In this document: one piece after another, positions 1-64,000 of the stretch
How the letters are laid out: each line of letters starts with the position of its first letter
Numbering within the stretch: position 1 is the stretch's first letter
NCBI GenBank assembly: GCA_965372715.1
Contig: CBDVDH010000003.1
Coordinates: forward strand, 34,495 to 98,494
Length of the DNA: 64,000 nucleotides
Reading direction: 5' to 3'
Source of the DNA: an uncultured bacterium
GTDB lineage: Bacteria; B130-G9
Made by a program: the position numbers and the translations under genes
The notes under the pieces: model-generated
The model's input: only the letters and a program-made list of their open reading frames with translations
Database searches by the model: none
What the model was told of the DNA's origin: nothing

Positions 1-2
1 CT

Positions 3-716
3 GAGGAGGGTGTTCCGCTTGGGAGCCATGTCGACATTCTGTCGTTCGAGGAGATACGCGAAGTCACCGAAACGGCGGTTAAGATGGGCATTGACAAGGT
101 GCGAATCACCGGCGGCGAGCCACTTGTCCGGCGGGGCATCGTCAGTCTCGTCTCGATGCTCGCAGACATCGATGGGGTCCGCGACCTCTCGATGACGACT
201 AACGGCACATTCTTGAGTGAATTCGCCGCGCCTCTGAAGAGGGCCGGCTTGCATCGACTGAACATAAGCCTCGACGCGCTCGACCCCTCAAGATACCATG
301 AGGTTACCCGTGGGGGTGAGGTCAGCCGGGTTCTGGAAGGCATCCGGGCCGCGGTCGATGCTGGTTTTGAGGGCACGAGGCTCAACTGTGTGGTCAAGGC
401 GTCCTCGTCCGAGCCTGACGCGGTCGCGGTCAGACGATTTGCGGAGGCAAACGGGCTTGAGGCGCGCTTCATACGGCGGATGGATATTGAAAGAGGCGAG
501 TTCTGGGTGGTCGAGGGCGGCGCGGGCGGCGACTGCAAAACCTGCAACCGACTGAGGCTCACGAGCAACGGCTTGGTCAAGCCATGCCTCTTCAGCGACG
601 TAGCTTTTTCGTGTCGGGAATTGGGCCCGGAGGAGGCGCTTAGGTGTGCCGTCCAGGCGAAGCCCGAGTCGGGTTATTCCGGGGCGGAGAACAAGTTCTA
701 CAGCATGGGAGGTTGA
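3..716 (+). CDS. moaA: GTP 3',8-cyclase MoaA (molybdenum cofactor biosynthesis protein A), 5'-truncated by the window edge
   Basis: Frame 3 is open from nt 3. The translation ...LSFEEIREVTETAVKMGIDKVRITGGEPLVRRGIVSLV...TTNGTFL...LNISLDALDP... is a typical MoaA middle/C-terminal region, including the C-terminal GG motif. It ends at TGA 714-716. Confidence 0.9.
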   Translation, partial: EEGVPLGSHVDILSFEEIREVTETAVKMGIDKVRITGGEPLVRRGIVSLVSMLADIDGVRDLSMTTNGTFLSEFAAPLKRAGLHRLNISLDALDPSRYHEVTRGGEVSRVLEGIRAAVDAGFEGTRLNCVVKASSSEPDAVAVRRFAEANGLEARFIRRMDIERGEFWVVEGGAGGDCKTCNRLRLTSNGLVKPCLFSDVAFSCRELGPEEALRCAVQAKPESGYSGAENKFYSMGG

Positions 717-717
717 T

Positions 718-1176
718 ATGGTCACCGGTTTTTCACACGTCGATGAGAAGGGCCGTGTCAGGATGGTTGACATCGGCAAGAAAACACCGCAGCTTCGCGT
801 TGCGAGAGCTTCGGGCCACATTAAACTCGCGGAGGCAACTGTCAAACTGATCGCCGACAACAACATCAAGAAAGGCGACGTGTTGACGGTGGCCGAAATC
901 GCCGGAGTGCAGGCCGCGAAATGCACGCCTCAGCTCATCCCGCTCTGTCATCCGTTACCTATCACGAAGGTCGATGTCAAGGCCACGTTGCACCCGGACG
1001 GGGTCTCGATCGAGAGCGAGGTCTCCTGCATCGCAAGGACAGGCGTCGAAATGGAGGCGCTGACGGCAGTGTCTGTCGCGCTGCTTTCGGTCTATGACAT
1101 GTGCAAGGCCGTCGATAAAAGCATGAAGATCGGTGAGATAGTCCTGCTGGAGAAAGTGAAGACGCCCATAGGTTGA
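718..1176 (+). CDS. moaC: Cyclic pyranopterin monophosphate synthase MoaC
   Basis: MVTGFSHVDEKGRVRMVDIGKK...LTVAEIAGVQAAK.T.QLIPLCHPLP...EMEALTAVSVALLSVYDMCKAV is the MoaC signature. ATG at 718 follows a GGAGG RBS (706-710) immediately after the moaA stop, so the upstream M at 646 overlapping moaA is unlikely to be the start. Confidence 0.9.
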   Translation: MVTGFSHVDEKGRVRMVDIGKKTPQLRVARASGHIKLAEATVKLIADNNIKKGDVLTVAEIAGVQAAKCTPQLIPLCHPLPITKVDVKATLHPDGVSIESEVSCIARTGVEMEALTAVSVALLSVYDMCKAVDKSMKIGEIVLLEKVKTPIG

Positions 1177-1234
1177 GGACGTCCTCAATCTGTGTTATCT
1201 GCGTAATCTGCGGATGAACAAGGGCTGACCAACA

Positions 1235-2194
1235 ATGCGTAAGACCTGTCCAACACACAAAGGGACCGTATTATCGGTCAACATCTCGACCCAAAAAGGC
1301 ACGATAAAGACACCTGTCAAGAGTGCTAATGTCACCGAGCGGGGCATCGAGGGCGATGCGCACGCTGGTCAGTCTCATCGCCAGGTTAGCCTGCTGAGTC
1401 AGGAGAGCATCGACCGCTTCTCGACCCGGGTGGGGCGTGAGTTTGCGCCGGGTGAGTTCGCCGAGAACATCACCACACGGGGCATCGACCTATCACAAGT
1501 TGCGTTACTGGACCAGCTTGGCGTCGGCGAGACTCGTCTTGAGGTGACTCAGATCGGGAAAGCCTGCCACCCGGACGGGTGCGCCATCTTCAAGCAGGTT
1601 GGACAGTGTGTCATGCCCAAGGACGGCATCTTCTGCCGGGTGCTTCACGGTGGTAGGATCGAGCCCGGCGACACCATCAGATATTACCCACGTGGTCTAA
1701 CGTCTCGGGTTATCACTCTCAGTGACCGGGCGAGCCGGGGTGAATACGAGGACAAAAGCGGGCCTCTCGTCACCGTCATTCTAAATAGTTTTTTCGGGCC
1801 CAAACGTTGGCGCCTCGAAATCGAGGGTTACGTGCTTCCCGATGACCCGGACAAGCTTAGAGACCACCTTGAGCGGGCGCGCCAGGACAAGGTCGATGTG
1901 ATCATCACGACCGGCGGGACGGGGCTAGGCCCCCACGACATCACCCCGGACGTTGTTGCGCCTCTCTGCGACAAGCTCATCCCAGGAATCATGGAGCACA
2001 TTCGGCTCAGATACGGACAAGACAAGCCGAATGCACTCTTGAGCCGCTCCATCGCTGGCGTCATGGGGCAGACGCTCATCTACACGCTCCCAGGCAGCGT
2101 CCGCGCCGTCGAGGAATACATGACCGAGATACTCAAGACGCTGGAGCATCTAATCCTGACGGTCCACGGCATCGATCCACATACGCCCGACTAA
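1235..2194 (+). CDS. MOSC-domain / MoaB-MogA (molybdopterin-binding) fusion protein
   Basis: The N-terminal ~150 aa resemble a MOSC beta-barrel (GDAHAG...QVSLLSQES...GEFAENITTRGIDL...G.T.LEVTQIGKACH). The C-terminal ~150 aa carry a MogA/MoaB fold (DVIITTGGTGLGPHDITPDVVAPL...IPGI...SRSIAGVMGQTLIYTLPGSVRAVEEY). It lies in the moaA-moaC context. Confidence 0.7.
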   Translation: MRKTCPTHKGTVLSVNISTQKGTIKTPVKSANVTERGIEGDAHAGQSHRQVSLLSQESIDRFSTRVGREFAPGEFAENITTRGIDLSQVALLDQLGVGETRLEVTQIGKACHPDGCAIFKQVGQCVMPKDGIFCRVLHGGRIEPGDTIRYYPRGLTSRVITLSDRASRGEYEDKSGPLVTVILNSFFGPKRWRLEIEGYVLPDDPDKLRDHLERARQDKVDVIITTGGTGLGPHDITPDVVAPLCDKLIPGIMEHIRLRYGQDKPNALLSRSIAGVMGQTLIYTLPGSVRAVEEYMTEILKTLEHLILTVHGIDPHTPD

Positions 2195-2575
2195 GTCGGG
2201 AAGTCGGACAAGTTCAAAGTTCAAAGTCTCAAGTTGACGTTGCCCTTCATCGCCATTCGTGCTTATTCGTGTGCATTCGTGATTCCCCTCTTCCGCTAAG
2301 AACTGTCCCAAATTGGACAACTAGGGAAACAGCGTATTGCCATATACAGCGCACAACGTCGGTGAACAGTGGGCTAATGCGCTAGATTCACGGTCGTCCG
2401 GATTCAGGGCCGGCTTAGATTGAGGGCCCGTTCTCCGCCTCATCCGACGTCACAGCCATGACACACTGGTGTGGGGCGGGCTTTCAGCCTGCCAGAGTCC
2501 GGGTTTCCCGCGGCGAGCCCCGCCCGCTTGATGGAAACCACGAATGAACACAAATAACCACGAATCAACGGGGCG

Positions 2576-2728
2576 TGTAGGGGCGGCTCAGGGAGGCTGG
2601 GTCATAAGTCGTTGCGGTTATGTAGGGGCGTGGTCTCAGCCCCGCCCTTTCGAATTGATGGTCGCATAAGATGCCTCGTATCCGCAGGGATTCATGTACG
2701 CGGGCGGGTCTGAGACACCGCCCCTACA
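2576..2728. repeat. Composite GC-rich hairpin repeat (family A: GTAGGGGCG / CGCCCCTAC arms plus GGCTGGGTCATAAGTC motif)
   Basis: Two GTAGGGGCG...CGCCCCTAC-type stem-loops. Related copies at 48362-48535, 53576-53680, 56473-56510 and 58401-58439. A partial inverted copy lies at 2835-2875 (GACTTATGACCCAGCCTCCAGGAGCCGCCC). Confidence 0.65.
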
Positions 2729-3522
2729 GGCCGATTCCGACAATCGCGTCGCGAATGAAAACTGCCGCGTTGATCTTGACAATCGGCCGTATTCCCTGTA
2801 TCGTTGTTGTGTGAATAGACAACGAAATCCTCGTCAATTGACTTATGACCCAGCCTCCAGGAGCCGCCCTCCGCAGAATCATTAGGGATTGTGCACGCAA
2901 GAATAACAGTGTCGTAACCCCGGACTTATTGGACAGCCTCTGGAACCCGGGGGCTAATACAACCGTGACCTGATGCATCGCCACTGCTTGCGCCGGGCGA
3001 TGATTTGCCAACCGCCAACTGGCAACTGCTAACTGCTAACTGGTAACCGCCCGATAGACGGCTTCGACTCGCCGAAGGACAGGCGAACTACGGCGGACTA
3101 TGTGGACAAGAAGGGAAATTGGGGACGACCTATGCCCGCCAGAAAGGTTCAATGCGGTCCCTGACGAATCCTGAAACGGCTGATCGCAAGAGGTCCTTAG
3201 CGCACCGCCTCGTTCCAGTTTGTGCCCGCTGTGAACGCGGCTGTAAACACCTTGTCCAGCAGCGATTCAAGGACACGGGCATGCGGTCGAGGCAAAACGG
3301 CTTCGGAAACTTGATGGCCTTTAGATACGTCGCAAAGTCGCAACGCCTCGATACGCGCTGGAACCAATTCAAGGAAGCGGCGTGACAATTACCCACAATC
3401 TGGACACAGACCCAGGCCAAGGGGCCGGGGGCACTGTTTGACAATTGAGCTTACACAGCCGATAGTTGCTGCTCAAACATCAGCATAGTAATTGGCAAAC
3501 TCTGAAAGGATAGGGGGTCGAG

Positions 3523-5703
3523 ATGGAACTCTGGCCGGACAGCATCTTGTCACAGAACCTACGGCTTCGGCGATGGTTCTTGGTCGGGCTGGTTCTGCTG
3601 CCGCTCATCCTGACGTTTCCGGCAATTCGAGCATATTACCAGGGCCAGGCTTGGGCGGACTTCAGACCGCAGACGTGGGCTGAGATAGGGGGTTATGTAA
3701 CCGCTGACTACGAATACTGGGAGCCAGAGTTCTATAGGCCACTGGCCAGGATACTACCAGCGCTGGAATACAAGCTTTTCGGCACGAACCCGGTTGTACC
3801 CAGAGCAGTCTTTTTTGTGGCCTATTCTGCAACCTGTCTTCTAGTGTTTCTCATTGTAGAGGCGTTGTCTGGAAGCTTCCTTACAGCTGCGGCCGCTTCT
3901 CTGATCTTCACGGTTATGCCAAGTCACGTTCTTCCTGTCTTCAAGATGTCGCCGAATATCACGGCGGTTTGGATGTGTTTGGCATTATTGACGTTCTGGC
4001 TGTTGGGACCTGGCTATCACAGGAAGCCATCCTGGCGTAAGGTTGCGATTGCCTTCGCCTCATATTTAGCTGGGATACTCTCATATCCACACGTACTACT
4101 CATCCCCGTCTTACTACTCGCTTATGAGCTACTGTGGGGGGCGCAGGATGCTCGGAGTTCTGTGAAGAGAACCTTACTCAGGCTGCATCTGCCGCTGTGG
4201 CTGATCACTGGGATGTTTTTGGCTCTGAGGTGGCGCCTTTTGAGCCGGCTGAGCGGGGAGGCAGATTGGTACCTGAACGGGGTCAAAACACTTACGATCA
4301 CCAAAGCTGCCGAGACAATGATCTGCCTGGTCTATGGAGGTATTTTCCCACTTCAGCTATCGCCGGCGCTTATTACTGCTAGCCTGCTTTTGCTTTATTT
4401 CGGTTTCCGGTCAAACTGGCGTTTCTCGCTATTCTTGCTGATATGGATAGTGATCGCCCCCTCCTTCAGCTACGCACATGCCGAGTTGTTGTGGCAGCGG
4501 CTCTACCTCTTCACATTTGGGGCTGCGGCTTTTATCAGCTATGTTCTGGTTTTCTGCCTTGGTGGGCTTCTGGACTCGAAACGGCACTCGGAGCGGCTAT
4601 CCCGGATTCTCTCTGTCCTAGATTGGGCGATTGCGATACTGATTGGTTACTGGGTGTTCGAGTTGCTGAGGATGGGTTGGGCGGATATGTTCCTTGGAGA
4701 GAGTCTGAACGGGCGTCTGAGATTCGTGGCTGCCGCCATTGTGGCAATTGCTGTTGTCCTGCGGTCTATTGTCTCCAAGAACGTAACGCCAAGATTCTCC
4801 AAGCAGCCGCTCAGATTCATCTCGGTTGGCCTCGTTGCGGTCATAATTGGTGCTTACGGCGCTGGTTTCGTGAACCAGCTGGGAATGAACGTTGCCCTAT
4901 CAGACGAGATGGAAATGGTCCCCAAAGCAATTGTCAAGGTCCAGCCGCAGGTGCCGGACAACACGCTGATCTTAGTTGTGGTAGGCGATGAGCTCTTGAG
5001 TAAGCTGGGAAGCTCTCTCGGCCAGCTGGATGACTGCCTACGCAGCGAGTATGGCAAGAACGTGAGTTCGTATATCTTTAGCGATTGGGTGAGGATGGCT
5101 CAATACCGAAAGATACCCCAACAGACTACCGTTTTAGCTTTCAGGTTTGACGGTGAGCGAGCTGTCCGGGACCAAGAGCTTGCCGCTCGGATACTTGCCA
5201 GGCAGCGCTCCTATCTTGGGCTCTCCTCGGATGTAATACATGCCCAAGTTCGCGCTCTCCCGGCTGTGGCTGGCGATTTTCGCCTCACGCCCAACGTAGA
5301 TTCGATGTTAATCGACAAGGCAGAGCTACATATCGAGGCCCCAGTGGATGAGGTTGTAGCTCGGGTTGAGTTTGGGTCGGATGGGCTGCTGCTGGGTGTC
5401 ATGGAACTCCAGGCTCACGTGGAGGGGACAAAGGCTACAATCGCTCTGGATCGGCAGCATCAATGGCAGCTGGCTGGTGTCCTAGACTGGGTCAGCATCT
5501 CCGCAGTTCCGCGGGGTAAGCCCGTGACTATTCGCCAGGCCAGCCTGCTACAAACAAGAGGCCTGATTGTTGCTGTTCTACCGCAACATAAGCCGGTTGG
5601 GGCCGTCACATTCCTGCTCGGGAGCTCAACCCAACGCCCCTTTGAAAAGGTAACCACATTCCTTATGGCGGACGAGACTGAACGGTGCATCGCGATCCCA
5701 TGA
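3523..5703 (+). CDS. Polytopic membrane protein, possibly a GT-C-fold glycosyltransferase, with a ~330-aa C-terminal extracytoplasmic domain
   Basis: AGGGGG RBS before ATG 3523. About 11 predicted TM helices in the first ~400 aa. An acidic/aromatic loop (DYEYWEPEFYRP) follows TM1, as in GT-C enzymes (ArnT/PMT-like). It sits next to WecA-like and Glf-like genes. Function is inferred from topology and context only. Confidence 0.45.
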   Translation: MELWPDSILSQNLRLRRWFLVGLVLLPLILTFPAIRAYYQGQAWADFRPQTWAEIGGYVTADYEYWEPEFYRPLARILPALEYKLFGTNPVVPRAVFFVAYSATCLLVFLIVEALSGSFLTAAAASLIFTVMPSHVLPVFKMSPNITAVWMCLALLTFWLLGPGYHRKPSWRKVAIAFASYLAGILSYPHVLLIPVLLLAYELLWGAQDARSSVKRTLLRLHLPLWLITGMFLALRWRLLSRLSGEADWYLNGVKTLTITKAAETMICLVYGGIFPLQLSPALITASLLLLYFGFRSNWRFSLFLLIWIVIAPSFSYAHAELLWQRLYLFTFGAAAFISYVLVFCLGGLLDSKRHSERLSRILSVLDWAIAILIGYWVFELLRMGWADMFLGESLNGRLRFVAAAIVAIAVVLRSIVSKNVTPRFSKQPLRFISVGLVAVIIGAYGAGFVNQLGMNVALSDEMEMVPKAIVKVQPQVPDNTLILVVVGDELLSKLGSSLGQLDDCLRSEYGKNVSSYIFSDWVRMAQYRKIPQQTTVLAFRFDGERAVRDQELAARILARQRSYLGLSSDVIHAQVRALPAVAGDFRLTPNVDSMLIDKAELHIEAPVDEVVARVEFGSDGLLLGVMELQAHVEGTKATIALDRQHQWQLAGVLDWVSISAVPRGKPVTIRQASLLQTRGLIVAVLPQHKPVGAVTFLLGSSTQRPFEKVTTFLMADETERCIAIP

Positions 5704-5872
5704 TTCAGCACCGATTCTCACGAGCGTTATCACCGTCATGATTTGGCCAAGATTCATGTGGGTTTTTGTGGTAGTTCGAGGTTCGAATTGGATGGAGATT
5801 GTCTTGTCATTGAGCCAGGGGACGGCGACTGCCAACCGCCAACTGCCAACTTGCAGCCGCTCGATAAGACGG

Positions 5873-6994
5873 CTATTGCTTCAGAGCTTCGTGGGAATCG
5901 CTGTCAGTTGAGCCGCGAGCCACCTTCGCCGCCAGGGACGCAACGTGTTTCTCAAGGTATGCGAGCGTCTTCAGCGCTAGGACGAGGCCCATTGCCAGGA
6001 TAATCAGGATAAGGAAGGTGTATTTGAACGGGATAAGGACCGTGATGAAGGCGATGACGCCGAGATATGCGGAGATGAAATAGATCAGTTTGACCGCTTG
6101 GCGCTGCGACAGCCCGAGAGCGAGCAGCCTGTGGTGCAGATGCTCCCGGTCGCCCTCAAACGGGTGCGTTCCTCGAATGAGCCTCCTCAAGAAGGCGAGC
6201 ACAGTGTCCATCAGGGGGACCGCCATCGAGGCAATTGGGACCAAAAGGGCGACCGCGACTGTGCTTTTTGAGGCGCCGAGAAGCGACATTGCGGCGAATA
6301 TGAACCCGAGGCACATGCTTCCGGTGTCGCCCATGAAGATGCTTGCGGGAGAGAAATTGTACTTGAGGAACCCCAGGACGGCGCCGGCGACCGCGAGAGA
6401 CAGGAGGCCGATCTCGTAATCACCCCGATAGACCGCCACCGACATCATCGTGAGTGAGGCGATGAAGACGATGCCTGCTGCGAGTCCGTCGAGGCCATCT
6501 ATGAGGTTTATTGAGTTGGTTAGGCCCACGACCCAGAGCACGGTCAGCATCACGCCAACTATGGCCGGAACGGCAATTGAGCCGGTTTCCGAAAGCGGCG
6601 ACGTGAATTTCTCGATATTGAAGCCATAGACAAGGAGCACGATTGCCGCAGCTATCTGCCCCGCAAGCTTGACAGTTGGCCGCGCGCCCTTGGTGTCGTC
6701 GTAGATGCCCACTCCCATCAGGATGAGGCATCCGAGGAAGATACCGGTCAGCTTGCTGCCCAGCAATTCTCCCAGGTCAGGGTGCAGGGACGTGCCCAGA
6801 AGGACCGCGGCCACAAACGCGACGATAATCGCAATGCCGCCGAGCGATGGTATCGGATGGGGGTGAATCTTCCGACGACCCGGCACGTCCATAGCGCCGA
6901 CGCGCCTCGCAAACGCTCTGACGACCGGGGTGAGAATCAAAGAAACCACCGTGCCGGCTGTGATAACGATGACGTATGTAAGCGGCAGGCTCAT
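5873..6994 (-). CDS. Polyprenyl-phosphate N-acetylhexosamine-1-phosphate transferase (WecA/TagO/MraY family, GT4 superfamily)
   Basis: Multi-TM protein with the MraY/WecA motifs NSINLIDGLDGLA and DDxxG (GIYDDTKG) and a HHRLL-type cytoplasmic loop. Confidence 0.8.
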   Translation of the reverse strand: MSLPLTYVIVITAGTVVSLILTPVVRAFARRVGAMDVPGRRKIHPHPIPSLGGIAIIVAFVAAVLLGTSLHPDLGELLGSKLTGIFLGCLILMGVGIYDDTKGARPTVKLAGQIAAAIVLLVYGFNIEKFTSPLSETGSIAVPAIVGVMLTVLWVVGLTNSINLIDGLDGLAAGIVFIASLTMMSVAVYRGDYEIGLLSLAVAGAVLGFLKYNFSPASIFMGDTGSMCLGFIFAAMSLLGASKSTVAVALLVPIASMAVPLMDTVLAFLRRLIRGTHPFEGDREHLHHRLLALGLSQRQAVKLIYFISAYLGVIAFITVLIPFKYTFLILIILAMGLVLALKTLAYLEKHVASLAAKVARGSTDSDSHEALKQ

Positions 6995-7003
6995 TCAATA
7001 GTT

Positions 7004-7156
7004 CCAAGTTTCAAGTTTCAAGTTCAAGGTCGAAGGCCCAAAGTCAGTTGTCAGTTGGCCGTATTCATCCTTCATGCTTCATCCCTCTTCTGTGTCTCTG
7101 TGTCTCTGTGGTTCACTGCAATCCGCAATCGGCAATCCGCAATCGGCAATCCGCAG
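7004..7156. repeat. Cluster of short triple-tandem motifs in the wecA-like/glf-like intergenic region
   Basis: CAAGTTTCAAGTTTCAAGTTCAAGG (7004-7029). CTGTGTCTCTGTGTCTCTGTGG (7090-7111). GCAATCCGCAATCGGCAATCCGCAATCGGCAATCCGCAG (7118-7156). Confidence 0.7.
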
Positions 7157-7158
7157 TT

Positions 7159-8511
7159 TCATGACAGTTTCGTCCAGACTCTTTCTCTCTCATCCAGAAG
7201 GAGCCTGTCAATGGCCTCTTTGCCCTGCATGAAGGAGTGGTCGGTGTTGCCGACCTCGTATCGCCAGCCGCCAAATCTGCCCCGCGAGAGAATATCATGC
7301 GCCTCAAAGAACTCGAGCATCAGCTTTAGGTTCTTGTCTCGGTCCAGCGTCGGGACGGGGTAGGAGCGCTGGACCTTGATGACCTTCGTGCTTACAACCG
7401 CGTCGAAGTCCTCCGGCGAGATAAGTCCCGCTGCGACCAGGCCGTCCAGCGTGCTTTTCACCGCGTCGGCCGCGACCCTATCGACTTCGTTCGGCTGGCA
7501 AGAGACCTCGCAAACGAGCGAGTAATGGCCCGCCTCGGGCACGTTGTTGGGCGAGTAGTTGGAGAAATAGGTAACGCGGTAGAACGGGCAGTTGCTCTCC
7601 GGGAAATACATCCAGCACTTGTCGCTGGGGCACGGCTTTTCAAAGCCCAGGCCGATCATCACGCCAGCCGTAGTTCCAAGCCCGGAGGCCGCGTCACGCA
7701 CATCATCCGGCGCGCCTCGCGTGATTGAGGCCAGTTCGTCGAGCGGGATGCTGCTCAGAAGCGCGTCGTAGGTCGTTCGCTCGCCATTTTCAAACTGGAT
7801 GGTCTTGGCTCTAGGATCGAGGGAAACGATCCGGCGCCTCAGGTGGAGATGGTCCTCGATGTGACGTCGGTAGCCCTCAAACATCGCCCCAGTGCCGCCG
7901 TTGAGCGGGAACCTGAACTTGCTGTTGGGGCCCCAGCCGACGTCGTCCCGCTCGAGGATTACGTTGCTCAGCACCCTCTCAAAATCGATGACGCTGACTC
8001 GGTCGGCAATCCAATCCTTCGAAATCCTTTCGAGCGGGAACTTCCAGACCATGTCGTTATACGGAACCATAAAGTGCTTGGAGATGCCCTTCCCGAAGAC
8101 CGCGTCAATCCACTCTCGAAAGTTGCCAACGGGCCGTTCATTCCTCGACGCCTCCAGCAAGCCGACGAGGCATTCGAGAACCACGTCGCTTCTAAGATAG
8201 CGGATGTTATTCTGAAATGGATACGGGACCCATCTGCCGTGTATCCTCACGAAACTCCGCCGCTCGTGCGCGAGGTAATCGTCGCCCAGAACGCCGTCGA
8301 TATACCTATCGAAGTAGTCGTAGTGCGAAAACAAGACGTGGCCGCCGATGTCCCACACGAAGCCCTTATCATCCGAAAAGGACGCCGCAAGCCCACCGAC
8401 GTAGTCGTTCTGCTCGTATATGTCCCAGTCCTTGTAGCCCAATTCGTTCAGCCGATACGCAGCGCCAATGCCCGTCGGCCCCGCGCCCAGGATTACAATT
8501 CTCTTTTTCAA
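7159..8511 (-). CDS. FAD/NAD(P)-binding flavoenzyme, UDP-galactopyranose mutase (Glf)-like
   Basis: N-terminal Rossmann GxGxxG (ILGAGPTGIGAAY). The region IYEQNDYVGGLAAS...WDIGGHVLFSHYDYFDRYIDG parallels Glf (D.R.HIGGN...GPHIFHT). The C-terminal GGWRYEVGNTDHSF parallels Glf GRLGTYRYLDMD. At 450 aa it is longer than canonical Glf. Confidence 0.6.
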   Translation of the reverse strand: MKKRIVILGAGPTGIGAAYRLNELGYKDWDIYEQNDYVGGLAASFSDDKGFVWDIGGHVLFSHYDYFDRYIDGVLGDDYLAHERRSFVRIHGRWVPYPFQNNIRYLRSDVVLECLVGLLEASRNERPVGNFREWIDAVFGKGISKHFMVPYNDMVWKFPLERISKDWIADRVSVIDFERVLSNVILERDDVGWGPNSKFRFPLNGGTGAMFEGYRRHIEDHLHLRRRIVSLDPRAKTIQFENGERTTYDALLSSIPLDELASITRGAPDDVRDAASGLGTTAGVMIGLGFEKPCPSDKCWMYFPESNCPFYRVTYFSNYSPNNVPEAGHYSLVCEVSCQPNEVDRVAADAVKSTLDGLVAAGLISPEDFDAVVSTKVIKVQRSYPVPTLDRDKNLKLMLEFFEAHDILSRGRFGGWRYEVGNTDHSFMQGKEAIDRLLLDERERVWTKLS

Positions 8512-8714
8512 TCAGTATCGCCTTCTGTTGCTGCCAGGCAGCCGCCTGACCTGGGTTGTGCGGCAGGCCGCGGAAACAACTCGCGCATCCTGGCCATTAT
8601 CTTAATCTTCTCGGCAAAAGGCAGCTGCCGAAGCCGCGCTCTCACCTTCTCTTTTTCCTCATTGAGCACTTGAAAGAACTGTTCTGAGTCTGTGATGTAA
8701 AGGAGTTTTTTCAT
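8508..8714 (-). CDS. Small hypothetical protein (68 aa), translationally coupled to the downstream Glf-like gene
   Basis: The ORF stop overlaps the Glf-like start (ATGA overlap at 8508-8511). No recognisable domain. Confidence 0.25.
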   Translation of the reverse strand: MKKLLYITDSEQFFQVLNEEKEKVRARLRQLPFAEKIKIMARMRELFPRPAAQPRSGGCLAATEGDTD

Positions 8715-8763
8715 CTAGATTCCTCCGCTCGATGCGAGATGCGAGTCTGTGGCCAGCCACCTT

Positions 8764-9138
8764 CTAATCATCCCCTGTCGGGCAGACCGTAGTCGCCTCT
8801 ACCATCAGAACCACGGTGCGCTCCGGAGCACGTGTCCGATGAACCACGCCTTTAGGGACTACCGTTGCCTGGCACGGCAACAACTCCATCGTCCTGTCCT
8901 CCAAATCAACCAGTAAACGGCCCTTGACAACGTAAAAGAGCTCATCCTCCCTCTCGTGCCGATGCCAGTGGAACTCTCCCTTTAGCACGCCGAGGCGCAC
9001 CACACACTCGTTGACTTGACAGAGCGTCTGATTGAACCAATCGTGCCTGCAGGTGCGCTCCAGCTCGGCCACATCAACTCGCTCCAAGGGCCCGAACTTG
9101 ACGTCGCCTCTGATCAGGTATTCCGTTTTCCTCTCCAC
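8764..9138 (-). CDS. Cupin-domain protein
   Basis: Two-histidine cupin motifs (GEFHWHRHEREDELFYVVKG ... PKGVVHRT), typical of the small RmlC-like cupin fold. Confidence 0.6.
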   Translation of the reverse strand: MERKTEYLIRGDVKFGPLERVDVAELERTCRHDWFNQTLCQVNECVVRLGVLKGEFHWHRHEREDELFYVVKGRLLVDLEDRTMELLPCQATVVPKGVVHRTRAPERTVVLMVEATTVCPTGDD

Positions 9139-9149
9139 TTTGCCTCGCC

Positions 9150-9386
9150 TTACTTGCCTATGAGCCGCAGGTCCGCCACGACCGGCAGCTCAAAGAGGTC
9201 CGTCCGCAGGAGTCGAGTGGAGAAGAATAGCACCTCGAGGTTCTCGACCTCGCCAGTATGGGGGTTGAGACGCGCTATTACTTCGTCCTTCAGCTCCTCC
9301 GACTCCTGCTCCGCGTAGGGAGGGCACTTGTCTATGTGGAGGATGTCGGCCCCCCGATCATACTTGAACCTCAGTGTCTTCTCCAT
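9150..9386 (-). CDS. DUF2283-like small protein (putative antitoxin partner)
   Basis: 78 aa. A DILHI/ILYI-type motif (ADILHIDK) is typical of DUF2283. It lies immediately downstream of a DUF4258-like ORF, and the two are commonly paired. Confidence 0.45.
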   Translation of the reverse strand: MEKTLRFKYDRGADILHIDKCPPYAEQESEELKDEVIARLNPHTGEVENLEVLFFSTRLLRTDLFELPVVADLRLIGK

Positions 9387-9414
9387 TCAATCTCTCCTTC
9401 GCTCAACTTTGTAG

Positions 9415-9699
9415 TTATGTAAGCGGTGCTTCTCCAGTGGCGCTCCATTGTGTCGGGCTCGTGACGACAACCACCACTACATGCTTGCCCCTTCGGAGGT
9501 CAGTAAACCATCGAGAGAACAGATTGGCGCTCCCGAACCGAACGCTTCTGCGGACGAGGTCCGGATCGAAAAGCGTTTCTGTCACCCGGTCCCGGTGCTC
9601 TGGCAACAAATCGGGATGGCGGTCTGCGATGTGACGCTCCCGCTCCTCAGTGAGCTCGACCTCGCCCTTCAGGTAGGGGCAAGGAAACCGGCTCATCAA
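9415..9699 (-). CDS. DUF4258-like small protein (putative toxin partner)
   Basis: 94 aa. The H..R motif region (ERERHIADRHPDL...) is typical of DUF4258. It is paired with the DUF2283-like ORF 29 nt downstream. Confidence 0.45.
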   Translation of the reverse strand: MMSRFPCPYLKGEVELTEERERHIADRHPDLLPEHRDRVTETLFDPDLVRRSVRFGSANLFSRWFTDLRRGKHVVVVVVTSPTQWSATGEAPLT

Positions 9700-9952
9700 C
9701 TCGCTCCGTCCCGGATAGGCACTTCGCTGCGTGTCCTAACGACGAAGCCAGCTGCGTCGTGAGACGCCATCGGTCTCGGCCGTTGCTTAGGCAAATACAA
9801 TCCACCACCGGCAGCATCCAGTCGCAATCTCATACGAGTTCACTCCCCACTTGTGATTATATGGTTTCCAACCGTACCCGTTTTCCGGTTATGCCCCAGA
9901 TAGTACTCCAGGGATGAGATATCACCAAGTATTTGTTGTTCAATAAACGAGC

Positions 9953-9996
9953 TTGACATTAAATCTACTATAATGGTATATTATTGGCAGAGGTGA
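9953..9996 (+). promoter_or_regulatory. Putative sigma70-type promoter and SD for the rrf2-led operon
   Basis: AT-rich island in a GC-rich genome. TTGACA (9953-9958) is followed by N18 then TATATT (9977-9982). The SD GAGGTG (9990-9996) lies just before ATG 10000. Confidence 0.4.
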
Positions 9997-9999
9997 ATA

Positions 10000-10428
10000 A
10001 TGAAACTATCAACACGGTCCAGATACGGACTCAGGGCAATGGTTTTTATAGCTCGCAATGCGGCGCGAGTCGTCTCGAGCGAGATCATCGCAGAGAATGA
10101 GGATGTCTCAAAGAAGTACCTCGACCGGATCCTGAACCAATTGAGGAGGTCCGGCCTGTTGAGAAGCGTCAAAGGGCAGGGTGGAGGATACGTTCTTTCG
10201 AGACCGGCGGACGAGATCCGAACCGATCAGATAATCGCGGCACTTGAGGGCAGTTTGTGCCTCGTTGCGTGCGTTGACGAGCCATCCCTATGCAGGAAAG
10301 CGGCAGACTGCCGCACGCGCAAAGTGTGGTCTCTTATTGCCTCGGCGGTCAGCGAGAGCTTGCGGGGTATTTCCCTTCTTGAGCTTGCGGTCGGGGAAGG
10401 AATGAAAGGGTGTCGCGGCCCACAGTAG
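10000..10428 (+). CDS. Rrf2-family transcriptional regulator (IscR/NsrR-like, putative Fe-S cluster ligands)
   Basis: N-terminal wHTH (MKLSTRSRYGLRAMVFIA...SSEIIAENEDVSKKYLDRILNQLRRSGLLRSVKGQGGGYVLSRP) is the Rrf2 signature. The Cys cluster CLVAC...C....C matches IscR-type cluster ligation spacing. Confidence 0.8.
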   Translation: MKLSTRSRYGLRAMVFIARNAARVVSSEIIAENEDVSKKYLDRILNQLRRSGLLRSVKGQGGGYVLSRPADEIRTDQIIAALEGSLCLVACVDEPSLCRKAADCRTRKVWSLIASAVSESLRGISLLELAVGEGMKGCRGPQ

Positions 10429-11297
10429 GACAACTCGGAGTCAAGAAGGAGTTTGCGCAAATCCCAACCGGCAGGGAGTTTTTGGGAAGGACTATGACGA
10501 GGCAGGGCGAAAGCACGGTTATGTTCTCTGGCGGACTCGATTCCACAACCACCGTCGTGTTGCTGTCCGAGGTCTATGAGAAGTTGCACCTTCTGACGTT
10601 TTGCAATGGCTATGGCCACTGTTTCGTGCGTTGGTCAGAGAAGCAAATGCCTAACTTCGACCGGATACTAGGGAAAGATCGCTATGTTCACATCATTCAA
10701 GACTGCTCGGACCTCTTTGAGCGACTTCTGATCGACACACTGCCCGGGGACTACCGAGCCTACAGGTCCAAGTTCATCTGGTGCATGGCCTGCAAGCTGG
10801 CGATGCACACGTGCACTATAATGTATTGTCTGGAGCACGGGATTCGGCATTCCTCGGACGGGTCATCCACTCAGACCAACTATTACGTGGAGCAGATGGA
10901 GGCGAACCTGAAGGCCATCAAAGACTACTACGGGGAGTTTGGGATAGATTTCTCGATGCCGGTTTACAGGGTTGGCAGTCGAGATGAGGAGAAGCGGATA
11001 CTTGCGCAGAAGGGAATCAAGAAGGTTGGCCTGAGCATCGCGGGCAGGAACCCAGGAACGCAGCCGCTGTGCGTGCCCGGCAACTTGATCTACCTTTTCT
11101 CGACGTTCTTCAAGATACACCCGAGATATGCCGAGCACGATGTTCTGCGATTTATCGACGAGAAGAAAAGAATTGCTGTGTCCTACATGAGAGAAAAGCT
11201 CGGCGAGAAGGGCTTGGACGTGGACCAGCTCGCTCTGAAATTGAAAGGAGGCGAGGCAGCAAGATGGCGTGCTGCGGACTTAGCGGCAAGGGCATGA
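10410..11297 (+). CDS. PP-loop ATP-pyrophosphatase superfamily protein (QueC/LarE/TtuA-like) with conserved CxxC...C; paralog 1
   Basis: PP-loop SGGLDS (MFSGGLDSTTTVVLL) with a QueC-like continuation (LHLLTFCNGYGH). Mid-protein CxxC (FIWCMACKLAMH) and a C-terminal GTQPLC. The true start is possibly the internal M at ~10494 (MTRQGESTVMFSGG). It overlaps the rrf2 stop. Confidence 0.65.
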   Translation: MSRPTVGQLGVKKEFAQIPTGREFLGRTMTRQGESTVMFSGGLDSTTTVVLLSEVYEKLHLLTFCNGYGHCFVRWSEKQMPNFDRILGKDRYVHIIQDCSDLFERLLIDTLPGDYRAYRSKFIWCMACKLAMHTCTIMYCLEHGIRHSSDGSSTQTNYYVEQMEANLKAIKDYYGEFGIDFSMPVYRVGSRDEEKRILAQKGIKKVGLSIAGRNPGTQPLCVPGNLIYLFSTFFKIHPRYAEHDVLRFIDEKKRIAVSYMREKLGEKGLDVDQLALKLKGGEAARWRAADLAARA

Positions 11298-11641
11298 CCT
11301 CAATGCTCGGGTTGCTCGTATTTGTAACTCTTTCGTTCATATTCGGAGGTCTGGGCGTTTTGTTGCTCGGCTTCCTCGGAGTGTTCTCCAAACGCTTCCG
11401 GTTCTGGGCTCGGACGCTCGTGACCGTGCTCTCGGTATCCGTGCCGCGGATGTTTCACGAGCTGCTCAACGATTCGTATTTCTGGCGGCCGGACCTCAAG
11501 TGCGTCGTTTCAGGGAAGCTCTTCGGCTACTCGCCGGCCTTCTCCGGATTTGTTTTCAAGTATTTCAATCTGTTCGTGATAGTAGGGATGTTCGGCCTAA
11601 TGGGTCTCCTGGCGGGCGCAATAGTCAAACTTGCGGGATGA
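11264..11641 (+). CDS. Small integral membrane protein (~125 aa, 3 predicted TM helices)
   Basis: AAGGAGG (11244-11250) upstream of ATG 11264. Hydrophobic segments LGLLVFVTLSFIFGGLGVLLLGFLGVF and FNLFVIVGMFGLMGLLAGAIV. It lies between PP-loop paralog 1 and the cysteine desulfurase. The alternative start is 11294. Confidence 0.4.
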   Translation: MACCGLSGKGMTSMLGLLVFVTLSFIFGGLGVLLLGFLGVFSKRFRFWARTLVTVLSVSVPRMFHELLNDSYFWRPDLKCVVSGKLFGYSPAFSGFVFKYFNLFVIVGMFGLMGLLAGAIVKLAG

Positions 11642-12866
11642 GAGCATGACTTTGGACGTTACGAGCATAAGAAAGCTCTTTCCTGCGCTCCAGGTTAAGG
11701 TCAAGAAGAAACCGGTCGTCTATCTGGACAACGCCTGCATGTCGCTGAAGCCGATTCCCGTTGTTGAGGCGATGAACGATTACTACTATTCATATCCGGG
11801 CTGTCACGGCAGAACGGCCTACTATTTCGGACGGCGCACCACGGAGGAGTATGACCGGGCTCGGGAACGGCTTGCCAGGTTGATCAACGCTCCCCAGTCC
11901 AAGGAGCTGATCTTCGTCAAGAACACCAGCGAGGGCCTGAACCTCGTCGCCAACTCGCTGCCCTTTTCGGAGGGCGATGCCGTGGTCACCACCAATGTGG
12001 AGCACAACTCCAACCTCCTGCCCTGGCAGGTGCTCAAGCGCCGGCGGAAAGTGGAGCACGTCATCGTGAAACTCAGAGAGGACCTGACGTTCGACCGCTC
12101 GGCCCTCACAGAGGCGATGTCGAGCAAGGTGAGGCTCGTCAGCGTGGCCCAAACGTCGAACCTGACGGGCGTGACGATGCCGGTCAAGGAAATCGCTGAA
12201 ATCGCCCACCGTCATGGCGCCCTGGTGATGGTCGATGGGGCACAGTCCGTGGCCCACAGCAAGGTTGACGTTCAGGACCTGGACATCGATATCCTCGTCT
12301 TTTCCGTGCACAAGATGATGGGCCCGACCGGCGTTGGCGTCCTCTGGGCAAAGGAGGAGGTGCTGAACAAGATGGAGCCGTTCATTGTGGGTGGTGAAAC
12401 TGTGCTGAACACGTTCTACGACAGCTATATCCCCGCCGGTCTGCCTGACCGATTCGAGGCGGGACTTCAGAACTACGCGGGGGCAATCGGGGCCGGAGTC
12501 GCGGCGGAATACCTGATGAATCTCGGGCCTGACGAGGTTCACGAGCACGAAGTGGCCCTCAATCGCATCATGACCGATATGCTCAAGGACATTGACGGTC
12601 TTAGCATAATCGGCCCAGACGCCCCTGAACTGCGCGGTGGGATTCTCAACGTGTCCGTCGATGGGATGAAGGCGCTGGAAGTCGCTCGCATACTCGATCA
12701 GGCCAACAACATCATGGTTCGGGCTGGCTACCTCTGCGTCCACTCGTGGTACAACGCCTGCGACTTGCCGCACTCAATCCGCGCCTCGGTCTATGTCTAT
12801 AACACGCCCGCCGAATGCGCGCTATTCGCCGACGTTCTGACCAAACTCGTCAAGCACTACCGGTAG
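11631..12866 (+). CDS. Cysteine desulfurase / class-V aminotransferase (SufS/NifS-like)
   Basis: PLP-lysine motif SVHKMMGPTGVGVL. Putative persulfide cysteine in RAGYLCVHS (compare SufS RSGHHCA). Full-length class-V fold (VYLDNACMS...TSEG.N.VA...DGAQSVAH). Confidence 0.85.
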   Translation: MRDESMTLDVTSIRKLFPALQVKVKKKPVVYLDNACMSLKPIPVVEAMNDYYYSYPGCHGRTAYYFGRRTTEEYDRARERLARLINAPQSKELIFVKNTSEGLNLVANSLPFSEGDAVVTTNVEHNSNLLPWQVLKRRRKVEHVIVKLREDLTFDRSALTEAMSSKVRLVSVAQTSNLTGVTMPVKEIAEIAHRHGALVMVDGAQSVAHSKVDVQDLDIDILVFSVHKMMGPTGVGVLWAKEEVLNKMEPFIVGGETVLNTFYDSYIPAGLPDRFEAGLQNYAGAIGAGVAAEYLMNLGPDEVHEHEVALNRIMTDMLKDIDGLSIIGPDAPELRGGILNVSVDGMKALEVARILDQANNIMVRAGYLCVHSWYNACDLPHSIRASVYVYNTPAECALFADVLTKLVKHYR

Positions 12867-12875
12867 GGGTTCTCT

Positions 12876-13691
12876 GTGTCTCAGTGTCTCTGTGGTGAGA
12901 GGATAGACGTCGTGAAGGAGAACGAACCGGAGCGGAGTGCGAGGAGGCCGGCTGTTACGTTGATGTATTCGGGCGGGTTGGATTCGACGGTCACGGCACT
13001 GACGCTTGCCGGGCAATACGACAAGGTTCATTTGCTCACTTACGCCCGGGGTTATGGTCACTGGTTCGTGGGCCGGTCAAGGGTGCGCGTCCCGGAGCTC
13101 GAAAAGCACCTCGAAAGGAGCGTTTTCACTCAGTTTAGAGCCAGCGTGAAGGGACTCTTCAAGAAGATCGTCCTCGATAGCTTCGTCGCGGATTTCAGGA
13201 AGTACAAAGCGTTGTTTATTGTCTGCGTGGGCTGCAAGATGGCGATGCACGCCCGTTCGGTGATCTACAACCTCGAACACGGAATCCCATGCGTGTCTGA
13301 TGGGTCCGCCGAGACGACGGCCTGGATGCCGGACCAGATGCCGGTCACGCTGGCCGAATACAAACGGCTTCACGAGGACTACGGGCTGACCTACTCGAAT
13401 CCTGTCTATCACTTCGGCACCCGGGAGAAGGCGCGTGAGACGCTTCGCGCGGCGGGCCTCTCGATGGGGCGCCGCATCGCGGACCGGGACTTCGGGACGC
13501 AGCCTGTCTGCCTCTTCGGCGACGTAATCACGATATTCCGCGAGTTCATGAAGGTCGGCCTCCCGCTGAAGGAGGAGAGCATCGTGGATTTCATGCGTGA
13601 GAAGCGGCCAATCCTCGACGACTACATCAAGGATTACTTTGTCCAGAACGGCCTTGATTTATACGAGCTGAAGGAGCGGGTGGCCCAGTGA
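12876..13691 (+). CDS. PP-loop ATP-pyrophosphatase superfamily protein with conserved CxxC...C; paralog 2
   Basis: LMYSGGLDSTVTALTL, VHLLTYARGYGH, FIVCVGCKMAMH, GTQPVCLFGD. Collinear with paralogs 1 and 3. Confidence 0.65.
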   Translation: MSQCLCGERIDVVKENEPERSARRPAVTLMYSGGLDSTVTALTLAGQYDKVHLLTYARGYGHWFVGRSRVRVPELEKHLERSVFTQFRASVKGLFKKIVLDSFVADFRKYKALFIVCVGCKMAMHARSVIYNLEHGIPCVSDGSAETTAWMPDQMPVTLAEYKRLHEDYGLTYSNPVYHFGTREKARETLRAAGLSMGRRIADRDFGTQPVCLFGDVITIFREFMKVGLPLKEESIVDFMREKRPILDDYIKDYFVQNGLDLYELKERVAQ

Positions 13692-13984
13692 CCGGATGAG
13701 CCTTTAGTGAGGGTGTCTTTTGCCCCTGAACCGGTCGGTTACGAAGGCTGGCTTGCGCCCGATACACGCCAACCCTTGGTGCTCGCCGCCTAACGCAGCC
13801 CAAAGGGGACAGGCGCCCTCACCCCCTCCGAGGCGCGCTATCAGACAGGTTCGGCCCCTTCAGGGCCGATCTTGGGGAGGTGGGGATGCGTTTCGATTCC
13901 GTAGGTTAGCACCTACGACTACCGGTGTGTTCCCCCGTCGGGGAGAGCTTCAGGACGGAAATCGCTGGCCACAAGGATAGATTG

Positions 13985-15454
13985 CTATCCCCCCTTCATC
14001 TGCCCCTTCAATAGCTCAAGGTTCTCCCGGACAAGTCTCGTCTTCGGATGATCGTCGCCCAGGAACTTCCTGAATATTGCAATCGCCCGCTCATAGCACT
14101 CCTTCGCGCCGTTCAGATCGCCAAGGGCCTTAAGCACCAAGCCAAGATTATTCACGCAAGTAGCAACTGTCGGATGGTCCAGGCCATAGGAATCCTCAGC
14201 TATAGAACGACCCCGCTCACAAGACTTCTTAGCGCTATTCAGATTGCCAAGGGCCTGAAGCACTATGCCAAGATTGCTGACCCGAATGGCAACGTTCGGA
14301 TGGCCCGGGCCAAAAGCCTTCTCGTCGATAGCAAGCGCTCGCTCAATACACTTCTTCGCGCCATTCAGATTACCAAGGGCCTGAAGCACTATGCCAAGAT
14401 TGCTGACCCGAATCGCAACGTTCGGATGGTCCGAGCCAAAAGCCTTCTCGTCGATAGCAAGCGCTCGCTCAATAGACTTCTTCGCGCCATTCAGATCGCC
14501 AAGGGCCTGAAGCACTATGCCAAGATTGTTCAGGTGAGTCGCAACTTCAGGATGATCAGGGCCAAAAGCCTTCTCGTCGATAGCAAGCGCTCGCTCATAA
14601 CGCTCCTTCGCGCCGTTGAGATCGCCAAGGTCGCGAAGCACCGAGCCAAGATTGTTCACGTCCCTCGCAACATCGGGGTGGTCCGGGCCATAAGAAGCCT
14701 CGTCTATCTTAAGTGCTCGCTCAAAACGCTCCTTCGCGCCGTTGAGATCGGCAAGGTCTTGAAGCACCATGCCAAGATTGTTCACGTAAGCTGCAACTGT
14801 CGGATGGTCCGGGCCATAGCAAGCCTCGTGTACGGCAAGCGCCCGCTCATAACACTCCTTCGCGCCCTTCAGGTCACCAAGGTTCTGAAGTACCGAGCCG
14901 AGATTGTTCACGTCAGTCCCAACTCGAGCATGATCGGGGCCAAGAGCCTTCTCGTCGATGGCAATCGCTCGCTCAAAAGACTCCTTCGCCCCTTTCAGGT
15001 CACCAAGGTCCTGAAGTACCGTGCCGAGATTGTTCACAATCGTCGCAACCTCGGGATGATCTGGGCTATAGACCGCCTCATAGATCGCAAGCGCCCGCTC
15101 GTAACAGTCCTTGGCCTGTGAGAAGTCAGCGCGGCCTCCCAGATACAGGCCAGCCTGATTGAGCAGGCGCCTGAGAGCATTCGAAGCCAGGCCAATCGCT
15201 TCCGCGTGGCCGGCCGCGGCGAGCGCATGCGCTATCAGCCGGGAGCATTCGGACCAGGTCGTAACGTCATGACTGTCGTCCGGAAAGGCGTCGTTCAGTA
15301 GCTCGACTGCCGCCTCGACCAAATCAGTTTTGTTCTGACCTGACAGCCTGTCTCGCGCGACAGCCTGAAGCAATCGGTGCAGGCTGGCGTGGTTTCCTTC
15401 CCGGTCGATCAACGAGTAGCGCTTCAGGTTCTGGACGGCCTTGTCGAATCGCAT
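13985..15454 (-). CDS. TPR-repeat segment (C-terminal part of an interrupted TIR-NB-ARC-TPR STAND protein)
   Basis: About 10 tandem 42-aa TPR_10/12-like units (NNLG.VLQ.LGDL.GAKE..ERALAIDEKA.GPDHP.VA). It is in the same frame as the upstream NB-ARC ORF. The sequence just after the in-frame TAG (LKRYSLIDREGNHASLHRLLQAVARDRL) is the winged-helix motif normally contiguous with NB-ARC. Confidence 0.8.
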   Translation of the reverse strand: MRFDKAVQNLKRYSLIDREGNHASLHRLLQAVARDRLSGQNKTDLVEAAVELLNDAFPDDSHDVTTWSECSRLIAHALAAAGHAEAIGLASNALRRLLNQAGLYLGGRADFSQAKDCYERALAIYEAVYSPDHPEVATIVNNLGTVLQDLGDLKGAKESFERAIAIDEKALGPDHARVGTDVNNLGSVLQNLGDLKGAKECYERALAVHEACYGPDHPTVAAYVNNLGMVLQDLADLNGAKERFERALKIDEASYGPDHPDVARDVNNLGSVLRDLGDLNGAKERYERALAIDEKAFGPDHPEVATHLNNLGIVLQALGDLNGAKKSIERALAIDEKAFGSDHPNVAIRVSNLGIVLQALGNLNGAKKCIERALAIDEKAFGPGHPNVAIRVSNLGIVLQALGNLNSAKKSCERGRSIAEDSYGLDHPTVATCVNNLGLVLKALGDLNGAKECYERAIAIFRKFLGDDHPKTRLVRENLELLKGQMKGG

Positions 15455-15502
15455 TCTGTCTTTGGCCGCGGCGGCAAGCGAACGCGGCAGAAAGCGCGCG
15501 CC

Positions 15503-16903
15503 CTAGCGGATCACGTCCAGCGGGATTCTGTCCGGCGCGAAGAAGGCGAAGAGATTCATCAATTCTGCCGCAACGGGGCGTTCCTCTTTGAACTTCTCTG
15601 ATGTGATCTCCCAGGTGGTTGCGACGGATTTCTCGTACGGGTCCAAGTTAGAGCATCGCTCCAGAAGCTCCTTCTGCCGCTTTCGAAAGAGATCGAGGTA
15701 GTCTGAGGCGGAGCAACCCGTCTCCTCCAGGTAGGCCGCCGCCTGTTCCAGCGCGAGCGGAAAGTCGCCGAGCTCCCTCGAAAGCTCGCGGAAACCCGCA
15801 TCGTCCTCTCTGCCCGTTCGTTTGCCAATGAACTCGACGGATTTGTCAGGCTCAAACTCCTTCACCTTGATCGGCTGCGCGATGCCCCTGAAGCTCGGAT
15901 TCCGAGAGGTCGCGATCACGTGGCCTTTGCCGCCCTCTGGAATCAAGTCGGCAATGTCGCTTGGCTCACAGACGTTGTCGAAGACGAGAAGCCAACCTCG
16001 CCGCCGCCCGAGCTCCCTTCTCACCGCCTCAATGGCTTCGGGCTGGTTCATGGGATCGATGCCCGGCAGCTTAAGCTCCGCGCCCAGTGAGGCATAGTCG
16101 TCCCGCAGCGTTGGGGCAAGCTCGGACCTCATCCACCAGACGATCTCGTAGTCGGCGCAGTGCCGATACACGTATTCGAGCGCAATCTGCGTCTTCCCGA
16201 TGCCGCCCAGGCCGTGCATCGCCTGTGATATGACGCCGACCTTGCCAGAACTCAATGCACTCTCCAACCTGGCAAGATGCTCCTCGCGGCCCGTGAAGTT
16301 GCGGTTCCTCGAATGCGGCACGTTCCAGACCGGGGGCAATGCACCGGGGAAACGCCGACCTGGAGGCTCTTTAGCCACATCCTCGGCAATGCCCGGAAAT
16401 TCGGGCCTGGTGGTCGCTTCGCTCGGGCCCATGAGATCGGCAAGCAGTTTTGCTCTGGCTTGGTCTTCATTCAGGGCCGCCAGATTGATGTACTTCCTGC
16501 CCGAGAGAATCCCGAGCGGCGTGTCCTTATCAATCAAGACCGGGACAAATCGTGAAGGCTGACCTTCTTCATTTGTGTAGAGAGCGGACGATATCTCGTC
16601 CCAAACAGCACGAGATGCTAACGAACGAGGGGAGAGCAGAACCATGACGCGCTCCGCCTCGAGCGAGGCGTCATACATGTGCTTGTGGATGTTCTCTCCG
16701 GTCCCGAAGTCCCTTTTGTCTCGAATATAAGTGTAATTCACGCCGTCCAACTGCCAGCAGATCCAATCGGCCCACTGCGAATCGCCATGAGAGTAGCTTA
16801 TGAAAAAGTCCTTCATCTCAAATCCAATTGTGGTGCGAACGGGCGTAATAACCGACAAGAGGAAAGAATGAGCTATTCGAGGCCCGAAATCAATGAATAT
16901 CAA
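15503..16903 (-). CDS. TIR domain + NB-ARC (STAND) ATPase segment; the ORF terminates at an in-frame TAG 16 codons before the TPR ORF
   Basis: TIR signature FFISYSHGDSQWADWICWQLD. P-loop GLGGIGKTQIALEY, Walker B LLVFDNV and a GHVIATSRN (RNBS-like) motif. The stop TAG at 15503-15505 is in frame with the 13985..15454 ORF. Confidence 0.75.
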   Translation of the reverse strand: MIFIDFGPRIAHSFLLSVITPVRTTIGFEMKDFFISYSHGDSQWADWICWQLDGVNYTYIRDKRDFGTGENIHKHMYDASLEAERVMVLLSPRSLASRAVWDEISSALYTNEEGQPSRFVPVLIDKDTPLGILSGRKYINLAALNEDQARAKLLADLMGPSEATTRPEFPGIAEDVAKEPPGRRFPGALPPVWNVPHSRNRNFTGREEHLARLESALSSGKVGVISQAMHGLGGIGKTQIALEYVYRHCADYEIVWWMRSELAPTLRDDYASLGAELKLPGIDPMNQPEAIEAVRRELGRRRGWLLVFDNVCEPSDIADLIPEGGKGHVIATSRNPSFRGIAQPIKVKEFEPDKSVEFIGKRTGREDDAGFRELSRELGDFPLALEQAAAYLEETGCSASDYLDLFRKRQKELLERCSNLDPYEKSVATTWEITSEKFKEERPVAAELMNLFAFFAPDRIPLDVIR

Positions 16904-16988
16904 GAGGAACAGATGAGAGGGCGGGGCATACCTGAAGACTATCCAAGTGCGCTCTGGGCAATATCCACAAGTTAGGAAGTTAATCAGA

Positions 16989-17039
16989 GGCGATGCCGGG
17001 TCATCGCGAGTGAAAGCGGTGCCGGGTCACCGCACTCCA
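16989..17039. repeat. Double-hairpin ~50-nt repeat element, family B copy 1
   Basis: GGCGATGCCGGGTCATCGC-GAGTGAAA-GCGGTGCCGGGTCACCGC-ACTCCA. A second copy with the same architecture lies at 53329-53379. Confidence 0.6.
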
Positions 17040-17059
17040 TACAGGCAGCCCGCTAAATC

Positions 17060-18235
17060 TCAAATCAGGTCTTCCCGCCGGAGCTCCCTCAGCATTGCGT
17101 CGAGCTTGTCGCCGAGGCGCTCGAGGCAATAGTCCTTCAGGATCGTTTTCCTGGCCTTTCTGCCCATGCTCTCACAGAGTGACCTGTCGCTCGCCAGCCG
17201 GAGCATCTTGTCGGCAAACTCACGTTCGGAGCCTGCCAGGAAGCCGTTGACGCCGTCGTTCACGAGATACGTCACGTCGCCGATCGGCGTCGCCACGGTC
17301 GCCAATTCCATCGCCATGTATTCAAATTGCTTGGTCGGGCTCTTGCTCTTTAGCCACTGAACGTTCATGTCGTCGCCCTCAAGCGGAAGGAGGCCCACGT
17401 GCGCGCAGGCCAGGAAATCGGGCACCTTGTCCGGATGGATGAACTCGCGGAACTCAATCGGTAGATGCCGGTATGTCGTTGAGAGCAGCCCTTGAACGGC
17501 TTTGCTGAGGGTGCCCCACGCCAGAAGTCGGAGCACCACATCGCGATTAGCCTCAAAGACCTTCGAGAAGCAGTTCAGGAGGAAAACCACATTGCCGAGC
17601 ATGATGCCGCCCCAGACGTTGCCGCCCCAGACGAAGACCGTCTTTTGCATCTCGGACCGTGCCTGCCGCTGAGTCCGGCTAAGCGAGAAGCGCTCCGCAT
17701 CGGCGCCGGTCGGGATGTAATATACACGCGGGTGCCTCAACTTCAGCAGCGACTCAAGCTCTTTGCTTGCCGCAACACAAGCCACAGACTCGCTCACGAG
17801 CTTCCAGGTGATCACAACTTCATCCCTGCTGCCAAAGATCAGGCCATTTAGCAATTCGTGATTCAAAAATGGCGACCTGTCGAGGTCCCAGTCGTCGTAG
17901 TCGAGGATCATCTTCGCGCCCCGGCGCTTGTGCAGAAGATGAGCCGCCAGTGCGTGCCAGTGGGCCTTTTGGAGGTATATGACCTCACCGTCTCGGTCCT
18001 TGTGGTCTTTGTATGCGGAACGAGTGATCAGCAGCTTGTGGCGATCGCCGAGATGCAGCATCTGTTCGTGGCCGAACTGCTGGCCGTATTTGTCCCTGTA
18101 GAGGACGTAGTCGCACGTGTAGCCGCGTTTTTTGAGCTGGTCTGCGAAGTTGACGCAGCGGATTCTTGTGGACGGCCTGTCATAACCCATGAGTCCCCAA
18201 AACAGGAGGCTGGGTCTGTCTTGCTTCTTTTTCAT
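17060..18235 (-). CDS. Glycosyltransferase family 1 (GT4-type, GT-B fold)
   Basis: The C-terminal half carries the GT1 motif region (VFVWGGN...E..G.LPLEGDDMN..W.KSKSP.KQFEYMAMELATVATPIGDVTYLVNDGVNGFLAG), i.e. the EX7E-like nucleotide-sugar binding region. Confidence 0.7.
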   Translation of the reverse strand: MKKKQDRPSLLFWGLMGYDRPSTRIRCVNFADQLKKRGYTCDYVLYRDKYGQQFGHEQMLHLGDRHKLLITRSAYKDHKDRDGEVIYLQKAHWHALAAHLLHKRRGAKMILDYDDWDLDRSPFLNHELLNGLIFGSRDEVVITWKLVSESVACVAASKELESLLKLRHPRVYYIPTGADAERFSLSRTQRQARSEMQKTVFVWGGNVWGGIMLGNVVFLLNCFSKVFEANRDVVLRLLAWGTLSKAVQGLLSTTYRHLPIEFREFIHPDKVPDFLACAHVGLLPLEGDDMNVQWLKSKSPTKQFEYMAMELATVATPIGDVTYLVNDGVNGFLAGSEREFADKMLRLASDRSLCESMGRKARKTILKDYCLERLGDKLDAMLRELRREDLI

Positions 18236-19041
18236 TTGTCCTTTGCCTTGGATTTCTTCGCGGGAAACTCGGCGGCTGAGATCATCCGGTTGCCCGCGAT
18301 TCTAAGTTCGGTTATGCGCACATCGATGTTTTTTGGGTTCCATCCTTCAGGTGTTTCAGAGAATCTCGTCATATTCGTCATATACTGGACTTTCTTACCT
18401 GCCCTCAGCGGAGCGTTCTTGGATACGGGATTGAGTTCCTCCTTTAGGATTATTGCGCCGTCCTCAGATATAAGGGCGGCCGAGAGCGTCAAGGCGCCAA
18501 CGTCCTTCGGCCCTAAGTTCCTTATGTCGCACTCCAGCCGGATCGAGCGGCCATAGAGCCTGTCCTCGTAGTATTCAGCCTTGACGCCCGAGAGACTAAT
18601 GAAGTTAAGGTACTCAAAGTTCTGCCGTCTCTGGTCCTCGAGCTCCTCGGTCGATATCGATTGAGAGCTGCTCACGAATCCCGGCAACAGTGAACCGTTG
18701 TCCTCTTGTGTGGCGAAGAAAGTGAATGAAAAGAAGCCGGTTAGCGTCATCGCCGTCCACAGCAGGAGCCCGACCTTCCTTGTTCCAAGCATTCTTACCG
18801 CCGCCACATATACAAGCACGAGAACGCCAGCCGCAATCGCCGATGGTGGTTCAAGGCCGGTTCTCAGGCCGATAAGGTAAGAATAAACCCGCCATGCAAT
18901 CAGTGCCACGGCGTTCGCGATAAGCGCGAGTTCCATCAAAGAGACGAGTTTTCTTGCCCTGAACGCTAGGCAGAGCGCTTGCAGTAGGAGTAGGGCGGCC
19001 ATCGAGAGCAGCAAGGCCATACTCGTCCACGTCGAGATCAT
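18232..19041 (-). CDS. Membrane protein of unknown function (4 N-terminal TM helices + extracytoplasmic domain)
   Basis: The start overlaps the GT1 stop (operon). Hydrophobic N-terminus followed by a ~150-aa soluble domain. No recognisable motif. Confidence 0.45.
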   Translation of the reverse strand: MISTWTSMALLLSMAALLLLQALCLAFRARKLVSLMELALIANAVALIAWRVYSYLIGLRTGLEPPSAIAAGVLVLVYVAAVRMLGTRKVGLLLWTAMTLTGFFSFTFFATQEDNGSLLPGFVSSSQSISTEELEDQRRQNFEYLNFISLSGVKAEYYEDRLYGRSIRLECDIRNLGPKDVGALTLSAALISEDGAIILKEELNPVSKNAPLRAGKKVQYMTNMTRFSETPEGWNPKNIDVRITELRIAGNRMISAAEFPAKKSKAKDK

Positions 19042-19370
19042 TGTCTGAGGGCCACCTTAATGAGCATCGCACCCGCTCCTATACTGCTTCTCACGCTCAA
19101 TACCGCAAATCCGCATCCCGTTGGTCGGCATCACCTGTGATTTGACAATAAAGGGGATTATGGCTACTTTCAAGTTAGATGGCAAATGATGACAACGTTG
19201 AGCATTCGAGATGCCTTCGCCCTAAACTTGCCTGAAGTGGGTGTTCTCTGCGGGCAGCCGGGTTCCTGCCGCGAGGCGTCCCGTTTCGATTGCTACGGGC
19301 CGATAGGCGGAGAGGCAGCTCAGAAGAAAGCGGATATCGCTTGATTGACGTAGAGAGGTTATGAACTGAG

Positions 19371-20570
19371 ATGAAAGCACTCATTCTTGCTGCGGGGAAA
19401 GGAGCGAATCTCTCGCCTCTTTCAGACACCAGACCCAAACCCATGATCATACTCTCCGGCCAGCCACTTCTCGAGCATTCGCTGGGGATGCTCAGGGAGA
19501 CAGGGATAACCGACGTGGTGATTGTCATCGGCCATCATTCGGAGCAGATCCGAGACCATTTCGGCCGGGGCGCTTCCTGGGGCATGAACATAGAATACGT
19601 TCAGCAAAGCGAACAGGATAGCATCGGCGACGCGCTCCTCTTGGCCCGGGATAGGTTCAAGGGACTTGACTACTTCATCCTATCTTACGGTGATACTGTT
19701 TTCTCCGAGAACATCTTCTCGAACTGCCTCGCGTCATTCAGTGAGTTCAAGAAATCGACGGCCGTGGTCGCACTCGCGCCACACACTGAGTTTTACGGCA
19801 ACGTCTATCTGGACGATACGTCGAGAATATCCAGGGTCGTCGAGAAGCCGAAGGGCCACGCAATGGGCAACTACGTGCTGGCTGGCACGTTCGTGCTGGC
19901 CTCGGAGTTCTTTGACCTGGTTGAGAAGAACGAGGCTAACGTCGCAGCGGCCTTCAACGTTCTGAGCAGCGATTATGGCTTTTATGCGACTATCTGGGAG
20001 GAAGATTGGACGGACGTGAACCTTCCCTGGGACGTGCTGCAAGCCAACCGCATCCTGATGAACGGCTGGGAGAACGCTACGATATCTCAGCTTGCCACGG
20101 TCGCGTCCAACGTCGCTTTCACGGGTCCCGTGTTTATAGACGATTACGCTAAGATAAGTGACGGAGTGGTTCTTCGAGGTCCCTGCTATATCGGCAAACA
20201 CTGCTATATCGGCAACAACTGCCTGATACGGGAGTTCACGTCGCTCGGCGACCACACCACCGTAGGTTATGGCGTTGAGCTCAAGAACTGCGTGTTCTTC
20301 GGCAGAACCAGGGTTGGACGTCTGTCTTTCATCGGCGACAGCGTAATAGGTCAGGACGCGATCATCGGCTCCGGGACCATGACTGTCAACGAGAGTCTTG
20401 AGGACAAGACCATTGAAGTGAAGATCGGCGATCGGATGGTTAATACGGGTCTTATGAAGGTTGGCGCCTTCGTTGGCGATAACGCCGTGATAGGCGCGAG
20501 CAACACGCTCCTGCCGGGGACGCTGGTGCCCCCCGGTTCCAGATTACCTCACCGTGGGACGATAGCGTGA
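19371..20570 (+). CDS. Sugar-1-phosphate nucleotidyltransferase with C-terminal left-handed beta-helix (GlmU-like / archaeal-type bifunctional NTP-transferase)
   Basis: N-terminal NTP_transferase motif (MKALILAAGKGANLSPLSDTRPKPMI). C-terminal hexapeptide repeats (IGDNAVIGASNTLLPGTLV etc.). It lies directly upstream of glmS. Confidence 0.7.
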   Translation: MKALILAAGKGANLSPLSDTRPKPMIILSGQPLLEHSLGMLRETGITDVVIVIGHHSEQIRDHFGRGASWGMNIEYVQQSEQDSIGDALLLARDRFKGLDYFILSYGDTVFSENIFSNCLASFSEFKKSTAVVALAPHTEFYGNVYLDDTSRISRVVEKPKGHAMGNYVLAGTFVLASEFFDLVEKNEANVAAAFNVLSSDYGFYATIWEEDWTDVNLPWDVLQANRILMNGWENATISQLATVASNVAFTGPVFIDDYAKISDGVVLRGPCYIGKHCYIGNNCLIREFTSLGDHTTVGYGVELKNCVFFGRTRVGRLSFIGDSVIGQDAIIGSGTMTVNESLEDKTIEVKIGDRMVNTGLMKVGAFVGDNAVIGASNTLLPGTLVPPGSRLPHRGTIA

Positions 20571-20603
20571 TTTGTCAAAGAAGGGCCCTTCAGGATTAGA
20601 TCA

Positions 20604-22415
20604 GTGTGTGGAATAAGCGGAATAGTCGGTAGCTCGGACGTCACGAAGCGATTGTACAACTGCATGTTGAACCTCGAGTATCGAGGCTACGACAGCTGCG
20701 GCATGGCTGTTCTTTCGAATGGGCAGATCGACGTAAGAAAGAATACCGGCAGAGTTGCCGAGGTCTTTGAGAAGGAAAGGTTCTCCGAGCTCCGGGGCAA
20801 TCTGGGGATAGCCCATTCCCGGTGGGCCACTCACGGCCACCCGAGCAAGCTCAACTCGCATCCTCATACAAGTCCCAATGGAAGAATAGCGCTCGTTCAC
20901 AACGGGATCATCGGGAATTACGTATCATTGAGAGAGGAGCTCATAACGAAGGGGCACGTGTTCAAGTCCGAGACCGATACTGAGGTAATACCTCACCTGC
21001 TGGAGTTCTACTACGCGGAATATGGCGATTTCGAGCGTGCGGTGAGGGCCACAGTGGAGCGCCTCGAGGGGACTTATGCGTTCGCGGCAATCGAGGCGGG
21101 CCACCCGGACCAGCTGTTCTGCGCCAGAAACAAGAGCCCCTTGATTATTGGCGCCGGCAAGAACGCCAATTACGTTGCATCTGACATTGTGGCTTTCATT
21201 GAATACACCAAGAACGTTGTCTATCTGAACGACAACGAGTATGCGATCGTGTCAAAGGACAGCTTCAAGGTAAAAAACGCGTCAACCGGTGAGCCTCAGC
21301 CCAAGGAGATAGATACGGTCACATGGGACGCGGAGCAGGCCAAAAAAGGCGGGTATCCGCACTTTTTGCTCAAGGAGATCTACGAGCAGCCCATCGCCTT
21401 GCGACATGCGCTCGAGCTAGATGACGAGAAGATCGCGGCCCTGGCGGAAATGATAGACAATGCGGACCGGACGTATCTCATCGGCTGCGGCACGACCTTC
21501 TACGCCGCGCTGCTTGCGCAGTATTACTTCAAGGAGTTCGCGGGCGAGTATGCCCCGGCAGTGAATTCCGACGAGTTCCGCAACCTCTGCGGTGTTGATG
21601 AACGCACACTTGTCCTTGCCATCTCTCAATCGGGTGAGACGTTCGACACGCTCGAGGCGCTGAGATACGCCAAGGCGAGCGGGGCCAAGACGGCGGCTAT
21701 CGTCAATGCTCTTGGTTCTAGCATGACCAGAGAGGTGGATTTCGTGATCATGCAGGGCGCAGGGCCTGAAAAAAGCGTTCTATCCACGAAGGCCATGACC
21801 TCGCAGATCGTTATTCTTACGAGGACCGCGCTTTGGCTTGCCGAGACGCGCAAGTCGCTTCCCCCAAGCGAGCTTGAGGGAATTAAGACCGGCATGGGCG
21901 AGCTGCCTAGCGTCGTGCGCAGCATTTTGGATGAAAAGCCCGGCTTCGTTAGACGTATCGCCAACCGCGTAGGGACGTTCAAGAAGTGGCTTTATATAGG
22001 CCGGAGCTATCACCTCCCGGCCGCGCTTGAGGCGGCATTGAAGCTCAAGGAGGTAACGTATATCCCGGCGGAGGGCATGGCTGGAGGCTTCATGAAGCAC
22101 GGGCCTATCTCGCTCGTTGACGAAGATATGGTCGTTGTTGTCTTGATGCCGACCCCGGACAATGAGGCGCTATACAGGTCCACGTTGAACAGCGTGTCCG
22201 AGATGAAGTCGAGGGGCGGCAGAATGATTGGTTTCCATTTCGACCAGTGGGAGAGCGTGTTCGACGAGCAAATAGTCCTGCCAAAGGTCCATAAGGCCCT
22301 GGCGCCGATACCTCAGCTGGTGGTGGGCCAGCTGCTCGCCTATTTCATAGCAGTCTTGCTTAAGCGGGACCCTGACAACCCGCGTGGGCTGGCCAAGTCG
22401 GTAACAGTCGAGTAA
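20604..22415 (+). CDS. glmS: Glutamine--fructose-6-phosphate aminotransferase (isomerising)
   Basis: GTG start. The N-terminal nucleophile Cys follows Met (MCGISGIVG), the Ntn glutaminase signature. Two SIS domains. C-terminal ...AKSVTVE is typical of GlmS. Confidence 0.95.
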   Translation: MCGISGIVGSSDVTKRLYNCMLNLEYRGYDSCGMAVLSNGQIDVRKNTGRVAEVFEKERFSELRGNLGIAHSRWATHGHPSKLNSHPHTSPNGRIALVHNGIIGNYVSLREELITKGHVFKSETDTEVIPHLLEFYYAEYGDFERAVRATVERLEGTYAFAAIEAGHPDQLFCARNKSPLIIGAGKNANYVASDIVAFIEYTKNVVYLNDNEYAIVSKDSFKVKNASTGEPQPKEIDTVTWDAEQAKKGGYPHFLLKEIYEQPIALRHALELDDEKIAALAEMIDNADRTYLIGCGTTFYAALLAQYYFKEFAGEYAPAVNSDEFRNLCGVDERTLVLAISQSGETFDTLEALRYAKASGAKTAAIVNALGSSMTREVDFVIMQGAGPEKSVLSTKAMTSQIVILTRTALWLAETRKSLPPSELEGIKTGMGELPSVVRSILDEKPGFVRRIANRVGTFKKWLYIGRSYHLPAALEAALKLKEVTYIPAEGMAGGFMKHGPISLVDEDMVVVVLMPTPDNEALYRSTLNSVSEMKSRGGRMIGFHFDQWESVFDEQIVLPKVHKALAPIPQLVVGQLLAYFIAVLLKRDPDNPRGLAKSVTVE

Positions 22416-22430
22416 GGAGAAGCAGTAAAA

Positions 22431-23372
22431 ATGAGAGCTGTCGTAACGGGTGTCGCAGGCTTTATCGGCTCGCATTTGGCCGAGCGCCTCATCAACGACG
22501 GGCACGATGTGGTTGGGGTAGACTCATTCACGCCCTACTACTCAGCCAGTATAAAGGAGAGCAATCTAGCAATCCTGAACGCTAGCTCACGGTTCAGGCT
22601 CATAAAGAGCGATCTGTTGGCCATCGACCTCGACACGCTGCTCTCGGACGTTGACCTCGTATTTCACCTGGCGGCCCAAGCGGGCGTCAGAGCCAGCTGG
22701 GGCCACCATTTCAAGGACTATACGAGGTTCAACGTCGAGGCCACACAAGAGCTGCTGGAAGCCGCAAAGGACAAGGGTCTGAGCAGATTCGTTTGCGCCT
22801 CGTCCTCGTCCGTGTATGGCGAGGTCGAGCAGCTCCCCGTCACAGAGGAACACCCGCTCAAGCCGATCTCGCCGTATGGGGTAACCAAGCTCGCGGCCGA
22901 GCACCTCTGCGGCATATACGCCAAAAACTTCGGCGTTCCGGTCGTCAGCCTGCGCTTCTTCACCGTCTATGGGCCGCGCCAGAGGCCTGATATGGCCATT
23001 CACAAGTTCATTGCGGCGGCGCTCAAGGGCCAGCCGGTTGAAGTATTCGGCGACGGCTCGCAGACCAGGGACTTCACGTTCGTGCTCGACGTTGTTGAGG
23101 CGTGTATGCTCGCCGCGACCGGTGACGCCAAGATGATTCCCTATAACATCGGCGGCGGCTCCCGGATAACCGTGAACGACCTGGTTCATCTTCTCGAAAA
23201 GATCCTGGACACATCAATCGAGGTAACGAACGTCGGCAAGCAGCGAGGCGACGTCATGCACACCCACTCCGATTGCAGCATGGCGAAGTCAGACTTCGGC
23301 TACTCGCCGAAACACACGCTCGAGGAAGGGCTCTTCGAGGAGGCCGCCTGGTTCCGCAAGGAGTTCCCCTGA
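22431..23372 (+). CDS. NAD-dependent epimerase/dehydratase (extended SDR; UDP-sugar 4-epimerase / UDP-glucuronate decarboxylase-like)
   Basis: GxxGxxG (VTGVAGFIGSHL). The catalytic S...YxxxK (SSSSVYG...YGVTKLAAE) is typical of the GalE/UXS family. Confidence 0.85.
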   Translation: MRAVVTGVAGFIGSHLAERLINDGHDVVGVDSFTPYYSASIKESNLAILNASSRFRLIKSDLLAIDLDTLLSDVDLVFHLAAQAGVRASWGHHFKDYTRFNVEATQELLEAAKDKGLSRFVCASSSSVYGEVEQLPVTEEHPLKPISPYGVTKLAAEHLCGIYAKNFGVPVVSLRFFTVYGPRQRPDMAIHKFIAAALKGQPVEVFGDGSQTRDFTFVLDVVEACMLAATGDAKMIPYNIGGGSRITVNDLVHLLEKILDTSIEVTNVGKQRGDVMHTHSDCSMAKSDFGYSPKHTLEEGLFEEAAWFRKEFP

Positions 23373-23490
23373 CCGAGAGCCTCGGCTCCCGGCGAAGATA
23401 CCCGGCTGGGCCTGCGCTTCACCGCGACCGGCGAGTTCGACATCGTGGCCGATTGATCGGAGGAATGCACACCACAGAGACACAGACGTA

Positions 23491-23573
23491 ATGTAGGGGC
23501 AGGCCCCCGCGCCTGCCCCTACGGCATGCGACCAAACGTGTATCAAGGGCGCAGCAAGCGGCGCCCCTACGGA
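23491..23573. repeat. GTAGGGGC...GCCCCTAC hairpin repeats (family A), two units
   Basis: Perfect palindrome GTAGGGGCAGGCCCCCGCGCCTGCCCCTAC (23493-23522). Then AAGGGCGCAGCAAGCGGCGCCCCTAC (23546-23571), which resembles the AAGGGCGGGGCAAGCACCGCCCCTACA units at 48560 and 48887. Confidence 0.6.
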
Positions 23574-23733
23574 TGACGATGGGCAGAGGCCTCGGTGTGA
23601 AGTATCGCCTTCTACGGGCTTGAATAACCGCGACCAGTGCGGCAGCCTTTCTGAGAAGTGGGCACGAGGTTGCGCCCGGGGGCGACTAATTCGGCAGCTG
23701 TCCTGTCTGTCTTTTGTTGAGACGTTGCTTTGA

Positions 23734-26178
23734 GTGGAGTGGGCTGATATGAGGAACCAGAAATTCACAGATAAGGCGCAGGAGGCCATCGCGCTTGCGC
23801 AGCGGACGATGGGGCAGCTGTCCCAGTCGCAGCTGGACACGGACCATCTCCTGTTTGGGCTCTTCTTTGTGGAGGACTCCATCGTCGCCCAAATAACAAG
23901 CGAGGCTGGCCTCGACCCTGATAGGTGCAAGGAGCAGGTTCGTGATGCGGTCTTTCGCGGTCAAGTGCCGTCCACGGTTGCCGAGTCGGCGGGCGGTCAG
24001 ATCTTCATGACGCCGGATTTCGATCAGGCCTTGAAGGCTGCGGAGCGTGAGGCGCAGAGATTCAATGACGAGTTCATAAGCTGTGAGCACCTTCTTATAG
24101 GCATTCTGTCCGTCGAGAACAGCCGGGGCGCGGCCATCGCGAGAGAGCTTGGCCTCAGCAAGGAGGAGATATACGTCGCGCTTCAGAAGGTTCGGGGCGC
24201 TGGACGGGTCACGGACGAGAGGCCCGAAGAGAAATATCGCTCGCTCAAGCGCTTTGGGAGCGATCTTACCGAGCTCGCGCGGGCGGGGAAGCTCTCGCCG
24301 GTGATCGGACGTGAGTCCGAGATAAGGCGCGTAATCCAAATACTGTCGCGCAAGACCAAGAACAATCCTGTGCTGATCGGCGACCCGGGCGTCGGCAAGA
24401 CCGCGATAGCAGAGGGCCTCGCCCAAAAGATCGTGAAAAGCGAGATACCAGAGACACTTCTGAATAAGAAACTGATCGCCCTCGACCTGGGCCAGCTCGT
24501 CGCTGGCGCCAAATACCGCGGCGAGTTTGAGGACAGACTCAAGGCCGTTCTGAAGGAGGTGCAAGAGGCTCGGGGAGAGATAATCCTGTTCATCGACGAG
24601 CTCCACGCCGTCGTCGGCGCCGGCGCCGCAGAGGGCGGAATGGACGCCTCGAATCTCCTAAAGCCGTCTCTCGCCCGGGGCGACTTGCAGTGCATAGGCG
24701 CCACGACGATCGACGAATATCGAAAACGCATCGAGAAGGACCCCGGGCTCGAGAGACGCTTCGCCCCGATTCTGGTCGAAGAACCCACTATCGAGGCCAC
24801 AATTGACATCATCGAAGGCTTGAAACCGTCCTACGAAAAGCATCATAGCGTGAGGATAACGGACAAGGCGATTCAGGCCGCTGCGACGCTCTCCGCAAGA
24901 TATATAACGGATCGCTTTCTGCCCGACAAGGCCATCGACTTGATAGATGAGGCGGCATCGAAAGTCCACATCGACGCGATATACGTGCCGCCCCACATAC
25001 AAAGGATGGAAGGCAAGCTGAGAGAGCTTGAGGACCAGGAAAAAGAGGCCGCGCTGAACCAGAAATACGAGCTTGCGGCCACGCTGAAGCAGAAGCGGCT
25101 CCAGCTTCAGGATGAGCTGGAACAGGTAAAGGCCGAAGACGAGAAGAAGGCAGGGAGCAAGGAGCTCGTGGTCGGCGCCGAACAAGTCGCACAGATAGTC
25201 TCGTCGTGGACTGGTATCCCGGCGAGCAACCTCCTGAAGGATGAGGCGGAGCGCCTCGAGAGGATGGAGGACCTGCTCCACGGGAGACTTGTGAACCAAG
25301 ACGACGCTGTTCGGCATGTCTCCGAGGCGATAAGGCGCAGCCGTGCGGGTCTTTCGGACCCCAAGCGCCCCATCGGTTCGTTCATATTCCTGGGCCCCAC
25401 TGGCGTCGGCAAGACCGAGCTCGCCAAGGCGCTTGCGGAGCTCTTATTCAACGACGAAGAGAAGCTCGTGAGGGTCGATATGTCGGAGTTTATGGAGCGA
25501 TTTGACGTTTCCAAGCTCATCGGCGCCCCGCCGGGATACGTTGGCTACGACGAGGGCGGCCGATTGACCGAGGCGGTTCGTCGCAAGCCGTATTCCATCG
25601 TGCTGCTGGACGAGATCGAAAAAGCACATCCTGAGGTTCAGAACGTCCTTCTACAGGTGCTCGACGACGGGCGCCTCACCGACGGCAAGGGGCGCGTCGT
25701 CAATTTCAAGAACGCCGTCATCATCATGACATCCAATATCGGCAGCGAGCTGCTGCACAACCTGCCGGAGCAGACCGGCGACGAGCGCTCCCGAGGTGAG
25801 TATGAGGCGGTCAGGAAAGACGTGCTGGCGAGGCTTAGGCAATCGTTCCGCCCTGAGTTCTTAAACCGGGTCGATGAGATAGTCTTCTTTACACCGCTCG
25901 GCAGGGACGAGGTCAGGCAGATCGTTGACCTCTTGCTGAAGGGACTTGAGCCCCGCCTCCTGGAAAACGAACTCAGCCTGGAAGTTGACAACGCTGTAAA
26001 GGACATGCTCGCCGAACGAGGCTTCGACCCCCAATACGGCGCACGTTCCCTCAAGCGCACCATGCAGCGCCTCATCGAGAATCCATTGGCGTCCAGGCTC
26101 ATCCGCGGCGACTTCGTGGGGAAATCGAAGGTATGCGTGACGCTGAAGGAGGGCGTTGTGGGGTTTGAGGGGGAGTAG
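23734..26178 (+). CDS. clpC: AAA+ chaperone ATPase of the ClpC/ClpB (Hsp100) family
   Basis: Clp_N repeats. Two AAA+ modules ([15 protein letters not shown]; [19 protein letters not shown]). The short UVR-like middle coiled coil is more ClpC-like than ClpB. Probable start MRNQKF at 23749. It terminates with TAG 26176-26178. Confidence 0.85.
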
Positions 26179-26370
26179 GGAGAGAACCGGTAGGGCCTTT
26201 CGATTAGGTCGGACCCTCCTGGATATTGAGCCCCGAGCGTTCCCAATTCTTGTTCTGAATTGTGCGCGACATGATTCTGCTATTGAGAATCCGAACTCAA
26301 TTGGGTACAACCATGCGGTAGAGGTTTATTCTCGAGCATTAGCTTAGGACGCGAAGTCAGGGAGCCAGAA

Positions 26371-26670
26371 TTGTCCAAGGATCATAAGCATGGTTCTGTT
26401 GCTTTGCAGCGCAAGCATAGACTGCCGCCCGTTTCGGAAGACGAGAGCATCAAAGCTTATAAAAGGGAGCTACCTCGGTTGCTCCTGGAGCACGAATCCG
26501 AGTTCGTTGCGTTTGCTGAAGGCGAATTGATCGGCACACATGCCGATCGTGACGAGCTCCGGAAGCTTGCCCACGATTTACATCCCGGTGAGTCTATACT
26601 AGTGACGAGAATTCAAAGGACGCCGCGGCGCCGCAGACTCTTGTCTCCCAAGGGAAGATTCAGCGGATAG
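26371..26670 (+). CDS. Small hypothetical protein (99 aa), 5' partner of the aspartyl protease ORF
   Basis: No recognisable motif. The ORF ends 10 nt before the next ORF. It is paired in one transcription unit. Confidence 0.4.
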   Translation: MSKDHKHGSVALQRKHRLPPVSEDESIKAYKRELPRLLLEHESEFVAFAEGELIGTHADRDELRKLAHDLHPGESILVTRIQRTPRRRRLLSPKGRFSG

Positions 26671-26679
26671 AGGCTAACG

Positions 26680-27057
26680 ATGCGTGCCCATTACCATCAG
26701 AATCTGGATCCGCCTGCGCCTGTCGTTGAAGTTTCCTTCGAGAATCCACTCACAAGAGAGGTCTCTTCGGTATATTGTCTTCTGGATACGGGAGCGTATG
26801 CCTGTCATCTGCCAGGTTCGGTCATCAATTCCATTGGCCAAACTGATTACGAGCCTTGCGAAATCGAGGTTGTTGGCGGTGGCATAATCGGCACACGCTC
26901 CCACTTCCTAAGCGTGACGTTCTGTGGAAAAGATATGGGAGAACTTGAGGTTGTTGAGCTGCCCGAAGGAGATGACCAACCTCTTCTCGGTCGAGACGTG
27001 CTCAACCAGTTCGTCGTAACACTGAACGGCCCGGAACTCACCTGCGAGATCACGTGA
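26680..27057 (+). CDS. Retropepsin-like (clan AA) aspartyl protease domain protein
   Basis: Catalytic D-T-G inside a hydrophobic context (VYCLLDTGAYACHLP) plus a downstream GRDVLNQF motif. The ~125-aa size fits single-domain retropepsin-like proteases that dimerise. Confidence 0.55.
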   Translation: MRAHYHQNLDPPAPVVEVSFENPLTREVSSVYCLLDTGAYACHLPGSVINSIGQTDYEPCEIEVVGGGIIGTRSHFLSVTFCGKDMGELEVVELPEGDDQPLLGRDVLNQFVVTLNGPELTCEIT

Positions 27058-27102
27058 GAGTCGACTAGGCGCGGACTGCGCTCTAATCGCCGCGCGAGGG
27101 CA

Positions 27103-27792
27103 TCAATGCTCACCCTCGGCGCTCGACTCAGCGGCGATCTTTGCCTTATGGCGAATGATGTCTCCCTCAACAAGATAGATGACATCCTCGGCGACGTTCG
27201 TGGCCAGGTCAGCGATCCTTTCCAGCTGACTTGACACGGACACGAAGTGCATCAGTCTGGCGATCTTGTGCGAGTCCTTCTTCATTTCTACTATGGCCGC
27301 CGCATAGTTCTTGCGATTCATGTCGTCTATCACGTCGTCCTCCGCGATGACAAGGCGGGCAAGGGCCTCATCTTGATGGACGAGCGCATCCAGACTCCTC
27401 TTGACCATCGATTGCACGGAACGTTTCATATCGGCAAGATTGAACGGAGGCGCGATCTTGGCCTTTGTCGTCAGGTATAGCGCCCTTTCGGATATATTGA
27501 CGGCCAAATCGCCCATTCTCTCGAGGTCGTTGTTGATCTTCATCGCCGAGGCGATGAGCCGTAGGTCTTGGGCGACGGGCTGGTGTAGCGACAGAATCTT
27601 CAGGCACTCCTCCTCAAGCAGGACCTCCATCTCGTCTATGGACGCATCCCCCTCAATCACCTTTTGAGCAGAATCCGCGTCTCTTTCGTCGATGGCGACA
27701 ACAGCGAATCTGATGGCCTGCTCCACGAGCGCTCCGACCTCTAGGATTTTGCATTTCAGCCGCTCGATCTCTCGTTGAAGCCTAAGTGTCAT
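27103..27792 (-). CDS. phoU: Phosphate signalling complex protein PhoU
   Basis: Two PhoU repeats with the conserved E..D...N.D.ER.GD motifs (NNDLERMGDLAVNI ; SSQLERIADLATNV). Confidence 0.85.
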   Translation of the reverse strand: MTLRLQREIERLKCKILEVGALVEQAIRFAVVAIDERDADSAQKVIEGDASIDEMEVLLEEECLKILSLHQPVAQDLRLIASAMKINNDLERMGDLAVNISERALYLTTKAKIAPPFNLADMKRSVQSMVKRSLDALVHQDEALARLVIAEDDVIDDMNRKNYAAAIVEMKKDSHKIARLMHFVSVSSQLERIADLATNVAEDVIYLVEGDIIRHKAKIAAESSAEGEH

Positions 27793-27803
27793 ATTGCGCC
27801 TCC

Positions 27804-28631
27804 TTAGCCGAACCGGCCCGTTATGTAGTCGTTTGTCATTTTGTCGGTTGGGTTGGTGAACAATTCCTTAGTCCGGCCAAGCTCGATCAGCTTGCCCTGG
27901 TAGAAGAAGGCGGTCCAGTCCGAGACCCTGGCCGCCTGCTGCATATTGTGCGTTACAATAACGATCGTGTATTCCTTCCTCAGGTCCCTGATGAGGTCCT
28001 CAATCTTTGAGGTGGCGGTCGGATCGAGCGCGGAAGCAGGCTCATCCATGAGGAGTATCTCGGGGCCGACTGCGAGCGCTCTGGCTATGCACAGCCGTTG
28101 CTGCTGGCCGCCGGACAGGTCAAATGCGCTAGTGTCAAGTCTGTCGTTAACCTCTTTCCACAGCCAAGCGCGTCTGAGGCTCTTCTCCACAATTTCTCTC
28201 AACTTCCTCTTGTCCCGGACACCGTGAATACGAGGTCCGTAGGCCACGTTGTCGAAAATGGACTTGGGGAACGGATTCGATTTCTGGAAGACCATTCCGA
28301 CCTTGCGCCTCAGCCCGACGACATCGCAGCTCTCGGAAAGAACCTCCTGGCCGTCGATGAGAATCGTGCCGCAAGCGCGCACGCCATCGATTTCGTCGTT
28401 CATTCGGTTGATGGTTCTGAGAAAAGTGGATTTGCCGCATCCGGACGGTCCGATGATGGCCGTTACCTTGCCGGGCGGAATATCCATCGATATGTCGAAC
28501 AGAACTTGGCTGTCCTTGTAGAAAAAGTCGAGGTCTCTGACCTTTATTCTGACGTCCCGCGGGACTAGCTCAGATTCGACTTCACCAGCGGAGCTTCTTT
28601 CTAGAACGGCTTCTGAGCACAACTGCGACAA
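27804..28631 (-). CDS. pstB: Phosphate ABC transporter ATP-binding protein PstB
   Basis: Walker [10 protein letters not shown], signature [14 protein letters not shown], Walker [13 protein letters not shown]. PstB-specific N-terminal context. Last gene before phoU. Confidence 0.9.
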
Positions 28632-29442
28632 GATTCATTCCTAATACGAGCGCAATCAGAACCAGCGCGGTCCCGTATTGCATTGTTTTGGCTTTCTCAG
28701 CGTCAGGATACTGAGTTGCCATGACAAATAGGTGGTATGGCAGCGCCATTACCTGATCAAAGATTGATTGAGGAAGCTTCGGCAAGAAGAAGGCAACGGC
28801 CGTGAACAGAAGAGGCGCTGTCTCCCCAGCCGCCCGGCCTATGCTGAGGATTGACCCAGTGAGAATCCCTGGAAGTGCGAACGGCAGGACATTGTGCCAT
28901 ATCGTCTGCCACTTGGTGGCCCCAAGGGCAAGGCTCGCGTCCCGTAGCGATTTGGGTACAGCTCTTAACGCCTCCTCTGTCGAGACGATAATGATCGGCA
29001 ATATCATCGAGGCCAGCGTCAGGCATCCGGCCGCAAGCGACGTCCCGAAGCCCAACAGTAGCACGAAGACGCCAAGCCCGAACAGGCCGAATACTATGGA
29101 TGGAACGCCCGCCAGCGTTATGATTCCAACACGGATGGCCCTCGTCAGTTTGCTGTCCTTCGCGTATTCCGAAAGGTAGATCGCGCCTCCGACGCCAATG
29201 GGGAACGCGACGAGCATTGTGCCGGCGACCAGATAGAGAGTCCCCACAATGGGAGCGAGTATGCCGCCCTCTACGCCACCACCCCGCGGCGATTCGGTTA
29301 GGAAGCTCCAGGATATGGCGCCTATGCCTCTAACGACGATGTCGAGAACGACGTAGCCTATTGCGGCCACGACAAGATAAGTTATGCCGCGCATGATGTG
29401 AAAAGACGGGTTCTTGAGTATCCGGCTTTTGCTGATTTTCAT
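28582..29442 (-). CDS. pstA: Phosphate ABC transporter permease PstA
   Basis: 6-TM permease with an EAA-like loop. It sits between pstC and pstB. Confidence 0.85.
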
Positions 29443-30320
29443 TCCGCTATTCTGCTTTTTCGGAGAACATATTGAGCAATCCAGTTTGTCCCGATTGTGA
29501 TGATGAGCAGGATGACACTTATTAGGAATAGGACATGATAATGGACGCCTCCAAAGGCCACTTCGCCCATCTCGGCAGCAATCGTCGCCGTCATTGTCCG
29601 AACGGGATCGAAGACGGACCCGGGTATCTCAATGGCATTGCCGGTCACCATTATGACCGCCATTGTCTCACCGATGACCCGCCCCATGCCCATCAGTGAG
29701 GCAGCGACTAGGCCCGATCGCGCAGCCGGAACTGTTGTCCTGAAGACTGTCTGCGCGGGCGATGCGCCCAGGGCAAGCGAGGCGTCGATGTAGTTTTTGG
29801 GCACGCTCCTTAAAGCGTCCTCCGAGATGGTGATGATTGTCGGCAGAGCCATGAAGGCCAAGAGGAGCGAGCCGGTCAGTGCACAAAGCCCACTGTCAAG
29901 CCCAAACACGCTCTTGACCAATGGAACCATGATCATCAGCCCGAAGAACCCGAGCACGACTGAGGGTATCCCAGCCAAAATCTCGACGGCAGGCTTGAGT
30001 ATCTCCCGCTCGAGCGGGCAGGCTATGTGAGAGATATAGACGGCAGCGCCCAAACCCAGCGGCACCGCGATCAGCGCAGCCAGCAGCGTAACGAATAAGG
30101 AAGATACAAAAAGCGGCGCTATGCCGAACTGCTCTTGCACAAACGATATCGGCCGCCAAATCGTGCTTGTAAAAGAGGAGAGAGGGACCTCCCAAAGAGC
30201 AGGGAGACCCTCCCTCACAAGCGAGATTAGGATCGCTGTAACTAACAGAACTGAGGCCGAGGCGCAGACCAAGAGGCCCGGTCTGACCCACCAGTCTGCG
30301 CCTTGCTTATTGGTCTTCAT
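29439..30320 (-). CDS. pstC: Phosphate ABC transporter permease PstC
   Basis: 6-TM permease with an EAA-like motif ([20 protein letters not shown]). It follows pstS. Confidence 0.85.
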   Translation of the reverse strand: MKTNKQGADWWVRPGLLVCASASVLLVTAILISLVREGLPALWEVPLSSFTSTIWRPISFVQEQFGIAPLFVSSLFVTLLAALIAVPLGLGAAVYISHIACPLEREILKPAVEILAGIPSVVLGFFGLMIMVPLVKSVFGLDSGLCALTGSLLLAFMALPTIITISEDALRSVPKNYIDASLALGASPAQTVFRTTVPAARSGLVAASLMGMGRVIGETMAVIMVTGNAIEIPGSVFDPVRTMTATIAAEMGEVAFGGVHYHVLFLISVILLIITIGTNWIAQYVLRKSRIAE

Positions 30321-31201
30321 TACTTCCCGAGGGGAACGAATCTCATCTTCTCGACGATCTTCTGCCCGTCAGGGCTCTTCACAAAAAGCAGGAACTTGCC
30401 GGCCGCGCCGGTCGGCTGACCATTAGTGTACATGAGAAGCGGTCTGGAGATGGGATAGTCCCCGTTTGCCACGGTCGCAACCGAAGGTGTTACCGCAGAA
30501 GCTTTCTCGGACTTCTTAACCTTTATCATCTTCACGTCGGACGTAAGCGCGTATCCCAACCCGATGTAGCCGATGCTAAAGCGGTCTTGTGTTACGGAGT
30601 TTGCAATGGCTGCGTTGGACGGAAGCATTCTCGCGCTGGTGGTGTAGTCGTCCTTCATCAGCACGTGCTCCTGGAAATAGAGATACGTCCCGGAGGAAGT
30701 GTCTCGTGTCAGCACGCCAATCCTCTTGTTGGGGCCGCCCACCTGACGCCAGTTAGTGTAGCTGCCGTTGAATATCCTTCGTATCTGCTCGAGTGTCAAC
30801 GCGCCCACAGGGTTCTTCTTGTTGACAACGACCGAGATGCCGTCGTAGGCAACAATGTGCTCAACCGGCGTGATGCCGAGCTGGGCCGCCCTGTCCTTCT
30901 CCTTCTGCTTCCAGCGCCTCGAGCAGTTTGCGATGTCGCAAGTACCGTTAAGCATGGCGGCAATCCCTGTGCCTGAGCCGCCGCCGGTCACCGAGATGGA
31001 GACATCAGGCCGCTGCTTCATATACTCCTCCGCCCAAGCACTGGCGAGATTGACGATTGTGTCCGAGCCCTTCACAACCACGTGCTGGCTCTGCTGCCCA
31101 ATCGCCGGCGTCGCCAACTGAGCAACCGTCAGCAGCAGCGCTAGCGCCCCGACCGTTGCGATTGTCCTGAACCTGTCGAAAACTCTGCGTTTGGCGTGCA
31201 T
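30320..31201 (-). CDS. pstS: Phosphate-binding periplasmic protein PstS
   Basis: Signal peptide. PBP-like_2 motifs (SISVTGGGSGTGIAAM ; TRDTSSGT). Confidence 0.8.
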   Translation of the reverse strand: MHAKRRVFDRFRTIATVGALALLLTVAQLATPAIGQQSQHVVVKGSDTIVNLASAWAEEYMKQRPDVSISVTGGGSGTGIAAMLNGTCDIANCSRRWKQKEKDRAAQLGITPVEHIVAYDGISVVVNKKNPVGALTLEQIRRIFNGSYTNWRQVGGPNKRIGVLTRDTSSGTYLYFQEHVLMKDDYTTSARMLPSNAAIANSVTQDRFSIGYIGLGYALTSDVKMIKVKKSEKASAVTPSVATVANGDYPISRPLLMYTNGQPTGAAGKFLLFVKSPDGQKIVEKMRFVPLGK

Positions 31202-31350
31202 TGCTCTCCTCTCAGCTTGTTAGTTAGCTTTTGCCAAACATGCCGGCCCGTTATCGGGCCTTCTCAATTCCGAAGACACAATGAGGCCCGTGATTTAACC
31301 GCGCATGACCGTTGCGCAAAGATTTGGTTAAGCCGTAAGGTTTGGAGGGT

Positions 31351-33120
31351 CTATTCTGCCGGCAGGATGATTGTGAACGTGGAGCCTTGTCCGGGCTGGC
31401 TCTCGACGGAGACGCTGCCGCCGTGTGAGGTAACGATGTGCTTGACGATGGAGAGGCCGAGGCCCGTTCCGCCGAGCTCGCGTGAGCGTGCTCTATCGAC
31501 CCGATAAAAGCGCTCGAAGATGCGCTTCTGGTGCCGCTTCTCTATCCCAATACCGTCATCTGTCACGTTGAGAATCGCCATGTTGCCCTTGAGACAAACC
31601 TCGATGGCGATATGACCGCCTTCACCGGTGTATTTGACCGCGTTATCTACGAGGTTCGCAATCGCGTGCTCTAGCAGGGACTCATTAGCCGTAACGTTGA
31701 CCGGGCGCTCGGGCGCATCGAGGCGGATTTCTATCCCCTTGCTGGAGGCGATATCCGCGAAGTTAGACCTTACGCGCTCGGCGACGGAGACAACATCAAT
31801 CAATGACACACTATTCTTATCTTGCCCCGCCTCCAACGCGGCCAGCTGCAATAAGTCATCTATCATGGCGTTCATGCGGTCTGCATGTTCTTTGACGGTC
31901 GAGAGGAACTCCGGCAGTTTCTTGGTGTCGTGCAGAGCACCATCAAGGAGCGTCTCGACGTAGCCCTTGACGAGAGTTATCGGCGTCTTCAGCTCGTGGG
32001 ACACATTCGCGACGAAGCTCTTCCTCACCTCCTCAAGTCGCCGCATTTTGGTCACGTCGCGGGCAACTATGAGGCTGCCGACTCTGTTGCCATTGCCTCC
32101 TATGAGAGGAACCGCATGGAGGCTCAGAACCCGATAACCTGCCCCGTGAAGAGCCAGCTCGGTCTCCGACGGGCCCGCTGCTGCCTGAGCTTCCTTGACG
32201 AATTGGGCAAGTTCAGCGTTGCGAACCGACTCGATGAGCGTCCTCCCCTCGACGCTCTCTCGCTCGGCCCCTATCATCTCTTTGAACGCGTCATTCGCCA
32301 GCAATACCTTCCCGGTTGTGTGGACGGTGATAACTCCCTCCTTCATACTGGCTAGAATGGCCTCTCTCTCATTCCGCTCAGCTGCGAGCGCTTGAACATT
32401 TGCCTCTAGGTTGTCCGCCATTTCGTTGAATGCTCTGGACAACATGCCGAGCTCATCATCGGTTGAGACCTGCACTCTCACGTCCAATTCGCCTCTGCCA
32501 AGCCTTCCGGCTGCACTGCCTAGCGCCTCAAGAGGTTTAGCTATCGCGCGAGCGAGAAGGCCGCTTACAACTAATGCAAGTGCTGCCGCAATCAGCGCCC
32601 CCACGCCCAGCGCAGCATAGACCGTCCACAGCTGTTCGGTGACCTCATCCTCTGGAACTGCGACTCGCACTACGCCAACCGGCTCATTCTCGGAAGGCAC
32701 AGGTATGGCAACGTAGAACGTGCGCTTCCGAAGGGTCTTGCTGAAGCGGACGTTTTTGCCCAGCCCAGTCTCGAGCGCCCCTACAACCTCGGGACGAGAG
32801 CCGTGATTGTCCATCGTCCCGGGGTCTGCAAGAGAATCGCCCAGGACAACACCGCTGCGGTTCATTATGGTGATCCTGGTTCCCGTGGTCCGGCCTATTT
32901 GTTTGCAGACTACGTCGGTCTCTATGGGCCTTCTATCTTGGGCGATCAGGAGAAATCTCTGCGAGGCGAGCTCGGCCTGAACAACGATGTCGGCCTCGAG
33001 CTTCGAGAGAAAATAGTCCCTCAGCGAGACACCCGCATATATGGCTACCGCACAAACGCAGATTACAATGACCGTCACGTATGAGACGTAGAGCGTGCTA
33101 TAAAGACGCTTCATCTTCAC
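31351..33120 (-). CDS. phoR: Phosphate regulon sensor histidine kinase PhoR-like (TM-HAMP-PAS-HisKA-HATPase_c)
   Basis: H-box SHELKTP. N, G1 and G2 boxes (NLVDNAVKY ; DDGIGI ; GGTGLGLSIV). It is translationally coupled to phoB. Confidence 0.8.
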   Translation of the reverse strand: MKMKRLYSTLYVSYVTVIVICVCAVAIYAGVSLRDYFLSKLEADIVVQAELASQRFLLIAQDRRPIETDVVCKQIGRTTGTRITIMNRSGVVLGDSLADPGTMDNHGSRPEVVGALETGLGKNVRFSKTLRKRTFYVAIPVPSENEPVGVVRVAVPEDEVTEQLWTVYAALGVGALIAAALALVVSGLLARAIAKPLEALGSAAGRLGRGELDVRVQVSTDDELGMLSRAFNEMADNLEANVQALAAERNEREAILASMKEGVITVHTTGKVLLANDAFKEMIGAERESVEGRTLIESVRNAELAQFVKEAQAAAGPSETELALHGAGYRVLSLHAVPLIGGNGNRVGSLIVARDVTKMRRLEEVRKSFVANVSHELKTPITLVKGYVETLLDGALHDTKKLPEFLSTVKEHADRMNAMIDDLLQLAALEAGQDKNSVSLIDVVSVAERVRSNFADIASSKGIEIRLDAPERPVNVTANESLLEHAIANLVDNAVKYTGEGGHIAIEVCLKGNMAILNVTDDGIGIEKRHQKRIFERFYRVDRARSRELGGTGLGLSIVKHIVTSHGGSVSVESQPGQGSTFTIILPAE

Positions 33121-33811
33121 CCGACGGATACTTGAACTTGTATCCCACGCCGCGAACTGTCTCTATCAGCGACCCGTAGGACCCCAGTTTTTTGCGAAGC
33201 GCAGCAATATGAACGTCAACCGTTCTGTCGATGACAATCACGTCTTCACCACGAACAGCATCGACGATCTTGTAGCGGTCGTACACCCTACCCCGTCCGC
33301 GCATCAGGAACTCAAGAATCTTGAACTCTGTCACCGTCAACGCCAGTACCTTGCCGTCTGCCCTCGCCTCATACCGCTCGGTGTCAACCGAGAGCCCTGA
33401 TGCCTTGAGCACCTTGCTCGAATCACCAGCAAGCGCCGCCTTCCGGCGGAGAATGGCCCTCACGCGCGAAATCAGGACCCTCGGGCTGAAAGGTTTTGTG
33501 ACGTAATCGTCCGCGCCAAGCTCCAGGCCAAGGACTACATCCGCCTCCTCTGTTCTGGCAGTAAGCATGATTATTGGTATCCCGGCAGTGGCATCAGAGG
33601 CCTTGAGCTGCTTGCACACGTCAACGCCGTCAATCCCTGGAAGCATCAGGTCCAAAATGACGAGGTCGGGCCGGCGCCTCCCTGCTGTGGAAAACGCCGC
33701 CTCCCCGTCATACTCTCGAAGAACAGTATAGCCCGCCCGCGTTAGGTTATAGTCAATGAGCTCGACAATATCCCTCTCGTCATCTACCACCAAGATCGTC
33801 TTCTTGCTCAT
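33098..33811 (-). CDS. phoB: OmpR-family response regulator, PhoB-like
   Basis: Receiver domain with D..D...K (ILVVDDE ; LVILDLMLPGIDG ; K). C-terminal winged helix (trans_reg_C: VDVHIAALRKKL). Confidence 0.85.
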   Translation of the reverse strand: MSKKTILVVDDERDIVELIDYNLTRAGYTVLREYDGEAAFSTAGRRRPDLVILDLMLPGIDGVDVCKQLKASDATAGIPIIMLTARTEEADVVLGLELGADDYVTKPFSPRVLISRVRAILRRKAALAGDSSKVLKASGLSVDTERYEARADGKVLALTVTEFKILEFLMRGRGRVYDRYKIVDAVRGEDVIVIDRTVDVHIAALRKKLGSYGSLIETVRGVGYKFKYPSGEDEASL

Positions 33812-33880
33812 AACCGTTCAACTTACCAGATCAATCGTTGCCTTCAAGGACGGTTGCTGGCCGATCACGTCTCTGACCAA

Positions 33881-35074
33881 TCAGAACTTGACCTTCAGGT
33901 CTGCTTGAATCGTGAAGTGGTCGTGACTTCTCTGCGCCTGGAGAATGTCCTTGGGCTCAGTCAGAAGGCCAGTGAGGTGCAGGGATGCCTTCTTGAACGG
34001 CTGATAGCCGATGCTCAGTTTGTGCCCTTTTCGATTGGCATGGCCGAAGTCAGAGTCGCAGAAGTCGCCTGGCACCGCATTGGCCTCAATATAGGCATAC
34101 TTGTATTTGATCTCCCAATCGTGTTTCTTCTTACACTTGCCGATATTCAGATGAGCCGCCAAAGCAGTATCTTTGCCCTCGAACTCCGACGCTCCTTTGG
34201 AATCATCGGTTGTGTTAATGGCGTAATCCAGCACAACCTTTACAGGGATGTCACCAAGTTTGGCGCCAAGCTCAGCGACTACGTCAAAGACGTTAAAATC
34301 ACCGGCCGCCAGAACTCCATCCGCATCGACTGCGTTGCCATGAGATCCTCTGAAGCTTCTCTCATACTCGTCGAAGTCATAACATGTCGCCGCAAGGGTG
34401 GCTGAGAATGAATCCCCGTTGAAGCTCACCCCTGTCTGACAGGCGAGCATCCCGGTGTCATGATCTGTATCCATTTTATTCTCATCGAGAAACATCTCCG
34501 CTAGTGTGACGAAGGAAGTAAAGGCTCCGTTGTTCCATTCGTAGCTCTGATACAGACCGTCCATGTTGACGTCGGAATCCCAGATGATGTCCGTGTGAAT
34601 AAACGGATTCTTCACCTTGCCGCCTGCCAGTCTGAGACCCGGCGCCTCTGGCGGAGTATATTCAACATATCCGAGGTCAATCCAAACCGCCTTCTTGTTG
34701 TAATGAGCCTCTAGGGTCTGATTTGTGGAAGTTGGATCATCGCTGGAGCCGCTAGCCAATCTGAATCCGACCTTCAGCCCTTCATCTTCGTGTTCCTTCG
34801 TGAAACCGAACCTCAGGCGGAATCTGCCTCTATGCCTATCATTCTCCCGTTCCTTGTCGTCGGCGTCGGTGTATTCCCACCATTCGCCCTGGTAGCGGAG
34901 ACGGAAGTCGGCCTTGAACTTCAATCCTCGAAGCCACGTGAGACCGTGATCCTTGAGCCATTGGTCCATTGCGCCATCGTCGGGCTCACCGGCCCAAACA
35001 ATACCTGAAGACAACGCAGCTCCTCCAATCAGCAAGGCAACTGCGACAACTATAAGATGTCTGCTCCTATACAT
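33881..35074 (-). CDS. Outer-membrane beta-barrel porin, probably a phosphate-selective (OprO/P-like) porin of the Pho regulon
   Basis: Signal peptide. Alternating amphipathic beta-strands and a C-terminal aromatic residue (…LKVKF). Directly upstream of the phoB-phoR-pstSCAB-phoU block. Confidence 0.5.
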   Translation of the reverse strand: MYRSRHLIVVAVALLIGGAALSSGIVWAGEPDDGAMDQWLKDHGLTWLRGLKFKADFRLRYQGEWWEYTDADDKERENDRHRGRFRLRFGFTKEHEDEGLKVGFRLASGSSDDPTSTNQTLEAHYNKKAVWIDLGYVEYTPPEAPGLRLAGGKVKNPFIHTDIIWDSDVNMDGLYQSYEWNNGAFTSFVTLAEMFLDENKMDTDHDTGMLACQTGVSFNGDSFSATLAATCYDFDEYERSFRGSHGNAVDADGVLAAGDFNVFDVVAELGAKLGDIPVKVVLDYAINTTDDSKGASEFEGKDTALAAHLNIGKCKKKHDWEIKYKYAYIEANAVPGDFCDSDFGHANRKGHKLSIGYQPFKKASLHLTGLLTEPKDILQAQRSHDHFTIQADLKVKF

Positions 35075-35328
35075 TGAGCGTCTTACTCCTTTCGATCATT
35101 AGATGTTCGTCGTGCAAATCAGCCAAACACACTCATCGCCGCCTTTACTCGCCCACTCGTTCCCTCCTCTTGAAATGTTCTGATACGTTCAACCAACCGC
35201 AGTAGGCGCATACTGATGCACACCATGGGTCAGGTATGCGAGGTGGGTATTTGCGGAACATCAAGATATGGTAAATTCGTTCGCTCGGGCGCGATGGGCT
35301 ATCGGGTCAACACAAATATGAGAATGCT

Positions 35329-36279
35329 ATGTCAGAGAATATGCTCGAGGCAGACCGACTCACGAAACACTTCTGGTTGAAGAGATCGGCGCTCTCCAGA
35401 GCGAAGCTAACTGCTGTGGATGACGTCTCGTTCTCAGTTCGGGAGGGGGAGACGTTTGCTCTCGTGGGCGAGTCTGGCTCAGGGAAGACGACGCTGGCCA
35501 TGTTGATGACCCGACTTCTTAACCCAGATGGGGGCACGGTTTGTTTCGAGGGCAAGGATGTCTTCTCCCTCGACAGGAAAGAGCTCTTAGCCTTCAGACG
35601 GTCTGTCCAGATGATATTCCAGGACCCATTCGCCTCGCTCGACCCCAGGATGAGGGTCGGGCAGATAGTCGCTGAGGGCATGCGAATACACCGACTCGGA
35701 GGCAGGGAGGAGCAGCGCAACCGCGTGGGTGAGCTATTGCACGTCGTCGGTCTTCCTACTGACGCTAAGGACAAGTTCCCACACGAGTTCTCCGGCGGTC
35801 AACGTCAGCGCATTGGCATCGCCCGAGCCCTCGCGGTTAAACCCAGATTGATCGTCGCGGACGAACCCGTCTCGGCGCTCGACGTCTCTGTTCAGGCCAA
35901 GATCCTGAATCTGTTAGTCGAGCTCAAAGCGAAGAGGCGCCTGACCTACGTAATCATCGCCCACAACATGCGAATCGTCGGCCAGATGGCGGATACGATT
36001 GCTGTCATGTATCTCGGGAGGCTTTTGGAGATTGCACCCGCACAGGAGCTCTTCGTGAGCCCGATGCACCCATACACGAAGCTTCTCCTCGCGTCGATCC
36101 CCTCGCTTGGAAGAGCTCCCACGCAGCCCGCCGCCGTCTCCCGGCGCCTACTGGATCCGGGCGGGTCAGGCTGCCAGTTCCGCGAGCGCTGTGCCGAGGC
36201 GCTGCCCCTATGCCAGAAGACCGAACCCGAACTCAAGAGCATCGGCGAAGGGCGACTCGTGGCCTGCCACCAGTTCTGA
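35329..36279 (+). CDS. ABC transporter ATP-binding protein (Opp/Dpp F-type with C-terminal oligopeptide-type extension), orphan
   Basis: Walker A GESGSGKTT, signature FSGGQRQRIGIARAL, Walker B LIVADEPVSALD. No adjacent permease genes. Confidence 0.85.
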   Translation: MSENMLEADRLTKHFWLKRSALSRAKLTAVDDVSFSVREGETFALVGESGSGKTTLAMLMTRLLNPDGGTVCFEGKDVFSLDRKELLAFRRSVQMIFQDPFASLDPRMRVGQIVAEGMRIHRLGGREEQRNRVGELLHVVGLPTDAKDKFPHEFSGGQRQRIGIARALAVKPRLIVADEPVSALDVSVQAKILNLLVELKAKRRLTYVIIAHNMRIVGQMADTIAVMYLGRLLEIAPAQELFVSPMHPYTKLLLASIPSLGRAPTQPAAVSRRLLDPGGSGCQFRERCAEALPLCQKTEPELKSIGEGRLVACHQF

Positions 36280-36470
36280 CGAGGCTGCAAGGGCCCTCAC
36301 AAGTCGCCTCGATCCCAATACTACCCGCGTAGGCCGCGTTATCCGTGACCGCAGGGGGGCATCGTGTGCCGCGTGAGGGCTTGTCCTTGGCAGCCTGCGA
36401 ACGCCGTCCCGTGTCCGTAAGTGTCCCCACTGCGGGCCAAAATCGCGCCCGAGGGTAGCTGGGCCGAATC

Positions 36471-37532
36471 CTATATGCCCAGGGTCTTTCTGTCCCTCTC
36501 GACCGTTTCTTGAGTTTCTTCTACAACCTCGAGAAAGGTCTCTCTGTCAAGCTCAAGAAAGGCGCTGGAATCGAGTTCGAGTATGTCCGCCTCGCTTTGG
36601 GGTTGCTTGTCGGGATGTGTCGAGAGGTGATAGGAAATCGCGTCCGAAACTCGAGCCAAGTGCGAAAGAATAGGCTCCTTCTTGTTGGCATTTGGGTTAT
36701 GATGGTGGAGAATCGCCTGCTCCAACACATCCGGGAAGTTCCATTTGTGGCAGAGAATCGCGCCCAGCTCGGAGTGGCTTATGCCAAGTACTCTCTGCTC
36801 AATCTCCTCGAAGGTCAGCTCGCCACTTTTCTTGAGAGCTATTAGATTGCGCACAGCTCCAGGGAGCTTGGTTTCGATGATGTTTTTTCCGATATCGTGG
36901 AGAAGGCCTACGATAAAGGCTTCTTCCACGAGTTGTTTCTTCTTTCGCTTAGCCAAGAGGCGGGCTGCGATGCCGGTTTCCACTGAATGCGCCCATAAGG
37001 TCTTGCCGGCGGCGGAGTAGCCGCGGACGCCGGACGAGTGCATACTCTTGACGGATGATGCGATGACGATCGTTTTGACTGTCGAGAAGCCCAATAGCAC
37101 GAGTGCGTCCGTCATGCTCGTTATCTGGCCGGCTCGTCCGTAAAGAGCAGAATTCGAGTACTTGAGCACCTTGGAGGCCACCGCTGAGTCCTTTAGGATC
37201 ACGTCTTCCATCTGCTTCATGGTGGTAGTCGGCAAAGCGGTGAGTTCCATGAGTTTGGTGGCAACGAATGGCAGGCTGGGAAGCTCCTTGACCTGCGTGA
37301 GCATCTTTCTTGCGTCATCCAGGCTTGCTGGGCTGCCTCCTTTTGCAGTGGCTCTGGGAGCCGCCGCGGCGGCCGTACTCACTGGTTTAATTCCGGAGGC
37401 GCCTGCGGCAGATACGCATACTAAGTGGCCTATTCTGCATTTTATGCACTTGAACTTGACTTTGGGGTTCGGAGTAATCTTGCTGGGGTCAGCTTTGAAT
37501 TCTATGCCGCAATGGTTACATTTGAAAAGCAT
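36471..37532 (-). CDS. Zinc-ribbon (MJ0042-type) + HDOD domain signalling protein
   Basis: N-terminal CxxC...CxxC (FKCNHCG...KFKCIKCR). The C-terminal HDOD domain has an HD-like motif (LLHDIGK). Confidence 0.6.
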   Translation of the reverse strand: MLFKCNHCGIEFKADPSKITPNPKVKFKCIKCRIGHLVCVSAAGASGIKPVSTAAAAAPRATAKGGSPASLDDARKMLTQVKELPSLPFVATKLMELTALPTTTMKQMEDVILKDSAVASKVLKYSNSALYGRAGQITSMTDALVLLGFSTVKTIVIASSVKSMHSSGVRGYSAAGKTLWAHSVETGIAARLLAKRKKKQLVEEAFIVGLLHDIGKNIIETKLPGAVRNLIALKKSGELTFEEIEQRVLGISHSELGAILCHKWNFPDVLEQAILHHHNPNANKKEPILSHLARVSDAISYHLSTHPDKQPQSEADILELDSSAFLELDRETFLEVVEETQETVERDRKTLGI

Positions 37533-37597
37533 TGTTTCTCCGTCCAGACTGTTTCTTGTCCATTATCAGCCGCTCGCTGAAAACACCTGAGAAGGAT

Positions 37598-38377
37598 TTA
37601 GAAGCCCTGCAACTCTGATAACAGCCCTATCTTCTCGGTCAAATCTTGTCCTAAGAGCTCGAAATGCCGATGAACGTGCCTCATCAGCGTCGGCTTCTTT
37701 TCAGCAACGTAATCCGCTATTGCCTTATCGGAAACCGGAAGCGAGACCTTAAAAAGCGACTCTCTCAGGAAAGTTAAAGCGTCTCCGTAGAAGCAGACTG
37801 GCTGCGTTCCGAGGTCCCGGCCCGCAACCTTGCGGCCCGTGCTGATACCCAGCTCCCTGAGCGCCTCGCGTTCATGCTCTCTGTCCTTGATCTTTACGAC
37901 CGGGTTAGAATAGCGAATACCAAAGGCCTCGTGCAACTGCCGATATCCCTCCAGCGTTACCGCAGCCTGGTCGGACATCCATTCGGTGGCGCCTGACGCG
38001 CCATCCGCGATGTTGGGTATCCCGTGCTCGAGACAATAAATCGCCCCTACTGTGTGCATCACGAGCTTGCAGCCAACGCAAATCACGAAGAGCCCCTTAT
38101 ACCTCAAAATGTCTCGGACGAGGGTGCGAAGGACAACCTGCCTGAAAAGCCCTTTTACAGAGATGATCGTGTGGGCGAACCTGTTCGCGTCAAGGCGGCC
38201 TTTCAGTTCCTCAAATCGCCTCGCGGTTCTCTCGATCTTGGTGTGGCCATAGCCCCTTGAAATCGAGAGAAGATGAACCTTCTCAAAGTCCTTCAAAAGA
38301 ACCGTCGCGGCAAGAGTGGAATCAAGCCCTCCCGAAAACAGAAGCACGACGGAGCTGTCTGATGCCATCTCATTCAT
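37598..38377 (-). CDS. PP-loop ATP-pyrophosphatase superfamily protein with conserved CxxC...C; paralog 3
   Basis: LLFSGGLDSTLAATVL, VHLLSISRGYGH, FVICVGCKLVMH, GTQPVCFYGD. The ATG at 38375-38377 (MNEMASD) abuts the ksgA stop (38380-38382). The longer ORF to 38419 would overlap ksgA. Confidence 0.65.
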   Translation of the reverse strand: MNEMASDSSVVLLFSGGLDSTLAATVLLKDFEKVHLLSISRGYGHTKIERTARRFEELKGRLDANRFAHTIISVKGLFRQVVLRTLVRDILRYKGLFVICVGCKLVMHTVGAIYCLEHGIPNIADGASGATEWMSDQAAVTLEGYRQLHEAFGIRYSNPVVKIKDREHEREALRELGISTGRKVAGRDLGTQPVCFYGDALTFLRESLFKVSLPVSDKAIADYVAEKKPTLMRHVHRHFELLGQDLTEKIGLLSELQGF

Positions 38378-38379
38378 TC

Positions 38380-39243
38380 TCAATGCAGCTTTTTTGCTTC
38401 GTGGTATCCAGCCATACAAGCCAGCTTCTCAAAGAGCGACACATATTCATCTACAGCAATCTCCTGAGGTCTGCAAGCGGGGGACATGCCTGATTGTCCC
38501 AGGAGCCTCTCAACGGCTTCCCTTTGATCGCGGAACGCCTCGCCCTGAGAGAGCGAATTGATAAGCGTCTTTCGCCTGTGGGCAAAGGCGGCTGTTACGA
38601 ATTCATCGAACCGTTTCAGCGTCTCTTGTGAAGTAAACGGGGGCGTTCGCGGCGTCAAAGCAACCACTGCGGAATCGACGTTTGGCCTCGGCCAAAACGC
38701 TGTTCGCGGCACCGTGAGAAGCCTCCGCACCTTCGTCCTCGCCTGTATAGTCACGGAAAGCCGGCCGTACTCCGGTGTGTTAGGCGCCGCCATGAGGCGT
38801 TCGGCCATCTCCCTCTGCCCCATAACGCGGATGTCGTCAATCCGCTCAAGCTGGCTCATCAGCGCTAGCAGGATATGAACGAACGAGCAATATGGCAGGT
38901 TGCCAACGACTCTCACCTTCTTGTTTGAGGCAAGTGAGAAGACGGCCTCAGTCAGATCGAGCTCCCTCGCGTCCCGACACACGGGGATGACGTTCGGACT
39001 GTCGCCGAATCGTTCTTTCAGCTGTTCATAGAGCCCTGCGTCCATCTCGACGGCATACACAACCTCTGCGTCATGGGCCAATAGCTCAGTCAGGCGGCCA
39101 TCACCGGCCCCGATCTCCACGACGATTCTGCCCCCAGGCTCAGCCAGTTCTGCGACCTTTTCTAGAAGATTCGGGTCGCTGAGAAAGACCTGGCCAAGCG
39201 ATTTCTTAGGTTCAAGCATCCCACAAAACTCGATAGACAACAT
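38380..39243 (-). CDS. rsmA: 16S rRNA (adenine1518/1519-N6)-dimethyltransferase RsmA/KsgA
   Basis: GQVFL..P.....V......G...VEIGAG.G.LT..L. N-terminus plus the NLPY motif (VVGNLPYCSF). Confidence 0.85.
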   Translation of the reverse strand: MLSIEFCGMLEPKKSLGQVFLSDPNLLEKVAELAEPGGRIVVEIGAGDGRLTELLAHDAEVVYAVEMDAGLYEQLKERFGDSPNVIPVCRDARELDLTEAVFSLASNKKVRVVGNLPYCSFVHILLALMSQLERIDDIRVMGQREMAERLMAAPNTPEYGRLSVTIQARTKVRRLLTVPRTAFWPRPNVDSAVVALTPRTPPFTSQETLKRFDEFVTAAFAHRRKTLINSLSQGEAFRDQREAVERLLGQSGMSPACRPQEIAVDEYVSLFEKLACMAGYHEAKKLH

Positions 39244-39376
39244 GCGTCATCCGCTTCTCCAAAGTGATTCACGTGCCGCGGTCTAATCCTGCAAAGACGG
39301 ATGATCAATGCGCTGCCTTCGCCCGATTATGCCCAGGCAGCAATGAGCAACCTCGGCGTCCACCGGCTCGCTTGAC

Positions 39377-40525
39377 TTGGCTGCCCTGCTTAGCTATTCT
39401 CCGGCCAAAACTTACCTAAGCTCGAATCTAATTCAACTGAGGCGGACAGTGCAAGCCTGGATTAACGAGAACCTACTTTGGACACAGTTCCTCGTTTGCG
39501 GCGCGGCAGTTGTTCTGGCCGGCATGAGACTCTCCCGGCTTGGCCACATAATAGGCGAAAAACTGAAGATAGGCAGCACCTGGATCGGGCTCGTGTTGCT
39601 GGCTGCCGTTACCTCCATGCCAGAGATGATCACGGGCTGCACGGCGGGCGCCATCGGGGCGCCAGACATAGCCATCGGCAATCTGTTCGGCAGCAACCTC
39701 TTCAACCTCGCGATACTGGGCATTCTCGGGCTAATGATGCCTCGGCTGGCGAAATGGAATGAGGAGGGACACAGGCACTTACTTTCGAGCGGCTTTAATC
39801 TATTCATAATCTCCGTTGCGCTTCTTGCGATCGTTATTCACAGAGTTACTCTCTCCGTGGGCGCGCCTCATAACCAGGCCAAAGTGCAATGGCCGATAGG
39901 AGTGGGCAGCGTCGTGCTGCTCGCTATTTATCTGCTCTCGATGGTCCTGATCTTCGTCCACGAAAGGAGCAACAGACCACGGGATGCTGAGGCGCTCGCC
40001 TACAAAGATGAGAAGCTCCCTGGCGTCTGCATCAAGTTCACGGTCTGCGCCGCGATAATCGTCGGCGCCGGCTGGCGAATGGTTGTCCTGGGCGACATCC
40101 TCGCGGAAATCCCCATCAACATCTTGGGGACGCGCCTCGTCCTGGGCCAGACCGTAATCGGCACGTTATTCCTTGCCGTTGCGACCTCGTTGCCCGAATT
40201 CACGGTTTGCTTCGCAGCAATCAAGATGCGCGCTGTGAATATGGCTATCGGCAACGTCTTCGGCAGCAACATCTTCAACATCGCGACCGTTTTCTTAGCC
40301 GACGTATTCTTCACAAAAGGCCCGATTCTGGCCCACATCAGCGGCATTCATCTTATCACAGGACTGATTGTCATCTTGATGAGCGTGCTCTTTATCTTGG
40401 GAAGCGCATACCGCCGCCTGTTCGTCGGGTTCAGGCAGATTCCTATCTCGATCGCCATCGTGGCCTTATGGCTTCTGGGCTGGCTCCTTATATTCATGTT
40501 CAGCGGCCAGGCCCCGCAGCCGTAG
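39377..40525 (+). CDS. Ca2+/cation antiporter (CaCA family, YrbG-like)
   Basis: Two alpha-repeat signatures (GNLFGSNLFNL and GNVFGSNIFNI) in a ~10-TM protein. The true start may be a downstream M. Confidence 0.75.
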   Translation: MAALLSYSPAKTYLSSNLIQLRRTVQAWINENLLWTQFLVCGAAVVLAGMRLSRLGHIIGEKLKIGSTWIGLVLLAAVTSMPEMITGCTAGAIGAPDIAIGNLFGSNLFNLAILGILGLMMPRLAKWNEEGHRHLLSSGFNLFIISVALLAIVIHRVTLSVGAPHNQAKVQWPIGVGSVVLLAIYLLSMVLIFVHERSNRPRDAEALAYKDEKLPGVCIKFTVCAAIIVGAGWRMVVLGDILAEIPINILGTRLVLGQTVIGTLFLAVATSLPEFTVCFAAIKMRAVNMAIGNVFGSNIFNIATVFLADVFFTKGPILAHISGIHLITGLIVILMSVLFILGSAYRRLFVGFRQIPISIAIVALWLLGWLLIFMFSGQAPQP

Positions 40526-40574
40526 CCCCGGCCGGGCGGGCTCCACCGCAAGGCTGTCCTTATCGTCGCCTGCG

Positions 40575-40748
40575 TCATCTCGACCAGGGATCAGCCACAC
40601 CGAGGTCCTTGCATATCTTGAGCACCAGCTTGTTGAGTAGTTCCGTGTGCCGAGGAATTGTCGAGGTCATCCGGTTGGCCGGGTTCCAATAGACGGAGTG
40701 CTTCTTGCCCTCGCGAAGCAGCAGGCAGCCCTGCCGACCGAGATGCAA
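40575..40748 (-). CDS. hicA: HicA-like mRNA interferase toxin (TTG start, or N-terminus frameshifted)
   Basis: The frame read immediately after the hicB stop gives ...GCLLLREGKKHSVYWNPANRMTSTIPRHTELLNKLVLKICKDLGV, a good HicA (YcfA) signature (GSHxxxxxP...T.P.H.EL....L..I.KQ.G). There is no ATG in frame. The nearest start is TTG at 40746-40748. The ATG-initiated ORF in the track (40591..40785) is in the wrong frame for this similarity. Confidence 0.4.
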   Translation of the reverse strand: MHLGRQGCLLLREGKKHSVYWNPANRMTSTIPRHTELLNKLVLKICKDLGVADPWSR

Positions 40749-40781
40749 GAGTCCAGGGAGCTCTCGGCAGAGCGCCTCGCT

Positions 40782-41003
40782 TCATCCGGAGTGAACTAAG
40801 AGCTCTTCCCGAATCACATTGCGACCCTCAGCCTCGCGACGCGCCAATTCCCGATTGGCCTCAATGACGAGCTGCACTGCCTCCTTGAGATTCTCTCGCG
40901 CCTCATCGAGCGTTCGCGCCTGTGTATTCGCCCCGGGCAGTTCCTCAACGTATCCAACCCACCACTCGCCTTCTTGCTCGAAGACCGCCGTGAAATGCTC
41001 CAT
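40782..41003 (-). CDS. hicB: HicB-like antitoxin (UPF0150/RNase H-like fold)
   Basis: 73 aa. The HicB N-terminal pattern (FTAVFEQEGEWWVGYVEELPGANTQARTLDEARENLKEAVQLVIE) is present. The stop abuts the hicA-like frame. Confidence 0.55.
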   Translation of the reverse strand: MEHFTAVFEQEGEWWVGYVEELPGANTQARTLDEARENLKEAVQLVIEANRELARREAEGRNVIREELLVHSG

Positions 41004-41217
41004 TCCTTTCTCCCATTCAGATGCCTTAAGGAATTGCCTCGACCCAGGCCCGCGCTCAAGGATACATCAACATGGCGGAACCTGCAAAAACGCCGACATC
41101 AGAGCATCTTTCGACAGTGGCCACCACCTAATGGCCCGGAACTACCGGCGAGCCCCCCGGCTAGCATTGTATTAACCCCGTTTCCAATCGGGCGAGCCTG
41201 GGAGGCTGACGCGCACC

Positions 41218-42018
41218 CTACTCAGACTTGGGTCCAATATCGCTCAGATCGACACGCAACTCCTCGCGCGATGCGCCGCACCACCTGCACAGTAGTTCAC
41301 CGCCCGCCTCCTCAAATCGGGCCAGCACTTGGTTATGATAAGTGGCCAACCAATTGTATTTCGCCAGATTGCGGCTGTCCTCTTTGTGCTTCTTGCGGTT
41401 CCTCATGATGAGCTCTCTGTGAACCACTAGGCTTTCGCGCACAAGGTCAGGGTCCATTCCAAACTCCCAGAGCTGGCCAATGTTTCCAACTAGATAGTCA
41501 ACGAAGAACTGACCATCGTCGTCTCGCCATATGTACTTCATATCCCCTAATACAACGTTGTCATGAAGCCTCTGATGCACAGCTCCATCAATCAGCACGC
41601 GCGGATATACGGCGACTTTAGACTCTAGGTGGTAGGCCCTGTTCAATGCCGGACCAAAGATCATTTTATCCTCCACGAATATTTCTCCGACCGTGATCCC
41701 TCCTCGAACAATGACACCTTCTTGAATCAAGCTGCGTTGAATATGCATGATTGCATTGAGCTCAAGAATGACTTTTAGATTGACCTCATACCTGTCGTCT
41801 TCGTCGGAGATTCTTGAAGTCCTTACTATCGAGTCCGAGAAATTGATGTAACGCATTTCAAATACCTTCGGTGGTTCGTCGGGAATGGTCGCCTCGTCAC
41901 AGACCTGTATCAAGAATCCTATTATCCTCTTGATCTCATCAGGCGTTCGGGTCTCAACTATTTCCTTAAATCCCAGAATGTCGATGAATGTTACGATAGC
42001 TTTGATGTATGCTGCCAT
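41218..42018 (-). CDS. Stand-alone class III nucleotidyl cyclase-like domain protein (266 aa)
   Basis: Motif 1 is VTFIDILGF (compare AC/GC FTDIVGFT). Motif 2 is RGGITVGEIFVEDKMIFGPALNRAYHLESKVAVYPRVLIDGAVH (compare R.GIH.G.VV.G..G......FGDTVNTASRMES.G..G.I.VS). No sensor or effector domain is fused. Confidence 0.5.
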   Translation of the reverse strand: MAAYIKAIVTFIDILGFKEIVETRTPDEIKRIIGFLIQVCDEATIPDEPPKVFEMRYINFSDSIVRTSRISDEDDRYEVNLKVILELNAIMHIQRSLIQEGVIVRGGITVGEIFVEDKMIFGPALNRAYHLESKVAVYPRVLIDGAVHQRLHDNVVLGDMKYIWRDDDGQFFVDYLVGNIGQLWEFGMDPDLVRESLVVHRELIMRNRKKHKEDSRNLAKYNWLATYHNQVLARFEEAGGELLCRWCGASREELRVDLSDIGPKSE

Positions 42019-42263
42019 TCAGATTCCCTCCATTTCCTTGTTCGACCATATCAGGGTCGTTCTGTTCTTCTGCGGAACCGAATCCGCGGGTTGACAGTCG
42101 CGGCTCTTGCCCGTGATTCATTCTATCTCCGCTCCCGCATTGTTTGCCAGCCCGTTTCCGCAATGTTCTTCCCAGCCTGCACGTCGGGGATTGTCTCGGA
42201 AACCTCTCATGCCCCGTTGTTTGACAAAGGCGGGCGGATTCACATAGGCTTTCAGCACATCAA

Positions 42264-43844
42264 ATGAGCGGTGAAAGGAGACGCATGGAAGTCGTAACAG
42301 CGGCCGAGATGAGGGCCATCGATCGGGAGGCTATTGAGGTTCTGGGCATCCCTGGGCCAGTTCTGATGGAGAACGCTGGCAGGAGCGTCGTTGAGCACCT
42401 GAAGCGGCGGTTCGGCGACCTCGAGACGAGGCAGGTGGTCATCCTGTGCGGCAAGGGCAACAATGGAGGCGATGGCTTCGTCGTAAGCCGCTGGCTCAAT
42501 GGGATGGGCGTGCCGACCAAGACCATTCTTCTGGGCATCGCAGACGAGGTCAAAGGCGACGCCAAGCTGAACCTCGACATTCTCTCCGGGCTCGGCATCC
42601 CAGTTGACACAGCGCCGGACCAGGCGGTCTTCCGTCGATTCGCGGACGTTCTTTTCTCGTGCGACATCATCGTGGATGCGATGCTCGGCACAGGGCTCAC
42701 GCGAGGCGCCTCGGGCATAATCGCGGAAGTAATCGAGATGGTGAACAGTGTGCCCGCTTACGTCGTCTCAGTCGATACGCCATCGGGGCTTTCGTCCGAC
42801 ACGCCGGAGATACTCGGGAATGTGGTCAGGGCGGCGGCCACCATAACATTCGGCCTGCCCAAGATCGGTCAGCTGCTCTATCCGGGAGCTGAGTTCGTCG
42901 GCGAGCTCGTCGTGGCCGACATCGGTATCCCACCCGAGCTCGTCGCCAAGAGCGATGTGAAGACGTTTCGCATGGACCCGGACGAGCTCGACTTGCGGAT
43001 ATTCCTGCGCAAGCCGGACGCACATAAAGGGACGTTCGGCCACGTTCTGATCGTCGGAGGTTCGACGGGCAAGACGGGCGCGGTTGCGCTTGCGTCGGCG
43101 GCCGCAATGAGGGCCGGGGCGGGCCTTTGCACAGCAGCGGTTCCCGCCTCGCTCAACGAGATCATGGAGGTCAAGATGACCGAGGCGATGACGGTGCCGC
43201 TTGCGGAGGAGCGCCCGGGCACGATTTCTGCCGCGGCGGTTGATTCGGTGTTGCGCACGATTGACGAGTTGAGGATTAGCGCCATCGCAGTCGGCCCGGG
43301 GCTTGGCACATCGCCCGGGACCGTCAAGTTCGTCCGTGAGCTTCTACCAAAAATCAGCTGCATCCCAGTTGTGCTCGACGCCGACGGGATCAACGCCCTG
43401 GCAGGAAGCGCCTCGTTACTGGACAAGCTCGAATCCCCGATTGTTCTGACGCCTCATCCGAAGGAGTTCTCACGCGTGAGCGGCGTGGCCATGCCGGAAA
43501 TCCTCAAGGACCGGCTCGGCGCAGCCCGGAGGTTCGCACAATCGACCGGTGTTTTTGTCGTGCTCAAAGGCGCAAGGACAATCGTGACCGCCCCCGACGG
43601 GACTGCGTTCATCAACATGACCGGCAATCCGGGAATGGCTAGTGGCGGGACCGGGGACGTGCTCACTGGCCTCATCGCGGCATTCGCCGGGCAAGGCGCT
43701 GCCCCACTTGAGGCGGCGAAACTCGGCGTGTATTTTCATGGTTTGGCGGGCGACATCGCAGCCAGAACCGTGGGCGAGGCGAGCCTGGTGGCGTCCGATC
43801 TTCTCGACTTCCTGCCCGAGGCAATCGCAGAAACCGTGACCTAG
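42264..43844 (+). CDS. nnr: Bifunctional NAD(P)H-hydrate repair enzyme Nnr (epimerase YjeF_N + ADP-dependent dehydratase YjeF_C)
   Basis: N-terminal domain GKGNNGGDGFV. C-terminal carbohydrate-kinase-like domain (GPGLG...VLDADG...VLTPHP.E..R...GGTGDVL.G). Likely start MEVVTAAEMR at 42285. Confidence 0.85.
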   Translation: MSGERRRMEVVTAAEMRAIDREAIEVLGIPGPVLMENAGRSVVEHLKRRFGDLETRQVVILCGKGNNGGDGFVVSRWLNGMGVPTKTILLGIADEVKGDAKLNLDILSGLGIPVDTAPDQAVFRRFADVLFSCDIIVDAMLGTGLTRGASGIIAEVIEMVNSVPAYVVSVDTPSGLSSDTPEILGNVVRAAATITFGLPKIGQLLYPGAEFVGELVVADIGIPPELVAKSDVKTFRMDPDELDLRIFLRKPDAHKGTFGHVLIVGGSTGKTGAVALASAAAMRAGAGLCTAAVPASLNEIMEVKMTEAMTVPLAEERPGTISAAAVDSVLRTIDELRISAIAVGPGLGTSPGTVKFVRELLPKISCIPVVLDADGINALAGSASLLDKLESPIVLTPHPKEFSRVSGVAMPEILKDRLGAARRFAQSTGVFVVLKGARTIVTAPDGTAFINMTGNPGMASGGTGDVLTGLIAAFAGQGAAPLEAAKLGVYFHGLAGDIAARTVGEASLVASDLLDFLPEAIAETVT

Positions 43845-43848
43845 CAAG

Positions 43849-44568
43849 GTGAAACCAATCAAGGGTCGTGGCCCGAATCCACCTGAAACGGGCAGCTCAG
43901 AGGCTTCAAGAATCTCGTCTCTAACCGTTTTCAGGGCGTCCCTATACCTGAGATGCCTCGGCGAATTGGAGAACGAGGCTAAGGAAACAGTCTCCTCAAA
44001 GGAGCTCGCGGACAAGTTCTCGATTAGCTCCGCCCTCGTTCGTAAGGACCTCGGCCTGTTCGGTGCGTTCGGAACCGCCGGCGTGGGGTACGGCGTCAAG
44101 AGCTTGAAGGACGCTCTCCTGAACGAGCTTGGCCTAAAAAGGGTCTGGAAGGTTGCGATAGTGGGCGCGGGCAGGCTCGGTCTCGCGCTGGCGAGGCACA
44201 AAGGGCTTGCACAGAGCAACTTCAAGATAGCGGCTATCTTCGACAAATACCCCGAAAAGACGATTGCCGGGAGTGATTCGGGCCTTGAGGTCCTCCGCGT
44301 GGATGATCTTCCCGAGGTCGTGAAGGAGCGAGGTATTGAGCTCGGCGTCATCGCGGTCCCGGGCGCAAGCGCGCAGGAGGCCGCGGACGCGATTGCTCGG
44401 GCGGGGATAAAGGCCATTTTGAACTTCGCGCCGACGCATATCAACGTTCCTAAAGGCATCTTCGTTCATAACGTTGATTTTACCATTTACCTCGAAAACC
44501 TCGCCTACTACGTCAATGAGGCGTATCATCAAGATGGCGATTCCGACGGTCGAGGTGGGCGAGATTGA
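43849..44568 (+). CDS. rex: Redox-sensing transcriptional repressor Rex
   Basis: N-terminal wHTH (SLYLRCLGEL...VSSKELAD...S.LVRKDL..FG.FG..GVGY.V..L). C-terminal Rossmann NADH sensor (VAIVGAGRLG). Confidence 0.8.
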   Translation: MKPIKGRGPNPPETGSSEASRISSLTVFRASLYLRCLGELENEAKETVSSKELADKFSISSALVRKDLGLFGAFGTAGVGYGVKSLKDALLNELGLKRVWKVAIVGAGRLGLALARHKGLAQSNFKIAAIFDKYPEKTIAGSDSGLEVLRVDDLPEVVKERGIELGVIAVPGASAQEAADAIARAGIKAILNFAPTHINVPKGIFVHNVDFTIYLENLAYYVNEAYHQDGDSDGRGGRD

Positions 44569-46679
44569 CGTGCGCCAGAGAGGCCAGATACTCAGGTCGA
44601 AGGCAAGCTAGGACCGAAGGGAAACGGGCCCGCAACCTCTATACGCTCGCTGCGCAGAATCTCCTGCTCCTGCTGCTTGCTGCCGTGCCGCTTGCTTTCA
44701 CGCCGCTGACGCAGGACAGATACAGCCAGATCAAATGGGCTATCCTCCAGCTTCTGATTCCGTTTCTGCTGGTGAGTGTGTTGCTTGCGTTATGGCCCAG
44801 GCTAAGGGACCTCCTCAAGGGGCCTATGATAGTGCCTGCCCTTGTTTTCGTGGCCTGTGCTTTTGTGTCCGCCTTCTTTGCGGAAAACAAGCCCTGGGCT
44901 GCAAGAACCGCCACCAACCTGTTGTATATGATGGCTCTGATGATCGCGTGCAAGGGGCTCCTGCTCCGGGGCCTCAGCGTCCGGAAGGTTCTCGTGACTG
45001 TTACCATCGTCAGCACCCTGGTCGCGTTCCTGGGGATCGTTCAATACTATGGGCTCTTCGGCCAAAGGCAGATCGCGGATTCCTACGGCGAGCTCCACAC
45101 GCCATCGACAATTGGCCACAACAACTTCGCGGCGGCATACATCATAATGGCGGTCCCCGCGGCAGTGGCCCTATTGGTCTCTGGAGGCGGGGCATGGCTT
45201 GCAGTTGGGTCCGGGCTTTGCCTCTTCATACAGCTCTACTTTCTCCTGATAACGGCGAGCAGGGGCGGCTGGGTGGGCTGCCTCGTCGGCATGGCTTTCT
45301 GGGCGGCTTGGGCCTGTCTTCTCCCGGCCTTCAGGCGCTCCGAAGCGGGCGCCCCAAGATGGCGGCACAAGGCCATCGTCGTCATCCTGCCGTTGGTGTG
45401 CGCCTTAGGCGCTTTGATAATCGTCAGCCCATCCACCAGGCTGCTCGTGACCGACAAGGCCGCATCGTTCATCGACCTAACCGACAAGCCAATACAGTTC
45501 AGGCTCCTGACGTGGAAATCGACTTTGTCAATGATAGCTGAACGTCCACTCGGCGTCGGCCTGGCCAATTATGAGATGCTCTACCCCGAGTATCGCTCCG
45601 TCCAGGAGCATCGAATCACGGGGCGCTTCAAGAAGGTCCAGCGCACGCACAACGAGTATCTCCAGACCGTGGCGGAGCTCGGGCCCCATGGACTCATAGC
45701 CTTCCTCTTTCTCGTCGTATCATTCTTCAGAGCAGGCTTGCACGCAGCCAGAACAGCGGAGACGCGAAAGACTCGACTCATGTTTCAGGCAATCGTCGTA
45801 GGGCAACTGGCGATGCTCGTCCATTCGTTTTTCAGCTTCCCGCTCCAGCTGCCCGTTACCTTGATGATGTTCTGGGTGTTCTGCGGCGTCGTTTCCGCGT
45901 CGCCGAAGGCCGTGCAAGAAGCCCAAAGGCGGCCACCTGCTGAGAATAGGGTCCCCAGTAGGACCGCCCTAGCCCTCGTGGTAGGCGCTGTCGTGGTCAC
46001 AATCCTCCAACTCTCGTCATCGGAGCTTTTCTCCGAATATCACCAATCCAAAGGGCTATCGCTCAAGGAGAAGGCGAAATACAAGCTGGCGGCGGCTCAA
46101 TTCCAGAGGGCATCGGAGTTCTGCGGGTCCAGCTTTCTCAACCACTATCTCGCCTCGGTCAGCCTCCGCAACACGGGCAAGATCGACGAGGCGATTGACG
46201 AGAGCCTGAAGAGCCTCAAATGCAACCCAAACGACCGGCATTCGATCTTCAATCTGGGGGCGCTTTACTCATACAAGGGACGGATCGACGAGGCGATCGA
46301 GCTTTGGAAGCGAGTTCTTTCCATCGATCCCGACTACGCGCAGGCCTACTTCAACATGGGCGCCGTGTATGCCCACCGGGGCGAGGACGGCCTGGCATTG
46401 AGCGCCTATGAGAATGCTCTCCGCATAGACCCCAGTTTGAGGCAGGCCTGCCACAACATGGTCGTCATTCTCGAGAAGCTCGGGAAGCTCACCGAGGCGA
46501 GAGACGCCCTGGTGCGCTGCGTGGAGAACGTCCAGGACCTTCAGCTGCACCTCGACCTTGCCCGCGTCTATGCCAGGCTCGGCGAGATCGGCAACTCGCA
46601 GCGAACGCTGATTGAGGCGAAGGAGCTCTTCGGCAAGGATGACCGCATCGACGAGCTGCTCCGCAAGCTGCCGCGATGA
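44565..46679 (+). CDS. O-antigen ligase/polymerase-like (Wzy_C) membrane protein with C-terminal TPR repeats
   Basis: About 12 TM helices with a large periplasmic loop typical of Wzy_C/WaaL. C-terminal ~200 aa of TPR units (A..YFNMGAVYAHRGEDGLALSAYENALRIDP...). Confidence 0.6.
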   Translation: MTCAREARYSGRRQARTEGKRARNLYTLAAQNLLLLLLAAVPLAFTPLTQDRYSQIKWAILQLLIPFLLVSVLLALWPRLRDLLKGPMIVPALVFVACAFVSAFFAENKPWAARTATNLLYMMALMIACKGLLLRGLSVRKVLVTVTIVSTLVAFLGIVQYYGLFGQRQIADSYGELHTPSTIGHNNFAAAYIIMAVPAAVALLVSGGGAWLAVGSGLCLFIQLYFLLITASRGGWVGCLVGMAFWAAWACLLPAFRRSEAGAPRWRHKAIVVILPLVCALGALIIVSPSTRLLVTDKAASFIDLTDKPIQFRLLTWKSTLSMIAERPLGVGLANYEMLYPEYRSVQEHRITGRFKKVQRTHNEYLQTVAELGPHGLIAFLFLVVSFFRAGLHAARTAETRKTRLMFQAIVVGQLAMLVHSFFSFPLQLPVTLMMFWVFCGVVSASPKAVQEAQRRPPAENRVPSRTALALVVGAVVVTILQLSSSELFSEYHQSKGLSLKEKAKYKLAAAQFQRASEFCGSSFLNHYLASVSLRNTGKIDEAIDESLKSLKCNPNDRHSIFNLGALYSYKGRIDEAIELWKRVLSIDPDYAQAYFNMGAVYAHRGEDGLALSAYENALRIDPSLRQACHNMVVILEKLGKLTEARDALVRCVENVQDLQLHLDLARVYARLGEIGNSQRTLIEAKELFGKDDRIDELLRKLPR

Positions 46680-47272
46680 GCTTCGGCGCACGTCTGGCTG
46701 CTGTTGCGCCCTGGATTCTATTGGCTGTTATCGTCCTGGGCCTGGCGGCGTTTCAGCTTTTTGATATTGTGCCCTGGGCCCGCCCAGAATTGCCGGCCTC
46801 GCCCGAGAATGCGCATCACTCGGCCGACAACTCTACCTGCTCCCTCAGGGAGTTCCTCAATAGCAATCCTGCAGGGAGCATTGTTGTGCTTGCGGTCAAC
46901 GGGAGACCCTCGACGCGGACCTGGCACGAGCTCTACGGCTGCATGGTCCGCGTCGGCGCGCAGCGTGAGATAATCCCTGTTCGAGGCGCCTCGTTCATTC
47001 TCGTCGGCGCGATGGACGCTCGGCTGGGTTCTGCGGTCTCGAGGATGGGTGTTCAGGAGGTCGAAATCGAGCTCGAGAAGGGCCAGGAGATCGGCTCTAG
47101 TGGTATCATGGCGCCGTGTGGGATCGTGGCCAGAAGCATCGGCGACTCGGAGGGCATTGGGAGGGCCATCATATCGGTCGGCGGCGTTTGGTGTTCGCTG
47201 AACAAGCGCGGCGTGAACGTTGCCGTGATTGACGAGAGCGGGCATTGCGTCAGCCGTGCGCATTTCAGGTGA
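46676..47272 (+). CDS. Hypothetical membrane-anchored protein (198 aa)
   Basis: N-terminal TM helix. Overlapping start-stop with the neighbouring genes (operon). No recognisable motif. Confidence 0.4.
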   Translation: MSFGARLAAVAPWILLAVIVLGLAAFQLFDIVPWARPELPASPENAHHSADNSTCSLREFLNSNPAGSIVVLAVNGRPSTRTWHELYGCMVRVGAQREIIPVRGASFILVGAMDARLGSAVSRMGVQEVEIELEKGQEIGSSGIMAPCGIVARSIGDSEGIGRAIISVGGVWCSLNKRGVNVAVIDESGHCVSRAHFR

Positions 47273-47278
47273 TGTGAT

Positions 47279-48259
47279 ATGTCGGAGATATTTGGGGCGA
47301 TAGACATCGGGACGGGTTCTGTGTTGTGCCTCGCGGTGGAAGAGTCGGCGGATGGCCTGGGCCGGGAGATCGTCAACGAGAGCGTCATAACTGCTCTTGG
47401 GGCGGGCACAGGGAGCGACCCCTCTGTGCGGCAAACGAGCATCGAGCGCACCCTCGCGCCGGTCATCGACTACGTTCAGAAGCTGCGACAGGCCGGCGCG
47501 ACGAGCATTTCAATCGTCGGCACGAGCGCGCTTCGCGAGGCGCCGAACCGGGACGAGTTCATTGAGAGGGTTGAGCGGGAGACGGGCCTCAACGTTGAGG
47601 TGATAAGCGGCGAGGAGGAGGCCCGGCTGACGTTTTGGGGCGCGGCGCACGACCTTTCGACCCACGCGGGGCCAACTGTCGTGATGGACGTGGGCGGCGG
47701 CAGCACGGAGCTCGTTTTTGGCCGTCCGGGTGGGGCAAGGACTGGCGGGGCGACTCCACCCGAGCTCGGCGCCAGTCTCGCCATCGGCTCACTTACCCTC
47801 ACGGATAGATTCGTTACGCGATATCCAATAAGCACCGTTGAGATGAAGCGATTAAGAGCCAGCATCCGCGACGCTCTGGCCGTTGAAAGCGTTGAAGAGC
47901 TCGTTGCACGGGTGAAGAGCGAGTCGGCCAGCCCGCTCTTGGTTGCCGTCGGGGGCTCGGCGACGACGCTGGTTGCGATGGAGCACGAGATTGCGCCCTA
48001 CGTGCCCGCAAGGGTCCACAAGACGCGAATCTCGCGGGAGGTCATACTCAAGCATATCGAGAGGCTCGGGAAGATGTCGCTTTATGAACGTTATGCAGTT
48101 CCGGGCCTGCCAAGCGGTCGGGCGCCCGTGATTGACGCCGGGCTATCGATACTGCACGAACTCTTGGAGCTTTTTGGCGCGGATGCCATGACGGTCTCCG
48201 ACAAGGGCCTCAGATATGGCGTCATCGTCCGTGACAGCCGGCCCCCGCACGCGTGGTGA
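47279..48259 (+). CDS. Ppx/GppA-family exopolyphosphatase / guanosine pentaphosphate phosphohydrolase
   Basis: ASKHA-fold motifs (AIDIGTGSVLCLA ; VGTSALREA.N ; E.ISGEEEARL...G ; DVGGGSTEL). Confidence 0.8.
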   Translation: MSEIFGAIDIGTGSVLCLAVEESADGLGREIVNESVITALGAGTGSDPSVRQTSIERTLAPVIDYVQKLRQAGATSISIVGTSALREAPNRDEFIERVERETGLNVEVISGEEEARLTFWGAAHDLSTHAGPTVVMDVGGGSTELVFGRPGGARTGGATPPELGASLAIGSLTLTDRFVTRYPISTVEMKRLRASIRDALAVESVEELVARVKSESASPLLVAVGGSATTLVAMEHEIAPYVPARVHKTRISREVILKHIERLGKMSLYERYAVPGLPSGRAPVIDAGLSILHELLELFGADAMTVSDKGLRYGVIVRDSRPPHAW

Positions 48260-48361
48260 GGCTCTCAAACCACAATTCGGTTGAGGGCTTGTCTCCGACC
48301 ATACCGACACCAACATCTTGTGTTGGAAATCGGGCACAGGAAGGCTGTTTAATAATTCGCT

Positions 48362-48535
48362 GTGGGCCGGTAGGGGCGCGGTCTCTGACCCGCCCGCCTA
48401 CATGAATCCCTGCGGATACGAGGCATCTTATCCCGAATAATTCAAGGCCGTGACTCTCGTCGGTGTAGGGCAGGCTTTCCGAGGCTGGGTCATAAGTCGG
48501 TGTCGGGCATCGTAGGGGCACTGCTTGCCGTGCCC
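48362..48535. repeat. Composite GC-rich hairpin repeat (family A), homologous to 2576-2728
   Basis: 48369-48430 is ~90% identical to the reverse complement of 2664-2728. 48462-48535 resembles 2576-2650 (GTAGGGCAGGCTTTCCGAGGCTGGGTCATAAGTCG...). Confidence 0.65.
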
Positions 48536-48559
48536 TTCTCTGATCTGACTGAACCCATC

Positions 48560-48586
48560 AAGGGCGGGGCAAGCACCGCCCCTACA
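48560..48586. repeat. AAGGGCGGGGCAAGCACCGCCCCTACA hairpin unit (family A)
   Basis: Identical 27-mer recurs at 48887-48913. Related unit at 23546-23571. Confidence 0.7.
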
Positions 48587-48886
48587 GACATCACTGCCCG
48601 TTGGGAGCCAAACTCCAGGCGTTTCGATCCAATAGAACACGGCCACATTGATCTTGACAATTGGCAGCATTTCTTGTATCATCTTTGTGCAAGTGAACGA
48701 AAGAACCTCCACGCGCCGACTTATGGGACAGCCTCTTCCAGCCTGCCAAAGACAGAGGCTCGCGCAACAGAGTGTTTCATGTGAGGGATACGGAGATCGC
48801 TGCAAAAGGCAGGCTGGAAAGCCCGCCCCACATCTCATCGCATCCTCAGTTTGTGAATAATACGGGTTATGCGACCATCAATTCGA

Positions 48887-48913
48887 AAGGGCGGGGCAAG
48901 CACCGCCCCTACA
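48887..48913. repeat. AAGGGCGGGGCAAGCACCGCCCCTACA hairpin unit (family A), second identical copy
   Basis: Exact 27-nt repeat of 48560-48586. Confidence 0.7.
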
Positions 48914-48986
48914 CGGCGTTTACGCACGTCACACCACAATTGGTCAGCACCTCAAAAAGAGGCAGTTATCCGTGAGTGGCATGCGC

Positions 48987-51092
48987 TCAGACGTATTGCA
49001 GCCGATACAGGTCGTAGTAGATGCCGCGCCTCGTCAGGAGTTCTCGATGGGTGCCTTCCTCGCGGAGGCGACCCTTGTGCAGGACGATGATGCGGTCGGC
49101 GTGCTCTATTGTGCTGAGGCGGTGGGCGACGATGAGGCATGTTCGGCCCTTTGTCAGGTTGATGAGGGCCTCCTGAATGAGTGACTCGGTCTCCGGGTCG
49201 ATGTTCGAGGTCGCCTCGTCCAGGACGAGTATTCTTGGGTCAAACGCCAGCACACGGGCGAACGCCAGCAATTGCTTCTCGCCGGCCGACAATGTCGCGC
49301 CTCGTTCAACAACAGGCTCCTCGAGACCTTTGGGGAGGCGGGAGATGAGGCGGTTTGCGCGAGCAATTTGGACGCTTTTTTCAACTGTCGCATCGTCGAT
49401 GCCCGCCTCATTGAGCCTGATGTTGCCTCCGACAGTGGTAGAGAAGAGGAAGACGTCCTGCTGAACCACGCCGATCATCTTCCTGAGGTTTTCGAGCGAG
49501 AGTCGGGCGATGTCGGCACCGTCGATGAGTATCTTTCCCTTTTGGAGAAGGTAGAGGCGCGACAGCAGGCTTGTCATCGTCGTCTTCCCGGCGCCGGTCG
49601 CGCCGACTATCGCGAGCGTTTCGCCGGGCCTCACCTTGAATGAGACGTCCTTCAGGACCCAGTTATCGTCGCCGTAGGCGAACCAGACGTCCTTGAACTC
49701 AACGCTCGTGTCCCTCGGCGCGGATACTTCGGGCAGCGCGGCGATTCTCGGCTCCACGTCCCTGTCCAGCAGCTGGAAGATCCGCTCGGAGGACGCCATC
49801 GCGGCCTGGATGATGTTGAACTTCTCCGTCAAGTCGTGTATCGGCCTGAAGAACATCCTCATGTAAGCGATAAACGCGACGAATATGCCCAGCGTAACCT
49901 CATTTTGGACAACTCGGCCGCCGCCATACCAGATGATGAGCGCGACCGCCGTGTTGTTCAGAATCCAGACAGTGGGTCTGAAGACGGCCATTATCATTAT
50001 CTGTTTCTTTCGCCATGAGAACACTTCGTGGTTGACGTCCTGGAACTTCTTGTCGATCCGCCCCTCCTGGCAGAACGCCTGTATCACGCTCATGCCGGAG
50101 ATAAACTCCGCGAACGACGCGTTCATCTTGGCGATCTTGACCCTTATCTTGCGGTATGCGCTTCGCGCTTTTCTTCGGAACACGATCGACACGTATATGA
50201 CTAGTGGCAGGATGGTGAACGCGACGAGGGCGAACTTCACGCTCATGTAGAGCATGACGCCGGCGATGGCCAGCAGCATCAGCACGTCCTTGATGATTGT
50301 AATGAGAATCGCGCCGAACATCTCCTCCAGCGTGGAGAAGTCGTTGGTGGTTCGGGTTACGAGTCGTCCGACCGGAGACCTGTCGAAGAACGCAAGAGGC
50401 AGCCTTTGGATGTGGTCAAACAGGGACAGCCTCAGGTCGAAAAGCGCCCGCTGGCTCGTGTATTGCATCAAATAGACGTGAGCGTAGAAGATGATGAAGT
50501 TGACGACGAGTATCGACAGGAAGATGACGCCCAGGGTCTTCAGGCCGCTCAGGTCTTTCCCACGCAGCGTGAGCAGGTCCCCGAGCGGCAGCTTGCTGAG
50601 CTTTTCGACCTCGACGTAGAAGCCACCATCGGATTCTGCGAAGGCATTCTTGCGACAGATATCCGCAACCTGCCGCCATTTGCTCGGCGGATAGTTGCTC
50701 TTCAGAATCAGATAGATGCGCTCGTCGCCGATCAGTCCTTTGTCTCCTAGAAGCTTGAGGTCGGCGGACAGCAGGTTGTTGGTCTGCGTGGTGTCGATAA
50801 GGAACTCGGTCTTCGATATGGGCACGAGCAAGTCCTTGTATTGCCGATAGAAGCGCTCACGAAGCGAGTTGTCTTCGAGCGTTATCATCTTGCTCGCGAC
50901 CGCGATGTGCCGGTCGATGGCCAGCCGCGTCAGATACGGCAGCGAGACGTCGAATCCCGCGCTTATGATGACAAGGAACGCGCAAAGCGCGATGATCGGC
51001 CAATAAGGCTTGGCATACTTGAGCAGGCGCTTCATCAGGCGCCAATCGTAAGGCCGGTCTAGAGCATCCTCGGGGTAGTAATCGTCATTCAT
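48987..51092 (-). CDS. Fused ABC exporter (TMD + NBD, MsbA/type-I exporter family), subunit 1 of a probable heterodimer
   Basis: 6-TM ABC_membrane domain with an unusually long N-terminal extracytoplasmic loop. NBD Walker A GATGAGKTT, signature LSAGEKQLLAFARV, Walker B LVLDEATSNID. Confidence 0.85.
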   Translation of the reverse strand: MNDDYYPEDALDRPYDWRLMKRLLKYAKPYWPIIALCAFLVIISAGFDVSLPYLTRLAIDRHIAVASKMITLEDNSLRERFYRQYKDLLVPISKTEFLIDTTQTNNLLSADLKLLGDKGLIGDERIYLILKSNYPPSKWRQVADICRKNAFAESDGGFYVEVEKLSKLPLGDLLTLRGKDLSGLKTLGVIFLSILVVNFIIFYAHVYLMQYTSQRALFDLRLSLFDHIQRLPLAFFDRSPVGRLVTRTTNDFSTLEEMFGAILITIIKDVLMLLAIAGVMLYMSVKFALVAFTILPLVIYVSIVFRRKARSAYRKIRVKIAKMNASFAEFISGMSVIQAFCQEGRIDKKFQDVNHEVFSWRKKQIMIMAVFRPTVWILNNTAVALIIWYGGGRVVQNEVTLGIFVAFIAYMRMFFRPIHDLTEKFNIIQAAMASSERIFQLLDRDVEPRIAALPEVSAPRDTSVEFKDVWFAYGDDNWVLKDVSFKVRPGETLAIVGATGAGKTTMTSLLSRLYLLQKGKILIDGADIARLSLENLRKMIGVVQQDVFLFSTTVGGNIRLNEAGIDDATVEKSVQIARANRLISRLPKGLEEPVVERGATLSAGEKQLLAFARVLAFDPRILVLDEATSNIDPETESLIQEALINLTKGRTCLIVAHRLSTIEHADRIIVLHKGRLREEGTHRELLTRRGIYYDLYRLQYV

Positions 51093-51113
51093 TTGCTATC
51101 CAAATAGTACGAA

Positions 51114-51211
51114 CCACAGAGACACAGAGACACAGAGAAAGAGTCGCTAGCGCGGTGCCAGTCCGACTTGTCGTCCACTCAGTCAATCTGCGTAATCTGC
51201 GTAATCTGCGG
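51114..51211. repeat. Short triple-tandem motifs between the two ABC exporter genes
   Basis: CCACAGAGACACAGAGACACAGAGAAAGAG (51114-51143) and AATCTGCGTAATCTGCGTAATCTGCGG (51185-51211). The second motif also occurs at 1187-1213. The first also occurs at 7090-7111 (reverse complement), 12869-12894 (reverse complement) and 23470-23488. Confidence 0.7.
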
Positions 51212-51221
51212 ACAGAACCTC

Positions 51222-53030
51222 TCATGAATCTCTCGCAAGCCTTTCCTCGATCTGCTGCTTGGCGAAGAGCGCCGCGTAGATGCCGCCCTCCTTGAGCAGC
51301 TTCTTGTGCGTGCCTCGTTGTTTCACCTGGCCTTCGTCGAGGACGATTATCTCGTCCGCCAGCTGCACCGCCGAGAGCCGGTGCGAGACGATTATCGTTG
51401 TGACATTCTCGATCGCATCCCTCAGGTTACCGAGTATCTGGGCCTCAGTCTCGGTATCGACGGCGGACAGGCAATCATCGAGGAGAAGGACGGGCGGGTT
51501 CTTTACTAGAGCTCTGGCAATGGCAACGCGCTGTTTCTGGCCGCCGGAGAGCATCACGCCTCGCTCGCCAACGATCGTGTCGTATCCGTTGGGGAAATCT
51601 GCAATGTCTTTGTCAATCGCCGACCTGCGCGCAAACTCCTTGACCGCAGACTCGTCAAGCTCCTCTTGGCCGAAGGCGATGTTCTCCCCGATGCTCTCTG
51701 AGAATAGGAAGGAGTCCTGCGGTACGTACCCGAAGAGCCTCCTTAAAGCGTGCGTTCTCAGCTTCCTGGCGTCCACGCCGTCAATGAAGAGCGTGCCCGG
51801 CGGCGGGTCGAATTCACGCAACAGGAGTCGGACGATCGTGCTCTTGCCCGCGCCTGTGCGGCCCACAATCGCTAACGTCTTGCCCGGCGCAACATCGAAA
51901 CTGACATTTGAGAGGACAGGCGCGACGCCATCGCCGTAAGCGAAGGTCAGGTCCCTACACTCGATACGTCCAGGGCAGCTGGGCGGCTCGAAGGGGTTCG
52001 GCTCGTCAACGATCTCGGGCCTGACGTTCATAACGCGATTGATGCGCCCCATCGAGGCGGCGCCGCGTTGGAGCAGGTTTATCAACCATCCGAGGGCGAT
52101 CATCGGCCAGGTCAGCGTCTCGAGGTACATCGAGAAGGCGAAGAAGCTGCCGACTGACATTTGGCCCAAGATGACGTCTGAGCCCCCCTTATAGAACGCT
52201 ATGGCCATTGACAGGCCAGCCAAAAGCCATATAAGCGGCATGAACGCGCCCCAAATCCTGACAAGGCGCATGTTGTCCTTGACATAGTCCCAGCTGACAT
52301 CCCTCACGCGGTCGAGCTCGCCCGCCTCCTGCCCGAACGTCTTGACGACCCTTATCCCCGCAAAGCTGTCCCTGATCTTCTCGGTCATGTCCGAGACGCG
52401 CGCCTGAACCACCTCGAAGCGAGAATGGACCATGCGTCCGAACTTGATGACGACGACCGTCAGAATCGGCAGCGGCAGCAGCGCGTAGAGCGCCAGGCCG
52501 GCGTTGATATAGATCATCATCGCAATCGCGGCAGCCGCGAAGAGAAAGCCGTCGATCATCGTGATAATCCCCATCCCGCAGGCGAGCCGGACCTTCTCCG
52601 TGTCGTTCGAGATGCGGGCCATCAGATCGCCCGTTTTGCTGTGCTGGAAGAATCGCTGCGAGAGCGTGAGTAGGTGGCTGAAGAACTTGCCGCGAATCTG
52701 CTCGGAGATACGCTCAGCGGTAACAATCAGAAAGAAGAACCAAAAGAACCGACTGATCGCCATTATTAGGCCGATGACGAACACTGCAACGGCGAAGAGC
52801 GGAATGTCCGACAGGTGGATTGTTCCCGCCGTCATGAGGTCAACGAGGCGCCGGATGATCAGCGGCGTGATGAGTTGCACTGCGTCAACGATGAGCAGGG
52901 CGACGATTCCCCACATCGTGTAGCGCCGGTACTGCCAGAAGTAGGACGCGATAGCCCGAAGCGACTCGCGCTTCTCGCGCCTCGCGCTTCTGTTCTTTAC
53001 TCGTGAGTCGTGCTTCATCGTCCTTCCCAA
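51222..53030 (-). CDS. Fused ABC exporter (TMD + NBD), subunit 2
   Basis: Walker A GRTGAGKST, signature LSGGQKQRVAIARAL, Walker B LLLDDCLSAVD. It is adjacent to and co-oriented with subunit 1. Confidence 0.85.
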   Translation of the reverse strand: MGRTMKHDSRVKNRSARREKRESLRAIASYFWQYRRYTMWGIVALLIVDAVQLITPLIIRRLVDLMTAGTIHLSDIPLFAVAVFVIGLIMAISRFFWFFFLIVTAERISEQIRGKFFSHLLTLSQRFFQHSKTGDLMARISNDTEKVRLACGMGIITMIDGFLFAAAAIAMMIYINAGLALYALLPLPILTVVVIKFGRMVHSRFEVVQARVSDMTEKIRDSFAGIRVVKTFGQEAGELDRVRDVSWDYVKDNMRLVRIWGAFMPLIWLLAGLSMAIAFYKGGSDVILGQMSVGSFFAFSMYLETLTWPMIALGWLINLLQRGAASMGRINRVMNVRPEIVDEPNPFEPPSCPGRIECRDLTFAYGDGVAPVLSNVSFDVAPGKTLAIVGRTGAGKSTIVRLLLREFDPPPGTLFIDGVDARKLRTHALRRLFGYVPQDSFLFSESIGENIAFGQEELDESAVKEFARRSAIDKDIADFPNGYDTIVGERGVMLSGGQKQRVAIARALVKNPPVLLLDDCLSAVDTETEAQILGNLRDAIENVTTIIVSHRLSAVQLADEIIVLDEGQVKQRGTHKKLLKEGGIYAALFAKQQIEERLARDS

Positions 53031-53328
53031 GACAGGCTTTACTTGTCTTGGGGCATCCTATAGCGGCATCGACCGCTTGTAAAGCGGGGCCTCTTGGCCC
53101 GAAAATCAGATTGCTATCAGTGGATGCGTCGGGTCAGACCGGCTTGGCGAGTTTAGAAGGCAATTGAGGCAGCGAGATTTGGCTGAGGAGTTGCACCAGA
53201 TGGGTGCTTTGGAGTGCGGTGGCTTGACACCGCTTTGGCTCGCCGCGGCCTGACCCGGCGCCCGCTTCGATTGATCATTCAGGGTTGCTGAAATCGTCCA
53301 TTCACCGCCAACAAAGCACTTCTGGGAA

Positions 53329-53379
53329 GGCGGTGCCAGGTCACCGCCAATGAAAGCGGCGTCAGGCCGCCGCACTCCA
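53329..53379. repeat. Double-hairpin repeat element, family B copy 2
   Basis: GGCGGTGCCAGGTCACCGCC-AATGAAA-GCGGCGTCAGGCCGCCGC-ACTCCA has the same architecture as 16989-17039. Confidence 0.6.
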
Positions 53380-53575
53380 AATGGTCCCCTCCTGTCCGTA
53401 TCAATCTGGTTATGGGGGCTTGGCCGGGTTTCACCCTGGATCGCAGGTAACTTTGGGTCGTAGCCTTGGTCCCCGCAAATCGGTACACGCTTACCGTTTA
53501 GACGGGCTCGGGCATACTTCAAACTGACGGGGCCCTTGTCGCCCGGCTTTAGCCGAGGCGACGAAAAGGCGCCGT

Positions 53576-53680
53576 TGTGTAGGGGCGATTCACAAAGCGT
53601 CAGCGCGACGGAATGTCAAGTCGCCCCTTATGTGTTCGATACGATGAGGCTAGGGCGGCTCGTGAGCCGCCCCTACATGC
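53576..53680. repeat. GTAGGGGCG-type hairpin repeats (family A), two units
   Basis: TGTGTAGGGGCGATT...AAGTCGCCCCTTATGTG is an inverted pair. CTAGGGCGGCTCGTGAGCCGCCCCTACATGC follows. Confidence 0.6.
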
Positions 53681-53758
53681 CCCGTGCATACTTATGCGCA
53701 GCATCGCTTTATCTCAAGGGATGATCCCTTTCAACGGCTGCGGGTACTTTCAGCCCCG

Positions 53759-55945
53759 TCACCCCTTCTTAATCATCAACTTCCTCGTGGCCGGAGCTGA
53801 CCAGCTACCGTCGTCGTCCTGAACCTCGAACGAGATCGTGTGTCTCCCGACGGAGAGACCGCTGGTAGTGAAGTCCGCAAGGTCGCTGAGAAACCCGTCG
53901 CGGTTGGAAGTCCACTTATAGGCAACGACGTCCCCGTCGCTGTCCGTGCCCGAACCAATGAAGTGAACCTCCTGGCCTTCTGTCGCGGGATTCGGGTCGA
54001 TCAAATCGATTTGAGCGGTCGGCGGCGTGTTCTCGCCCTCACCCGCGATGATCTCCAACGTGTCTGTGGCTGGCTCGGACCAGGCGCCGTCGTCGTCCTG
54101 AACCTCGAACGAGATGGTGTGCGTGCCTACCGTGAGCTCAATGGCCGGCTTAGAGAAATCCTCATCGGTGCTGAGGACCCCCCCCTCGAGGTTGGAAGTC
54201 CACTCATAGGCAACGACGCTCCCGTCGCTGTCCGTGCCTGAACCACTGAAGACAACCGTATGCTCGCCCTGTGTCGCCGGATTTGGCTGAATCGAATCGA
54301 TGTAAGCGGTCGGCGGCGTGTTGTCGCCCTCACCCGCGATGATCTCCAACGTGTCTGTGGCTGGCTCGGACCAGGCGCCGTCGTCGTCCTGAACCTCGAA
54401 CGAGATGGTGTGCGTGCCTACCGTGAGCTCAATGGCCGGCTTAGAGAAACTCGCCTGGGTGCTGAGGACCCCCGCCTCAAGGTTGGAAGTCCACTCATAA
54501 GCAACGATGTCCCCGTCGCTGTCCGTGCCTGAACCACTGAACACAACCGTATGCTCGCCCTGTGTCGCTGGATTCGGTGTTATCGAATCGATAACAGCAG
54601 TCGGCGGCGTGTTCTCGCCCTCGCCCCCCAGGCCCGCAACGTTGAGCAGCGGCTCCGGATTCGCGTCAGGGTCGCCCGTGAAGCCTTTCTCGCCATCTTG
54701 CGGGACGCTGTAGATATCAATCAAAGCCTGGCGAACTGCCGCAACGTCAGCCGCATTTGTGGGCTTGCCATTGACCCAAATGTTGCGATTGACCGAAATG
54801 TACAGGGCCGCGGCGCCCGCAACGTGAGGTGAGGCCATACTCGTCCCGCTTCCAGTCTCGTAGCCGTCTCCTAGATAGGTTGAGTAGATGTCAACGCCCG
54901 GGGCCGCTAGGTCGATTGCGGCGCCGGGAGAATTAACCGGATTGCCTTTGACAACACTTCGGCTGAAGTTGCTGAACGATGCGAACGTGTCATCGGCTCC
55001 GTAACTTGTTGCCTCACCACCACCGCCCGGTTGCCCGTCAGAATCAGCCATAGCCGACACAGCCGCTACTTCAGGGTAAGCCGCAGGAATAATATCGTCT
55101 CTGGTTCCGAACTTGCGATCACGACCATAGACATCTCTCCTGTCATTGCCAGCCGCCACGGCGTAGAAGACACCAGCAGCGACGCTGTTTTGGAGAGCGA
55201 GGCGGAGAGAATCAAGTTTCCCGGTCCCACTCAGGCTCATATTGGCAACGTCGATCTCGTCGGCACGCTCGGTCACCCAGTCTATCCCAGCGATGACCCA
55301 GGAAAAGTCTCCGGAGCCTGTGCTATCGAGCACTTTCACTGACCACAGCCTGGCGCCGGGGGCCACGCCAACCACGCCGATGCCATCGTCAATAGCGGCT
55401 GCGGTCCCTGCAACATGGGAGCCGTGGCCGTTGTCATCGTTGCCGTCCGGATTCTCACCTTTTGTGTTCGTGAAGTTGGCACCGCGATAACAATTGAGGT
55501 CCCGATGTGTGCTGATGCCAGTATCTATGATGGCGATATCCACATCCATGGGATCATCGTAGCCATCAATCTTGGCCGCCGGACTCGAATCAGCGTCAAT
55601 GCGATCGACGCCCGTGGGAGTCTCCTGCTGTATGGCATAGGCAATTCTATCAGGCTCAATGAATCTGACCCGGGGATCGGATTCCACGGCCCACAGCCTC
55701 TGGGCGGGAATGTGTGCGGAGAAACCCTTCAGCGCTACGCGATAGGTGTGGCCCACAATCAACCCATGCCGAGCTGATAGCTCGTGAGCCACATCTGCCG
55801 GATTAGCCACGTCATCATGTAGAACAATGATGAACTGACCGGGAACGATTTCGCTTGACTGTGGCGCGGTTCGGACTGATGAATCAGCCGCAACCACAAA
55901 GGCCAGCGTCAAGACCAGAAACGAGACCATAGCGATCTTCTTCAT
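53759..55945 (-). CDS. Secreted subtilisin-like serine protease (S8) with I9 propeptide and three tandem C-terminal PKD/Ig-like domains
   Basis: Signal peptide. Catalytic D/H/S motifs (AIIDTGI ; HGSHVAGTAAA ; GTSMASPHVAGAAAL). Three ~95-aa near-identical repeats (TPPTA.IDSI.PNPATQGEHTVVFSGSGTDSDG.VVAYEWTSNLE.GVLST...TVGTHTISFEVQDDDGAWSEPATDTLEIIAGEG). These are visible as near-identical ~285-bp DNA tandem repeats around 53990-54700. Confidence 0.85.
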   Translation of the reverse strand: MKKIAMVSFLVLTLAFVVAADSSVRTAPQSSEIVPGQFIIVLHDDVANPADVAHELSARHGLIVGHTYRVALKGFSAHIPAQRLWAVESDPRVRFIEPDRIAYAIQQETPTGVDRIDADSSPAAKIDGYDDPMDVDIAIIDTGISTHRDLNCYRGANFTNTKGENPDGNDDNGHGSHVAGTAAAIDDGIGVVGVAPGARLWSVKVLDSTGSGDFSWVIAGIDWVTERADEIDVANMSLSGTGKLDSLRLALQNSVAAGVFYAVAAGNDRRDVYGRDRKFGTRDDIIPAAYPEVAAVSAMADSDGQPGGGGEATSYGADDTFASFSNFSRSVVKGNPVNSPGAAIDLAAPGVDIYSTYLGDGYETGSGTSMASPHVAGAAALYISVNRNIWVNGKPTNAADVAAVRQALIDIYSVPQDGEKGFTGDPDANPEPLLNVAGLGGEGENTPPTAVIDSITPNPATQGEHTVVFSGSGTDSDGDIVAYEWTSNLEAGVLSTQASFSKPAIELTVGTHTISFEVQDDDGAWSEPATDTLEIIAGEGDNTPPTAYIDSIQPNPATQGEHTVVFSGSGTDSDGSVVAYEWTSNLEGGVLSTDEDFSKPAIELTVGTHTISFEVQDDDGAWSEPATDTLEIIAGEGENTPPTAQIDLIDPNPATEGQEVHFIGSGTDSDGDVVAYKWTSNRDGFLSDLADFTTSGLSVGRHTISFEVQDDDGSWSAPATRKLMIKKG

Positions 55946-56472
55946 TTGTTTTCCTCCTTCAGGAAATAAGTCTCTCTCGACTAAAAAAGCAAAGGCGGCC
56001 TGTGCATTTGCTGGAGTGGCGACGAATGAGCTCGCCGCCTCGCTATTTGCTGTTTGGTGATTAACGTCCGCTGAACTTCTACCTCAAGGCATTACCCCTT
56101 TCGCTATTCGCCTTCATTTCTGAGGCTGCTTCGCCTACAGCTTAAGAAAACTCTAAGTGGGGAGAGTTTTGGCGAGCGAATCAGCAGGAGCGACCTTCGA
56201 GAGCACTAGGAGCACGTATCACACGAGCCCGAGCTTCAGAAAGGCAACTGTGTCTGAACGCTCTTTGCTACCTGTGTTACAAAGAGCTCAACCCGCCCAA
56301 AGACTCCCACACTCACAGTTCAGCGCAGAACATCTGCCATGTCAAGGGTTTTTTCTTGGAGGAGTTCTCCGAAAGAACGGGAATCCTCCTTTTCAGCCGA
56401 CGTTGGCCGCGCGGTGAATTCCAAGTTAGGGGTGGGGATGCCCGGCAGATCGGGCGGCCAGCCCTTGACCTA

Positions 56473-56510
56473 CACGGGCGGGTCTTCAGACCACGCCCTA
56501 CATGAATTTC
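56473..56510. repeat. Family A repeat unit ACGGGCGGGTCTTCAGACCACGCCCTACATGAATTTCC
   Basis: Near-identical to 58401-58439 and to the reverse complement of 2680-2720. Both local copies are followed by a TTTTCTCCC tract. Confidence 0.65.
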
Positions 56511-56521
56511 CTTTTCTCCCC

Positions 56522-57937
56522 CTATTCGGTGAACTCCCACTCACACGAGGCGATGTTGCTGGCGAAGTCCATGCTACCCGCGTGGGTCAACGCCGCATGC
56601 CAGCGATATGTGCCAGCCGGTAAGTCTGGCAGCGTCAAGCTGAACGGCTCGTAGTGCAGGTATGTGTCCGCCGGTATGTCAACGTTGGACACGAACGGCG
56701 TCATCGACGTCCCAAACGACGGGTAGAAGAGCAGACTGCCCGATGGGGTCTCAAGAGCGAGGTACAAGTCGATAGCCTGACCGTGGCCCGTCGACCCCAG
56801 GTCGATCAACGCTGCGATCGAATCCCCAGCCGAATAGCGCTGCTCTTTCACCGCGACGGACAGCCAAATATCAGGTGCGCCGTCCCTATGGAGCACGTAG
56901 AAGCCTTCTATAGGTGACAAGGGGCCTGTTGGCCGGGTGGCGACCCAAATGTCGTCGCGCGAATCAATCAGCAGGTCTGCGATCCAGATGAGCGCGGCAT
57001 CGAATGGAAATTTGTAGTATGACCAGTTCTGTCCGTCAAACGTAACGATCGCTCGGAACGGTTTCAAATCTCCAGCGCACACAAGCTCGCCGCTGCTTGA
57101 TATGGAAATAGGTCCATGTGCCAGAACGGGGTATCCCTCAGGTGGCCCGGCGTAAACGAACTCATCGCCCTCTAACCTCTCCACACTATGAATAGGAAGT
57201 GATGGGTAGCCAAACTCCTCGTATTCTCCCATCCATCTAGCTTGCCCGAACCAAATAGTCCCATCAGGGCCTTCGGCGAGAGTTCCCCTTCGCCCCGGAA
57301 ACGTTCTGAGGACTTCTCCCGTATCGTTGATTTCGTAGAGGCAACGGTCGGGCAGGCCCAAACTGAACCAGATATGGCCATCGCTAGAGACGAAGAGATG
57401 CCGAGGGGTCTGCCACATCCAAGGGTCATCTATCCACGGCGGAGCTAAGACTTGCTCCTTTTCTCCTGTTAGAGGATCATACGAGACAATCCCCTCAAAA
57501 ACCGAGCCCACCCAGAGGCGGCCGTCGGGACCACAATCAATGCCGCTCACCGTGTACGCGACTTCGAATCCTTTCTGCCATAGTCCGTCTTGCAGAAAAC
57601 CACAACCCTGGACGTTACAAGAGGACCAAATGGTCCCCCGAGCATCCTCACAGATACCGTATACCCCATATGGGCAGAAACGGACCCCCTCATCCCATGT
57701 AAGCAGCTCGCCGTCTATGTACTGGTTCAGCCCACAGCACGAGTGAGCGCTACAGTCCATCCCCATCCAGATCGACCCGTCTGCACTCTCATACAGACTG
57801 TGCGCGCGAAAGTGAATCAAGCCATCTTCTTCCGTGAAATTCTCCCACTCAAACCCGGCAGACGGATGGCTCAGCAGAAGCAGAGCCATCACGTTGATGA
57901 CCAAAACCAAAACAACAGCATTCCTTACTCTCATCAA
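56522..57937 (-). CDS. Secreted beta-propeller repeat protein (two-component-regulator-propeller-like / Cys-rich)
   Basis: Signal peptide. Recurrent DG.IW(F/M/V)G blades (DGSIWMG, RGTIWSS, DGRLWVGS, DGHIWFS, DGTIWFG). Many Cys residues in the N-terminal half. Confidence 0.55.
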   Translation of the reverse strand: MMRVRNAVVLVLVINVMALLLLSHPSAGFEWENFTEEDGLIHFRAHSLYESADGSIWMGMDCSAHSCCGLNQYIDGELLTWDEGVRFCPYGVYGICEDARGTIWSSCNVQGCGFLQDGLWQKGFEVAYTVSGIDCGPDGRLWVGSVFEGIVSYDPLTGEKEQVLAPPWIDDPWMWQTPRHLFVSSDGHIWFSLGLPDRCLYEINDTGEVLRTFPGRRGTLAEGPDGTIWFGQARWMGEYEEFGYPSLPIHSVERLEGDEFVYAGPPEGYPVLAHGPISISSSGELVCAGDLKPFRAIVTFDGQNWSYYKFPFDAALIWIADLLIDSRDDIWVATRPTGPLSPIEGFYVLHRDGAPDIWLSVAVKEQRYSAGDSIAALIDLGSTGHGQAIDLYLALETPSGSLLFYPSFGTSMTPFVSNVDIPADTYLHYEPFSLTLPDLPAGTYRWHAALTHAGSMDFASNIASCEWEFTE

Positions 57938-58400
57938 AACAACCTCCTTCTATTAATCATAGTTACTCCCTTTCTACTTTCGTAGGTTGTGGCCAAAACT
58001 CAAACATCATACACCGTTTGAAGTGTTTAGGAATAAGAGAAATGGCCTGCCTCTGTGACAACTACGGGTGTTCTGCCGTCTCTTCAGTGCGTGCGCCGAA
58101 CGAATACAGTGCGAGCGCGGGAATTAGGGCCTGCGAGGTCGGACGGTGAGGCGCCTCGCAAACCCGACTCAAATCGTTTTATCGAACGAGCCTATCATGA
58201 GCGCCTCCAAGAGAGTTTCCATCGGCCGGACGGACACTCCAAACGCAATCTGCGCAAAAACTAGGCATTGATAGTACCGGTGTTTTCGGGATTGTCAAGC
58301 TTTTTTTCAGTTGGAAGCCGAAGGTCAACATAGGAGGGTTGATCTTGCATTCCGCGTGGCCTCTTCGTGGTTCTTCGCGTCCTTCGTGGACCGATTCATC

Positions 58401-58439
58401 TGCGGGCGGGCCTGAGACCGCGCCCCTACATGAATTCCC
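58401..58439. repeat. Family A repeat unit TGCGGGCGGGCCTGAGACCGCGCCCCTACATGAATTCCC
   Basis: See the 56473-56510 copy. It lies upstream of the Ser/Thr kinase gene. Confidence 0.65.
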
Positions 58440-58579
58440 TTTTTCCTTTTCTCCCATTGTCCTTTTGTCCCGTTTCCCCAATGGGGGAACTCCTATCCAC
58501 CTACAGCTTGCGAGCACAGAGCAGATACACTATCTTGATATGAGGTCAATTAACAGACGGTAAGGAGTGAGGAACGCCT

Positions 58580-59974
58580 GTGACGATTCAGTGTCCCGAA
58601 TGCGGCTGCGCCAACACGGATGAGGCGACGAATTGCACCGATTGCGGCTGCCTGCTTATAACGGACGATGACGAGGACACAAAGACCGACATTGCGCTGC
58701 CGTCCTTTAAGAAGGGCGTGAAGGTTGGCGGTCGGTATGAGATAGTCTCTGAAGTTGGCAAAGGCGGCTTTGGTCGGGTCTTCCGCGCCGTTGACTTAGA
58801 GACTGAGGAGCTCGTTGCCCTGAAAGTCCTCAAACCCTCTCTCACGAGCGACGAACAAGTTCGTGCGCGGTTTTTGGGCGAGCTCAAGATGTCGAGGCGC
58901 GTGGTGCATCCAAACATAATCCGCCTCACCGACATTCTGGAGGTTTCCGGACTACTTGTCTTGGTGATGGAGTTCGTCGAGGGGATGAGCCTGAAGCAGA
59001 TGGTCCGGCGCGAGGGACCTTTCGACGTTGAGTTGGCCTACACGATAATCTCTCAGGTCTGCCTGGGGCTTGACGCGGCGCATCGCGTCGGGGTCGTTCA
59101 CCGGGACGTAAAGCCGCAGAACATCCTGATCACCAAGAATCTTGGGGTCAAGATAGTTGACCTGGGGCTTGCGCGCCACCTGGGCGGCACGTCCGTCTCA
59201 CAGACCGGGGTGATAATGGGGACGCCCGACTACATGTCTCCGGAGCAGGTTCGCGGCAAAAGCGTCGAGGCCAGATCGGACATCTACTCGCTTGGCGTGG
59301 TGATGTATGAGATGTTCACCGGCAAAGTACCGTTTTCAGGGGATTCATCGGTGGCAGTACTCCTCGCTCATTTGAGGCAGGCTCCAGAATCACCGATGAG
59401 GGTGCGACCGGATCTGCCTCCCTGGGTCAACTACATGATACTCAAAGCGATGGCGAAGAAGCCAATCCAGCGATTTAACAAGGCCACGGAGCTTCTCAAG
59501 TATTTCGAGAAGAGTATGGCTGAGGCCAAGCTGGAGGAGAAAGTCGAGAGGCGGGATGTGAAGCACATAAGGGAGAAGGCGCCTCCAGAAGTCAAGCTTC
59601 CGTTCCCGGCCCGGGGAGACTCAAAGAAGAAGCTGCGTGTCGTTTCCACCGTGTTAATAGCCTCCATCGCAGTTCTGACGATCGTCGCGGTCGTGGCGCT
59701 TCGGACGCATTTGGAGAGCTCAGAAAGGGTGCAAGCCATCATCAGCTCCGCAAAAGAGCACGAGAGGCGGCTGGATTACTACGGCGCGTGCGAGGTTTAC
59801 ATTGAGGGGACGCGGGAGATTCCGGGCTCAATTCCGCTCTATCTGCGAGCGGCGATGGCTTATGTACAATACATCTCACAGGAGCATCCTTTGCCGCTTG
59901 TGTTGTCGCTTCTGGTGGTTCTTGGCCTGCTTCTTGCCCCTCTTTTCTTGATACAGCGGAAACTCAGGCGTTGA
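58580..59974 (+). CDS. Ser/Thr protein kinase (Hanks-type) with N-terminal double zinc ribbon and C-terminal TM anchor
   Basis: GTG start. Zn ribbon CPECGCANTDEATNCTDCGC. Kinase motifs GKGGFGRVF, VALK, HRDVKPQNIL, DLGLA, TPDYMSPE. Hydrophobic helix near the C-terminus. Confidence 0.85.
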   Translation: MTIQCPECGCANTDEATNCTDCGCLLITDDDEDTKTDIALPSFKKGVKVGGRYEIVSEVGKGGFGRVFRAVDLETEELVALKVLKPSLTSDEQVRARFLGELKMSRRVVHPNIIRLTDILEVSGLLVLVMEFVEGMSLKQMVRREGPFDVELAYTIISQVCLGLDAAHRVGVVHRDVKPQNILITKNLGVKIVDLGLARHLGGTSVSQTGVIMGTPDYMSPEQVRGKSVEARSDIYSLGVVMYEMFTGKVPFSGDSSVAVLLAHLRQAPESPMRVRPDLPPWVNYMILKAMAKKPIQRFNKATELLKYFEKSMAEAKLEEKVERRDVKHIREKAPPEVKLPFPARGDSKKKLRVVSTVLIASIAVLTIVAVVALRTHLESSERVQAIISSAKEHERRLDYYGACEVYIEGTREIPGSIPLYLRAAMAYVQYISQEHPLPLVLSLLVVLGLLLAPLFLIQRKLRR

Positions 59975-59981
59975 GGCGTAA

Positions 59982-61139
59982 ATGACGCCAAGAGCCCCGG
60001 TCGCAATTGTCCGCTGTGAATCGTATGAGGCCCAGTCGCTAGGTTCTGCGATTGCCAAAGCCTGTGAACTCATCGGGTTTGAGAAGCTGGACGCCTACGT
60101 CGGCAGGAATGTGTTGGTTAAGATTAACCTTCTAAACGGGGCCAGTCCGGATGCCGCCGCCAACACGCACGTTCAGTTCACACGCAGCGTCATCAGGTAT
60201 TTGAAATCGCATGGCCTCAATCCTGTGGTCTCCGATTCTTCCGGCACGTTTGAGGATACTAAGGGCTGTTTCGAGCGATCGGGCTATGCCGCGATGTGCA
60301 GGCAAGAAGGAACATCGATACTCCCGCTTTCCCAGGACGGCTATAAGGAGATTGAGATTCTGGGCGGCAAGCAAGTCAAATCGGCCCTCGTCTCCCGGCT
60401 CTTCCTCGAAGCCGACCTTGTCATCTCGCTGCCCAAGGTCAAAACCCACGTCCAGACCGTGTTCACCGGGGCAGTCAAGAACTTCTTTGCGGTTCTACCC
60501 CCTTCGGAGCGGCGCCGGTTTCATCGGCTCAGTAGATACGAGGCCTTTAGTGAGTCGATTGTTGACCTATATTCGTCAGTCGGCAAGGGGATAGCATTGA
60601 TGGATGGGGTTGTCGGGATGCAGGGCTACGGCCCCTCGTCGGGAAGCGCTCGAAAACTCGGCCTTGTGCTTGCATCCAAAAACGCCGCCAACCTAGACGT
60701 CGTCGCCTGCGAGGCGATCGGCCTTTCGTCCGACAGAGTCCACACTGTAAAGGACACGATAGCACGCGGCATAGCCGCCCAGCTCGATCAGCTAGAAGTC
60801 TTGGGCGAGAAGCTCTCAGAGGTTGAGCGGGGATTCGATATTCCAACTCGGCTTCTGTTAAGGGCGAACCCCATAATAGAGAGGCTAACAGATATTGCCC
60901 TGGGCCTCCATAGAAGCGTGCTTGAGGTGCAGCCCGCCAAATGCACAGCCTGTGGGCACTGCCGTAACATCTGCCCCGTGGGCGCCATAACGATTGACAA
61001 ACATTGCCGAATAAACTATTCAGACTGTATAAAGTGTTATTGCTGTTTCGAGGTGTGCCCGTGCGGTGCGATCATGCGTAAACAGTCATTTGGGGGTCGT
61101 GTTCTGCGAAGGCTTAGAGGGAGAAGGCAAAAGGGCTAG
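59982..61139 (+). CDS. DUF362-family protein fused to a 2x[4Fe-4S] ferredoxin domain
   Basis: The DUF362 core is the first ~300 aa. The C-terminal end has CTACGHCRNICP and CIKCYCCFEVCP (two CxxCxxCxxxCP motifs). It starts 8 nt after the kinase stop. Confidence 0.6.
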   Translation: MTPRAPVAIVRCESYEAQSLGSAIAKACELIGFEKLDAYVGRNVLVKINLLNGASPDAAANTHVQFTRSVIRYLKSHGLNPVVSDSSGTFEDTKGCFERSGYAAMCRQEGTSILPLSQDGYKEIEILGGKQVKSALVSRLFLEADLVISLPKVKTHVQTVFTGAVKNFFAVLPPSERRRFHRLSRYEAFSESIVDLYSSVGKGIALMDGVVGMQGYGPSSGSARKLGLVLASKNAANLDVVACEAIGLSSDRVHTVKDTIARGIAAQLDQLEVLGEKLSEVERGFDIPTRLLLRANPIIERLTDIALGLHRSVLEVQPAKCTACGHCRNICPVGAITIDKHCRINYSDCIKCYCCFEVCPCGAIMRKQSFGGRVLRRLRGRRQKG

Positions 61140-61145
61140 GCGCAA

Positions 61146-61466
61146 TTGAAAGGGTCCGACCTTGTCCAGGAGATTTCGCAGCGAACGTTGCTGCCAGTTG
61201 ATCAGGCCAAGCCGATGGTCGAGGTCTTCTTGACGGCCGTCAAAGAGGCTCTTCAGAACGGGCGCAGGGTCGAGTTCAGAGGATTTGGCTCTTTCGTTGT
61301 CAGGGATTACAAGCCTTGTTCGAGAAGAGACCCTGGAACGGGTGAGACGGTTCTGGTTGGGCCGAGGCAGAAGGCGATTTTCAAGCCGAGCCGGCTCTTG
61401 ATCAATCGCCTCAACAGCGGGAGTTCTTTAAGCGGGGATGACGACAGCAATTCAGAGTCAAGATAG
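61146..61466 (+). CDS. HU/IHF-family nucleoid-associated DNA-binding protein with acidic/Ser-rich C-terminal tail
   Basis: TTG start. The core VEFRGFGSFVVRDYKPCSRRDPGTGETVLVGPRQKAIFKPSRLL matches the HU arm (G.G.F......R.GRNP.TG..I.I.A......FK.G..L). Confidence 0.75.
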   Translation: MKGSDLVQEISQRTLLPVDQAKPMVEVFLTAVKEALQNGRRVEFRGFGSFVVRDYKPCSRRDPGTGETVLVGPRQKAIFKPSRLLINRLNSGSSLSGDDDSNSESR

Positions 61467-61571
61467 TCTAGTAGTTCTACGTAGAGATTTGAGATACTAT
61501 TTGCGTCAGGCCATGAATGTTGGTGTTTGTTTCAGCACAATCCGATTGGTCTGGCTTCTTAGGAGGGTGAT

Positions 61572-62774
61572 ATGAGATTTGTAGCCGCAGCCACGGACTT
61601 TTTGAGGGGGTTGCAGGATATTCAGGGGATTGCAGGCCAGCGGAGTATCAACCCGATGCTTTCCGAGACGCTTCTTGAGACGACAGACAACGGGATTACT
61701 ATTTACGCCACGGACCTGACGGTTTCGGTTCAGGAAGCGGTAAAGGCTGACGTCGCAAGAGGTGGTTCAATCGTCGTGCAGGCCAAAAAGATCTTTGAGA
61801 TAGCAAGACAGCTTCCGGAGGAAAAGGTTACGGTCGAGACGCTCGACGGCAACTGGCTCAAGCTGTCGTCGGGCCACGCCACGTTCAAGATCGTGGGACT
61901 TCCGGCCGAGGAGTTCCCGCCGATGCCGGAGTATGACCCGTCGTGTCTATCTGAGATCAACTTCGCTGCGCTGAAGTCGGCGTTTGCAAAGATCATCTCG
62001 TCGATGTGCGAGAACGACGCCCGAAGGTACCTCAACGGTGGCCTGATGGAGCTTGGCGCGGAGGAAGGCTCAATCTTTGTCTCGACCGATAGCCATCGGC
62101 TGTCGTATAAGGTCTCAGACATAGGTTACAAGCACGAGGGTGAGAAACCCGTCCAGCTGATTATCCCGAGGAAAAGCATTGAAGAGATAATGCGGTTGTT
62201 TTCTGACGATGACGCCGTTCAGATGGGCCTCGACAGGCGCCGGCTCCTGTTCAAGAGCGATAGGCTCACGTTCCTGTCCACACTGATAGACACTGACTAT
62301 CCGGACTACCGCGCGGTGATCCCTAAGTCCTGGAACGTCAAAGCAAAAGTGTCCCGCGAAGGCCTCGACACTGTATTGAAGCGCGTCTCGGTCTGCTCAG
62401 ACCCCAGGACTCATCGGGTCCGCTTCTTCTTCAAAGAAGGGGCCATAACACTCGTCGGCGAGGACGCCGAAATCGGCGAGGCGATTGACGAGATTGAAGC
62501 GGAATATGAGGGCGAGGGCTTGGCCGAGCTCATCCAGAAGCAGAAGCAAGAGCGAGAGGCAAGCCGCGTCCCGGGCGAAGAAGCAGTGATTGAACCAGAA
62601 TACGAGGACCGTCTGGAGGTTGACTACAACGCCATGTTCTTCGAGGAAGCGCTCAAGATCATCGAGACGGACAAGGTTGTCTTTGAGCTCACGGAGCCGA
62701 CATCTGGTTGCGTTTTGAAGCCCGACGAGGATGAGCCGACCCAGCTCTGCATCGTAATGCCAATGGGCCGGTAG
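61572..62774 (+). CDS. dnaN: DNA polymerase III beta sliding clamp DnaN (with ~30-aa acidic insertion in domain III)
   Basis: AGGAGGG SD before ATG. Three-domain clamp pattern. The C-terminal ...LCIVMPMGR matches the canonical ...VVMPMRL ending. The insertion is GLAELIQKQKQEREASRVPGEEAVIEPEYEDR. Confidence 0.85.
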   Translation: MRFVAAATDFLRGLQDIQGIAGQRSINPMLSETLLETTDNGITIYATDLTVSVQEAVKADVARGGSIVVQAKKIFEIARQLPEEKVTVETLDGNWLKLSSGHATFKIVGLPAEEFPPMPEYDPSCLSEINFAALKSAFAKIISSMCENDARRYLNGGLMELGAEEGSIFVSTDSHRLSYKVSDIGYKHEGEKPVQLIIPRKSIEEIMRLFSDDDAVQMGLDRRRLLFKSDRLTFLSTLIDTDYPDYRAVIPKSWNVKAKVSREGLDTVLKRVSVCSDPRTHRVRFFFKEGAITLVGEDAEIGEAIDEIEAEYEGEGLAELIQKQKQEREASRVPGEEAVIEPEYEDRLEVDYNAMFFEEALKIIETDKVVFELTEPTSGCVLKPDEDEPTQLCIVMPMGR

Positions 62775-62828
62775 CCCAGGACAAGAGAATGCGCCTCCTT
62801 TTCAGGCGTATTGTGAAGCGTGGGGCCA

Positions 62829-64000
62829 ATGAGCACCTCTGACCAGAAAGCGCAGCACATCGCCGGCCAGCGGGTAGTAGTGCTCGATTTCGGCTCGCAA
62901 TATACTCAGCTGATAGCAAGGAGAGTTCGGGAGAGCCGCGTTTTTTCCGAAATACTCCCCTACAACGCGGACGCATCGACGGTTCTTTCAGACGGCGTCA
63001 AGGGCATAATCCTCTCCGGCGGCCCGGGGAATATCTCCTCTGACGAGGCGCTGCTCCCGGACAAGCGAGTTCTCGGTGCGCCGGTGCCGATACTCGGTAT
63101 CTGCTACGGGATGCAGCTTCTGTGTTCGCATTTCGGCGGCGAGGTCAGCCGGGCATTGCGTCGGGAATACGGCGGCGCTCAGCTGTCGATACTGCATAAG
63201 GACGATCTTTTCAAGGGGATTCCCGGGGGCGGCGGGGTTGAGACGAAGGTCTGGATGAGCCACGGCGACCGTGTTGAATCTCTCGGACCTAACCTGAAGG
63301 CAATCGCAAAGACCGCAAACTCACCCAACGCCGCTATCCGGCACACCCGAAAGCCGATATTCGGTGTTCAGTTCCATCCCGAGGTTGCCCACACGCCTGA
63401 TGGGCAGAAGATACTGCGCAATTTCTTATTCGAGATATGCAAGTGCGAACCGACCTGGACCCCAGAATCGTTCATCGAACAGGAGATCAGAAAATGCAAG
63501 GAGCTCGTCGGTGACGGAAAGGTCGTGTGCGCCACTAGCGGGGGCGTGGACTCCACCGTTGTGGCGGTGCTTCTCGCTAGGGCCATCGGCGCCAATCTCA
63601 TCGCGATATTCGTCGATAATGGTCTCTTGCGCAAAAGCGAGGCGAAGGAGGTCGCAAGGATTCTCAGAGCTGACCTCGGAATCAACCTGACAGTCGTGAG
63701 CGCACGAGAGCGTTTTCTCTCCTCGCTGCGCGGCGTTTCGGACCCACAGGAGAAGCGCAAAATAATCGGCAACCTCTTCATCGAGGTCTTTGAGGAGTCG
63801 GCCAGTCCGCTTAAGGACTGCGAGTATCTTGCTCAGGGCACGCTCTATCCCGACGTGATCGAGAGCGTCTCAGTAAGAGGCCCTTCTGCACTCATTAAAG
63901 GCCATCATAACGTGTGGGGCCTGCCCGAACGGATGAGGCTCAAGCTCATTGAGCCGCTGCGGGAGCTCTTTAAGGACGAAGTCAGGCTCATCGGCAAGGA
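62829..64000 (+). CDS. guaA: GMP synthase (glutamine-hydrolysing) GuaA, 3'-truncated by the window edge
   Basis: GATase1 domain (LDFGSQYTQLIARRVRE..V.SEILPY ; catalytic GICYGMQLL ; HPEV). PP-loop ATP-PPase domain SGGVDSTV. The frame continues to the window end. Confidence 0.9.
   Translation, partial: MSTSDQKAQHIAGQRVVVLDFGSQYTQLIARRVRESRVFSEILPYNADASTVLSDGVKGIILSGGPGNISSDEALLPDKRVLGAPVPILGICYGMQLLCSHFGGEVSRALRREYGGAQLSILHKDDLFKGIPGGGGVETKVWMSHGDRVESLGPNLKAIAKTANSPNAAIRHTRKPIFGVQFHPEVAHTPDGQKILRNFLFEICKCEPTWTPESFIEQEIRKCKELVGDGKVVCATSGGVDSTVVAVLLARAIGANLIAIFVDNGLLRKSEAKEVARILRADLGINLTVVSARERFLSSLRGVSDPQEKRKIIGNLFIEVFEESASPLKDCEYLAQGTLYPDVIESVSVRGPSALIKGHHNVWGLPERMRLKLIEPLRELFKDEVRLIGK

Follow-up and report, generated by a model that had tools for sequence, protein, structure and literature searches.

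GTAG-tagged REP hairpins, a 265-bp MITE in a REP loop, and short tandem repeats in a 1.3-kb intergenic gap

The intergenic gap, its tandem repeats, and its variable border

The window (the whole 64,000-nt stretch of DNA that was analyzed) contains a gap of 1,328 nt (2195-3522) between the end of the MOSC/MoCF gene of a Moco operon at 2194 and the start of a gene for a 726-aa membrane protein at 3523. The first-pass annotation had described this gap as non-coding and unusually long for tightly packed DNA. In a rough gene map of the 64-kb window, it is indeed the longest intergenic stretch (the runners-up measure ~0.6 to 0.7 kb), and intergenic DNA makes up ~11% of the sequence. The source contig's own gene calls likewise place no gene in 2195-3522, the longest ORF is 104 aa, a Pfam scan of 13 gap ORFs gave no matches, and no gene was found in the gap by homology. 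ARAGORN detected no tRNA there. A replication origin and iterons were considered and rejected: GC skew has no inflection at 2 to 3.5 kb, and units of 7 to 10 nt are too short for iterons.

Repeats account for more than half of 2195-3140 (Table 1). TRF recovered all three tandem motifs reported in the first-pass annotation. Tandem arrays of 7- to 10-nt units are lineage-wide filler of intergenic spacers; the TGCCAAC/TGCTAAC motif, for example, recurs at 5828-5851, where the sister genome is one 7-nt unit shorter. The array of period 10 lies in the left arm of I1, a 36-nt inverted repeat (2255-2290/2530-2565) with 83% complementarity. The arms of I1 were considered as possible TIRs of a further MITE, but the fetched loci yielded no second copy. 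An AGTTTCA array resembling the 2210-2232 repeat is present at 7000-7028, and CATTYGTG arrays adjoin REPs at 58362-58389 and in locus L028. A cyanobacterial (STRR-like) source of the heptamer repeats was rejected, as there is only one HIP1 site and protein matches point elsewhere. Approximately 450 nt (2290-2467 plus 2875-3120, listed repeats excepted) had no match anywhere and is classed as filler.

Comparison with a sister genome, which shares ~93 to 94% nucleotide identity in the common region, showed that homology begins only at ~3120 to 3144, and 2195-3140 is therefore a variable junction. Each related contig examined also has a different gene downstream of this operon. Together, these two observations lend indirect support to the earlier suggestion of a recombination hotspot. 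Elsewhere, an indel of ~260 nt that carries REPs separates the sister genomes upstream of the gene for an 814-aa Clp-type AAA+ ATPase (ClpC/ClpB-like). Within the gap, the last ~380 bp (3144-3522) read as the ordinary promoter/leader region of the 726-aa gene, evolving at the neutral rate: divergence from the sister is 8.9% plus indels, compared to 8.1% at third codon positions of coding sequence. On the same comparison, a conserved regulatory RNA in 3144-3437 was rejected.

Table 1. Features of the gap and the second MITE-1 copy (positions are those of the window)
Feature	Position	Strand	Details
Tandem repeat AAGTTCA x3.1, period 7	2210-2232		TRF; starts 16 nt after the MOSC/MoCF stop codon
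Tandem repeat CATTCGTGnn x2.8, period 10	2254-2281		TRF; left arm of I1
Intact REP, MITE-target subfamily, unoccupied	2468-2493	+	GGTGTGGGGCGGGCT-TTC-AGCCTGCC; 8-bp stem, -14.5 kcal/mol
Inverted copy of CATTCGTG array	2530-2565		Right arm of I1
Host REP, left half (GTAG head and stem), GTGTAGGGGCGGCT	2575-2588	+	Pairs with 2862-2869
Target-site duplication CAGG, left copy	2589-2592		Former host-REP loop
MITE-1, 265 bp, non-coding	2593-2857	+	TIRs 18/18 matching; 7-copy alignment, discrete ends, unrelated flanks
Left TIR, GAGGCTGGGTCATAAGTC	2593-2610	+	
Internal REP doublet (REPIN-like)	2621-2728		GTAG-REP 2621-2647, conserved 54-nt spacer, inverted GTAG-REP 2702-2728
Sigma-70-like site TTGACA-17 nt-TATCGT	2776-2804	+	Promoter scan; points out of MITE-1 right end, towards 726-aa gene
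Right TIR, reverse complement of GAGGCTGGGTCATAAGTC	2840-2857	-	
Target-site duplication CAGG, right copy	2858-2861		
Host REP, right half, AGCCGCCCTCCGC	2862-2874	+	
Solo degenerate MITE-1 TIR, 14/18 match	2923-2940	-	Between CCCCGG and CCGGGG
Tandem repeat TGCCAAC/TGCTAAC x5-6, period 7	3006-3047		TRF
Left limit of sister-genome homology, synteny breakpoint	3120-3144		
Native upstream region of 726-aa gene, common to sister genome	3144-3522	+	91.1% identity plus 10 gap columns
Promoter-like site TTGACA-17-GATAGT	3438-3466	+	Promoter scan; in upstream region of 726-aa gene
Second window MITE-1 copy with host	48463-48747	+	REP halves 48463-48476 and 48740-48747; target-site duplication TTCC 48477-48480 and 48736-48739; MITE 48481-48735

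REP hairpins and the MITE in a REP loop

The sequence GTAGGGGCG is present in three exact copies in the island, at 2577(+), 2622(+), and 2719(-), and in 12 copies in the whole window, compared to 0.25 expected by chance; CGCCCCTACA is the commonest 10-mer of the window. Along with inverted repeats of 27 to 36 nt, these copies bear out the description of the island as packed with GC-rich hairpin repeats. A typical unit, GTAGGGGCGTGGTCTCAGCCCCGCCC, is a short GC-rich imperfect palindrome that can form a stem-loop. All 13 hairpin-bearing units in the 64 kb are intergenic, and thus confined to ~11% of the sequence, and all 13 carry a GTAG head, (T)GTAGGGGC. Folding energies of intact and reconstructed units range from -10 to -19 kcal/mol. 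Inverted doublets with the organization of REPINs or BIMEs are found at 2621-2728, 23493-23522, 48512-48585, and 53579-53676, mosaic-spacer doublets are frequent in the window, and REP elements occur in related contigs too. Under the definition given by Di Nocera et al. 2013 (PMC3733652), the GTAGGGGCG hairpins belong to the GTAG-tagged REP elements, in which an unpaired GTAG head is followed by a GC-rich stem-loop of 8 to 10 bp, often in inverted doublets. The first-pass annotation had placed at least four stem-loops in 2576-2728. Four REP units do exist in the island, but they are spread over 2468-2874 and one of them is split: an intact unit (2468-2493), a split unit (2575-2588 plus 2862-2874), and an inverted pair (2621-2647/2702-2728). 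A second intact REP of the MITE-target type lies at 48806-48832. No Y1_Tnp/RAYT gene was detected among the ~35 of ~55 ORFs of the 64-kb window that were scanned against Pfam. RAYT genes are usually single-copy.

The split REP unit is interrupted by a non-coding element that we refer to as MITE-1. Two inverted repeats are nested at this position, one of 30 nt with 93% complementarity (2581-2610/2840-2869) and one of 27 nt with 89% complementarity (2621-2647/2702-2728). The segment 2835-2875 had been taken for an inverted partial copy of the hairpin repeats; the inverted repeat is real, and we read it as the second half of one REP that MITE-1 has split. ORFs overlapping MITE-1 are at most 95 aa long, match no Pfam family, and are not conserved between copies. 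Partial copies of its internal REP doublet are found outside any MITE at 48365-48455, 48867-48913, and 58393-58431. The first-pass annotation had suggested looking for target-site duplications, and a CAGG/CAGG pair was found flanking MITE-1. Its proposal of a decayed mobile element was right as to the mobile element, represented by MITE-1, the solo-TIR remnant, and the REPs, but not as to decay, given the perfect 18-bp TIRs and the perfect 4-bp duplication.

Full or partial copies of MITE-1 were found at no fewer than 10 further loci in metagenome (JGI) contigs and are 80 to 91% identical to 2593-2857; with the other REP copies in the window and in other contigs, they establish that the repeats are not unique to one place. 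Seven full copies could be aligned over their entire length, and their flanks are unrelated. All copies carry the same TIR, and all full copies occupy REP loops, with REP halves on both sides and in either orientation: four (both window copies, L011, and L014) have the GTAG head on the left-TIR side and four others (L003, L006, L012, and L013) have it on the right-TIR side. In the second window copy and in L006, the element lies in opposite orientations between very similar REP units. The 4 nt flanking the TIRs are direct, not inverted, duplicates and vary between copies. Three of the six scorable duplications are perfect (CAGG/CAGG and TTCC/TTCC in the window copies and ACCG/ACCG in L014), and the other three match at 3 of 4 positions (CCCC/CCCA once and TTCC/TTCT twice). 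The L013 copy, with its degenerate right end, was left out of the scoring, and in a short variant in L002 (888-1053) the flanks do not match (CATG/TCGG) and the REP stems on either side are unrelated. Host REP stems vary between copies while the interior is constant, and pairing in the outer host-REP stem is kept across copies through compensatory changes outside the duplication (pairs 13/339, 14/338, and 18/334). In silico removal of the MITE and one duplicate yields hairpins with an 8- to 9-bp stem and a 4- to 6-nt loop, the form seen in the REPs at 2468-2493 and 48806-48832. For the gap copy, the reconstructed empty site GTGTAGGGGCGGCT-CAGG-AGCCGCCC has a 9-bp stem and a 4-nt loop (-18.8 kcal/mol). 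In L004, an unrelated contig, a related mini-element (6502-6654) is likewise situated in the loop of a hairpin and is flanked by the 4-bp duplication CAGA/CAGA.

As a small non-coding element with TIRs, a copy-specific short duplication, and dispersed copies in unrelated flanks, MITE-1 is classed as a MITE. The proposed sequence of events is that the 265-bp element would have entered the 4-nt loop of the REP GTGTAGGGGCGGCT-CAGG-AGCCGCCC, a staggered cut would have duplicated the loop CAGG, and the REP half-stems would then have lengthened the 18-bp TIRs into the ~30-nt inverted repeat. Mobilization would presumably be due to a DDE-type transposase encoded elsewhere that recognizes extruded REP hairpins. 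A search with MOSC homologues recovered no orthologous empty site, and because the gene downstream of MOSC differs in every relative, there is no direct filled-versus-empty comparison; for this reason we infer the mobility of MITE-1 from its structure. No autonomous element with MITE-1 TIRs was found in the window, the 31 fetched loci, IMG/VR (TIR query), or PLSDB (MITE query). A parent IS beside the solo TIRs in L004 and L009 was rejected, the neighbors being ordinary metabolic genes. In L017, an IS110 transposase lies ~50 nt from a MITE-type TIR. A comparison of nine copies revealed that this IS110-family element has its own, different ends, TTGTATGTTCCC...CACAGTCACTAC, and inserts in the REP head GCCC-CTAC, between CT and AC, which rules it out as the parent of MITE-1. 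Since it has its own ends, it is a separate REP-targeting element that landed by chance in a REP inside the MITE.

Promoter-like sites and alternative readings

The sigma-70-like site within MITE-1 is retained in all nine copies compared, with the -35 and -10 hexamers (at most one change in each) and the 17-nt spacing. It is also the best-conserved interior block between the two divergent window copies, and stands out even between copies that are ~63% identical overall. It may fire as a promoter, and such strong conservation hints at a function beyond selfish spread. These features allow a broader reading, which is tentative and in our estimate unlikely: MITE-1 would be a REP-loop-seeking mobile promoter cassette whose promoter is under selection, and REPs would serve at least three unrelated mobile elements in this lineage as a common landing platform.

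We weighed four other readings of the region. If 2575-2875 were an invertible promoter switch, a site-specific recombinase would flip a segment of ~230 bp and so turn transcription of the 726-aa gene on or off. Inverted repeats of 18 to 30 nt do bracket a conserved promoter-like site, both orientations relative to very similar flanking REPs are known (as for the second window copy and L006), and a weak, sub-threshold resolvase-like fragment lies 23.5 kb away, at 26371-26670. However, the opposite orientations occur at different, non-orthologous loci and not at a single one, there is no adjacent recombinase gene, about half of the copies have the promoter-like site directed at the 3' end of a convergent gene, and copy-specific 4-bp direct duplications are the mark of transposition rather than of an inversion site, all of which makes a switch highly improbable. 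A mosaic of REPs and BIMEs spread by a RAYT, with the outer arms forming a long-spacer REPIN and no separate transposon insertion, would account for the GTAG-tagged REPs on all units, the REP half-stems in the outer arms, and the doublets with mosaic spacers common in the window; the internal REP doublet of MITE-1 would also be recognizable by a RAYT. IS200/IS605-type Y1 enzymes are not known to make target duplications. They would thus not leave the variable 4-bp direct duplications seen around a constant 18-bp TIR, and the variation of host REP stems around a constant interior, the occurrence of both orientations relative to the GTAG head, and the lack of a RAYT gene among the ~35 of ~55 window ORFs tested also speak against this mosaic, which we consider improbable.

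The idea of a structured ncRNA, raised in the first-pass annotation, was followed up by the Rfam scan and the folding that it had proposed. A family of long hairpin RNAs with several conserved genomic copies would fit the fold of 2570-2880 (-160.7 kcal/mol; z = -10.5) and the compensatory changes in 15 of 93 consensus pairs. Yet Rfam 15 gave no matches in the whole window at gathering thresholds, and at E<=10 it gave only two noise-level matches in 2100-3620, neither credible. The pairing coincides exactly with DNA palindromes, and the strong fold stems from the inverted repeats of the REPs and TIRs, with most of the compensatory changes falling in REP stems. The sole promoter-like site sits within the element, in the paired region and downstream of the 5' arm, so both arms could not be transcribed from it; the scan found no terminator-like site, and the copies have target duplications and a random orientation to neighboring genes. 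An RNA family is accordingly very hard to reconcile with these data. Harder still to sustain is the notion that the gap is a pseudogene left by a decayed protein-coding gene. Its length is gene-like, and ORFs of 88 to 104 aa are present at 3119-3444, the 104-aa ORF (in 3130-3444) lying mostly inside the stretch shared with the sister genome. Against this stand the lack of Pfam matches among the 13 ORFs tested, the 1-nt indels relative to the sister over the 104-aa ORF region, with no frame favored, and a 216-nt indel-free block in which ~17 substitutions change 9 to 14 codons in every frame; divergence is at the synonymous level, and more than half of 2195-3140 consists of repeats.

We therefore favor, as very probable, the reading that the gap is a variable junction and not one functional unit: small selfish repeats (GC-rich REP hairpins, a 265-bp MITE, and short tandem repeats) have accumulated in it, and it continues into the upstream region of the next gene.

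Relation to known elements and implications

The contents of the gap fall in known kinds, REPs plus a REP-targeting MITE, and the gap itself is an ordinary though neatly dissectable feature, neither a new gene nor a new RNA. Like the GTAG-tagged REPs, REPINs, and BIMEs in the literature (Di Nocera et al. 2013, PMC3733652; Bertels & Rainey 2011, PMC3116915), the hairpins have an unpaired GTAG head followed by a GC-rich imperfect palindrome of 20 to 40 nt, are extragenic, and occur in many copies, with frequent inverted doublets, conserved linkers, and mosaic clustering. Unlike described REPs, they are found in a host that is probably an uncultivated candidate-phylum bacterium and not a proteobacterium (the best named protein matches are to "Candidatus Coatesbacteria" and unclassified "bacterium"), and no RAYT was seen among the ~35 window ORFs scanned.

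REP-targeting insertion sequences include IS1397, ISKpn1, and ISPsy8 (IS3 family) and IS621, ISPpu9, ISPpu10, and ISPa11 (IS110 family) (Tobes & Pareja 2006, PMC1525189). ISPsy8 inserts at the REP symmetry axis, giving the order REP fragment, direct repeat, IS, direct repeat, REP fragment (PMC1525189). MITE-1 shares this position at the symmetry axis or loop, this order, and the high target selectivity, but it is a 265-bp non-coding MITE and not an IS, and it duplicates 4 bp, compared to 3 bp for ISPsy8 and 2 bp for ISPpu9 and ISPpu10. Its ends start with GAG and do not fit the TG...CA of IS3-type elements. By ISfinder conventions, we take these ends to be nearer to the IS5 family, which is a lead only. 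In its size class (~100 to 300 bp), intergenic location, and many copies, MITE-1 resembles the Correia/NEMIS elements of Neisseria, which have TIRs of ~20 to 26 bp, can likewise form a long hairpin when cotranscribed, and also contain promoter-like hexamers, which can read into neighboring genes; the Correia elements, in contrast, duplicate TA, are not known to target REP loops, have no sequence similarity to MITE-1, and lack its nested REP doublet. Invertons such as fimS and the Bacteroides capsule promoters likewise have a promoter-like site between short inverted repeats and several similar copies per genome. MITE-1 differs from them in its target duplications, in having no adjacent invertase, and in that its two orientations are not seen at a single locus.

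In enterobacteria, REPs have an established role in stabilizing 3' ends. By analogy, the REP and MITE hairpins may act as 3'-end stabilizers on read-through RNA from the Moco operon. If the cassette reading were true, with each insertion a REP hairpin would become a start point for outward transcription, which would drive the downstream gene (here, the gene for the 726-aa membrane protein, and also in L011 and L014) or would produce antisense RNA against a convergent gene (second window copy, L006, and L012). Its landing-platform part, if true, would cover MITE-1, a second REP-loop MITE, and the GTAG-head-specific IS110 element in related contigs. REP/MITE islands would also explain assembly breaks at such loci: by extrapolation, the sister contig of 44.6 kb would, if collinear, end near the second island.

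A formerly mysterious non-coding island of 1.3 kb is now resolved into annotated parts, so REPs, the MITE, and tandem arrays can be masked when this lineage is annotated, and spurious calls of small ORFs and RNAs avoided. MITE-1 provides a clean natural case of strict target choice, for hairpin loops, by a non-autonomous element; such loop selectivity is of interest to those who seek tools for site-specific insertion. With this locus, GTAG-type REPs and REP-targeted transposition are extended to a lineage that is probably an uncultivated candidate phylum.

Repeats and transposon of the island

The island (2195-3522; 1,328 nt) lies between a MOSC+MoCF fusion gene, which ends at 2194 as the last of a molybdenum-cofactor gene cluster, and a gene starting at 3523 whose product, a 726-aa membrane protein, lacks Pfam domains. 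The window belongs to a 159-kb metagenome scaffold (ENA ERZ23499000, ZORZ22-1_SAMN30647029 scaffold_14). The repeats reported in the first-pass annotation were all found in place, and its description of an unusually long non-coding stretch with no convincing ORF was borne out: a rough gene map classed ~11% of the window as intergenic and contained no longer intergenic stretch than this one, its longest ORF is 104 aa, and none of 13 ORFs tested matched Pfam. The Rfam scan proposed there for a possible noncoding RNA returned no family in the island, either at the gathering score or at E ≤ 10, and searches of the island for tRNA, tmRNA, and terminator-like sites found none. GC content and GC skew were not unusual.

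The hairpins form a single family (here REPs) across the listed sites, consisting of (T)GTAG, GGGC, a variable GC-rich stem-loop, and a terminal GCCC, as in GTAGGGGCGTGGTCTCAGCCCCGCCC and GTAGGGGCGGTGCTTGCCCCGCCC. The window has 12 copies of GTAGGGGCG, where 0.25 are expected, and its most frequent 10-mer is CGCCCCTACA. All 13 hairpin-bearing units in the window are intergenic, many in inverted doublets; three more 8-mer matches fall within genes, where no hairpin accompanies them, and look fortuitous. These hairpins agree with the published definition of GTAG-tagged REPs as extragenic 20- to 40-nt palindromes with an unpaired GTAG at one end, often in inverted pairs, which are on record in Proteobacteria, Cyanobacteria, Chloroflexi, and the PVC superphylum (PMC3733652).

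A second non-coding island (48260-48986) has modules in common with the first, including a copy of the miniature transposon MITE-1. A search of JGI metagenome contigs for exact matches to an 18-mer that the two window copies share identified 14 loci, most with the same ~265-bp sequence (80 to 91% identity over full-length matches) in unrelated flanks. Aligning seven full copies and tabulating all ends gave the layout REP half-stem, N4, GAGGCTGGGTCATAAGTC, about 230 bp, GACTTATGACCCAGCCTC, N4, REP half-stem. Within a copy, the N4 tetramers match as direct rather than inverted repeats; from copy to copy, they vary. Two loci depart from this pattern: in the copy at L013, the right end is too degenerate for the duplication to be scored, and a short variant (L002, 888-1053) has nonmatching flanks and unrelated flanking REP stems. 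The outer half-stems differ among copies (GGGCGGCT, GGCAGGCT, GGGCAGGC, GGCGGGCT) and are complementary within each, with compensatory changes at pairs 13/339, 14/338, and 18/334. When MITE-1 and one N4 were removed in silico, hairpins resulted (stem, 8 to 9 bp; loop, 4 to 6 nt; -10 to -19 kcal/mol) of the same form as two intact window REPs (2468-2493 and 48806-48832). Four copies (the two in the window, L011, and L014) have the host GTAG head on the side of the left terminal inverted repeat (TIR), and four others (L003, L006, L012, and L013) have it on the side of the right TIR. A related mini-element on an unrelated contig (L004; TIR, GAGGCTGTGCCAAAAGTC) likewise occupies a hairpin loop, with CAGA/CAGA on its flanks. 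The simplest reading is that MITE-1 has 18-bp TIRs, generates a 4-bp target-site duplication (TSD), and inserts specifically into REP loops. What was noted earlier as an "inverted partial copy" is half of the REP split by the MITE. At L003, a 685-aa ORF without a Pfam match (7173-9230, minus strand) spans the MITE-1 copy at 7305-7600, reflecting either a chance ORF extension or an in-gene insertion.

Features of the island, MITE-1 target-site duplications, and selected tandem arrays
Feature	Position	Sequence or remark
Host REP, left half	2575-2588	
TSD, left	2589-2592	
MITE-1, window copy 1	2593-2857	TSD CAGG/CAGG
Internal REP doublet	2621-2728	27-nt arms, conserved 54-nt spacer
Promoter-like site	2776-2804	TTGACA-17 nt-TATCGT, directed out of MITE-1 right end
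TSD, right	2858-2861	
Host REP, right half	2862-2874	
Solo TIR	2923-2940	degenerate
Second promoter-like site	3438-3466	TTGACA-17-GATAGT, within shared 3144-3522, conserved in window and sister genome
MITE-1, window copy 2	48481-48735	TSD TTCC/TTCC
MITE-1, L014		TSD ACCG/ACCG
MITE-1, L011		TSD CCCC/CCCA
MITE-1, L006		TSD TTCC/TTCT
MITE-1, L003		TSD TTCC/TTCT
Tandem array	1187 and 51185	CAATCTGCGTAATCTGCGTAATCTGCGGA
Tandem array	7089, 12871, 51115	TCTCTGTGTCTCTGTGTCTCTGTGGT

MITE-1 cargo and candidate mobilizers

Partial copies of the internal REP doublet also occur outside any MITE (48365-48455, 48867-48913, and 58393-58431). The promoter-like hexamers and their spacing are kept in 9 of 9 MITE-1 copies, no hexamer carrying more than one change, and the -35 block is identical (15/15) between the window copies, themselves ~63% identical overall. 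In window copy 1, L011, and L014, the gene that the site faces is co-directional and presents its 5' end; in window copy 2, L006, and L012, it is convergent and presents its 3' end. This mixed orientation fits a mobile element rather than a dedicated regulator, the promoter itself being putative.

No transposase-bearing element with MITE-1 TIRs was found in the window, 31 fetched loci, IMG/VR, or PLSDB. An IS110-family gene lies ~50 nt from a MITE-type TIR at L017 and was considered as the parent. It was rejected because nine copies show ends of their own, always in the REP head (GCCC-CT/IS/CT-AC), which makes it an independent IS that targets REPs, of a kind already known from IS621 and ISPpu9. 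IS110-type transposition uses a fixed core and IS200/IS605-type transposition yields no duplication, so the variable 4-bp duplications exclude both mechanisms for MITE-1; the likeliest mobilizer is a DDE enzyme.

Two other REP-associated elements, neither present in the window, were observed in related metagenome contigs. The IS110-family IS (L017, 15425-16569; also L020 and L022-L030) encodes a 314- to 318-aa protein with DEDD_Tnp_IS110 and Transposase_20 domains and has the ends TTGTATGTTCCC...CACAGTCACTAC; every copy lies within the GTAG head of a REP, which points to a CT core resembling the one in IS621. A second MITE family (TIR, CT[AG]ACAATTGTACGCATATT; ~300 to 400 bp; L012 6337-6737, L013 540-839, L017 2141-2440 and 9001) sits in the GTCTCAGACC loop of REPs with a duplication of ~9 bp and is nested within the inner REP of MITE-1 in L012 and L017.

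Variable junctions and tandem arrays

The sister genome (CAYZPW010000014.1; coding sequences 94.3% identical to the window) is collinear only rightwards of about 3120-3144; to the left it encodes a 557-aa secreted protein not present in the window. In two more distant relatives, the MOSC gene is followed by ThyX in one and a prepilin peptidase in the other, after gaps of only ~260 nt. Together, the end of sister homology and the differing downstream genes indicate that 2195 to ~3140 is, as judged from these comparisons, a lineage-specific junction. The shared part (3144-3522) is 91.1% identical to the sister genome with 10 gap columns, a divergence comparable to that of third codon positions (8.1%). 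It contains 1-nt indels and substitutions that alter amino acids in every frame. The segment is thus ordinary upstream DNA evolving neutrally, and the 104-aa ORF there (3130-3444) was rejected as a gene.

A comparable REP-bearing indel separates the sister genomes upstream of a gene for an 814-aa Clp-type AAA+ ATPase (ClpC/ClpB-like): ~260 nt of extra intergenic DNA in the window (23371-23632) carries two REPs, one of them the perfect palindrome GTAGGGGCAGGC...GCCTGCCCCTAC, together with an STR, and is missing from the 118-nt gap of the sister genome. The earlier idea of a recombination hotspot is supported only by association. Downstream of the ATPase gene, the genomes also diverge at what looks like a variable, defense-island-like locus. 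The window (26371-27057) has a retropepsin-like (gag-asp_proteas) ORF and a 99-aa fragment with a sub-threshold resemblance to resolvases, and the sister (L031, 12503-17237) has Sigma70_r4/TerB_C, BrxC/BrxD-like, and DEAD-helicase genes.

TRF reported 16 arrays of 6- to 10-nt units (at least 2.5 copies) in the window compared with 2.8 in shuffles; 14 of the 16 are intergenic, and several adjoin REPs. Certain spacers are nearly all array, such as 6995-7158, which comprises five successive arrays; there and at 1187-1212, 5828-5851, 12871-12894, 51115-51210, and 58362-58470, the spacers consist largely of arrays with units of 7 to 10 nt, and their motifs reappear at separate loci. In one array, the window and the sister genome are exactly one 7-nt unit apart. 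The enrichment recurs in the sister genome, not in a relative at 83% protein identity, and the arrays have no consistent orientation to transcription. We regard them as a lineage-specific, slippage-prone part of the intergenic repeat mosaic. Longer units occur within coding sequence: a 489-aa ORF without a recorded Pfam match (13985-15454, minus strand) includes a 126-nt unit repeated ~8 times in tandem (14079-15112) and, with the adjoining TIR_2 + NB-ARC (STAND/NLR-like) gene (15503-16903, minus strand), could form a defense or signaling pair. A subtilase gene with PKD domains (53759-55945, minus strand) contains 2.5 copies of a 291-nt unit at 89% identity (53894-54626).

Host lineage and standing of the find

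The best named matches of the ATPase and the MOSC protein are to "Candidatus Coatesbacteria" or an unclassified "bacterium," and ATPase relatives at 77 to 95% identity form a small group, all other matches being at ≤59%. Judged from these two named matches only, the host probably belongs to a candidate phylum about which little is known. All components fall into classes already known: GTAG REPs/REPINs, MITEs, and insertion targeted to REPs. The sources searched appear to contain no description of the MITE-1 family, its strict REP-loop target with 4-bp duplication, the nested REP doublet with promoter-like site, or the host lineage. The island is thus no surprise; it serves as a neat case study and as a practical key for annotation.

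Follow-up and report, generated by a model that had tools for sequence, protein, structure and literature searches.

Short tandem arrays crowd the intergenic DNA of a Candidatus Coatesbacteria genome segment and may act as RNA-level elements

The intergenic DNA of a 64-kb stretch (hereafter the window, meaning the whole of the DNA analysed) from an uncultured soda-lake bacterium, Candidatus Coatesbacteria, is crowded with tandem arrays of short words, and the same words are reused from locus to locus. It is this crowding and reuse that is unusual in the window. Tentatively, and at somewhat less than an even chance, we suggest that the arrays are RNA-level modules of intercistronic spacers and 3' UTRs, with a part in mRNA stability, processing or translational coupling. 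The suggestion draws on the position of the arrays, a bias in their orientation, conservation above that of synonymous sites, G·U pairing that favours the sense strand, and the replacement of one array-built hairpin by another at the same site.

Arrays and their words in the window

Tandem Repeats Finder, used with the gene calls of the source contig, returned 17 arrays of period 7-10 in 8,517 nt of intergenic DNA but only 5 in 55,402 nt of coding DNA (2.0 versus 0.09 per kb). Dinucleotide shuffles of the intergenic DNA (n=100) gave a mean of 0.72 arrays and a maximum of 3. The recurrence of short intergenic tandem motifs, which a first-pass annotation of this DNA had proposed, thus lies far above chance (17 arrays against 0.7 expected). 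The arrays behave as long SSRs, in that tracts with a 1-11-nt unit exceed what composition predicts (17 versus 0.72), and their non-triplet units are kept out of coding DNA, as the two densities show. Across seven Coatesbacteria loci, 33 arrays were intergenic and 10 coding. Overall array density was no higher in the window than in AT-rich unrelated control loci, and rarity per kb is therefore no argument. Individual words, on the other hand, were well in excess of shuffles: CACAGAGACACAGAG (up to 2 mismatches) had 7 matches at 4 loci, with 0.08 expected; AATCTGCGTAATCTGCG had 4 matches at 2 loci, with 0.19 expected; and GCCAACTGCCAACTG, which also catches 7045-7059, had 7 matches at 3 loci, with 0.11 expected.

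At least seven word families are present, with units of 7, 8, 9 and 10 nt and copy numbers from 2 to 6 (modal value about 3). The vocabulary consists of CACAGAG(N), CGCAGATTA, CACGAAT(N), GGATGAA, TTGGCRG, GATTGCS and TTGAAAC, in arrays of about 21-27 nt; written as RNA, triple units take forms such as (CACAGAGA)3, (UCUCUGUG)3 and (GGAUGAA)3. Family members at different loci have exactly the same boundaries and flanks. All the tracts listed in the first-pass annotation exist, at most 1-2 nt from where it had placed them, but the list was incomplete, overlooking 2254-2281 (with its inverted partner 2538-2569), 7043-7059, 7064-7084, 8731-8745 and 58362-58389. One of its families recurs at 4 loci; at 23470-23488 there are only about 2 units. 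Another, described as one motif, separates into two heptamers, AAGTTCA (2209) and CAAGTTT (7004), and the 2209 tract has no match to the 7004 word at up to 3 mismatches.

The arrays occupy spacers inside operons and gene 3' ends, and 7 of the 9 array-bearing spacers in the window separate co-oriented genes. Those at 1187, 2210, 5828, 7118, 8731, 12871 and 51185 start 3-21 nt past stop codons, while those at 1187, 7000, 8731 and 51115 end 5-22 nt ahead of start codons; the arrays of relatives keep the same distances. The earlier description of the sites as promoter-proximal is mistaken, since the arrays are near stop codons, mostly between co-oriented genes, and coincide with no sigma-70-like promoter. 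Within the window, anchoring to the upstream stop is at least as frequent as anchoring to the start codon. Scans for sigma-70-like promoters and for hairpin-plus-T-run terminators found no site at the arrays, and in both cases total counts equalled those of shuffles. Intrinsic (Rho-independent) terminators were also rejected on the grounds that the sequence 3' of the hairpins is TGAA/TTAA-like and not T-rich. The version of a word that starts shortly past the upstream stop tends to be rich in purines (about 12 arrays in each class, with exceptions); its complement, rich in pyrimidines, stops 13-22 nt short of the next start codon, immediately 5' of the ribosome-binding site. A single word can nonetheless occur in both orientations to transcription, CACAGAGA being sense at 7087 and 23470 and antisense at 12870 and 51114. 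The genes next to the arrays have ordinary housekeeping roles.

On the plus strand, AATCTGYGT x3 (1187-1213) has a period of 9; it runs from 10 nt past the stop codon of moaC to 22 nt ahead of the ATG of a MOSC/MoCF gene and is a singleton, with no partner. About 15 nt past the stop codon of the MOSC/MoCF gene lies AAGTTCA in 3-4 copies (2209-2236, plus strand), and then CATTCGTGYK x2.8 (2254-2281, plus strand), which serves as 5' arm to its distant inverted partner, CCACGAATGAACACAAATAACCACGAATCAAC at 2538-2569 (plus strand). The pair encloses a structured 258-nt segment (fold z = -4.0 for the region 2190-2600), and directly 3' of its second arm is a REP-type hairpin (repetitive extragenic palindrome), GTAGGGGC. 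At 3007-3075 (plus strand), GCCAACY/GCTAACT x6 and a shared tail, CCGCCCGATAGACGGCT, make up a dispersed element about 60 nt long. Its homologue at 5829-5872 (minus strand), which on that strand reads TTGGCRG x3.4 with the tail AGCCGTCTTATCGAGCGG, begins right at the end of the glycosyltransferase-4 gene, past the stop codon and between convergent genes. At both loci the GCCAACY array is accompanied by this fixed tail of about 20 nt.

The spacer at 6995-7158 contains five unrelated arrays in a row, all on the minus strand. In sense, GATTGCS (GCAATCC/GCAATCG x5.4; 7118-7156) lies 3 nt past the amine-oxidase stop codon. It is followed by CCACAGAGACACAGAGACACAGAAG, that is, CACAGAGA x3 (7087-7111), a singleton with no partner; by GGATGAA/GCATGAA x3 (7064-7084), each unit of which holds an overlapping AUG and UGA; by GCCAACTGACAACTGAC (7043-7059), about 2 units of the GCCAACT family; and by CTTGAAC/TTGAAAC x4 (7000-7029), which ends 5 nt before the glycosyltransferase-4 ATG. 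The spacer as a whole folds no better than its shuffles (z = +1.0). On the same strand, TCGCATC x2 in sense (8731-8745) is separated by 18 nt from the stop codon before it and by 16 nt from the start codon after it.

Further arrays on the plus strand include TTCTCTGTGTCTCAGTGTCTCTGTGG, made of TCTCTGTG x3 (12870-12895), which begins 4 nt after the sufS stop codon and is nearly base-for-base identical, with the same copy number, in the relative L002; a conserved block following the gene downstream of sufS had no Rfam match. Some 98 nt after an epimerase stop codon is CACCACAGAGACACAGACG, with about 2 units (23470-23488, plus strand), abutted by the REP-like hairpin GTAGGGGCAGGCCCCCGCGCCTGCCCCTAC, and TCTTCGTGG x3 (58362-58389, plus strand) lies in a divergent intergenic region, likewise beside a REP-like element. 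The REP-like family, GTAGGGGC...GCCCCTAC, adjoins several arrays, and the window has 16 GTAGGGGC hairpins where 1.1 are expected. In the related locus L179, array and REP-like hairpin alternate as a long mosaic.

A predicted hairpin between two ABC-transporter genes

Two arrays on the minus strand share the spacer between two ABC-transporter genes. In sense, CGCAGATTA x3 (51185-51211) begins 11 nt past the first gene's stop codon, and TCTCTGTG x3 (51114-51138) ends 22 nt before the ATG of the second; they form the 5' and 3' arms of a predicted hairpin. The arms pair over 3 x 7 bp with one G·U per unit and, since the opposite strand would have an A·C mismatch in place of each G·U, the pairing favours the sense RNA. 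The whole spacer (51093-51221, minus strand) is predicted to form a long imperfect hairpin of 39 pairs, extending from the ABC-transporter stop codon, which is part of its base, to near the ribosome-binding site of the next gene. A partner search for every array, up to 400 nt away on the sense RNA, found 2 true array-array pairs in the window, this one and 2254-2281/2538-2569, most arrays being unpaired. Rfam gave no match at the gathering threshold over the whole window.

The fold is retained in the orthologues L178 and L182, where, as in the window, both arms have 3 units and the flanking ABC protein is 75-92% identical. Spacer identity is 84-87%, compared with 60-67% at 4-fold degenerate sites of the adjacent gene, and the 5' arm is identical at 27/27 positions at 75% protein identity. 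Changes are one-sided and pair-preserving (e.g. G·U to G-C); two-sided compensatory changes occur in no pair among these three similar orthologues. At the same site, L180 carries a different array-built hairpin, in which GGATT-type units face ATCCCCA x4, and L183 retains CGCAGAYTA x3-4 without any 3' arm. Indeed, L003, L004, L180 and L181 all differ from the window at orthologous sites.

These comparisons bear on two origins raised in the first-pass annotation, namely an assembly or synthetic artefact and a hypervariable substrate for phase variation. The sequence is of low complexity and comes from a metagenome assembly, and SSRs of 1-7 nt underlie phase variation in certain pathogens (for a review, see PMC4679880). 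However, the comparison with related genomes that had been advised found the same arrays at orthologous Coatesbacteria sites with stable copy number, in independent assemblies from other samples and pipelines (L178, L182, L180, L002). With a spacer conserved beyond 4-fold sites and housekeeping neighbours as well, we regard either origin as scarcely credible.

A 46-codon ORF spans the ABC-ABC spacer, beginning in an ATGA at the upstream stop and ending 8 nt into the downstream gene. All 6 of the 6 orthologous spacers contain such a bridging ORF, which starts -5 to +2 nt from the upstream stop (as ATGA/TGATG overlaps) and terminates between -3 and +8 nt relative to the downstream start, even where the spacer sequence is unrelated (L180, L181, L183); the L181 copy had been called as a gene of 46 aa. 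The window and L183 translate CGCAGATTA as Arg-Arg-Leu in one and the same frame, and the insertions and deletions that separate the window from L178 within the ORF add up to a multiple of three, as read from the alignment (129-nt spacers). Together with the overlapping AUG and UGA of each GGATGAA unit, these features would suit arrays that are translated, either as very short ORFs bridging cistrons by termination-reinitiation, as proposed for mycobacterial interspersed repetitive units (MIRUs), or as micro-proteins. The earlier concern that the motifs might fall inside small CDSs is upheld to the extent that a position-conserved ORF does span this spacer, but the statistics are only suggestive: a chance ORF is expected at 0.16-0.30 per spacer, so that the joint support is only about 0.002 over some 4 independent lineages, and a looser short-ORF relay criterion is satisfied by 30-74% of shuffled spacers over all co-oriented spacers (65-74% for the relay chain) and is thus uninformative. 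Moreover, the peptides are not conserved between lineages, arrays also lie between convergent genes or far from starts (5829, 3007, 23470), and the copy numbers of 7- and 8-nt units are not always divisible by three. We therefore consider translation of the arrays improbable. Two rules of thumb were also tried, that three units keep the reading frame and that arrays place stops in all three frames. Each fits some arrays (GGATGAA, CAACTGA, TTGAAAC), but both fail for CACAGAGA, CGCAGATTA and GATTGCS and, with copy numbers from 2 to 6, neither is a general rule.

The same words in metagenomes, phages and known repeats

Beyond Coatesbacteria, (CACAGAGN)x3 was found on more than 120 metagenome contigs of 33-71% GC, and also on phage contigs, usually just past a stop codon and usually with an inverted copy; the sole base free to vary in its units is the eighth. 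For 89 metagenome copies, a long ORF ending 0-60 nt upstream lay on the same strand in 49 cases and on the other strand in 12. The same test on viral contigs gave 12 versus 1 for this word and 6 versus 1 for CGCAGATTA. A downstream inverted partner was present 16-246 nt away for 56 of 88 metagenome copies. Window words had 12-95 loci in viral contigs, compared with 1 and 0 for two control octamers of the same composition (six words were covered on viral contigs, one on metagenomes). An identical 23-24-nt module appears across unrelated contigs, including soil, sediment and phage sequences, as discrete copies with identical ends at unrelated loci, and the loops between the arms differ at each locus. 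Genes upstream of CACAGAG copies have no gene family in common, an all-vs-all BLASTP giving not a single pair. One CACAGAG inverted pair is located 3' of the major capsid gene of a phage, where a hairpin that stabilises or terminates would be expected. A full-text literature search by literal motif strings found no match.

Documented repeats offer several points of comparison. In Xanthomonas and Nostoc, GGGNATC / GGGGA(C/T)T heptamers lie at most 50 bp after stop codons, between co-oriented ORFs, are transcribed, and were judged unlikely to serve phase variation (Rehm et al. 2015, PMC4692102). The window arrays have in common with them tandem units of about 7 nt, concentration in non-coding DNA, occasional inverted pairs, neighbouring genes without a joint function, and position after stop codons and between co-oriented genes (3-21 nt; 7/9 spacers; 49 versus 12). 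They differ in comprising at least seven word families and not one, in having units of 7, 8, 9 and 10 nt with a modal copy number of about 3 and not four, and in belonging to a host of a different phylum. The (ATCCCCA)x4 of L180 is (GGGGATT)x4 on the other strand, like the Nostoc and Xanthomonas repeats. Window words have no G-tracts, and G-quadruplex formation is therefore not applicable; it was rejected because none of them contains GGG, the (GGGGATT)x4 of L180, on the antisense strand, being the only instance. Nostoc heptamer units also resemble the cyanobacterial STRR heptamers.

TAACTGA repeats, found in marine Beggiatoaceae, cyanobacteria and some Bacteroidetes, have been proposed to have an RNA-level translational role (MacGregor 2015, PMC4679880). 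Like them, the window has intergenic heptamer arrays of 2-6 copies near start codons, with an identical word in distant phyla and no known mechanism of transfer. An exact TAACTGA array is absent from the window, which holds one-mismatch relatives (TAACTGC/TAACTGG at 3028-3047 and CAACTGA x2 at 7043-7057). Unlike TAACTGA repeats, the window arrays are anchored to the upstream stop at least as much as to the start, fall into several word families, and in many copies form a hairpin with an inverted partner. The description of such tracts as uncommon in bacteria was thus partly right, although repeats of this kind are documented in a few lineages (PMC4692102, PMC4679880).

The arrays also recall REP, BIME and REPIN sequences of Proteobacteria in being extragenic, at 3' ends and between cistrons, often as inverted hairpin pairs and in mosaics with other short motifs. 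REP-type sequences are transcribed, with proposed roles in mRNA stabilisation and, when near a stop codon, effects on translation. A REP unit is by itself an imperfect palindrome (about 20-40 nt), whereas an array on its own consists of direct repeats and becomes palindromic only in combination with a second array; the separate GTAGGGGC family is palindromic in the REP manner. REPs are species-specific, whereas the window words are common to several phyla. MIRUs are intercistronic operon repeats spanned by short ORFs that overlap the ends of neighbouring genes. They resemble the ABC-ABC spacer, which is ORF-bridged in six orthologues, the ORF support being suggestive, but have units of 40-100 bp in one homologous family, where window units are 7-9 nt. 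Heptamer-type repeats near genes have been on record since about 1990 in cyanobacteria, Xanthomonas and Beggiatoaceae. To these the window adds a candidate phylum, Candidatus Coatesbacteria, as well as several word families within one genome, arrays anchored to stop codons and, for some arrays, conserved predicted RNA-type hairpins bridging two cistrons.

What the arrays may be

On the tentative interpretation given at the outset, the arrays would be modular cis-elements of transcribed spacers and not promoter elements. With both arms present, they would fold into a long hairpin whose 7-bp helices are separated, unit by unit, by internal loops of 1-2 nt, and such hairpins could govern how stable mRNA segments are or how they are processed. 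The downstream gene might in addition have its translation coupled to upstream termination, because a ribosome that terminates there would occupy the foot of the stem and unwind it. A lone array would in that case be half an element: an orphan arm, or a single-stranded site on which the ribosome or an RNA-binding protein could land. This assumes that the spacers are transcribed as drawn, fold in this way in the cell and affect expression, all of which we infer. Against this interpretation stand the unpaired state of most arrays, the fold of 6995-7158 at z = +1.0, the use of words in both orientations and the loss of the 3' arm in L183; a purely structural role also leaves the recurrence of the same words across phyla unexplained.

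A wider possibility, which we find doubtful but worth stating, is that the arrays belong to a hitherto undescribed, widespread class of post-transcriptional cis-element, marked by a small cross-phylum vocabulary, arrays of about three units set immediately past stop codons and immediately ahead of ribosome-binding sites, periodically interrupted hairpins and spread between lineages by phages. Its words would be CACAGAGN, CGCAGATTA, GGATGAA, TTGGCRG, GGGGATT and their complements, and its reader would be conserved machinery, perhaps the ribosome or a sequence-specific RNA-binding protein. If this is true, the cyanobacterial, Xanthomonas and Beggiatoa heptamer repeats are special cases of the class.

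The arrays could instead be non-functional by-products of mutation, generated by slippage of about 7 nt and hairpin-templated copying of arms and surviving where they are harmless, outside coding sequences. Long SSRs in many genomes are mostly heptamers, for which polymerase slippage has been proposed (Mrazek 2007, as cited in PMC4679880 and PMC4692102). Such an origin would also suit the turnover of arrays between lineages (L003, L004, L180, L181), the preponderance of singletons without detectable structure and the spread of copy number from 2 to 6. We nevertheless judge it unlikely, since arrays are conserved beyond 4-fold sites, with a 5' arm intact at 27/27, family members have exact boundaries and flanks in common, words are strongly over-represented in public sequences (12-95 loci versus 1 and 0), and orientation is biased relative to genes. 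Another possibility is that of miniature mobile or copied elements like REPINs, BIMEs or foldback elements, with arrays as their arms or modules, spread within genomes and, by phages, between them. The discrete copies with identical ends at unrelated loci argue for this, as do the identical 23-nt modules on contigs of 33-71% GC and on phage contigs, the GCCAACY array with its fixed tail at two loci, the arrays beside GTAGGGGC hairpins (16 versus 1.1 expected) and the mosaic of L179. What makes it quite unlikely is that no target-site duplication is visible, the flanks instead prolonging the palindrome, that inter-arm loops are different at every locus, and that the genes called in the 64-kb window include no RAYT, Y1 or other transposase (for RAYT, the flanks were covered too). 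Furthermore, the proteins upstream of copies are mutually unrelated and orthologous copies are stable between species.

At the level of DNA, the arrays might be operators, with 7-9-bp units bound cooperatively by small dimeric repressors. MetJ binds 8-bp met boxes, and the omega protein binds 7-bp heptads, direct or inverted; units of 7-9 bp in 2-5 copies would be analogous to such operators, and the two word orientations to transcription in the window are what duplex DNA sites predict. Yet the arrays are inside operons or at 3' ends and not at promoters, in the large samples they are oriented preferentially with respect to genes, the G·U pairs fit the sense RNA better, and at least seven word families would demand as many binding proteins, conserved across phyla. 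We therefore hold operator function to be very improbable.

The ABC-ABC spacer and the (CACAGAGN)x3 hairpin are concrete, testable objects. If the arrays tune operon stoichiometry or mRNA stability, they would constitute a regulatory part that is both general and portable; should they instead be selfish or the product of mutation, they would usefully mark a mutational process that has gone unrecognised.

Two further element classes were considered and rejected. The copies do not resemble MITEs, their flanks being inverted so as to extend the stem (TTCA...TGAA, TAG...CTA), with no direct duplication, although a palindromic TA or TTAA would escape this comparison. Integron attC sites were set aside after inspection of 88 copies, in which RYYYAAC/GTTRRRY cores fit only a minority of the flanks. 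When 12 complete-hairpin loci were submitted to Rfam in E-value mode, only sub-threshold, microRNA-like hairpin noise was returned; matches to Acido-Lenti-1 at two of the 12 hinted that those two contigs are acidobacterial.

A common vocabulary of intergenic arrays

The window derives from a soda-lake metagenome, where it is reverse-strand sequence of a 159-kb scaffold (ENA ERZ23499000, ZORZ22-1 scaffold_14), and the nearest genomes by SufS similarity are Candidatus Coatesbacteria metagenome-assembled genomes (83-87% amino-acid identity). A gene map reconstructed from the calls supplied with the contig left 8,517 nt of intergenic DNA. The repeated tracts listed in the first-pass annotation were all confirmed in the window sequence, although its fourth family, given as a single CAAGTT(T) motif (2209-2237 and 7004-7029), consists of two distinct heptamers. 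Several arrays (tandem runs of about three 7-10-nt units, or words) were absent from that list, including an inverted pair at 2254-2281 and 2538-2569.

TRF detected 17 intergenic arrays of period 7-10; dinucleotide shuffles averaged 0.72 (maximum 3), and the 55.4 kb of coding DNA had 5. Reuse of words across separate loci far exceeds chance: two-unit CACAGAGA has 7 matches in the window (0.08 expected), AATCTGCGT has 4 (0.19) and GCCAACT has 7 (0.11). Ends are also identical within a family (e.g. GAAC-CACAGAGACACAGAGACACAGA-GA), and both GCCAACY array loci carry the constant tail CGATA(A)GACGGCT. Arrays per kb showed no excess over AT-rich control loci; what is distinctive is the intergenic concentration and common vocabulary, rather than density per kb.

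The arrays had been described as promoter-proximal, but a sigma-70-like promoter scan placed no promoter at them, and no hairpin-plus-T-run terminator in a window scan coincided with one. They start 3-21 nt 3' of the stop codons of moaC, sufS, the first ABC gene and the MOSC/MoCF, amine oxidase, cupin and glycosyltransferase genes, and end 5-22 nt 5' of the following start codon, with co-oriented genes flanking 7 of 9 array-bearing spacers. The spacer at 6995-7158 (coding strand minus) is unusual in being nearly all made of five different arrays in series (on the minus strand GATTGCS x5, CACAGAGA x3, GGATGAA x3, CAACTGA x2 and TTGAAAC x4); shuffled versions fold just as well (z = +1.0).

Conservation, turnover and pairing

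Comparison with related genomes effectively excludes two readings offered earlier, an assembly artefact and a phase-variation substrate: the same arrays occur at orthologous sites in relatives, and both arrays of the ABC-ABC spacer keep three units in the window and two orthologues. Turnover is site-specific. Directly 3' of sufS, TCTCTGTGTCTCAGTGTCT(C/T)TGTGG is common to the window and one relative (L002); a second (L003) has a decayed copy and a new (GAAGGAT)x3.4 array, the window's TTCATCC word, and a third (L004) has neither array. The annotation probably truncates the gene that follows sufS (window 12876-12960): L003 conserves the peptide ARRPAV, whose codons precede the called ATG at 12960, and the longest ORF begins at a GTG within the TCTCTGTG array in both the window and L002.

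The spacer between two ABC-transporter genes (51093-51221, minus strand) was compared with six orthologues (L178-L183), in which the ABC protein shares 72-92% identity with that of the window. Both arrays (5' arm 51185-51211, 3' arm 51114-51138), with three units each, are kept in the window, L178 (92%) and L182 (75%), and the CGCAGATTA arm is identical at 27/27 positions. The whole spacer is 84-87% identical, compared with 60-67% at 4-fold degenerate sites in the neighbouring gene, and is therefore under constraint. L180 carries a REP-like GTAGGGCGGG element and two CGCAGATTA units, together with a new hairpin in which GGATT-type units face ATCCCCA x4; L183 retains CGCAGAYTA x3-4 without a partner, and arrays are absent from L181. 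In L179 there is CTTTGTG x3 and, further upstream, a long mosaic in which GGCAGTTGGCGGTTGGCAG arrays alternate with the REP-like hairpin GTAGGGCGGGCTTTCCAGCCTGCC. This mosaic (L179 1-330, upstream of the gene for an 89% identical ABC protein) is tandem, with a period of ~73-146 nt, and BIME-like in architecture.

On the coding strand of 51093-51221, three CGCAGAU units face three UCUGUGU units, giving three 7-bp helices with small internal loops between them. One G·U pair occurs in every helix; the opposite strand would have an A·C mismatch at that position. The consensus fold of three similar orthologues has 39 pairs, with the upstream stop codon within its base, and one-sided changes preserve pairing at seven of them, including G·U to G-C inside the arrays; two-sided changes were absent among the three sequences, as expected at that sample size. 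In a second pair, CATTCGTG-type and CCACGAAT-type units enclose a 258-nt structured segment (z = -4.0). The remaining window arrays have no partner within 400 nt.

The words in metagenomes and phages

Exact CCACAGAGACACWGAGACACAGA was found in at least 120 stretches of public metagenome contigs, with GC contents of 33-71% and many different sample prefixes; Acido-Lenti-1 RNA matches lie on two such contigs. The words are not confined to one lineage. Among 88-89 copies the module ends are fixed, with palindromic flanks (T[AC][AG]-CCAC...GTGG-T[GT]A); a long ORF ends 0-60 nt upstream on the same strand in 49 copies and on the other strand in 12, and 56 have an inverted partner 16-246 nt downstream. 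Variation in the partner is limited to the eighth base of each unit, and the real unit is therefore a heptamer, CACAGAG, with one free base added. The proteins encoded upstream of the copies showed no relatedness to one another. Inverted pairs account for 17/46 of the other arrays on these contigs.

Viral contigs contained (CACAGAGA)x3 at 16 loci, CGCAGATTA at 12, GGATGAA x3 at 95 and TTGGCRG x3 at 48, as against 1 and 0 for two control octamers matched for base composition. A CACAGAG pair lies directly 3' of a phage major capsid gene, and series of differing vocabulary words also occur elsewhere, as in L196 (CACAGAG then GGGGATT units). GGATGAA copy number is not always near three: viral contigs L217, L239 and L252 carry long arrays of ~12-18 or more units.

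The closest known repeats are the GGGNATC / GGGGA(C/T)T heptamers in Xanthomonas and Nostoc, transcribed repeats found between co-oriented ORFs and no more than 50 bp downstream of a stop codon, which have no link to phase variation and are of unknown function (PMC4692102). Next are the TAACTGA repeats common to Beggiatoaceae, cyanobacteria and Bacteroidetes, which adjoin start codons and have a proposed translational role, their sharing across phyla being unexplained (PMC4679880). The window arrays fall within the general long-simple-sequence-repeat definition and follow the positional rule, but lack the G-tracts of the former and the exact TAACTGA repeats of the latter. Their location, and the way they alternate in mosaics with a true REP-like family, recall REP/BIME elements, but the arrays are not themselves palindromes. 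In Rfam and the searchable literature we found no description of multiple word families in one genome, 8-9-nt units, a modal three copies, a stop-to-ribosome-binding-site hairpin or the abundance of (CACAGAGN)x3 in metagenomes and phages.

Interpretation and neighbouring elements

The evidence best supports reading the arrays as RNA-level modules of spacers that would be transcribed. A version tending to be purine-rich sits immediately 3' of stop codons and its pyrimidine-rich complement just 5' of the following ribosome-binding site; where both are present, the transcript could fold in the cell into a periodically interrupted hairpin running from stop codon to ribosome-binding site. Such a hairpin might plausibly affect expression by altering the stability or processing of mRNA segments, and downstream initiation could be made contingent on termination of a ribosome at the stem base. 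The main weaknesses of this reading are the many singletons and mixed orientations within the window, and that it leaves the cross-phylum identity of the words unexplained.

There may also be a coding layer. Each of the six ABC-ABC spacers has an ORF that begins in an ATGA or TGATG overlap with the upstream stop and terminates -3 to +8 nt from the downstream start, even among unrelated spacer sequences, and CGCAGATTA reads Arg-Arg-Leu in the window and, in the same frame, in L183. A single spacer would have such an ORF by chance with a probability of 0.16-0.30, and four independent lineages jointly with one of ~0.002; peptide sequence is not conserved among these spacers, and a looser relay test over all spacers was uninformative. 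This is suggestive of translational coupling across the spacer, not of a conserved protein. We assign the alternatives, namely translated bridging ORFs, arrays of DNA operators, copying in a REPIN- or foldback-like manner and a mutational by-product, a lower probability than RNA-level modules.

The octamer GTAGGGGC occurs 16 times in the window (1.1 expected), mostly in intergenic DNA (2577-2727, 23493-23570, 48370-48912, 53579-53676, 58422 and elsewhere). GTAGGGGC...GCCCCTAC hairpins are common and form a REP-like family, often directly adjoining the arrays. A noncoding element of ~350 nt is present in two copies in the same orientation (2480-2960 and 48340-48800, ~71% identical), one located in a 1.3-kb stretch without genes (2195-3522); it contains a sigma-70-like TTGACA-17-TATCRT and inverted blocks GGCTGGGTCATAAGTCG / GACTTATGACCCAGCC, and may be a small-RNA gene or composite repeat. 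Three Coatesbacteria genomes conserve a noncoding block of ~150 nt that follows the gene downstream of sufS (GAGCYTTTAGTGAGGGCG...CCCTCACCCCCTCCGAGGCG; window 13692-13850, L002 6396-6540, L004 1950-2090); it matches no Rfam family and is a candidate structured RNA.

Long in-frame tandem repeats occur within genes, at 14079-15112 (126-nt period x7.6, in ORF 13985-15454, no Pfam match) and in an S8 peptidase gene at 53894-54626 (291-nt period x2.5). Adjoining the repeat-rich ORF, a gene at 15503-16816 encodes a TIR_2 + NB-ARC (STAND NTPase) protein that may act in defence or signalling. Finally, an HU gene, not dnaA, precedes dnaN (61146-62774), and a divergent 645-nt region nearby (57935-58579) contains arrays, a REP-like element and pyrimidine-rich repeats.

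Follow-up and report, generated by a model that had tools for sequence, protein, structure and literature searches.

On balance, a five-gene operon of an uncultured Coatesbacteria-like bacterium appears to encode a self-contained sulfur-insertion system, whose PP-loop ATP pyrophosphatases belong to a branch of the YcfA family marked by a Cys triad ("C-type"). On its best reading, the system would carry out an ATP-driven exchange of oxygen for sulfur via a predicted three-Cys Fe-S site, with a dedicated desulfurase and under the control of a three-Cys Rrf2 regulator. The route by which the operon adds sulfur is most likely one not previously described. An ATP-dependent thiolation or sulfur-insertion pathway had been put forward in a first-pass annotation, and it is supported by the conservation of the triad, the linkage of the desulfurase, and the lack of fit to any named pathway, with Fe-S binding as a predicted element.

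Operon Organization

The operon occupies the plus strand from 10000 to 13691 of the window, that is, the whole 64,000-nucleotide stretch of DNA that was analysed (Table 1). Its five co-oriented genes, whose open reading frames are all present, run in the order Rrf2, PP-loop A, small protein, SufS-like enzyme, and PP-loop B, and their junctions are overlaps of 19, 34, and 11 nt or otherwise gaps of 5 or 9 nt. The Rrf2 start lies 18 nt downstream of a near-consensus promoter, within a region (9930-9999) where G+C is 28.6% versus 56.7% window-wide. Only 2 promoter-like sites occur in 4.6 kb, which is about the chance expectation, so the promoter call is based on the quality and position of the site and not on site count. 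The earlier picture of overlapping or near-abutting genes behind an AT-rich promoter thus holds in all its parts.

Table 1: Features of the operon and the third PP-loop paralog (positions in the window).
Feature	Position	Strand	Details
Sigma-70-like promoter	9953-9982	+	TTGACA-18-TATATT, extended -10 TG; 11/12 consensus matches
Rrf2-family regulator	10000-10428	+	142 aa; Cys91, Cys98, Cys104
PP-loop ATP pyrophosphatase A	10410-11297	+	295 aa from GTG, 267 aa from alternative ATG 10494; SGGLDS, C125-x2-C128, C221
Small hydrophobic protein	11264-11641	+	125 aa; starts MACCGLSGKG; Shine-Dalgarno AAAGGAGG upstream
SufS-like class-V PLP enzyme	11631-12866	+	411 aa from TTG, 406 aa from ATG 11646
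PP-loop ATP pyrophosphatase B	12876-13691	+	271 aa; SGGLDS 32-37, C117-x2-C120, C212
PP-loop paralog C	37598-38377	-	259 aa from ATG; triad C100, C103, C195

PP-Loop Proteins

PP-loop proteins A, B, and C share 31-46% identity with one another (46% between B and C) and are all basic (pI 8.6-9.0). The motifs SGGLDST, GYGH, CxxCK(L/M)(A/V)MH, and GTQP(V/L)C are the same in all three, and both the third paralog and the shared motifs reported for it were located. Paralog C stands outside the operon, between ksgA (38380-39243), which directly precedes it, and the gene of an HDOD/HD protein (36471-37532), an order conserved among Coatesbacteria relatives; its ORF spans 37598-38419, with translation likely to begin at the ATG of position 38377, 3 nt past the ksgA stop. 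The proteins measure about 240-270 aa and consist of a PP-loop core followed by C-terminal helices, and no RNA-binding module (THUMP, zinc-finger, or other) was found in the PP-loop proteins.

A QueC-like N-terminus had also been proposed. Its motifs are present, but they are generic PP-loop features: the Pfam QueC matches of A and B cover about 30 residues and score 20.1 and 15.2 against a cutoff of 22, and that of C is marginal (26.3 against 22, with residues 24-88 on profile positions 2-60 of 210), its NCBIfam QueC score being 22.8 against a cutoff of 150.3. The profile searches do not place the three paralogs firmly inside the QueC clade. Apart from the marginal match of C, no Pfam or NCBIfam family is found above cutoff for any of them; the MnmA and ThiI cutoffs are not reached, and PADLOC, with DndC and SspD included, returns no match. 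As stated in the first-pass annotation, the operon fits no standard named pathway.

By sequence, no other characterised protein comes nearly as close as YcfA, a relative involved in 6-thioguanine formation that had been overlooked earlier. The family is rare, with 186 clusters at E<=1e-30 among 1.84 billion, and its relatives all come from uncultured genomes, none of them characterised.

The Cysteine Triad

The CxxC...C pattern is invariant across 48 homologs. In the 149 top-ranking representatives from 1.84 billion clusters, the triad reads C-C-C in 111, C-C-gap in 22 (fragments), D-C-C or D-C-gap in 11, and YcfA-like L-E-S or L-E-gap in 2, and those short of the full triad are mostly fragments. 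The conservation claimed for these cysteines therefore extends to the orthologs. In the AF2 model of PP-loop B (pLDDT 91.1), C117 and C120 lie where a long helix begins, and C212 shortly precedes another helix; in the alignment, C212 comes 3 residues after the counterpart of YcfA Glu183, an Mg-ATP-binding residue (PMC12494993). In TtuA, the first two cluster ligands are also found within a rigid alpha-helix. MnmA occurs in C-type (Fe-S) and D-type forms (PMC7025502), and this C/D alternation of the first ligand is mirrored by the first triad position here. Of the resemblance to TtuA and TtcA that had been noted, the PP-loop and the pattern and topology of the triad stand, whereas family membership does not, the sequence relation to TtcA being limited to the PP-loop. 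We infer that the triad forms a three-Cys Fe-S site. His125, one to two helical turns past C120, is conserved in 95 of the 149 representatives, and a Cys3His zinc site is therefore an alternative to Fe-S; the triad is more conserved than this histidine.

Partner Proteins and Related Loci

The SufS-like enzyme (Pfam Aminotran_5, 1.7e-109) resembles the type II desulfurases SufS and CsdA in its full-length alignment with B. subtilis SufS (E 9e-86) and in retaining both the PLP lysine (SVHKMMG) and the catalytic persulfide cysteine (VRAGYLC), the latter conserved in the 21 members of the linked SufS-like cluster that are true orthologs. However, it remains under the NCBIfam SufS cutoff (TIGR01979, 402.8 bits against 475.1), YL replaces the HH that precedes the catalytic Cys in SufS/CsdA, and positions of the SufS active site hold two subfamily-specific cysteines (DNACM and PGCHGR). 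No SufE, SufU, or CsdE acceptor and no sufBCD genes are found within the operon.

The small protein, regarded as unexplained in the first-pass annotation, turns out to be a conserved and coupled partner. Of 84 related loci, at least 35 have an M-[G/A/P]-C-C ORF downstream of the PP-loop gene, usually with its start overlapping the stop of that gene, and both the N-terminal M-x-C-C and the coupling are kept in bacteria and archaea. PP-loop A belongs to the clade that is trailed by this Cys-Cys protein in other genomes, and here the two genes are translationally coupled (34-nt overlap, AAAGGAGG). M1, C3, and C4 are the sole invariant residues of the small-protein family; the window member is hydrophobic over roughly residues 9-41 and 92-120, and its third Cys is residue 80. 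The protein is absent from YcfA-proximal relatives.

The regulator is a member of the Rrf2 family (Pfam 4e-36; TIGR00738 above cutoff). Its three cysteines align with what are presumably Cys92, Cys98, and Cys104 of IscR, in agreement with the IscR-like spacing described earlier, and they are conserved in Rrf2 genes adjoining related PP-loop genes. IscR, CymR, and NsrR were considered as identities, and all three equivalogs fall under cutoff. The protein is likely to be an Fe-S-sensing repressor of the operon.

The full gene order is repeated in two related loci (L009 and L010), and a third (L002) reads A-small-small-SufS-B. The expected association with partners in other genomes is confirmed for the SufS-like gene, which adjoins the PP-loop gene in 23 of the 84 loci (no adjacent desulfurase in 61), but is weak beyond the closest relatives for an Rrf2 gene with the same cysteines (5 of 84). 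Neighbours also include rSAM-SPASM (28 loci) and B12-rSAM (33) genes. Some relatives are encoded in clusters with radical-SAM, carbamoyltransferase, and glycosyltransferase genes, and YcfA-proximal relatives carry NUDIX or DUF523 fusions. The hints about the substrate conflict: nucleotide-type fusions are found near YcfA, glycan or radical-SAM neighbours in the Cys-Cys-linked clade.

Proposed Mechanism and Alternative Readings

By analogy with the chemistry of the family, A and B would use ATP bound at SGGLDS to adenylate the substrate on a carbonyl oxygen, releasing PPi. The SufS-like enzyme, given its two conserved catalytic residues, would transfer the sulfur of L-cysteine to its catalytic cysteine as a persulfide. 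Motif conservation and topology suggest that this sulfur passes to a cluster ligated by the invariant triad and then displaces AMP to yield a thiocarbonyl. The predicted cluster is probably a [4Fe-4S] in which one iron is left free, as in TtuA, TtcA, NcsA, C-type MnmA, and CtaC. More speculatively, the Met-Ala-Cys-Cys protein may tether the enzyme at the membrane, and its Cys-Cys pair may pass the persulfide on or complete the cluster. Depending on Fe-S or redox status, the Rrf2 protein would act as a repressor at the AT-rich promoter. The putative substrate is more likely to be a small molecule than RNA, one whose carbonyl belongs to an amide or lactam (nucleobase-like or acetamido-like), in view of the YcfA homology, the lack of an RNA-binding domain in the PP-loop proteins, and the NUDIX/DUF523 fusions.

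The same adenylation and Fe-S chemistry, with sulfur supplied by the operon, would serve if A, B, and C were housekeeping tRNA/rRNA sulfurtransferases (s4U, s2U, or s2C type) of the candidate phylum. This is rather unlikely: the basic character of the three proteins is compatible with nucleic-acid binding, but they lack THUMP, zinc-finger, and all other RNA-binding modules, YcfA uses free nucleotides, and neither the rarity of the family nor a membrane-anchored partner would be expected for a housekeeping tRNA enzyme; the fusions and gene clusters of the relatives also speak against it. It is improbable that the operon works as YcfA does without Fe-S, by addition of free L-cysteine to the adenylated substrate, with the PLP enzyme as a C-S lyase and the triad as structural zinc or disulfides. 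Strong YcfA homology and a class-V PLP pairing that follows YcfA-YcfC gene logic argue for it, as do the Gln found at the YcfA Gln129 position in 74 of the 149 representatives and the ability of His125 to complete a Cys3His zinc site. However, the L-Cys-binding Arg18, Tyr128, and Gln129 of YcfA are Leu, Thr, and Thr in the window proteins (Leu35, Thr147, and Thr148 in PP-loop B), the persulfide cysteine kept in the true orthologs is missing from YcfC, and the triad lies beside active-site positions, exceeds His125 in conservation, and alternates as in MnmA.

Slightly more doubtful still is peptide or protein thioamidation, with the small Cys-Cys protein as substrate or carrier of a CtaC-like synthetase or of another ATP-dependent N-terminal modification. 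CtaC is a precedent for AANH enzymes thioamidating tethered peptides, the rSAM-SPASM and B12-rSAM neighbours are typical peptide maturases, and the translational coupling and strict M-x-C-C across bacteria and archaea are in keeping with such a role; yet the small protein is hydrophobic, poorly conserved past its first four residues, absent from YcfA-proximal relatives, and devoid of a leader/core layout, protease, or exporter, and no rSAM partner accompanies the operon in the window. Chemistry other than sulfur insertion, namely amidation or nitrile or amidine formation as in QueC, ArtA, and N-acetyl-sugar amidotransferases, with a desulfurase that merely matures Fe-S or other clusters, is very improbable. 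Matches to enzymes of these types are far below YcfA (27.8), the dedicated SufS-like subfamily recurs in the 23 loci, and, among characterised AANH enzymes, only sulfur insertases have the three-Cys open-site motif.

Comparison with Known Systems

The DndA/DndC and SspA/SspD systems of DNA phosphorothioation also combine a desulfurase with a PP-loop-type ATP pyrophosphatase. However, the SufS-like enzyme matches DndA and SspA at the generic class-V level only (160 bits), and no DndB, DndD, DndE, SspB, or SspC genes are present.

The [4Fe-4S] AANH sulfur insertases (TtuA/NcsA/TtcA, C-type MnmA, archaeal ThiI (TtuI), Fe-S LarE, and CtaC) have in common with the proteins described here a PP-loop and a CxxC...C pattern, with CxxC likewise at a helix start. 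CtaC is an Fe-S thioamide synthetase with such a site (PMC6772006). The third Cys follows CxxC by about 90 residues; E. coli TtcA has a spacing of 88 and CtaC one of 127, against 92 here. Their sulfur source derives from a cysteine desulfurase, to which the SufS-like gene corresponds, and the mechanism proposed for them is the attack of sulfide on the free iron upon the adenylated substrate.

In Erwinia amylovora, the thioamide synthetase system for 6-thioguanine is YcfA-YcfC (PDB 9KQ6/9KQ7/9KQ9; PMC12494993): YcfA adenylates guanine nucleotides and, together with a PLP enzyme, makes the thioamide. YcfA and the family share the PP-loop Asp and the residues positioning the ATP alpha-phosphate and Mg, although identity to the PP-loop proteins here is only 22-24%, Leu98, Glu101, and Ser186 occupy the positions of the three cysteines, and the YcfA system has neither the small Cys-Cys partner nor an Rrf2 regulator. 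In a blastp search with YcfA, the nearest proteins after two Cys-less ones are Cys-triad proteins at 35-40% identity, and on this basis YcfA seems to be an offshoot, without the cysteines, of this larger family.

Family Placement of the PP-Loop Proteins

Two PP-loop proteins, A and B, are encoded in the operon, and the third paralog announced by the first-pass annotation, C, lies on the minus strand, where its ATG at 38377 is found 3 nt past the ksgA stop. The motifs described there as shared are indeed common to A, B, and C (SGGLDST, GYGH, CxxCK..MH, and GTQPxC), as is LEHGI; the pairwise identity of the three is 31–46%. As in the PP-loop superfamily, SGGxDS follows the first β-strand and the fold is Rossmann-like α/β.

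A and B are below every Pfam and NCBIfam cutoff, with matches confined to the PP-loop N-terminus, and neither collection holds a dedicated model for the family. With the QueC profile PF06508, A and B score 20.1 and 15.2, under the cutoff of 22, and the score of C (26.3) is marginal, residues 24–88 being aligned to profile positions 2–60 of 210. TIGR00364 (QueC) gives 19–23 bits for the three proteins (22.8 for C) against a cutoff of 150.3. The cysteines of B are at positions 4, 6, 117, 120, 139, and 212 and include no CxxCxxC. QueC identity was rejected on the distance from the TIGR00364 cutoff and on the lack in B of the C-terminal Cys4 zinc-site pattern; the profile searches do not place the three paralogs firmly inside the QueC clade, the outcome that the first-pass annotation had named as a refutation of its reading. 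The NCBI label of some C orthologs, “7-cyano-7-deazaguanine synthase,” is probably a misannotation, since it rests on a weak QueC match to the PP-loop only. LarE, MnmA, ThiI, and Dnd/Ssp identities were likewise rejected by profile and sequence comparison, in keeping with the earlier statement that no standard named pathway fits.

The sole real match among all PDB sequences is YcfA, of the YcfA-YcfC 6-thioguanine system of Erwinia amylovora, with E values of 3e-12 for B and 6e-17 for C. A profile built from 48 family sequences retrieves YcfA with E 9e-32 over 230 of 257 positions, and alignments with other PP-loop enzymes in the PDB are limited to the first 30–60 residues. With the AlphaFold2 model of B (pLDDT 91.1), the top 20 Foldseek matches are all YcfA chains (E 8e-14, TM 0.73/0.89), the first other match being MnmA (E 3e-6). 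Homology to YcfA thus extends over the full-length sequence and the fold, and the PP-loop proteins are almost certainly adenylating enzymes of the YcfA family.

The Cysteine Triad

The cysteines of the CxxC...C triad, C117, C120, and C212 in B numbering, are invariant in 48 homologs. An exhaustive HMMER search, run over 1.84 billion cluster representatives, showed the family to be small: 186 proteins pass E<=1e-30 and 525 pass E<=1e-10. Triad patterns were scored on the best 149. The conservation claimed for these residues is borne out, C-C-C being present in 111 of the best 149; among the same representatives 22 are fragments with C-C-gap, 11 carry D-C-C or D-C-gap, and 2 show the YcfA-like L-E-S or L-E-gap. 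The family occurs solely in uncultured lineages, namely, Coatesbacteria, Myxococcota-type MAGs, and marine archaea.

In the model of B, CxxC is at the N-terminus of a long helix (114–135) and C212 is just before helix 213–225, 3 residues past Q209, the position aligned to Glu183 of YcfA. The third Cys follows CxxC at a spacing of 92 residues, as compared to 88 in E. coli TtcA and 127 in CtaC. Motif, conservation, and topology together suggest an Fe-S cluster at the triad. In a profile-profile comparison with E. coli TtcA (ttcA, MG1655) the PP-loop alone was aligned; the triad did not align to Cys122/125/213, and ligand equivalence is not shown by sequence.

The Partner Proteins of the Operon

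The alignment of the class-V PLP enzyme with B. subtilis SufS spans the full length (E 9e-86), and both the PLP lysine and the catalytic Cys are kept (SVHKMMG and VRAGYLC, as compared to SSHKMCG and VRAGHHC in B. subtilis SufS). Its TIGR01979 (SufS) score of 402.8 is under the cutoff of 475.1. Since the PLP lysine and the persulfide Cys are conserved, also across a comparison of 21 true orthologs linked to PP-loop genes, the enzyme is, judged on its residues, of the desulfurase type and not a YcfC-type lyase. These 21 orthologs display two further cysteines, in D-x-A-C-T/M where SufS has DSAAT and in x-C-H-G-R where SufS has NVHR, and just ahead of the catalytic Cys this subfamily has YL or K[HL] in place of HH. 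Neither a SufE/SufU acceptor nor sufBCD was found in the operon or among the scanned neighbours.

The Rrf2 protein has a winged-helix domain (PF02082, 4e-36) and cysteines in the arrangement C91-x6-C98-x5-C104, a pattern conserved in five other Rrf2 genes adjoining related PP-loop genes. The three residues align with the ligand cysteines C92, C98, and C104 of IscR. As the equivalog cutoffs of IscR, NsrR, CymR, and RirA are all unreached, the protein is considered none of these regulators.

The 125-aa hydrophobic protein, previously unexplained, can now be assigned to a conserved partner family, whose members occur in no fewer than 35 of the 84 loci, marine archaea included. Elsewhere, the partner ORF has 65–140 aa, begins with M-[G/A/P]-C-C, and has a start codon that overlaps or abuts the PP-loop stop. 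The consensus consists of MGCCNKxxDGxPIxRxRY, a hydrophobic stretch, and PRYRK; M1, C3, and C4 alone are invariant, and an extra Cys near the C-terminus occurs in about 70% of sequences. Residue 2 is always of a type that permits Met removal, and therefore the mature N-terminus would be x-Cys-Cys. This protein is limited to the clade of paralog A, and a database search recovered 45 members, all unnamed. In some Coatesbacteria-type operons a second, diverged copy (53–58% identity; L002 6190–6753, L010 2724–3284) follows the first copy and precedes the SufS-like gene. Both the Cys-Cys protein and the SufS subfamily, with its additional cysteines at the active site, are new candidates for sulfur trafficking.

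Operon Organization and Genomic Context

All five co-oriented genes described by the first-pass annotation were recovered as plus-strand ORFs. Consecutive ORFs share 19, 34, and 11 nt at their ends or lie 5–9 nt apart. The G+C content is 28.6% at 9930–9999 and 56.7% window-wide. Across window 1–64000 every Rfam family stays under its gathering score, so that neither a riboswitch nor a known structured RNA was detected there, and control of the operon by a sulfur- or SAM-responsive RNA is not indicated. Five genes in 3.7 kb constitute a compact operon for which heterologous expression is straightforward.

Features of the operon and of its surroundings (window positions)
Feature	Position	Strand	Basis or remark
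Putative promoter	9953-9982		TTGACA-18-TATATT, 11/12 matches, extended -10
Rrf2	10000-10428	+	ORF + PF02082
PP-loop A	10410-11297	+	ORF
Hydrophobic protein, 125 aa	11264-11641	+	ORF
Class-V PLP enzyme (SufS-like)	11631 (or 11646)-12866	+	ORF
PP-loop B	12876-13691	+	ORF
TPR-repeat protein, 489 aa	13985-15454	-	Downstream of operon, opposite strand
TIR + NB-ARC (STAND-type) protein	15503-16903	-	Weak PADLOC bSEFIR/TIR matches
Complete set for phosphate uptake and its regulation	27103-33120	-	PhoU, PstB, two or three permease genes, PhoR-like PAS/HAMP histidine kinase, response regulator
Putative porin	33881-35074
ksgA (RrnaAD)-C-zinc-ribbon/HDOD/HD	36471-39243	-	Order kept in L093, L094, L095
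PP-loop C	37598-38377	-

The window belongs to a metagenome scaffold of 159 kb, and the nearest relatives are Candidatus Coatesbacteria MAGs. The scan of 185,579 species genomes yielded 80 loci, all in MAGs; neighbours were clustered by conservation-weighted ORF selection, and the small Cys-Cys ORFs were settled by inspection. Two further loci, L009 and L010, show the order Rrf2-A-small-(small)-SufS-B, which in L002 lacks Rrf2. The arrangement of PP-loop, small ORF, and SufS-like gene is present in about 20 Myxococcota-type loci at 36–49% identity, and several PP-loops with a SufS-like gene and Rrf2 occur in L033 and L055. A SufS-like gene adjoins the PP-loop gene in 23 of 84 loci. Together with the five Rrf2 genes linked to PP-loops elsewhere, this supports in other genomes the desulfurase association proposed earlier and, more weakly, the Rrf2 association.

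Outside Coatesbacteria, in Myxococcota-type MAGs and marine archaea, a recurrent cluster surrounds the PP-loop gene with or without the Cys-Cys ORF (L005, L017, L022-L024, L028-L032, L044, L051-L053, L056-L059, L070-L090, L096/L097). It contains a B12-binding radical SAM protein, rSAM-SPASM, one or more NodU-like carbamoyltransferases, and GT2, and also polysaccharide deacetylase, UDP-GlcNAc 2-epimerase, MBL-fold, FMO-like, and TPR proteins and a 362-aa protein. An NCBIfam scan of the recurrent neighbours gave no equivalog: the B12-binding radical SAM protein is generic BchE/HpnJ-like, under cutoff, and rSAM-SPASM is generic.

Recurrent neighbours of the PP-loop genes in other genomes
Neighbour	Loci	In the window
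B12-binding radical SAM	33/84	none
rSAM-SPASM	28/84	none
Carbamoyltransferase	22/84	none
GT2 glycosyltransferase	12/84	none
362-aa protein, function unassigned	11/84	none
MBL-fold protein	10/84	none

Coatesbacteria relatives at 74–83% identity keep the ksgA-C-HDOD order, the start of C lying directly against the ksgA stop. The 24 kb between the operon and C carry housekeeping genes (GlmS, ClpB-like, a Pst/PhoU/PhoR set, and a porin), and one large cluster uniting the three paralogs was rejected for this reason. Amino-sugar and glycan genes are found in the operon flanks. The TPR and TIR/NB-ARC genes directly downstream resemble a pair with an immune or signalling function and do not look connected with the operon.

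Proposed Mechanism and Substrate

The chemistry of the operon is likely sulfur insertion, and we lean moderately towards its proceeding via Fe-S; the mechanism proposed here, taken overall, has a slightly better than even standing. A and/or B would adenylate a carbonyl of the substrate with ATP, which is the chemistry of the family and is consistent with the conserved catalytic residues, and the dedicated desulfurase, whose catalytic residues are also conserved, would mobilise the sulfur of cysteine. By analogy with TtuA, NcsA, C-type MnmA, and CtaC, this sulfur would be passed to a cluster bound by the three cysteines, where the free iron would present sulfide to the adenylate. The Cys-Cys protein might, speculatively, act as a tether and/or persulfide relay, and Rrf2 would presumably control the operon.

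As for the substrate, a small-molecule or envelope target is favoured over RNA. That the PP-loop enzymes act on RNA is suggested by the linkage of C to ksgA, by a fold similarity to ThiI, and by the basic pI of the PP-loops, and is regarded as quite unlikely. DNA phosphorothioation of the Dnd/Ssp type was rejected, as PADLOC returned no DndC/SspD-type match and the partners DndB/D/E and SspB/C are not present. A role in anti-phage defence was suggested by a weak QatC/Cap9 similarity and by the adjacent TIR/NB-ARC gene; it was discarded because PADLOC left A and B unmatched and assigned C no more than a weak QatC/QueC match, restricted to the PP-loop, and because the operon recurs without those neighbours. 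Nucleoside-hopanoid chemistry, considered from adenosine-deaminase and B12-binding radical SAM neighbours, was dropped as unsupported.

Within the favoured small-molecule or envelope reading, the most far-reaching version is rather doubtful as a whole. The PP-loop protein, the Cys-Cys protein, and the SufS-like enzyme would form a novel membrane-tethered thioamidation/thiolation machine acting on a non-RNA substrate, for example, a nucleoside-type metabolite or the acetamido group of a lipid-linked amino sugar; in it the Cys-Cys tail would be a new persulfide or cluster-bridging carrier, the product would belong to an undescribed class of thio-compounds, and YcfA would be the Cys-less offshoot.

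Given the uncultured lineages and the frequent clusters with radical SAM, carbamoyltransferase, and glycosyltransferase genes, the product may be a new thio-metabolite or envelope modification; the operon is of interest to specialists of sulfur trafficking and natural products.

Comparison with Known Sulfur-Inserting Systems

For PP-loop enzymes, sulfur insertion has been worked out chiefly on tRNA; to our knowledge, three cases concern small molecules or tethered peptides, namely, LarE, YcfA, and CtaC. In the literature searched, neither Cys-bearing YcfA homologs nor the Cys-Cys small protein are described. The operon is judged to unite a new Fe-S-type branch of thioamide/thiolation enzymes with a small partner that is likewise new and with a SufS-like enzyme of a specialised kind.

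A CxxC...C in the catalytic domain is common to the present family and the [4Fe-4S] sulfur insertases TtuA, TtcA, NcsA, and CtaC. In TtuA the first two ligands are likewise in a rigid α-helix, and the Cys/Asp alternation at the first triad position parallels that between C-type (Fe-S) and D-type MnmA (PMC7025502). However, the PP-loop proteins described here are not sequence members of the TtuA, TtcA, or CtaC groups and are devoid of tRNA-binding or zinc-finger modules.

YcfA adenylates guanine nucleotides and then adds free L-cysteine, and the adduct is cleaved to the thioamide by YcfC, a PLP enzyme without the desulfurase cysteine (PMC12494993). The PP-loop Asp (D19 in YcfA, D36 in B) and the Gln that aligns the ATP α-phosphate and the base (Gln135 in YcfA, Q154 in B) are common to both proteins, and Glu183, which holds Mg-ATP in YcfA, corresponds to Q209 in B, the position being Q or E across the family. 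Conversely, YcfA has Leu98, Glu101, and Ser186 where the family has the triad cysteines, and its L-Cys-binding Arg18, Tyr128, and Gln129 are Leu35, Thr147, and Thr148 in B; within the family as a whole, L/T/S/I/V predominate at position 35. YcfC is a C-S lyase without persulfide Cys, whereas the partner enzyme here keeps this residue. Guanine recognition in YcfA involves Phe132 stacking and Glu134 as general base, within a two-ring 14-mer assembly. Phe132 aligns to Met151 of B at a variable position (F/Y/H/A/W/M), and Glu134 aligns to Asp153, with E found in 80 of 149 representatives and D in 9. The PP-loop proteins are PP-loop superfamily members and YcfA homologs that lack two features defining the YcfA mechanism, the L-Cys site and a lyase partner.

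In some YcfA-near relatives a NUDIX hydrolase (P0173, P0174, P0227) or DUF523, 2-thiouracil desulfurase (P0137, P0181), is fused to the PP-loop protein or follows it; L007 7723–8322 and L075/L077 8623–9027 are listed with these cases. The fusions hint at free nucleotide or nucleobase substrates in this branch. The nearest relatives of YcfA are two Cys-less proteins followed by Cys-triad proteins at 35–40% identity, and for this reason YcfA looks, by its sequence relationships, like a Cys-less offshoot of the Cys-triad family. Recently called a mechanistic oddity, YcfA belongs to a larger uncharacterised family, almost all members of which have the Fe-S-type triad, and this family offers a natural test of the interconversion of Fe-S-dependent and cysteine-adduct mechanisms in a single fold.
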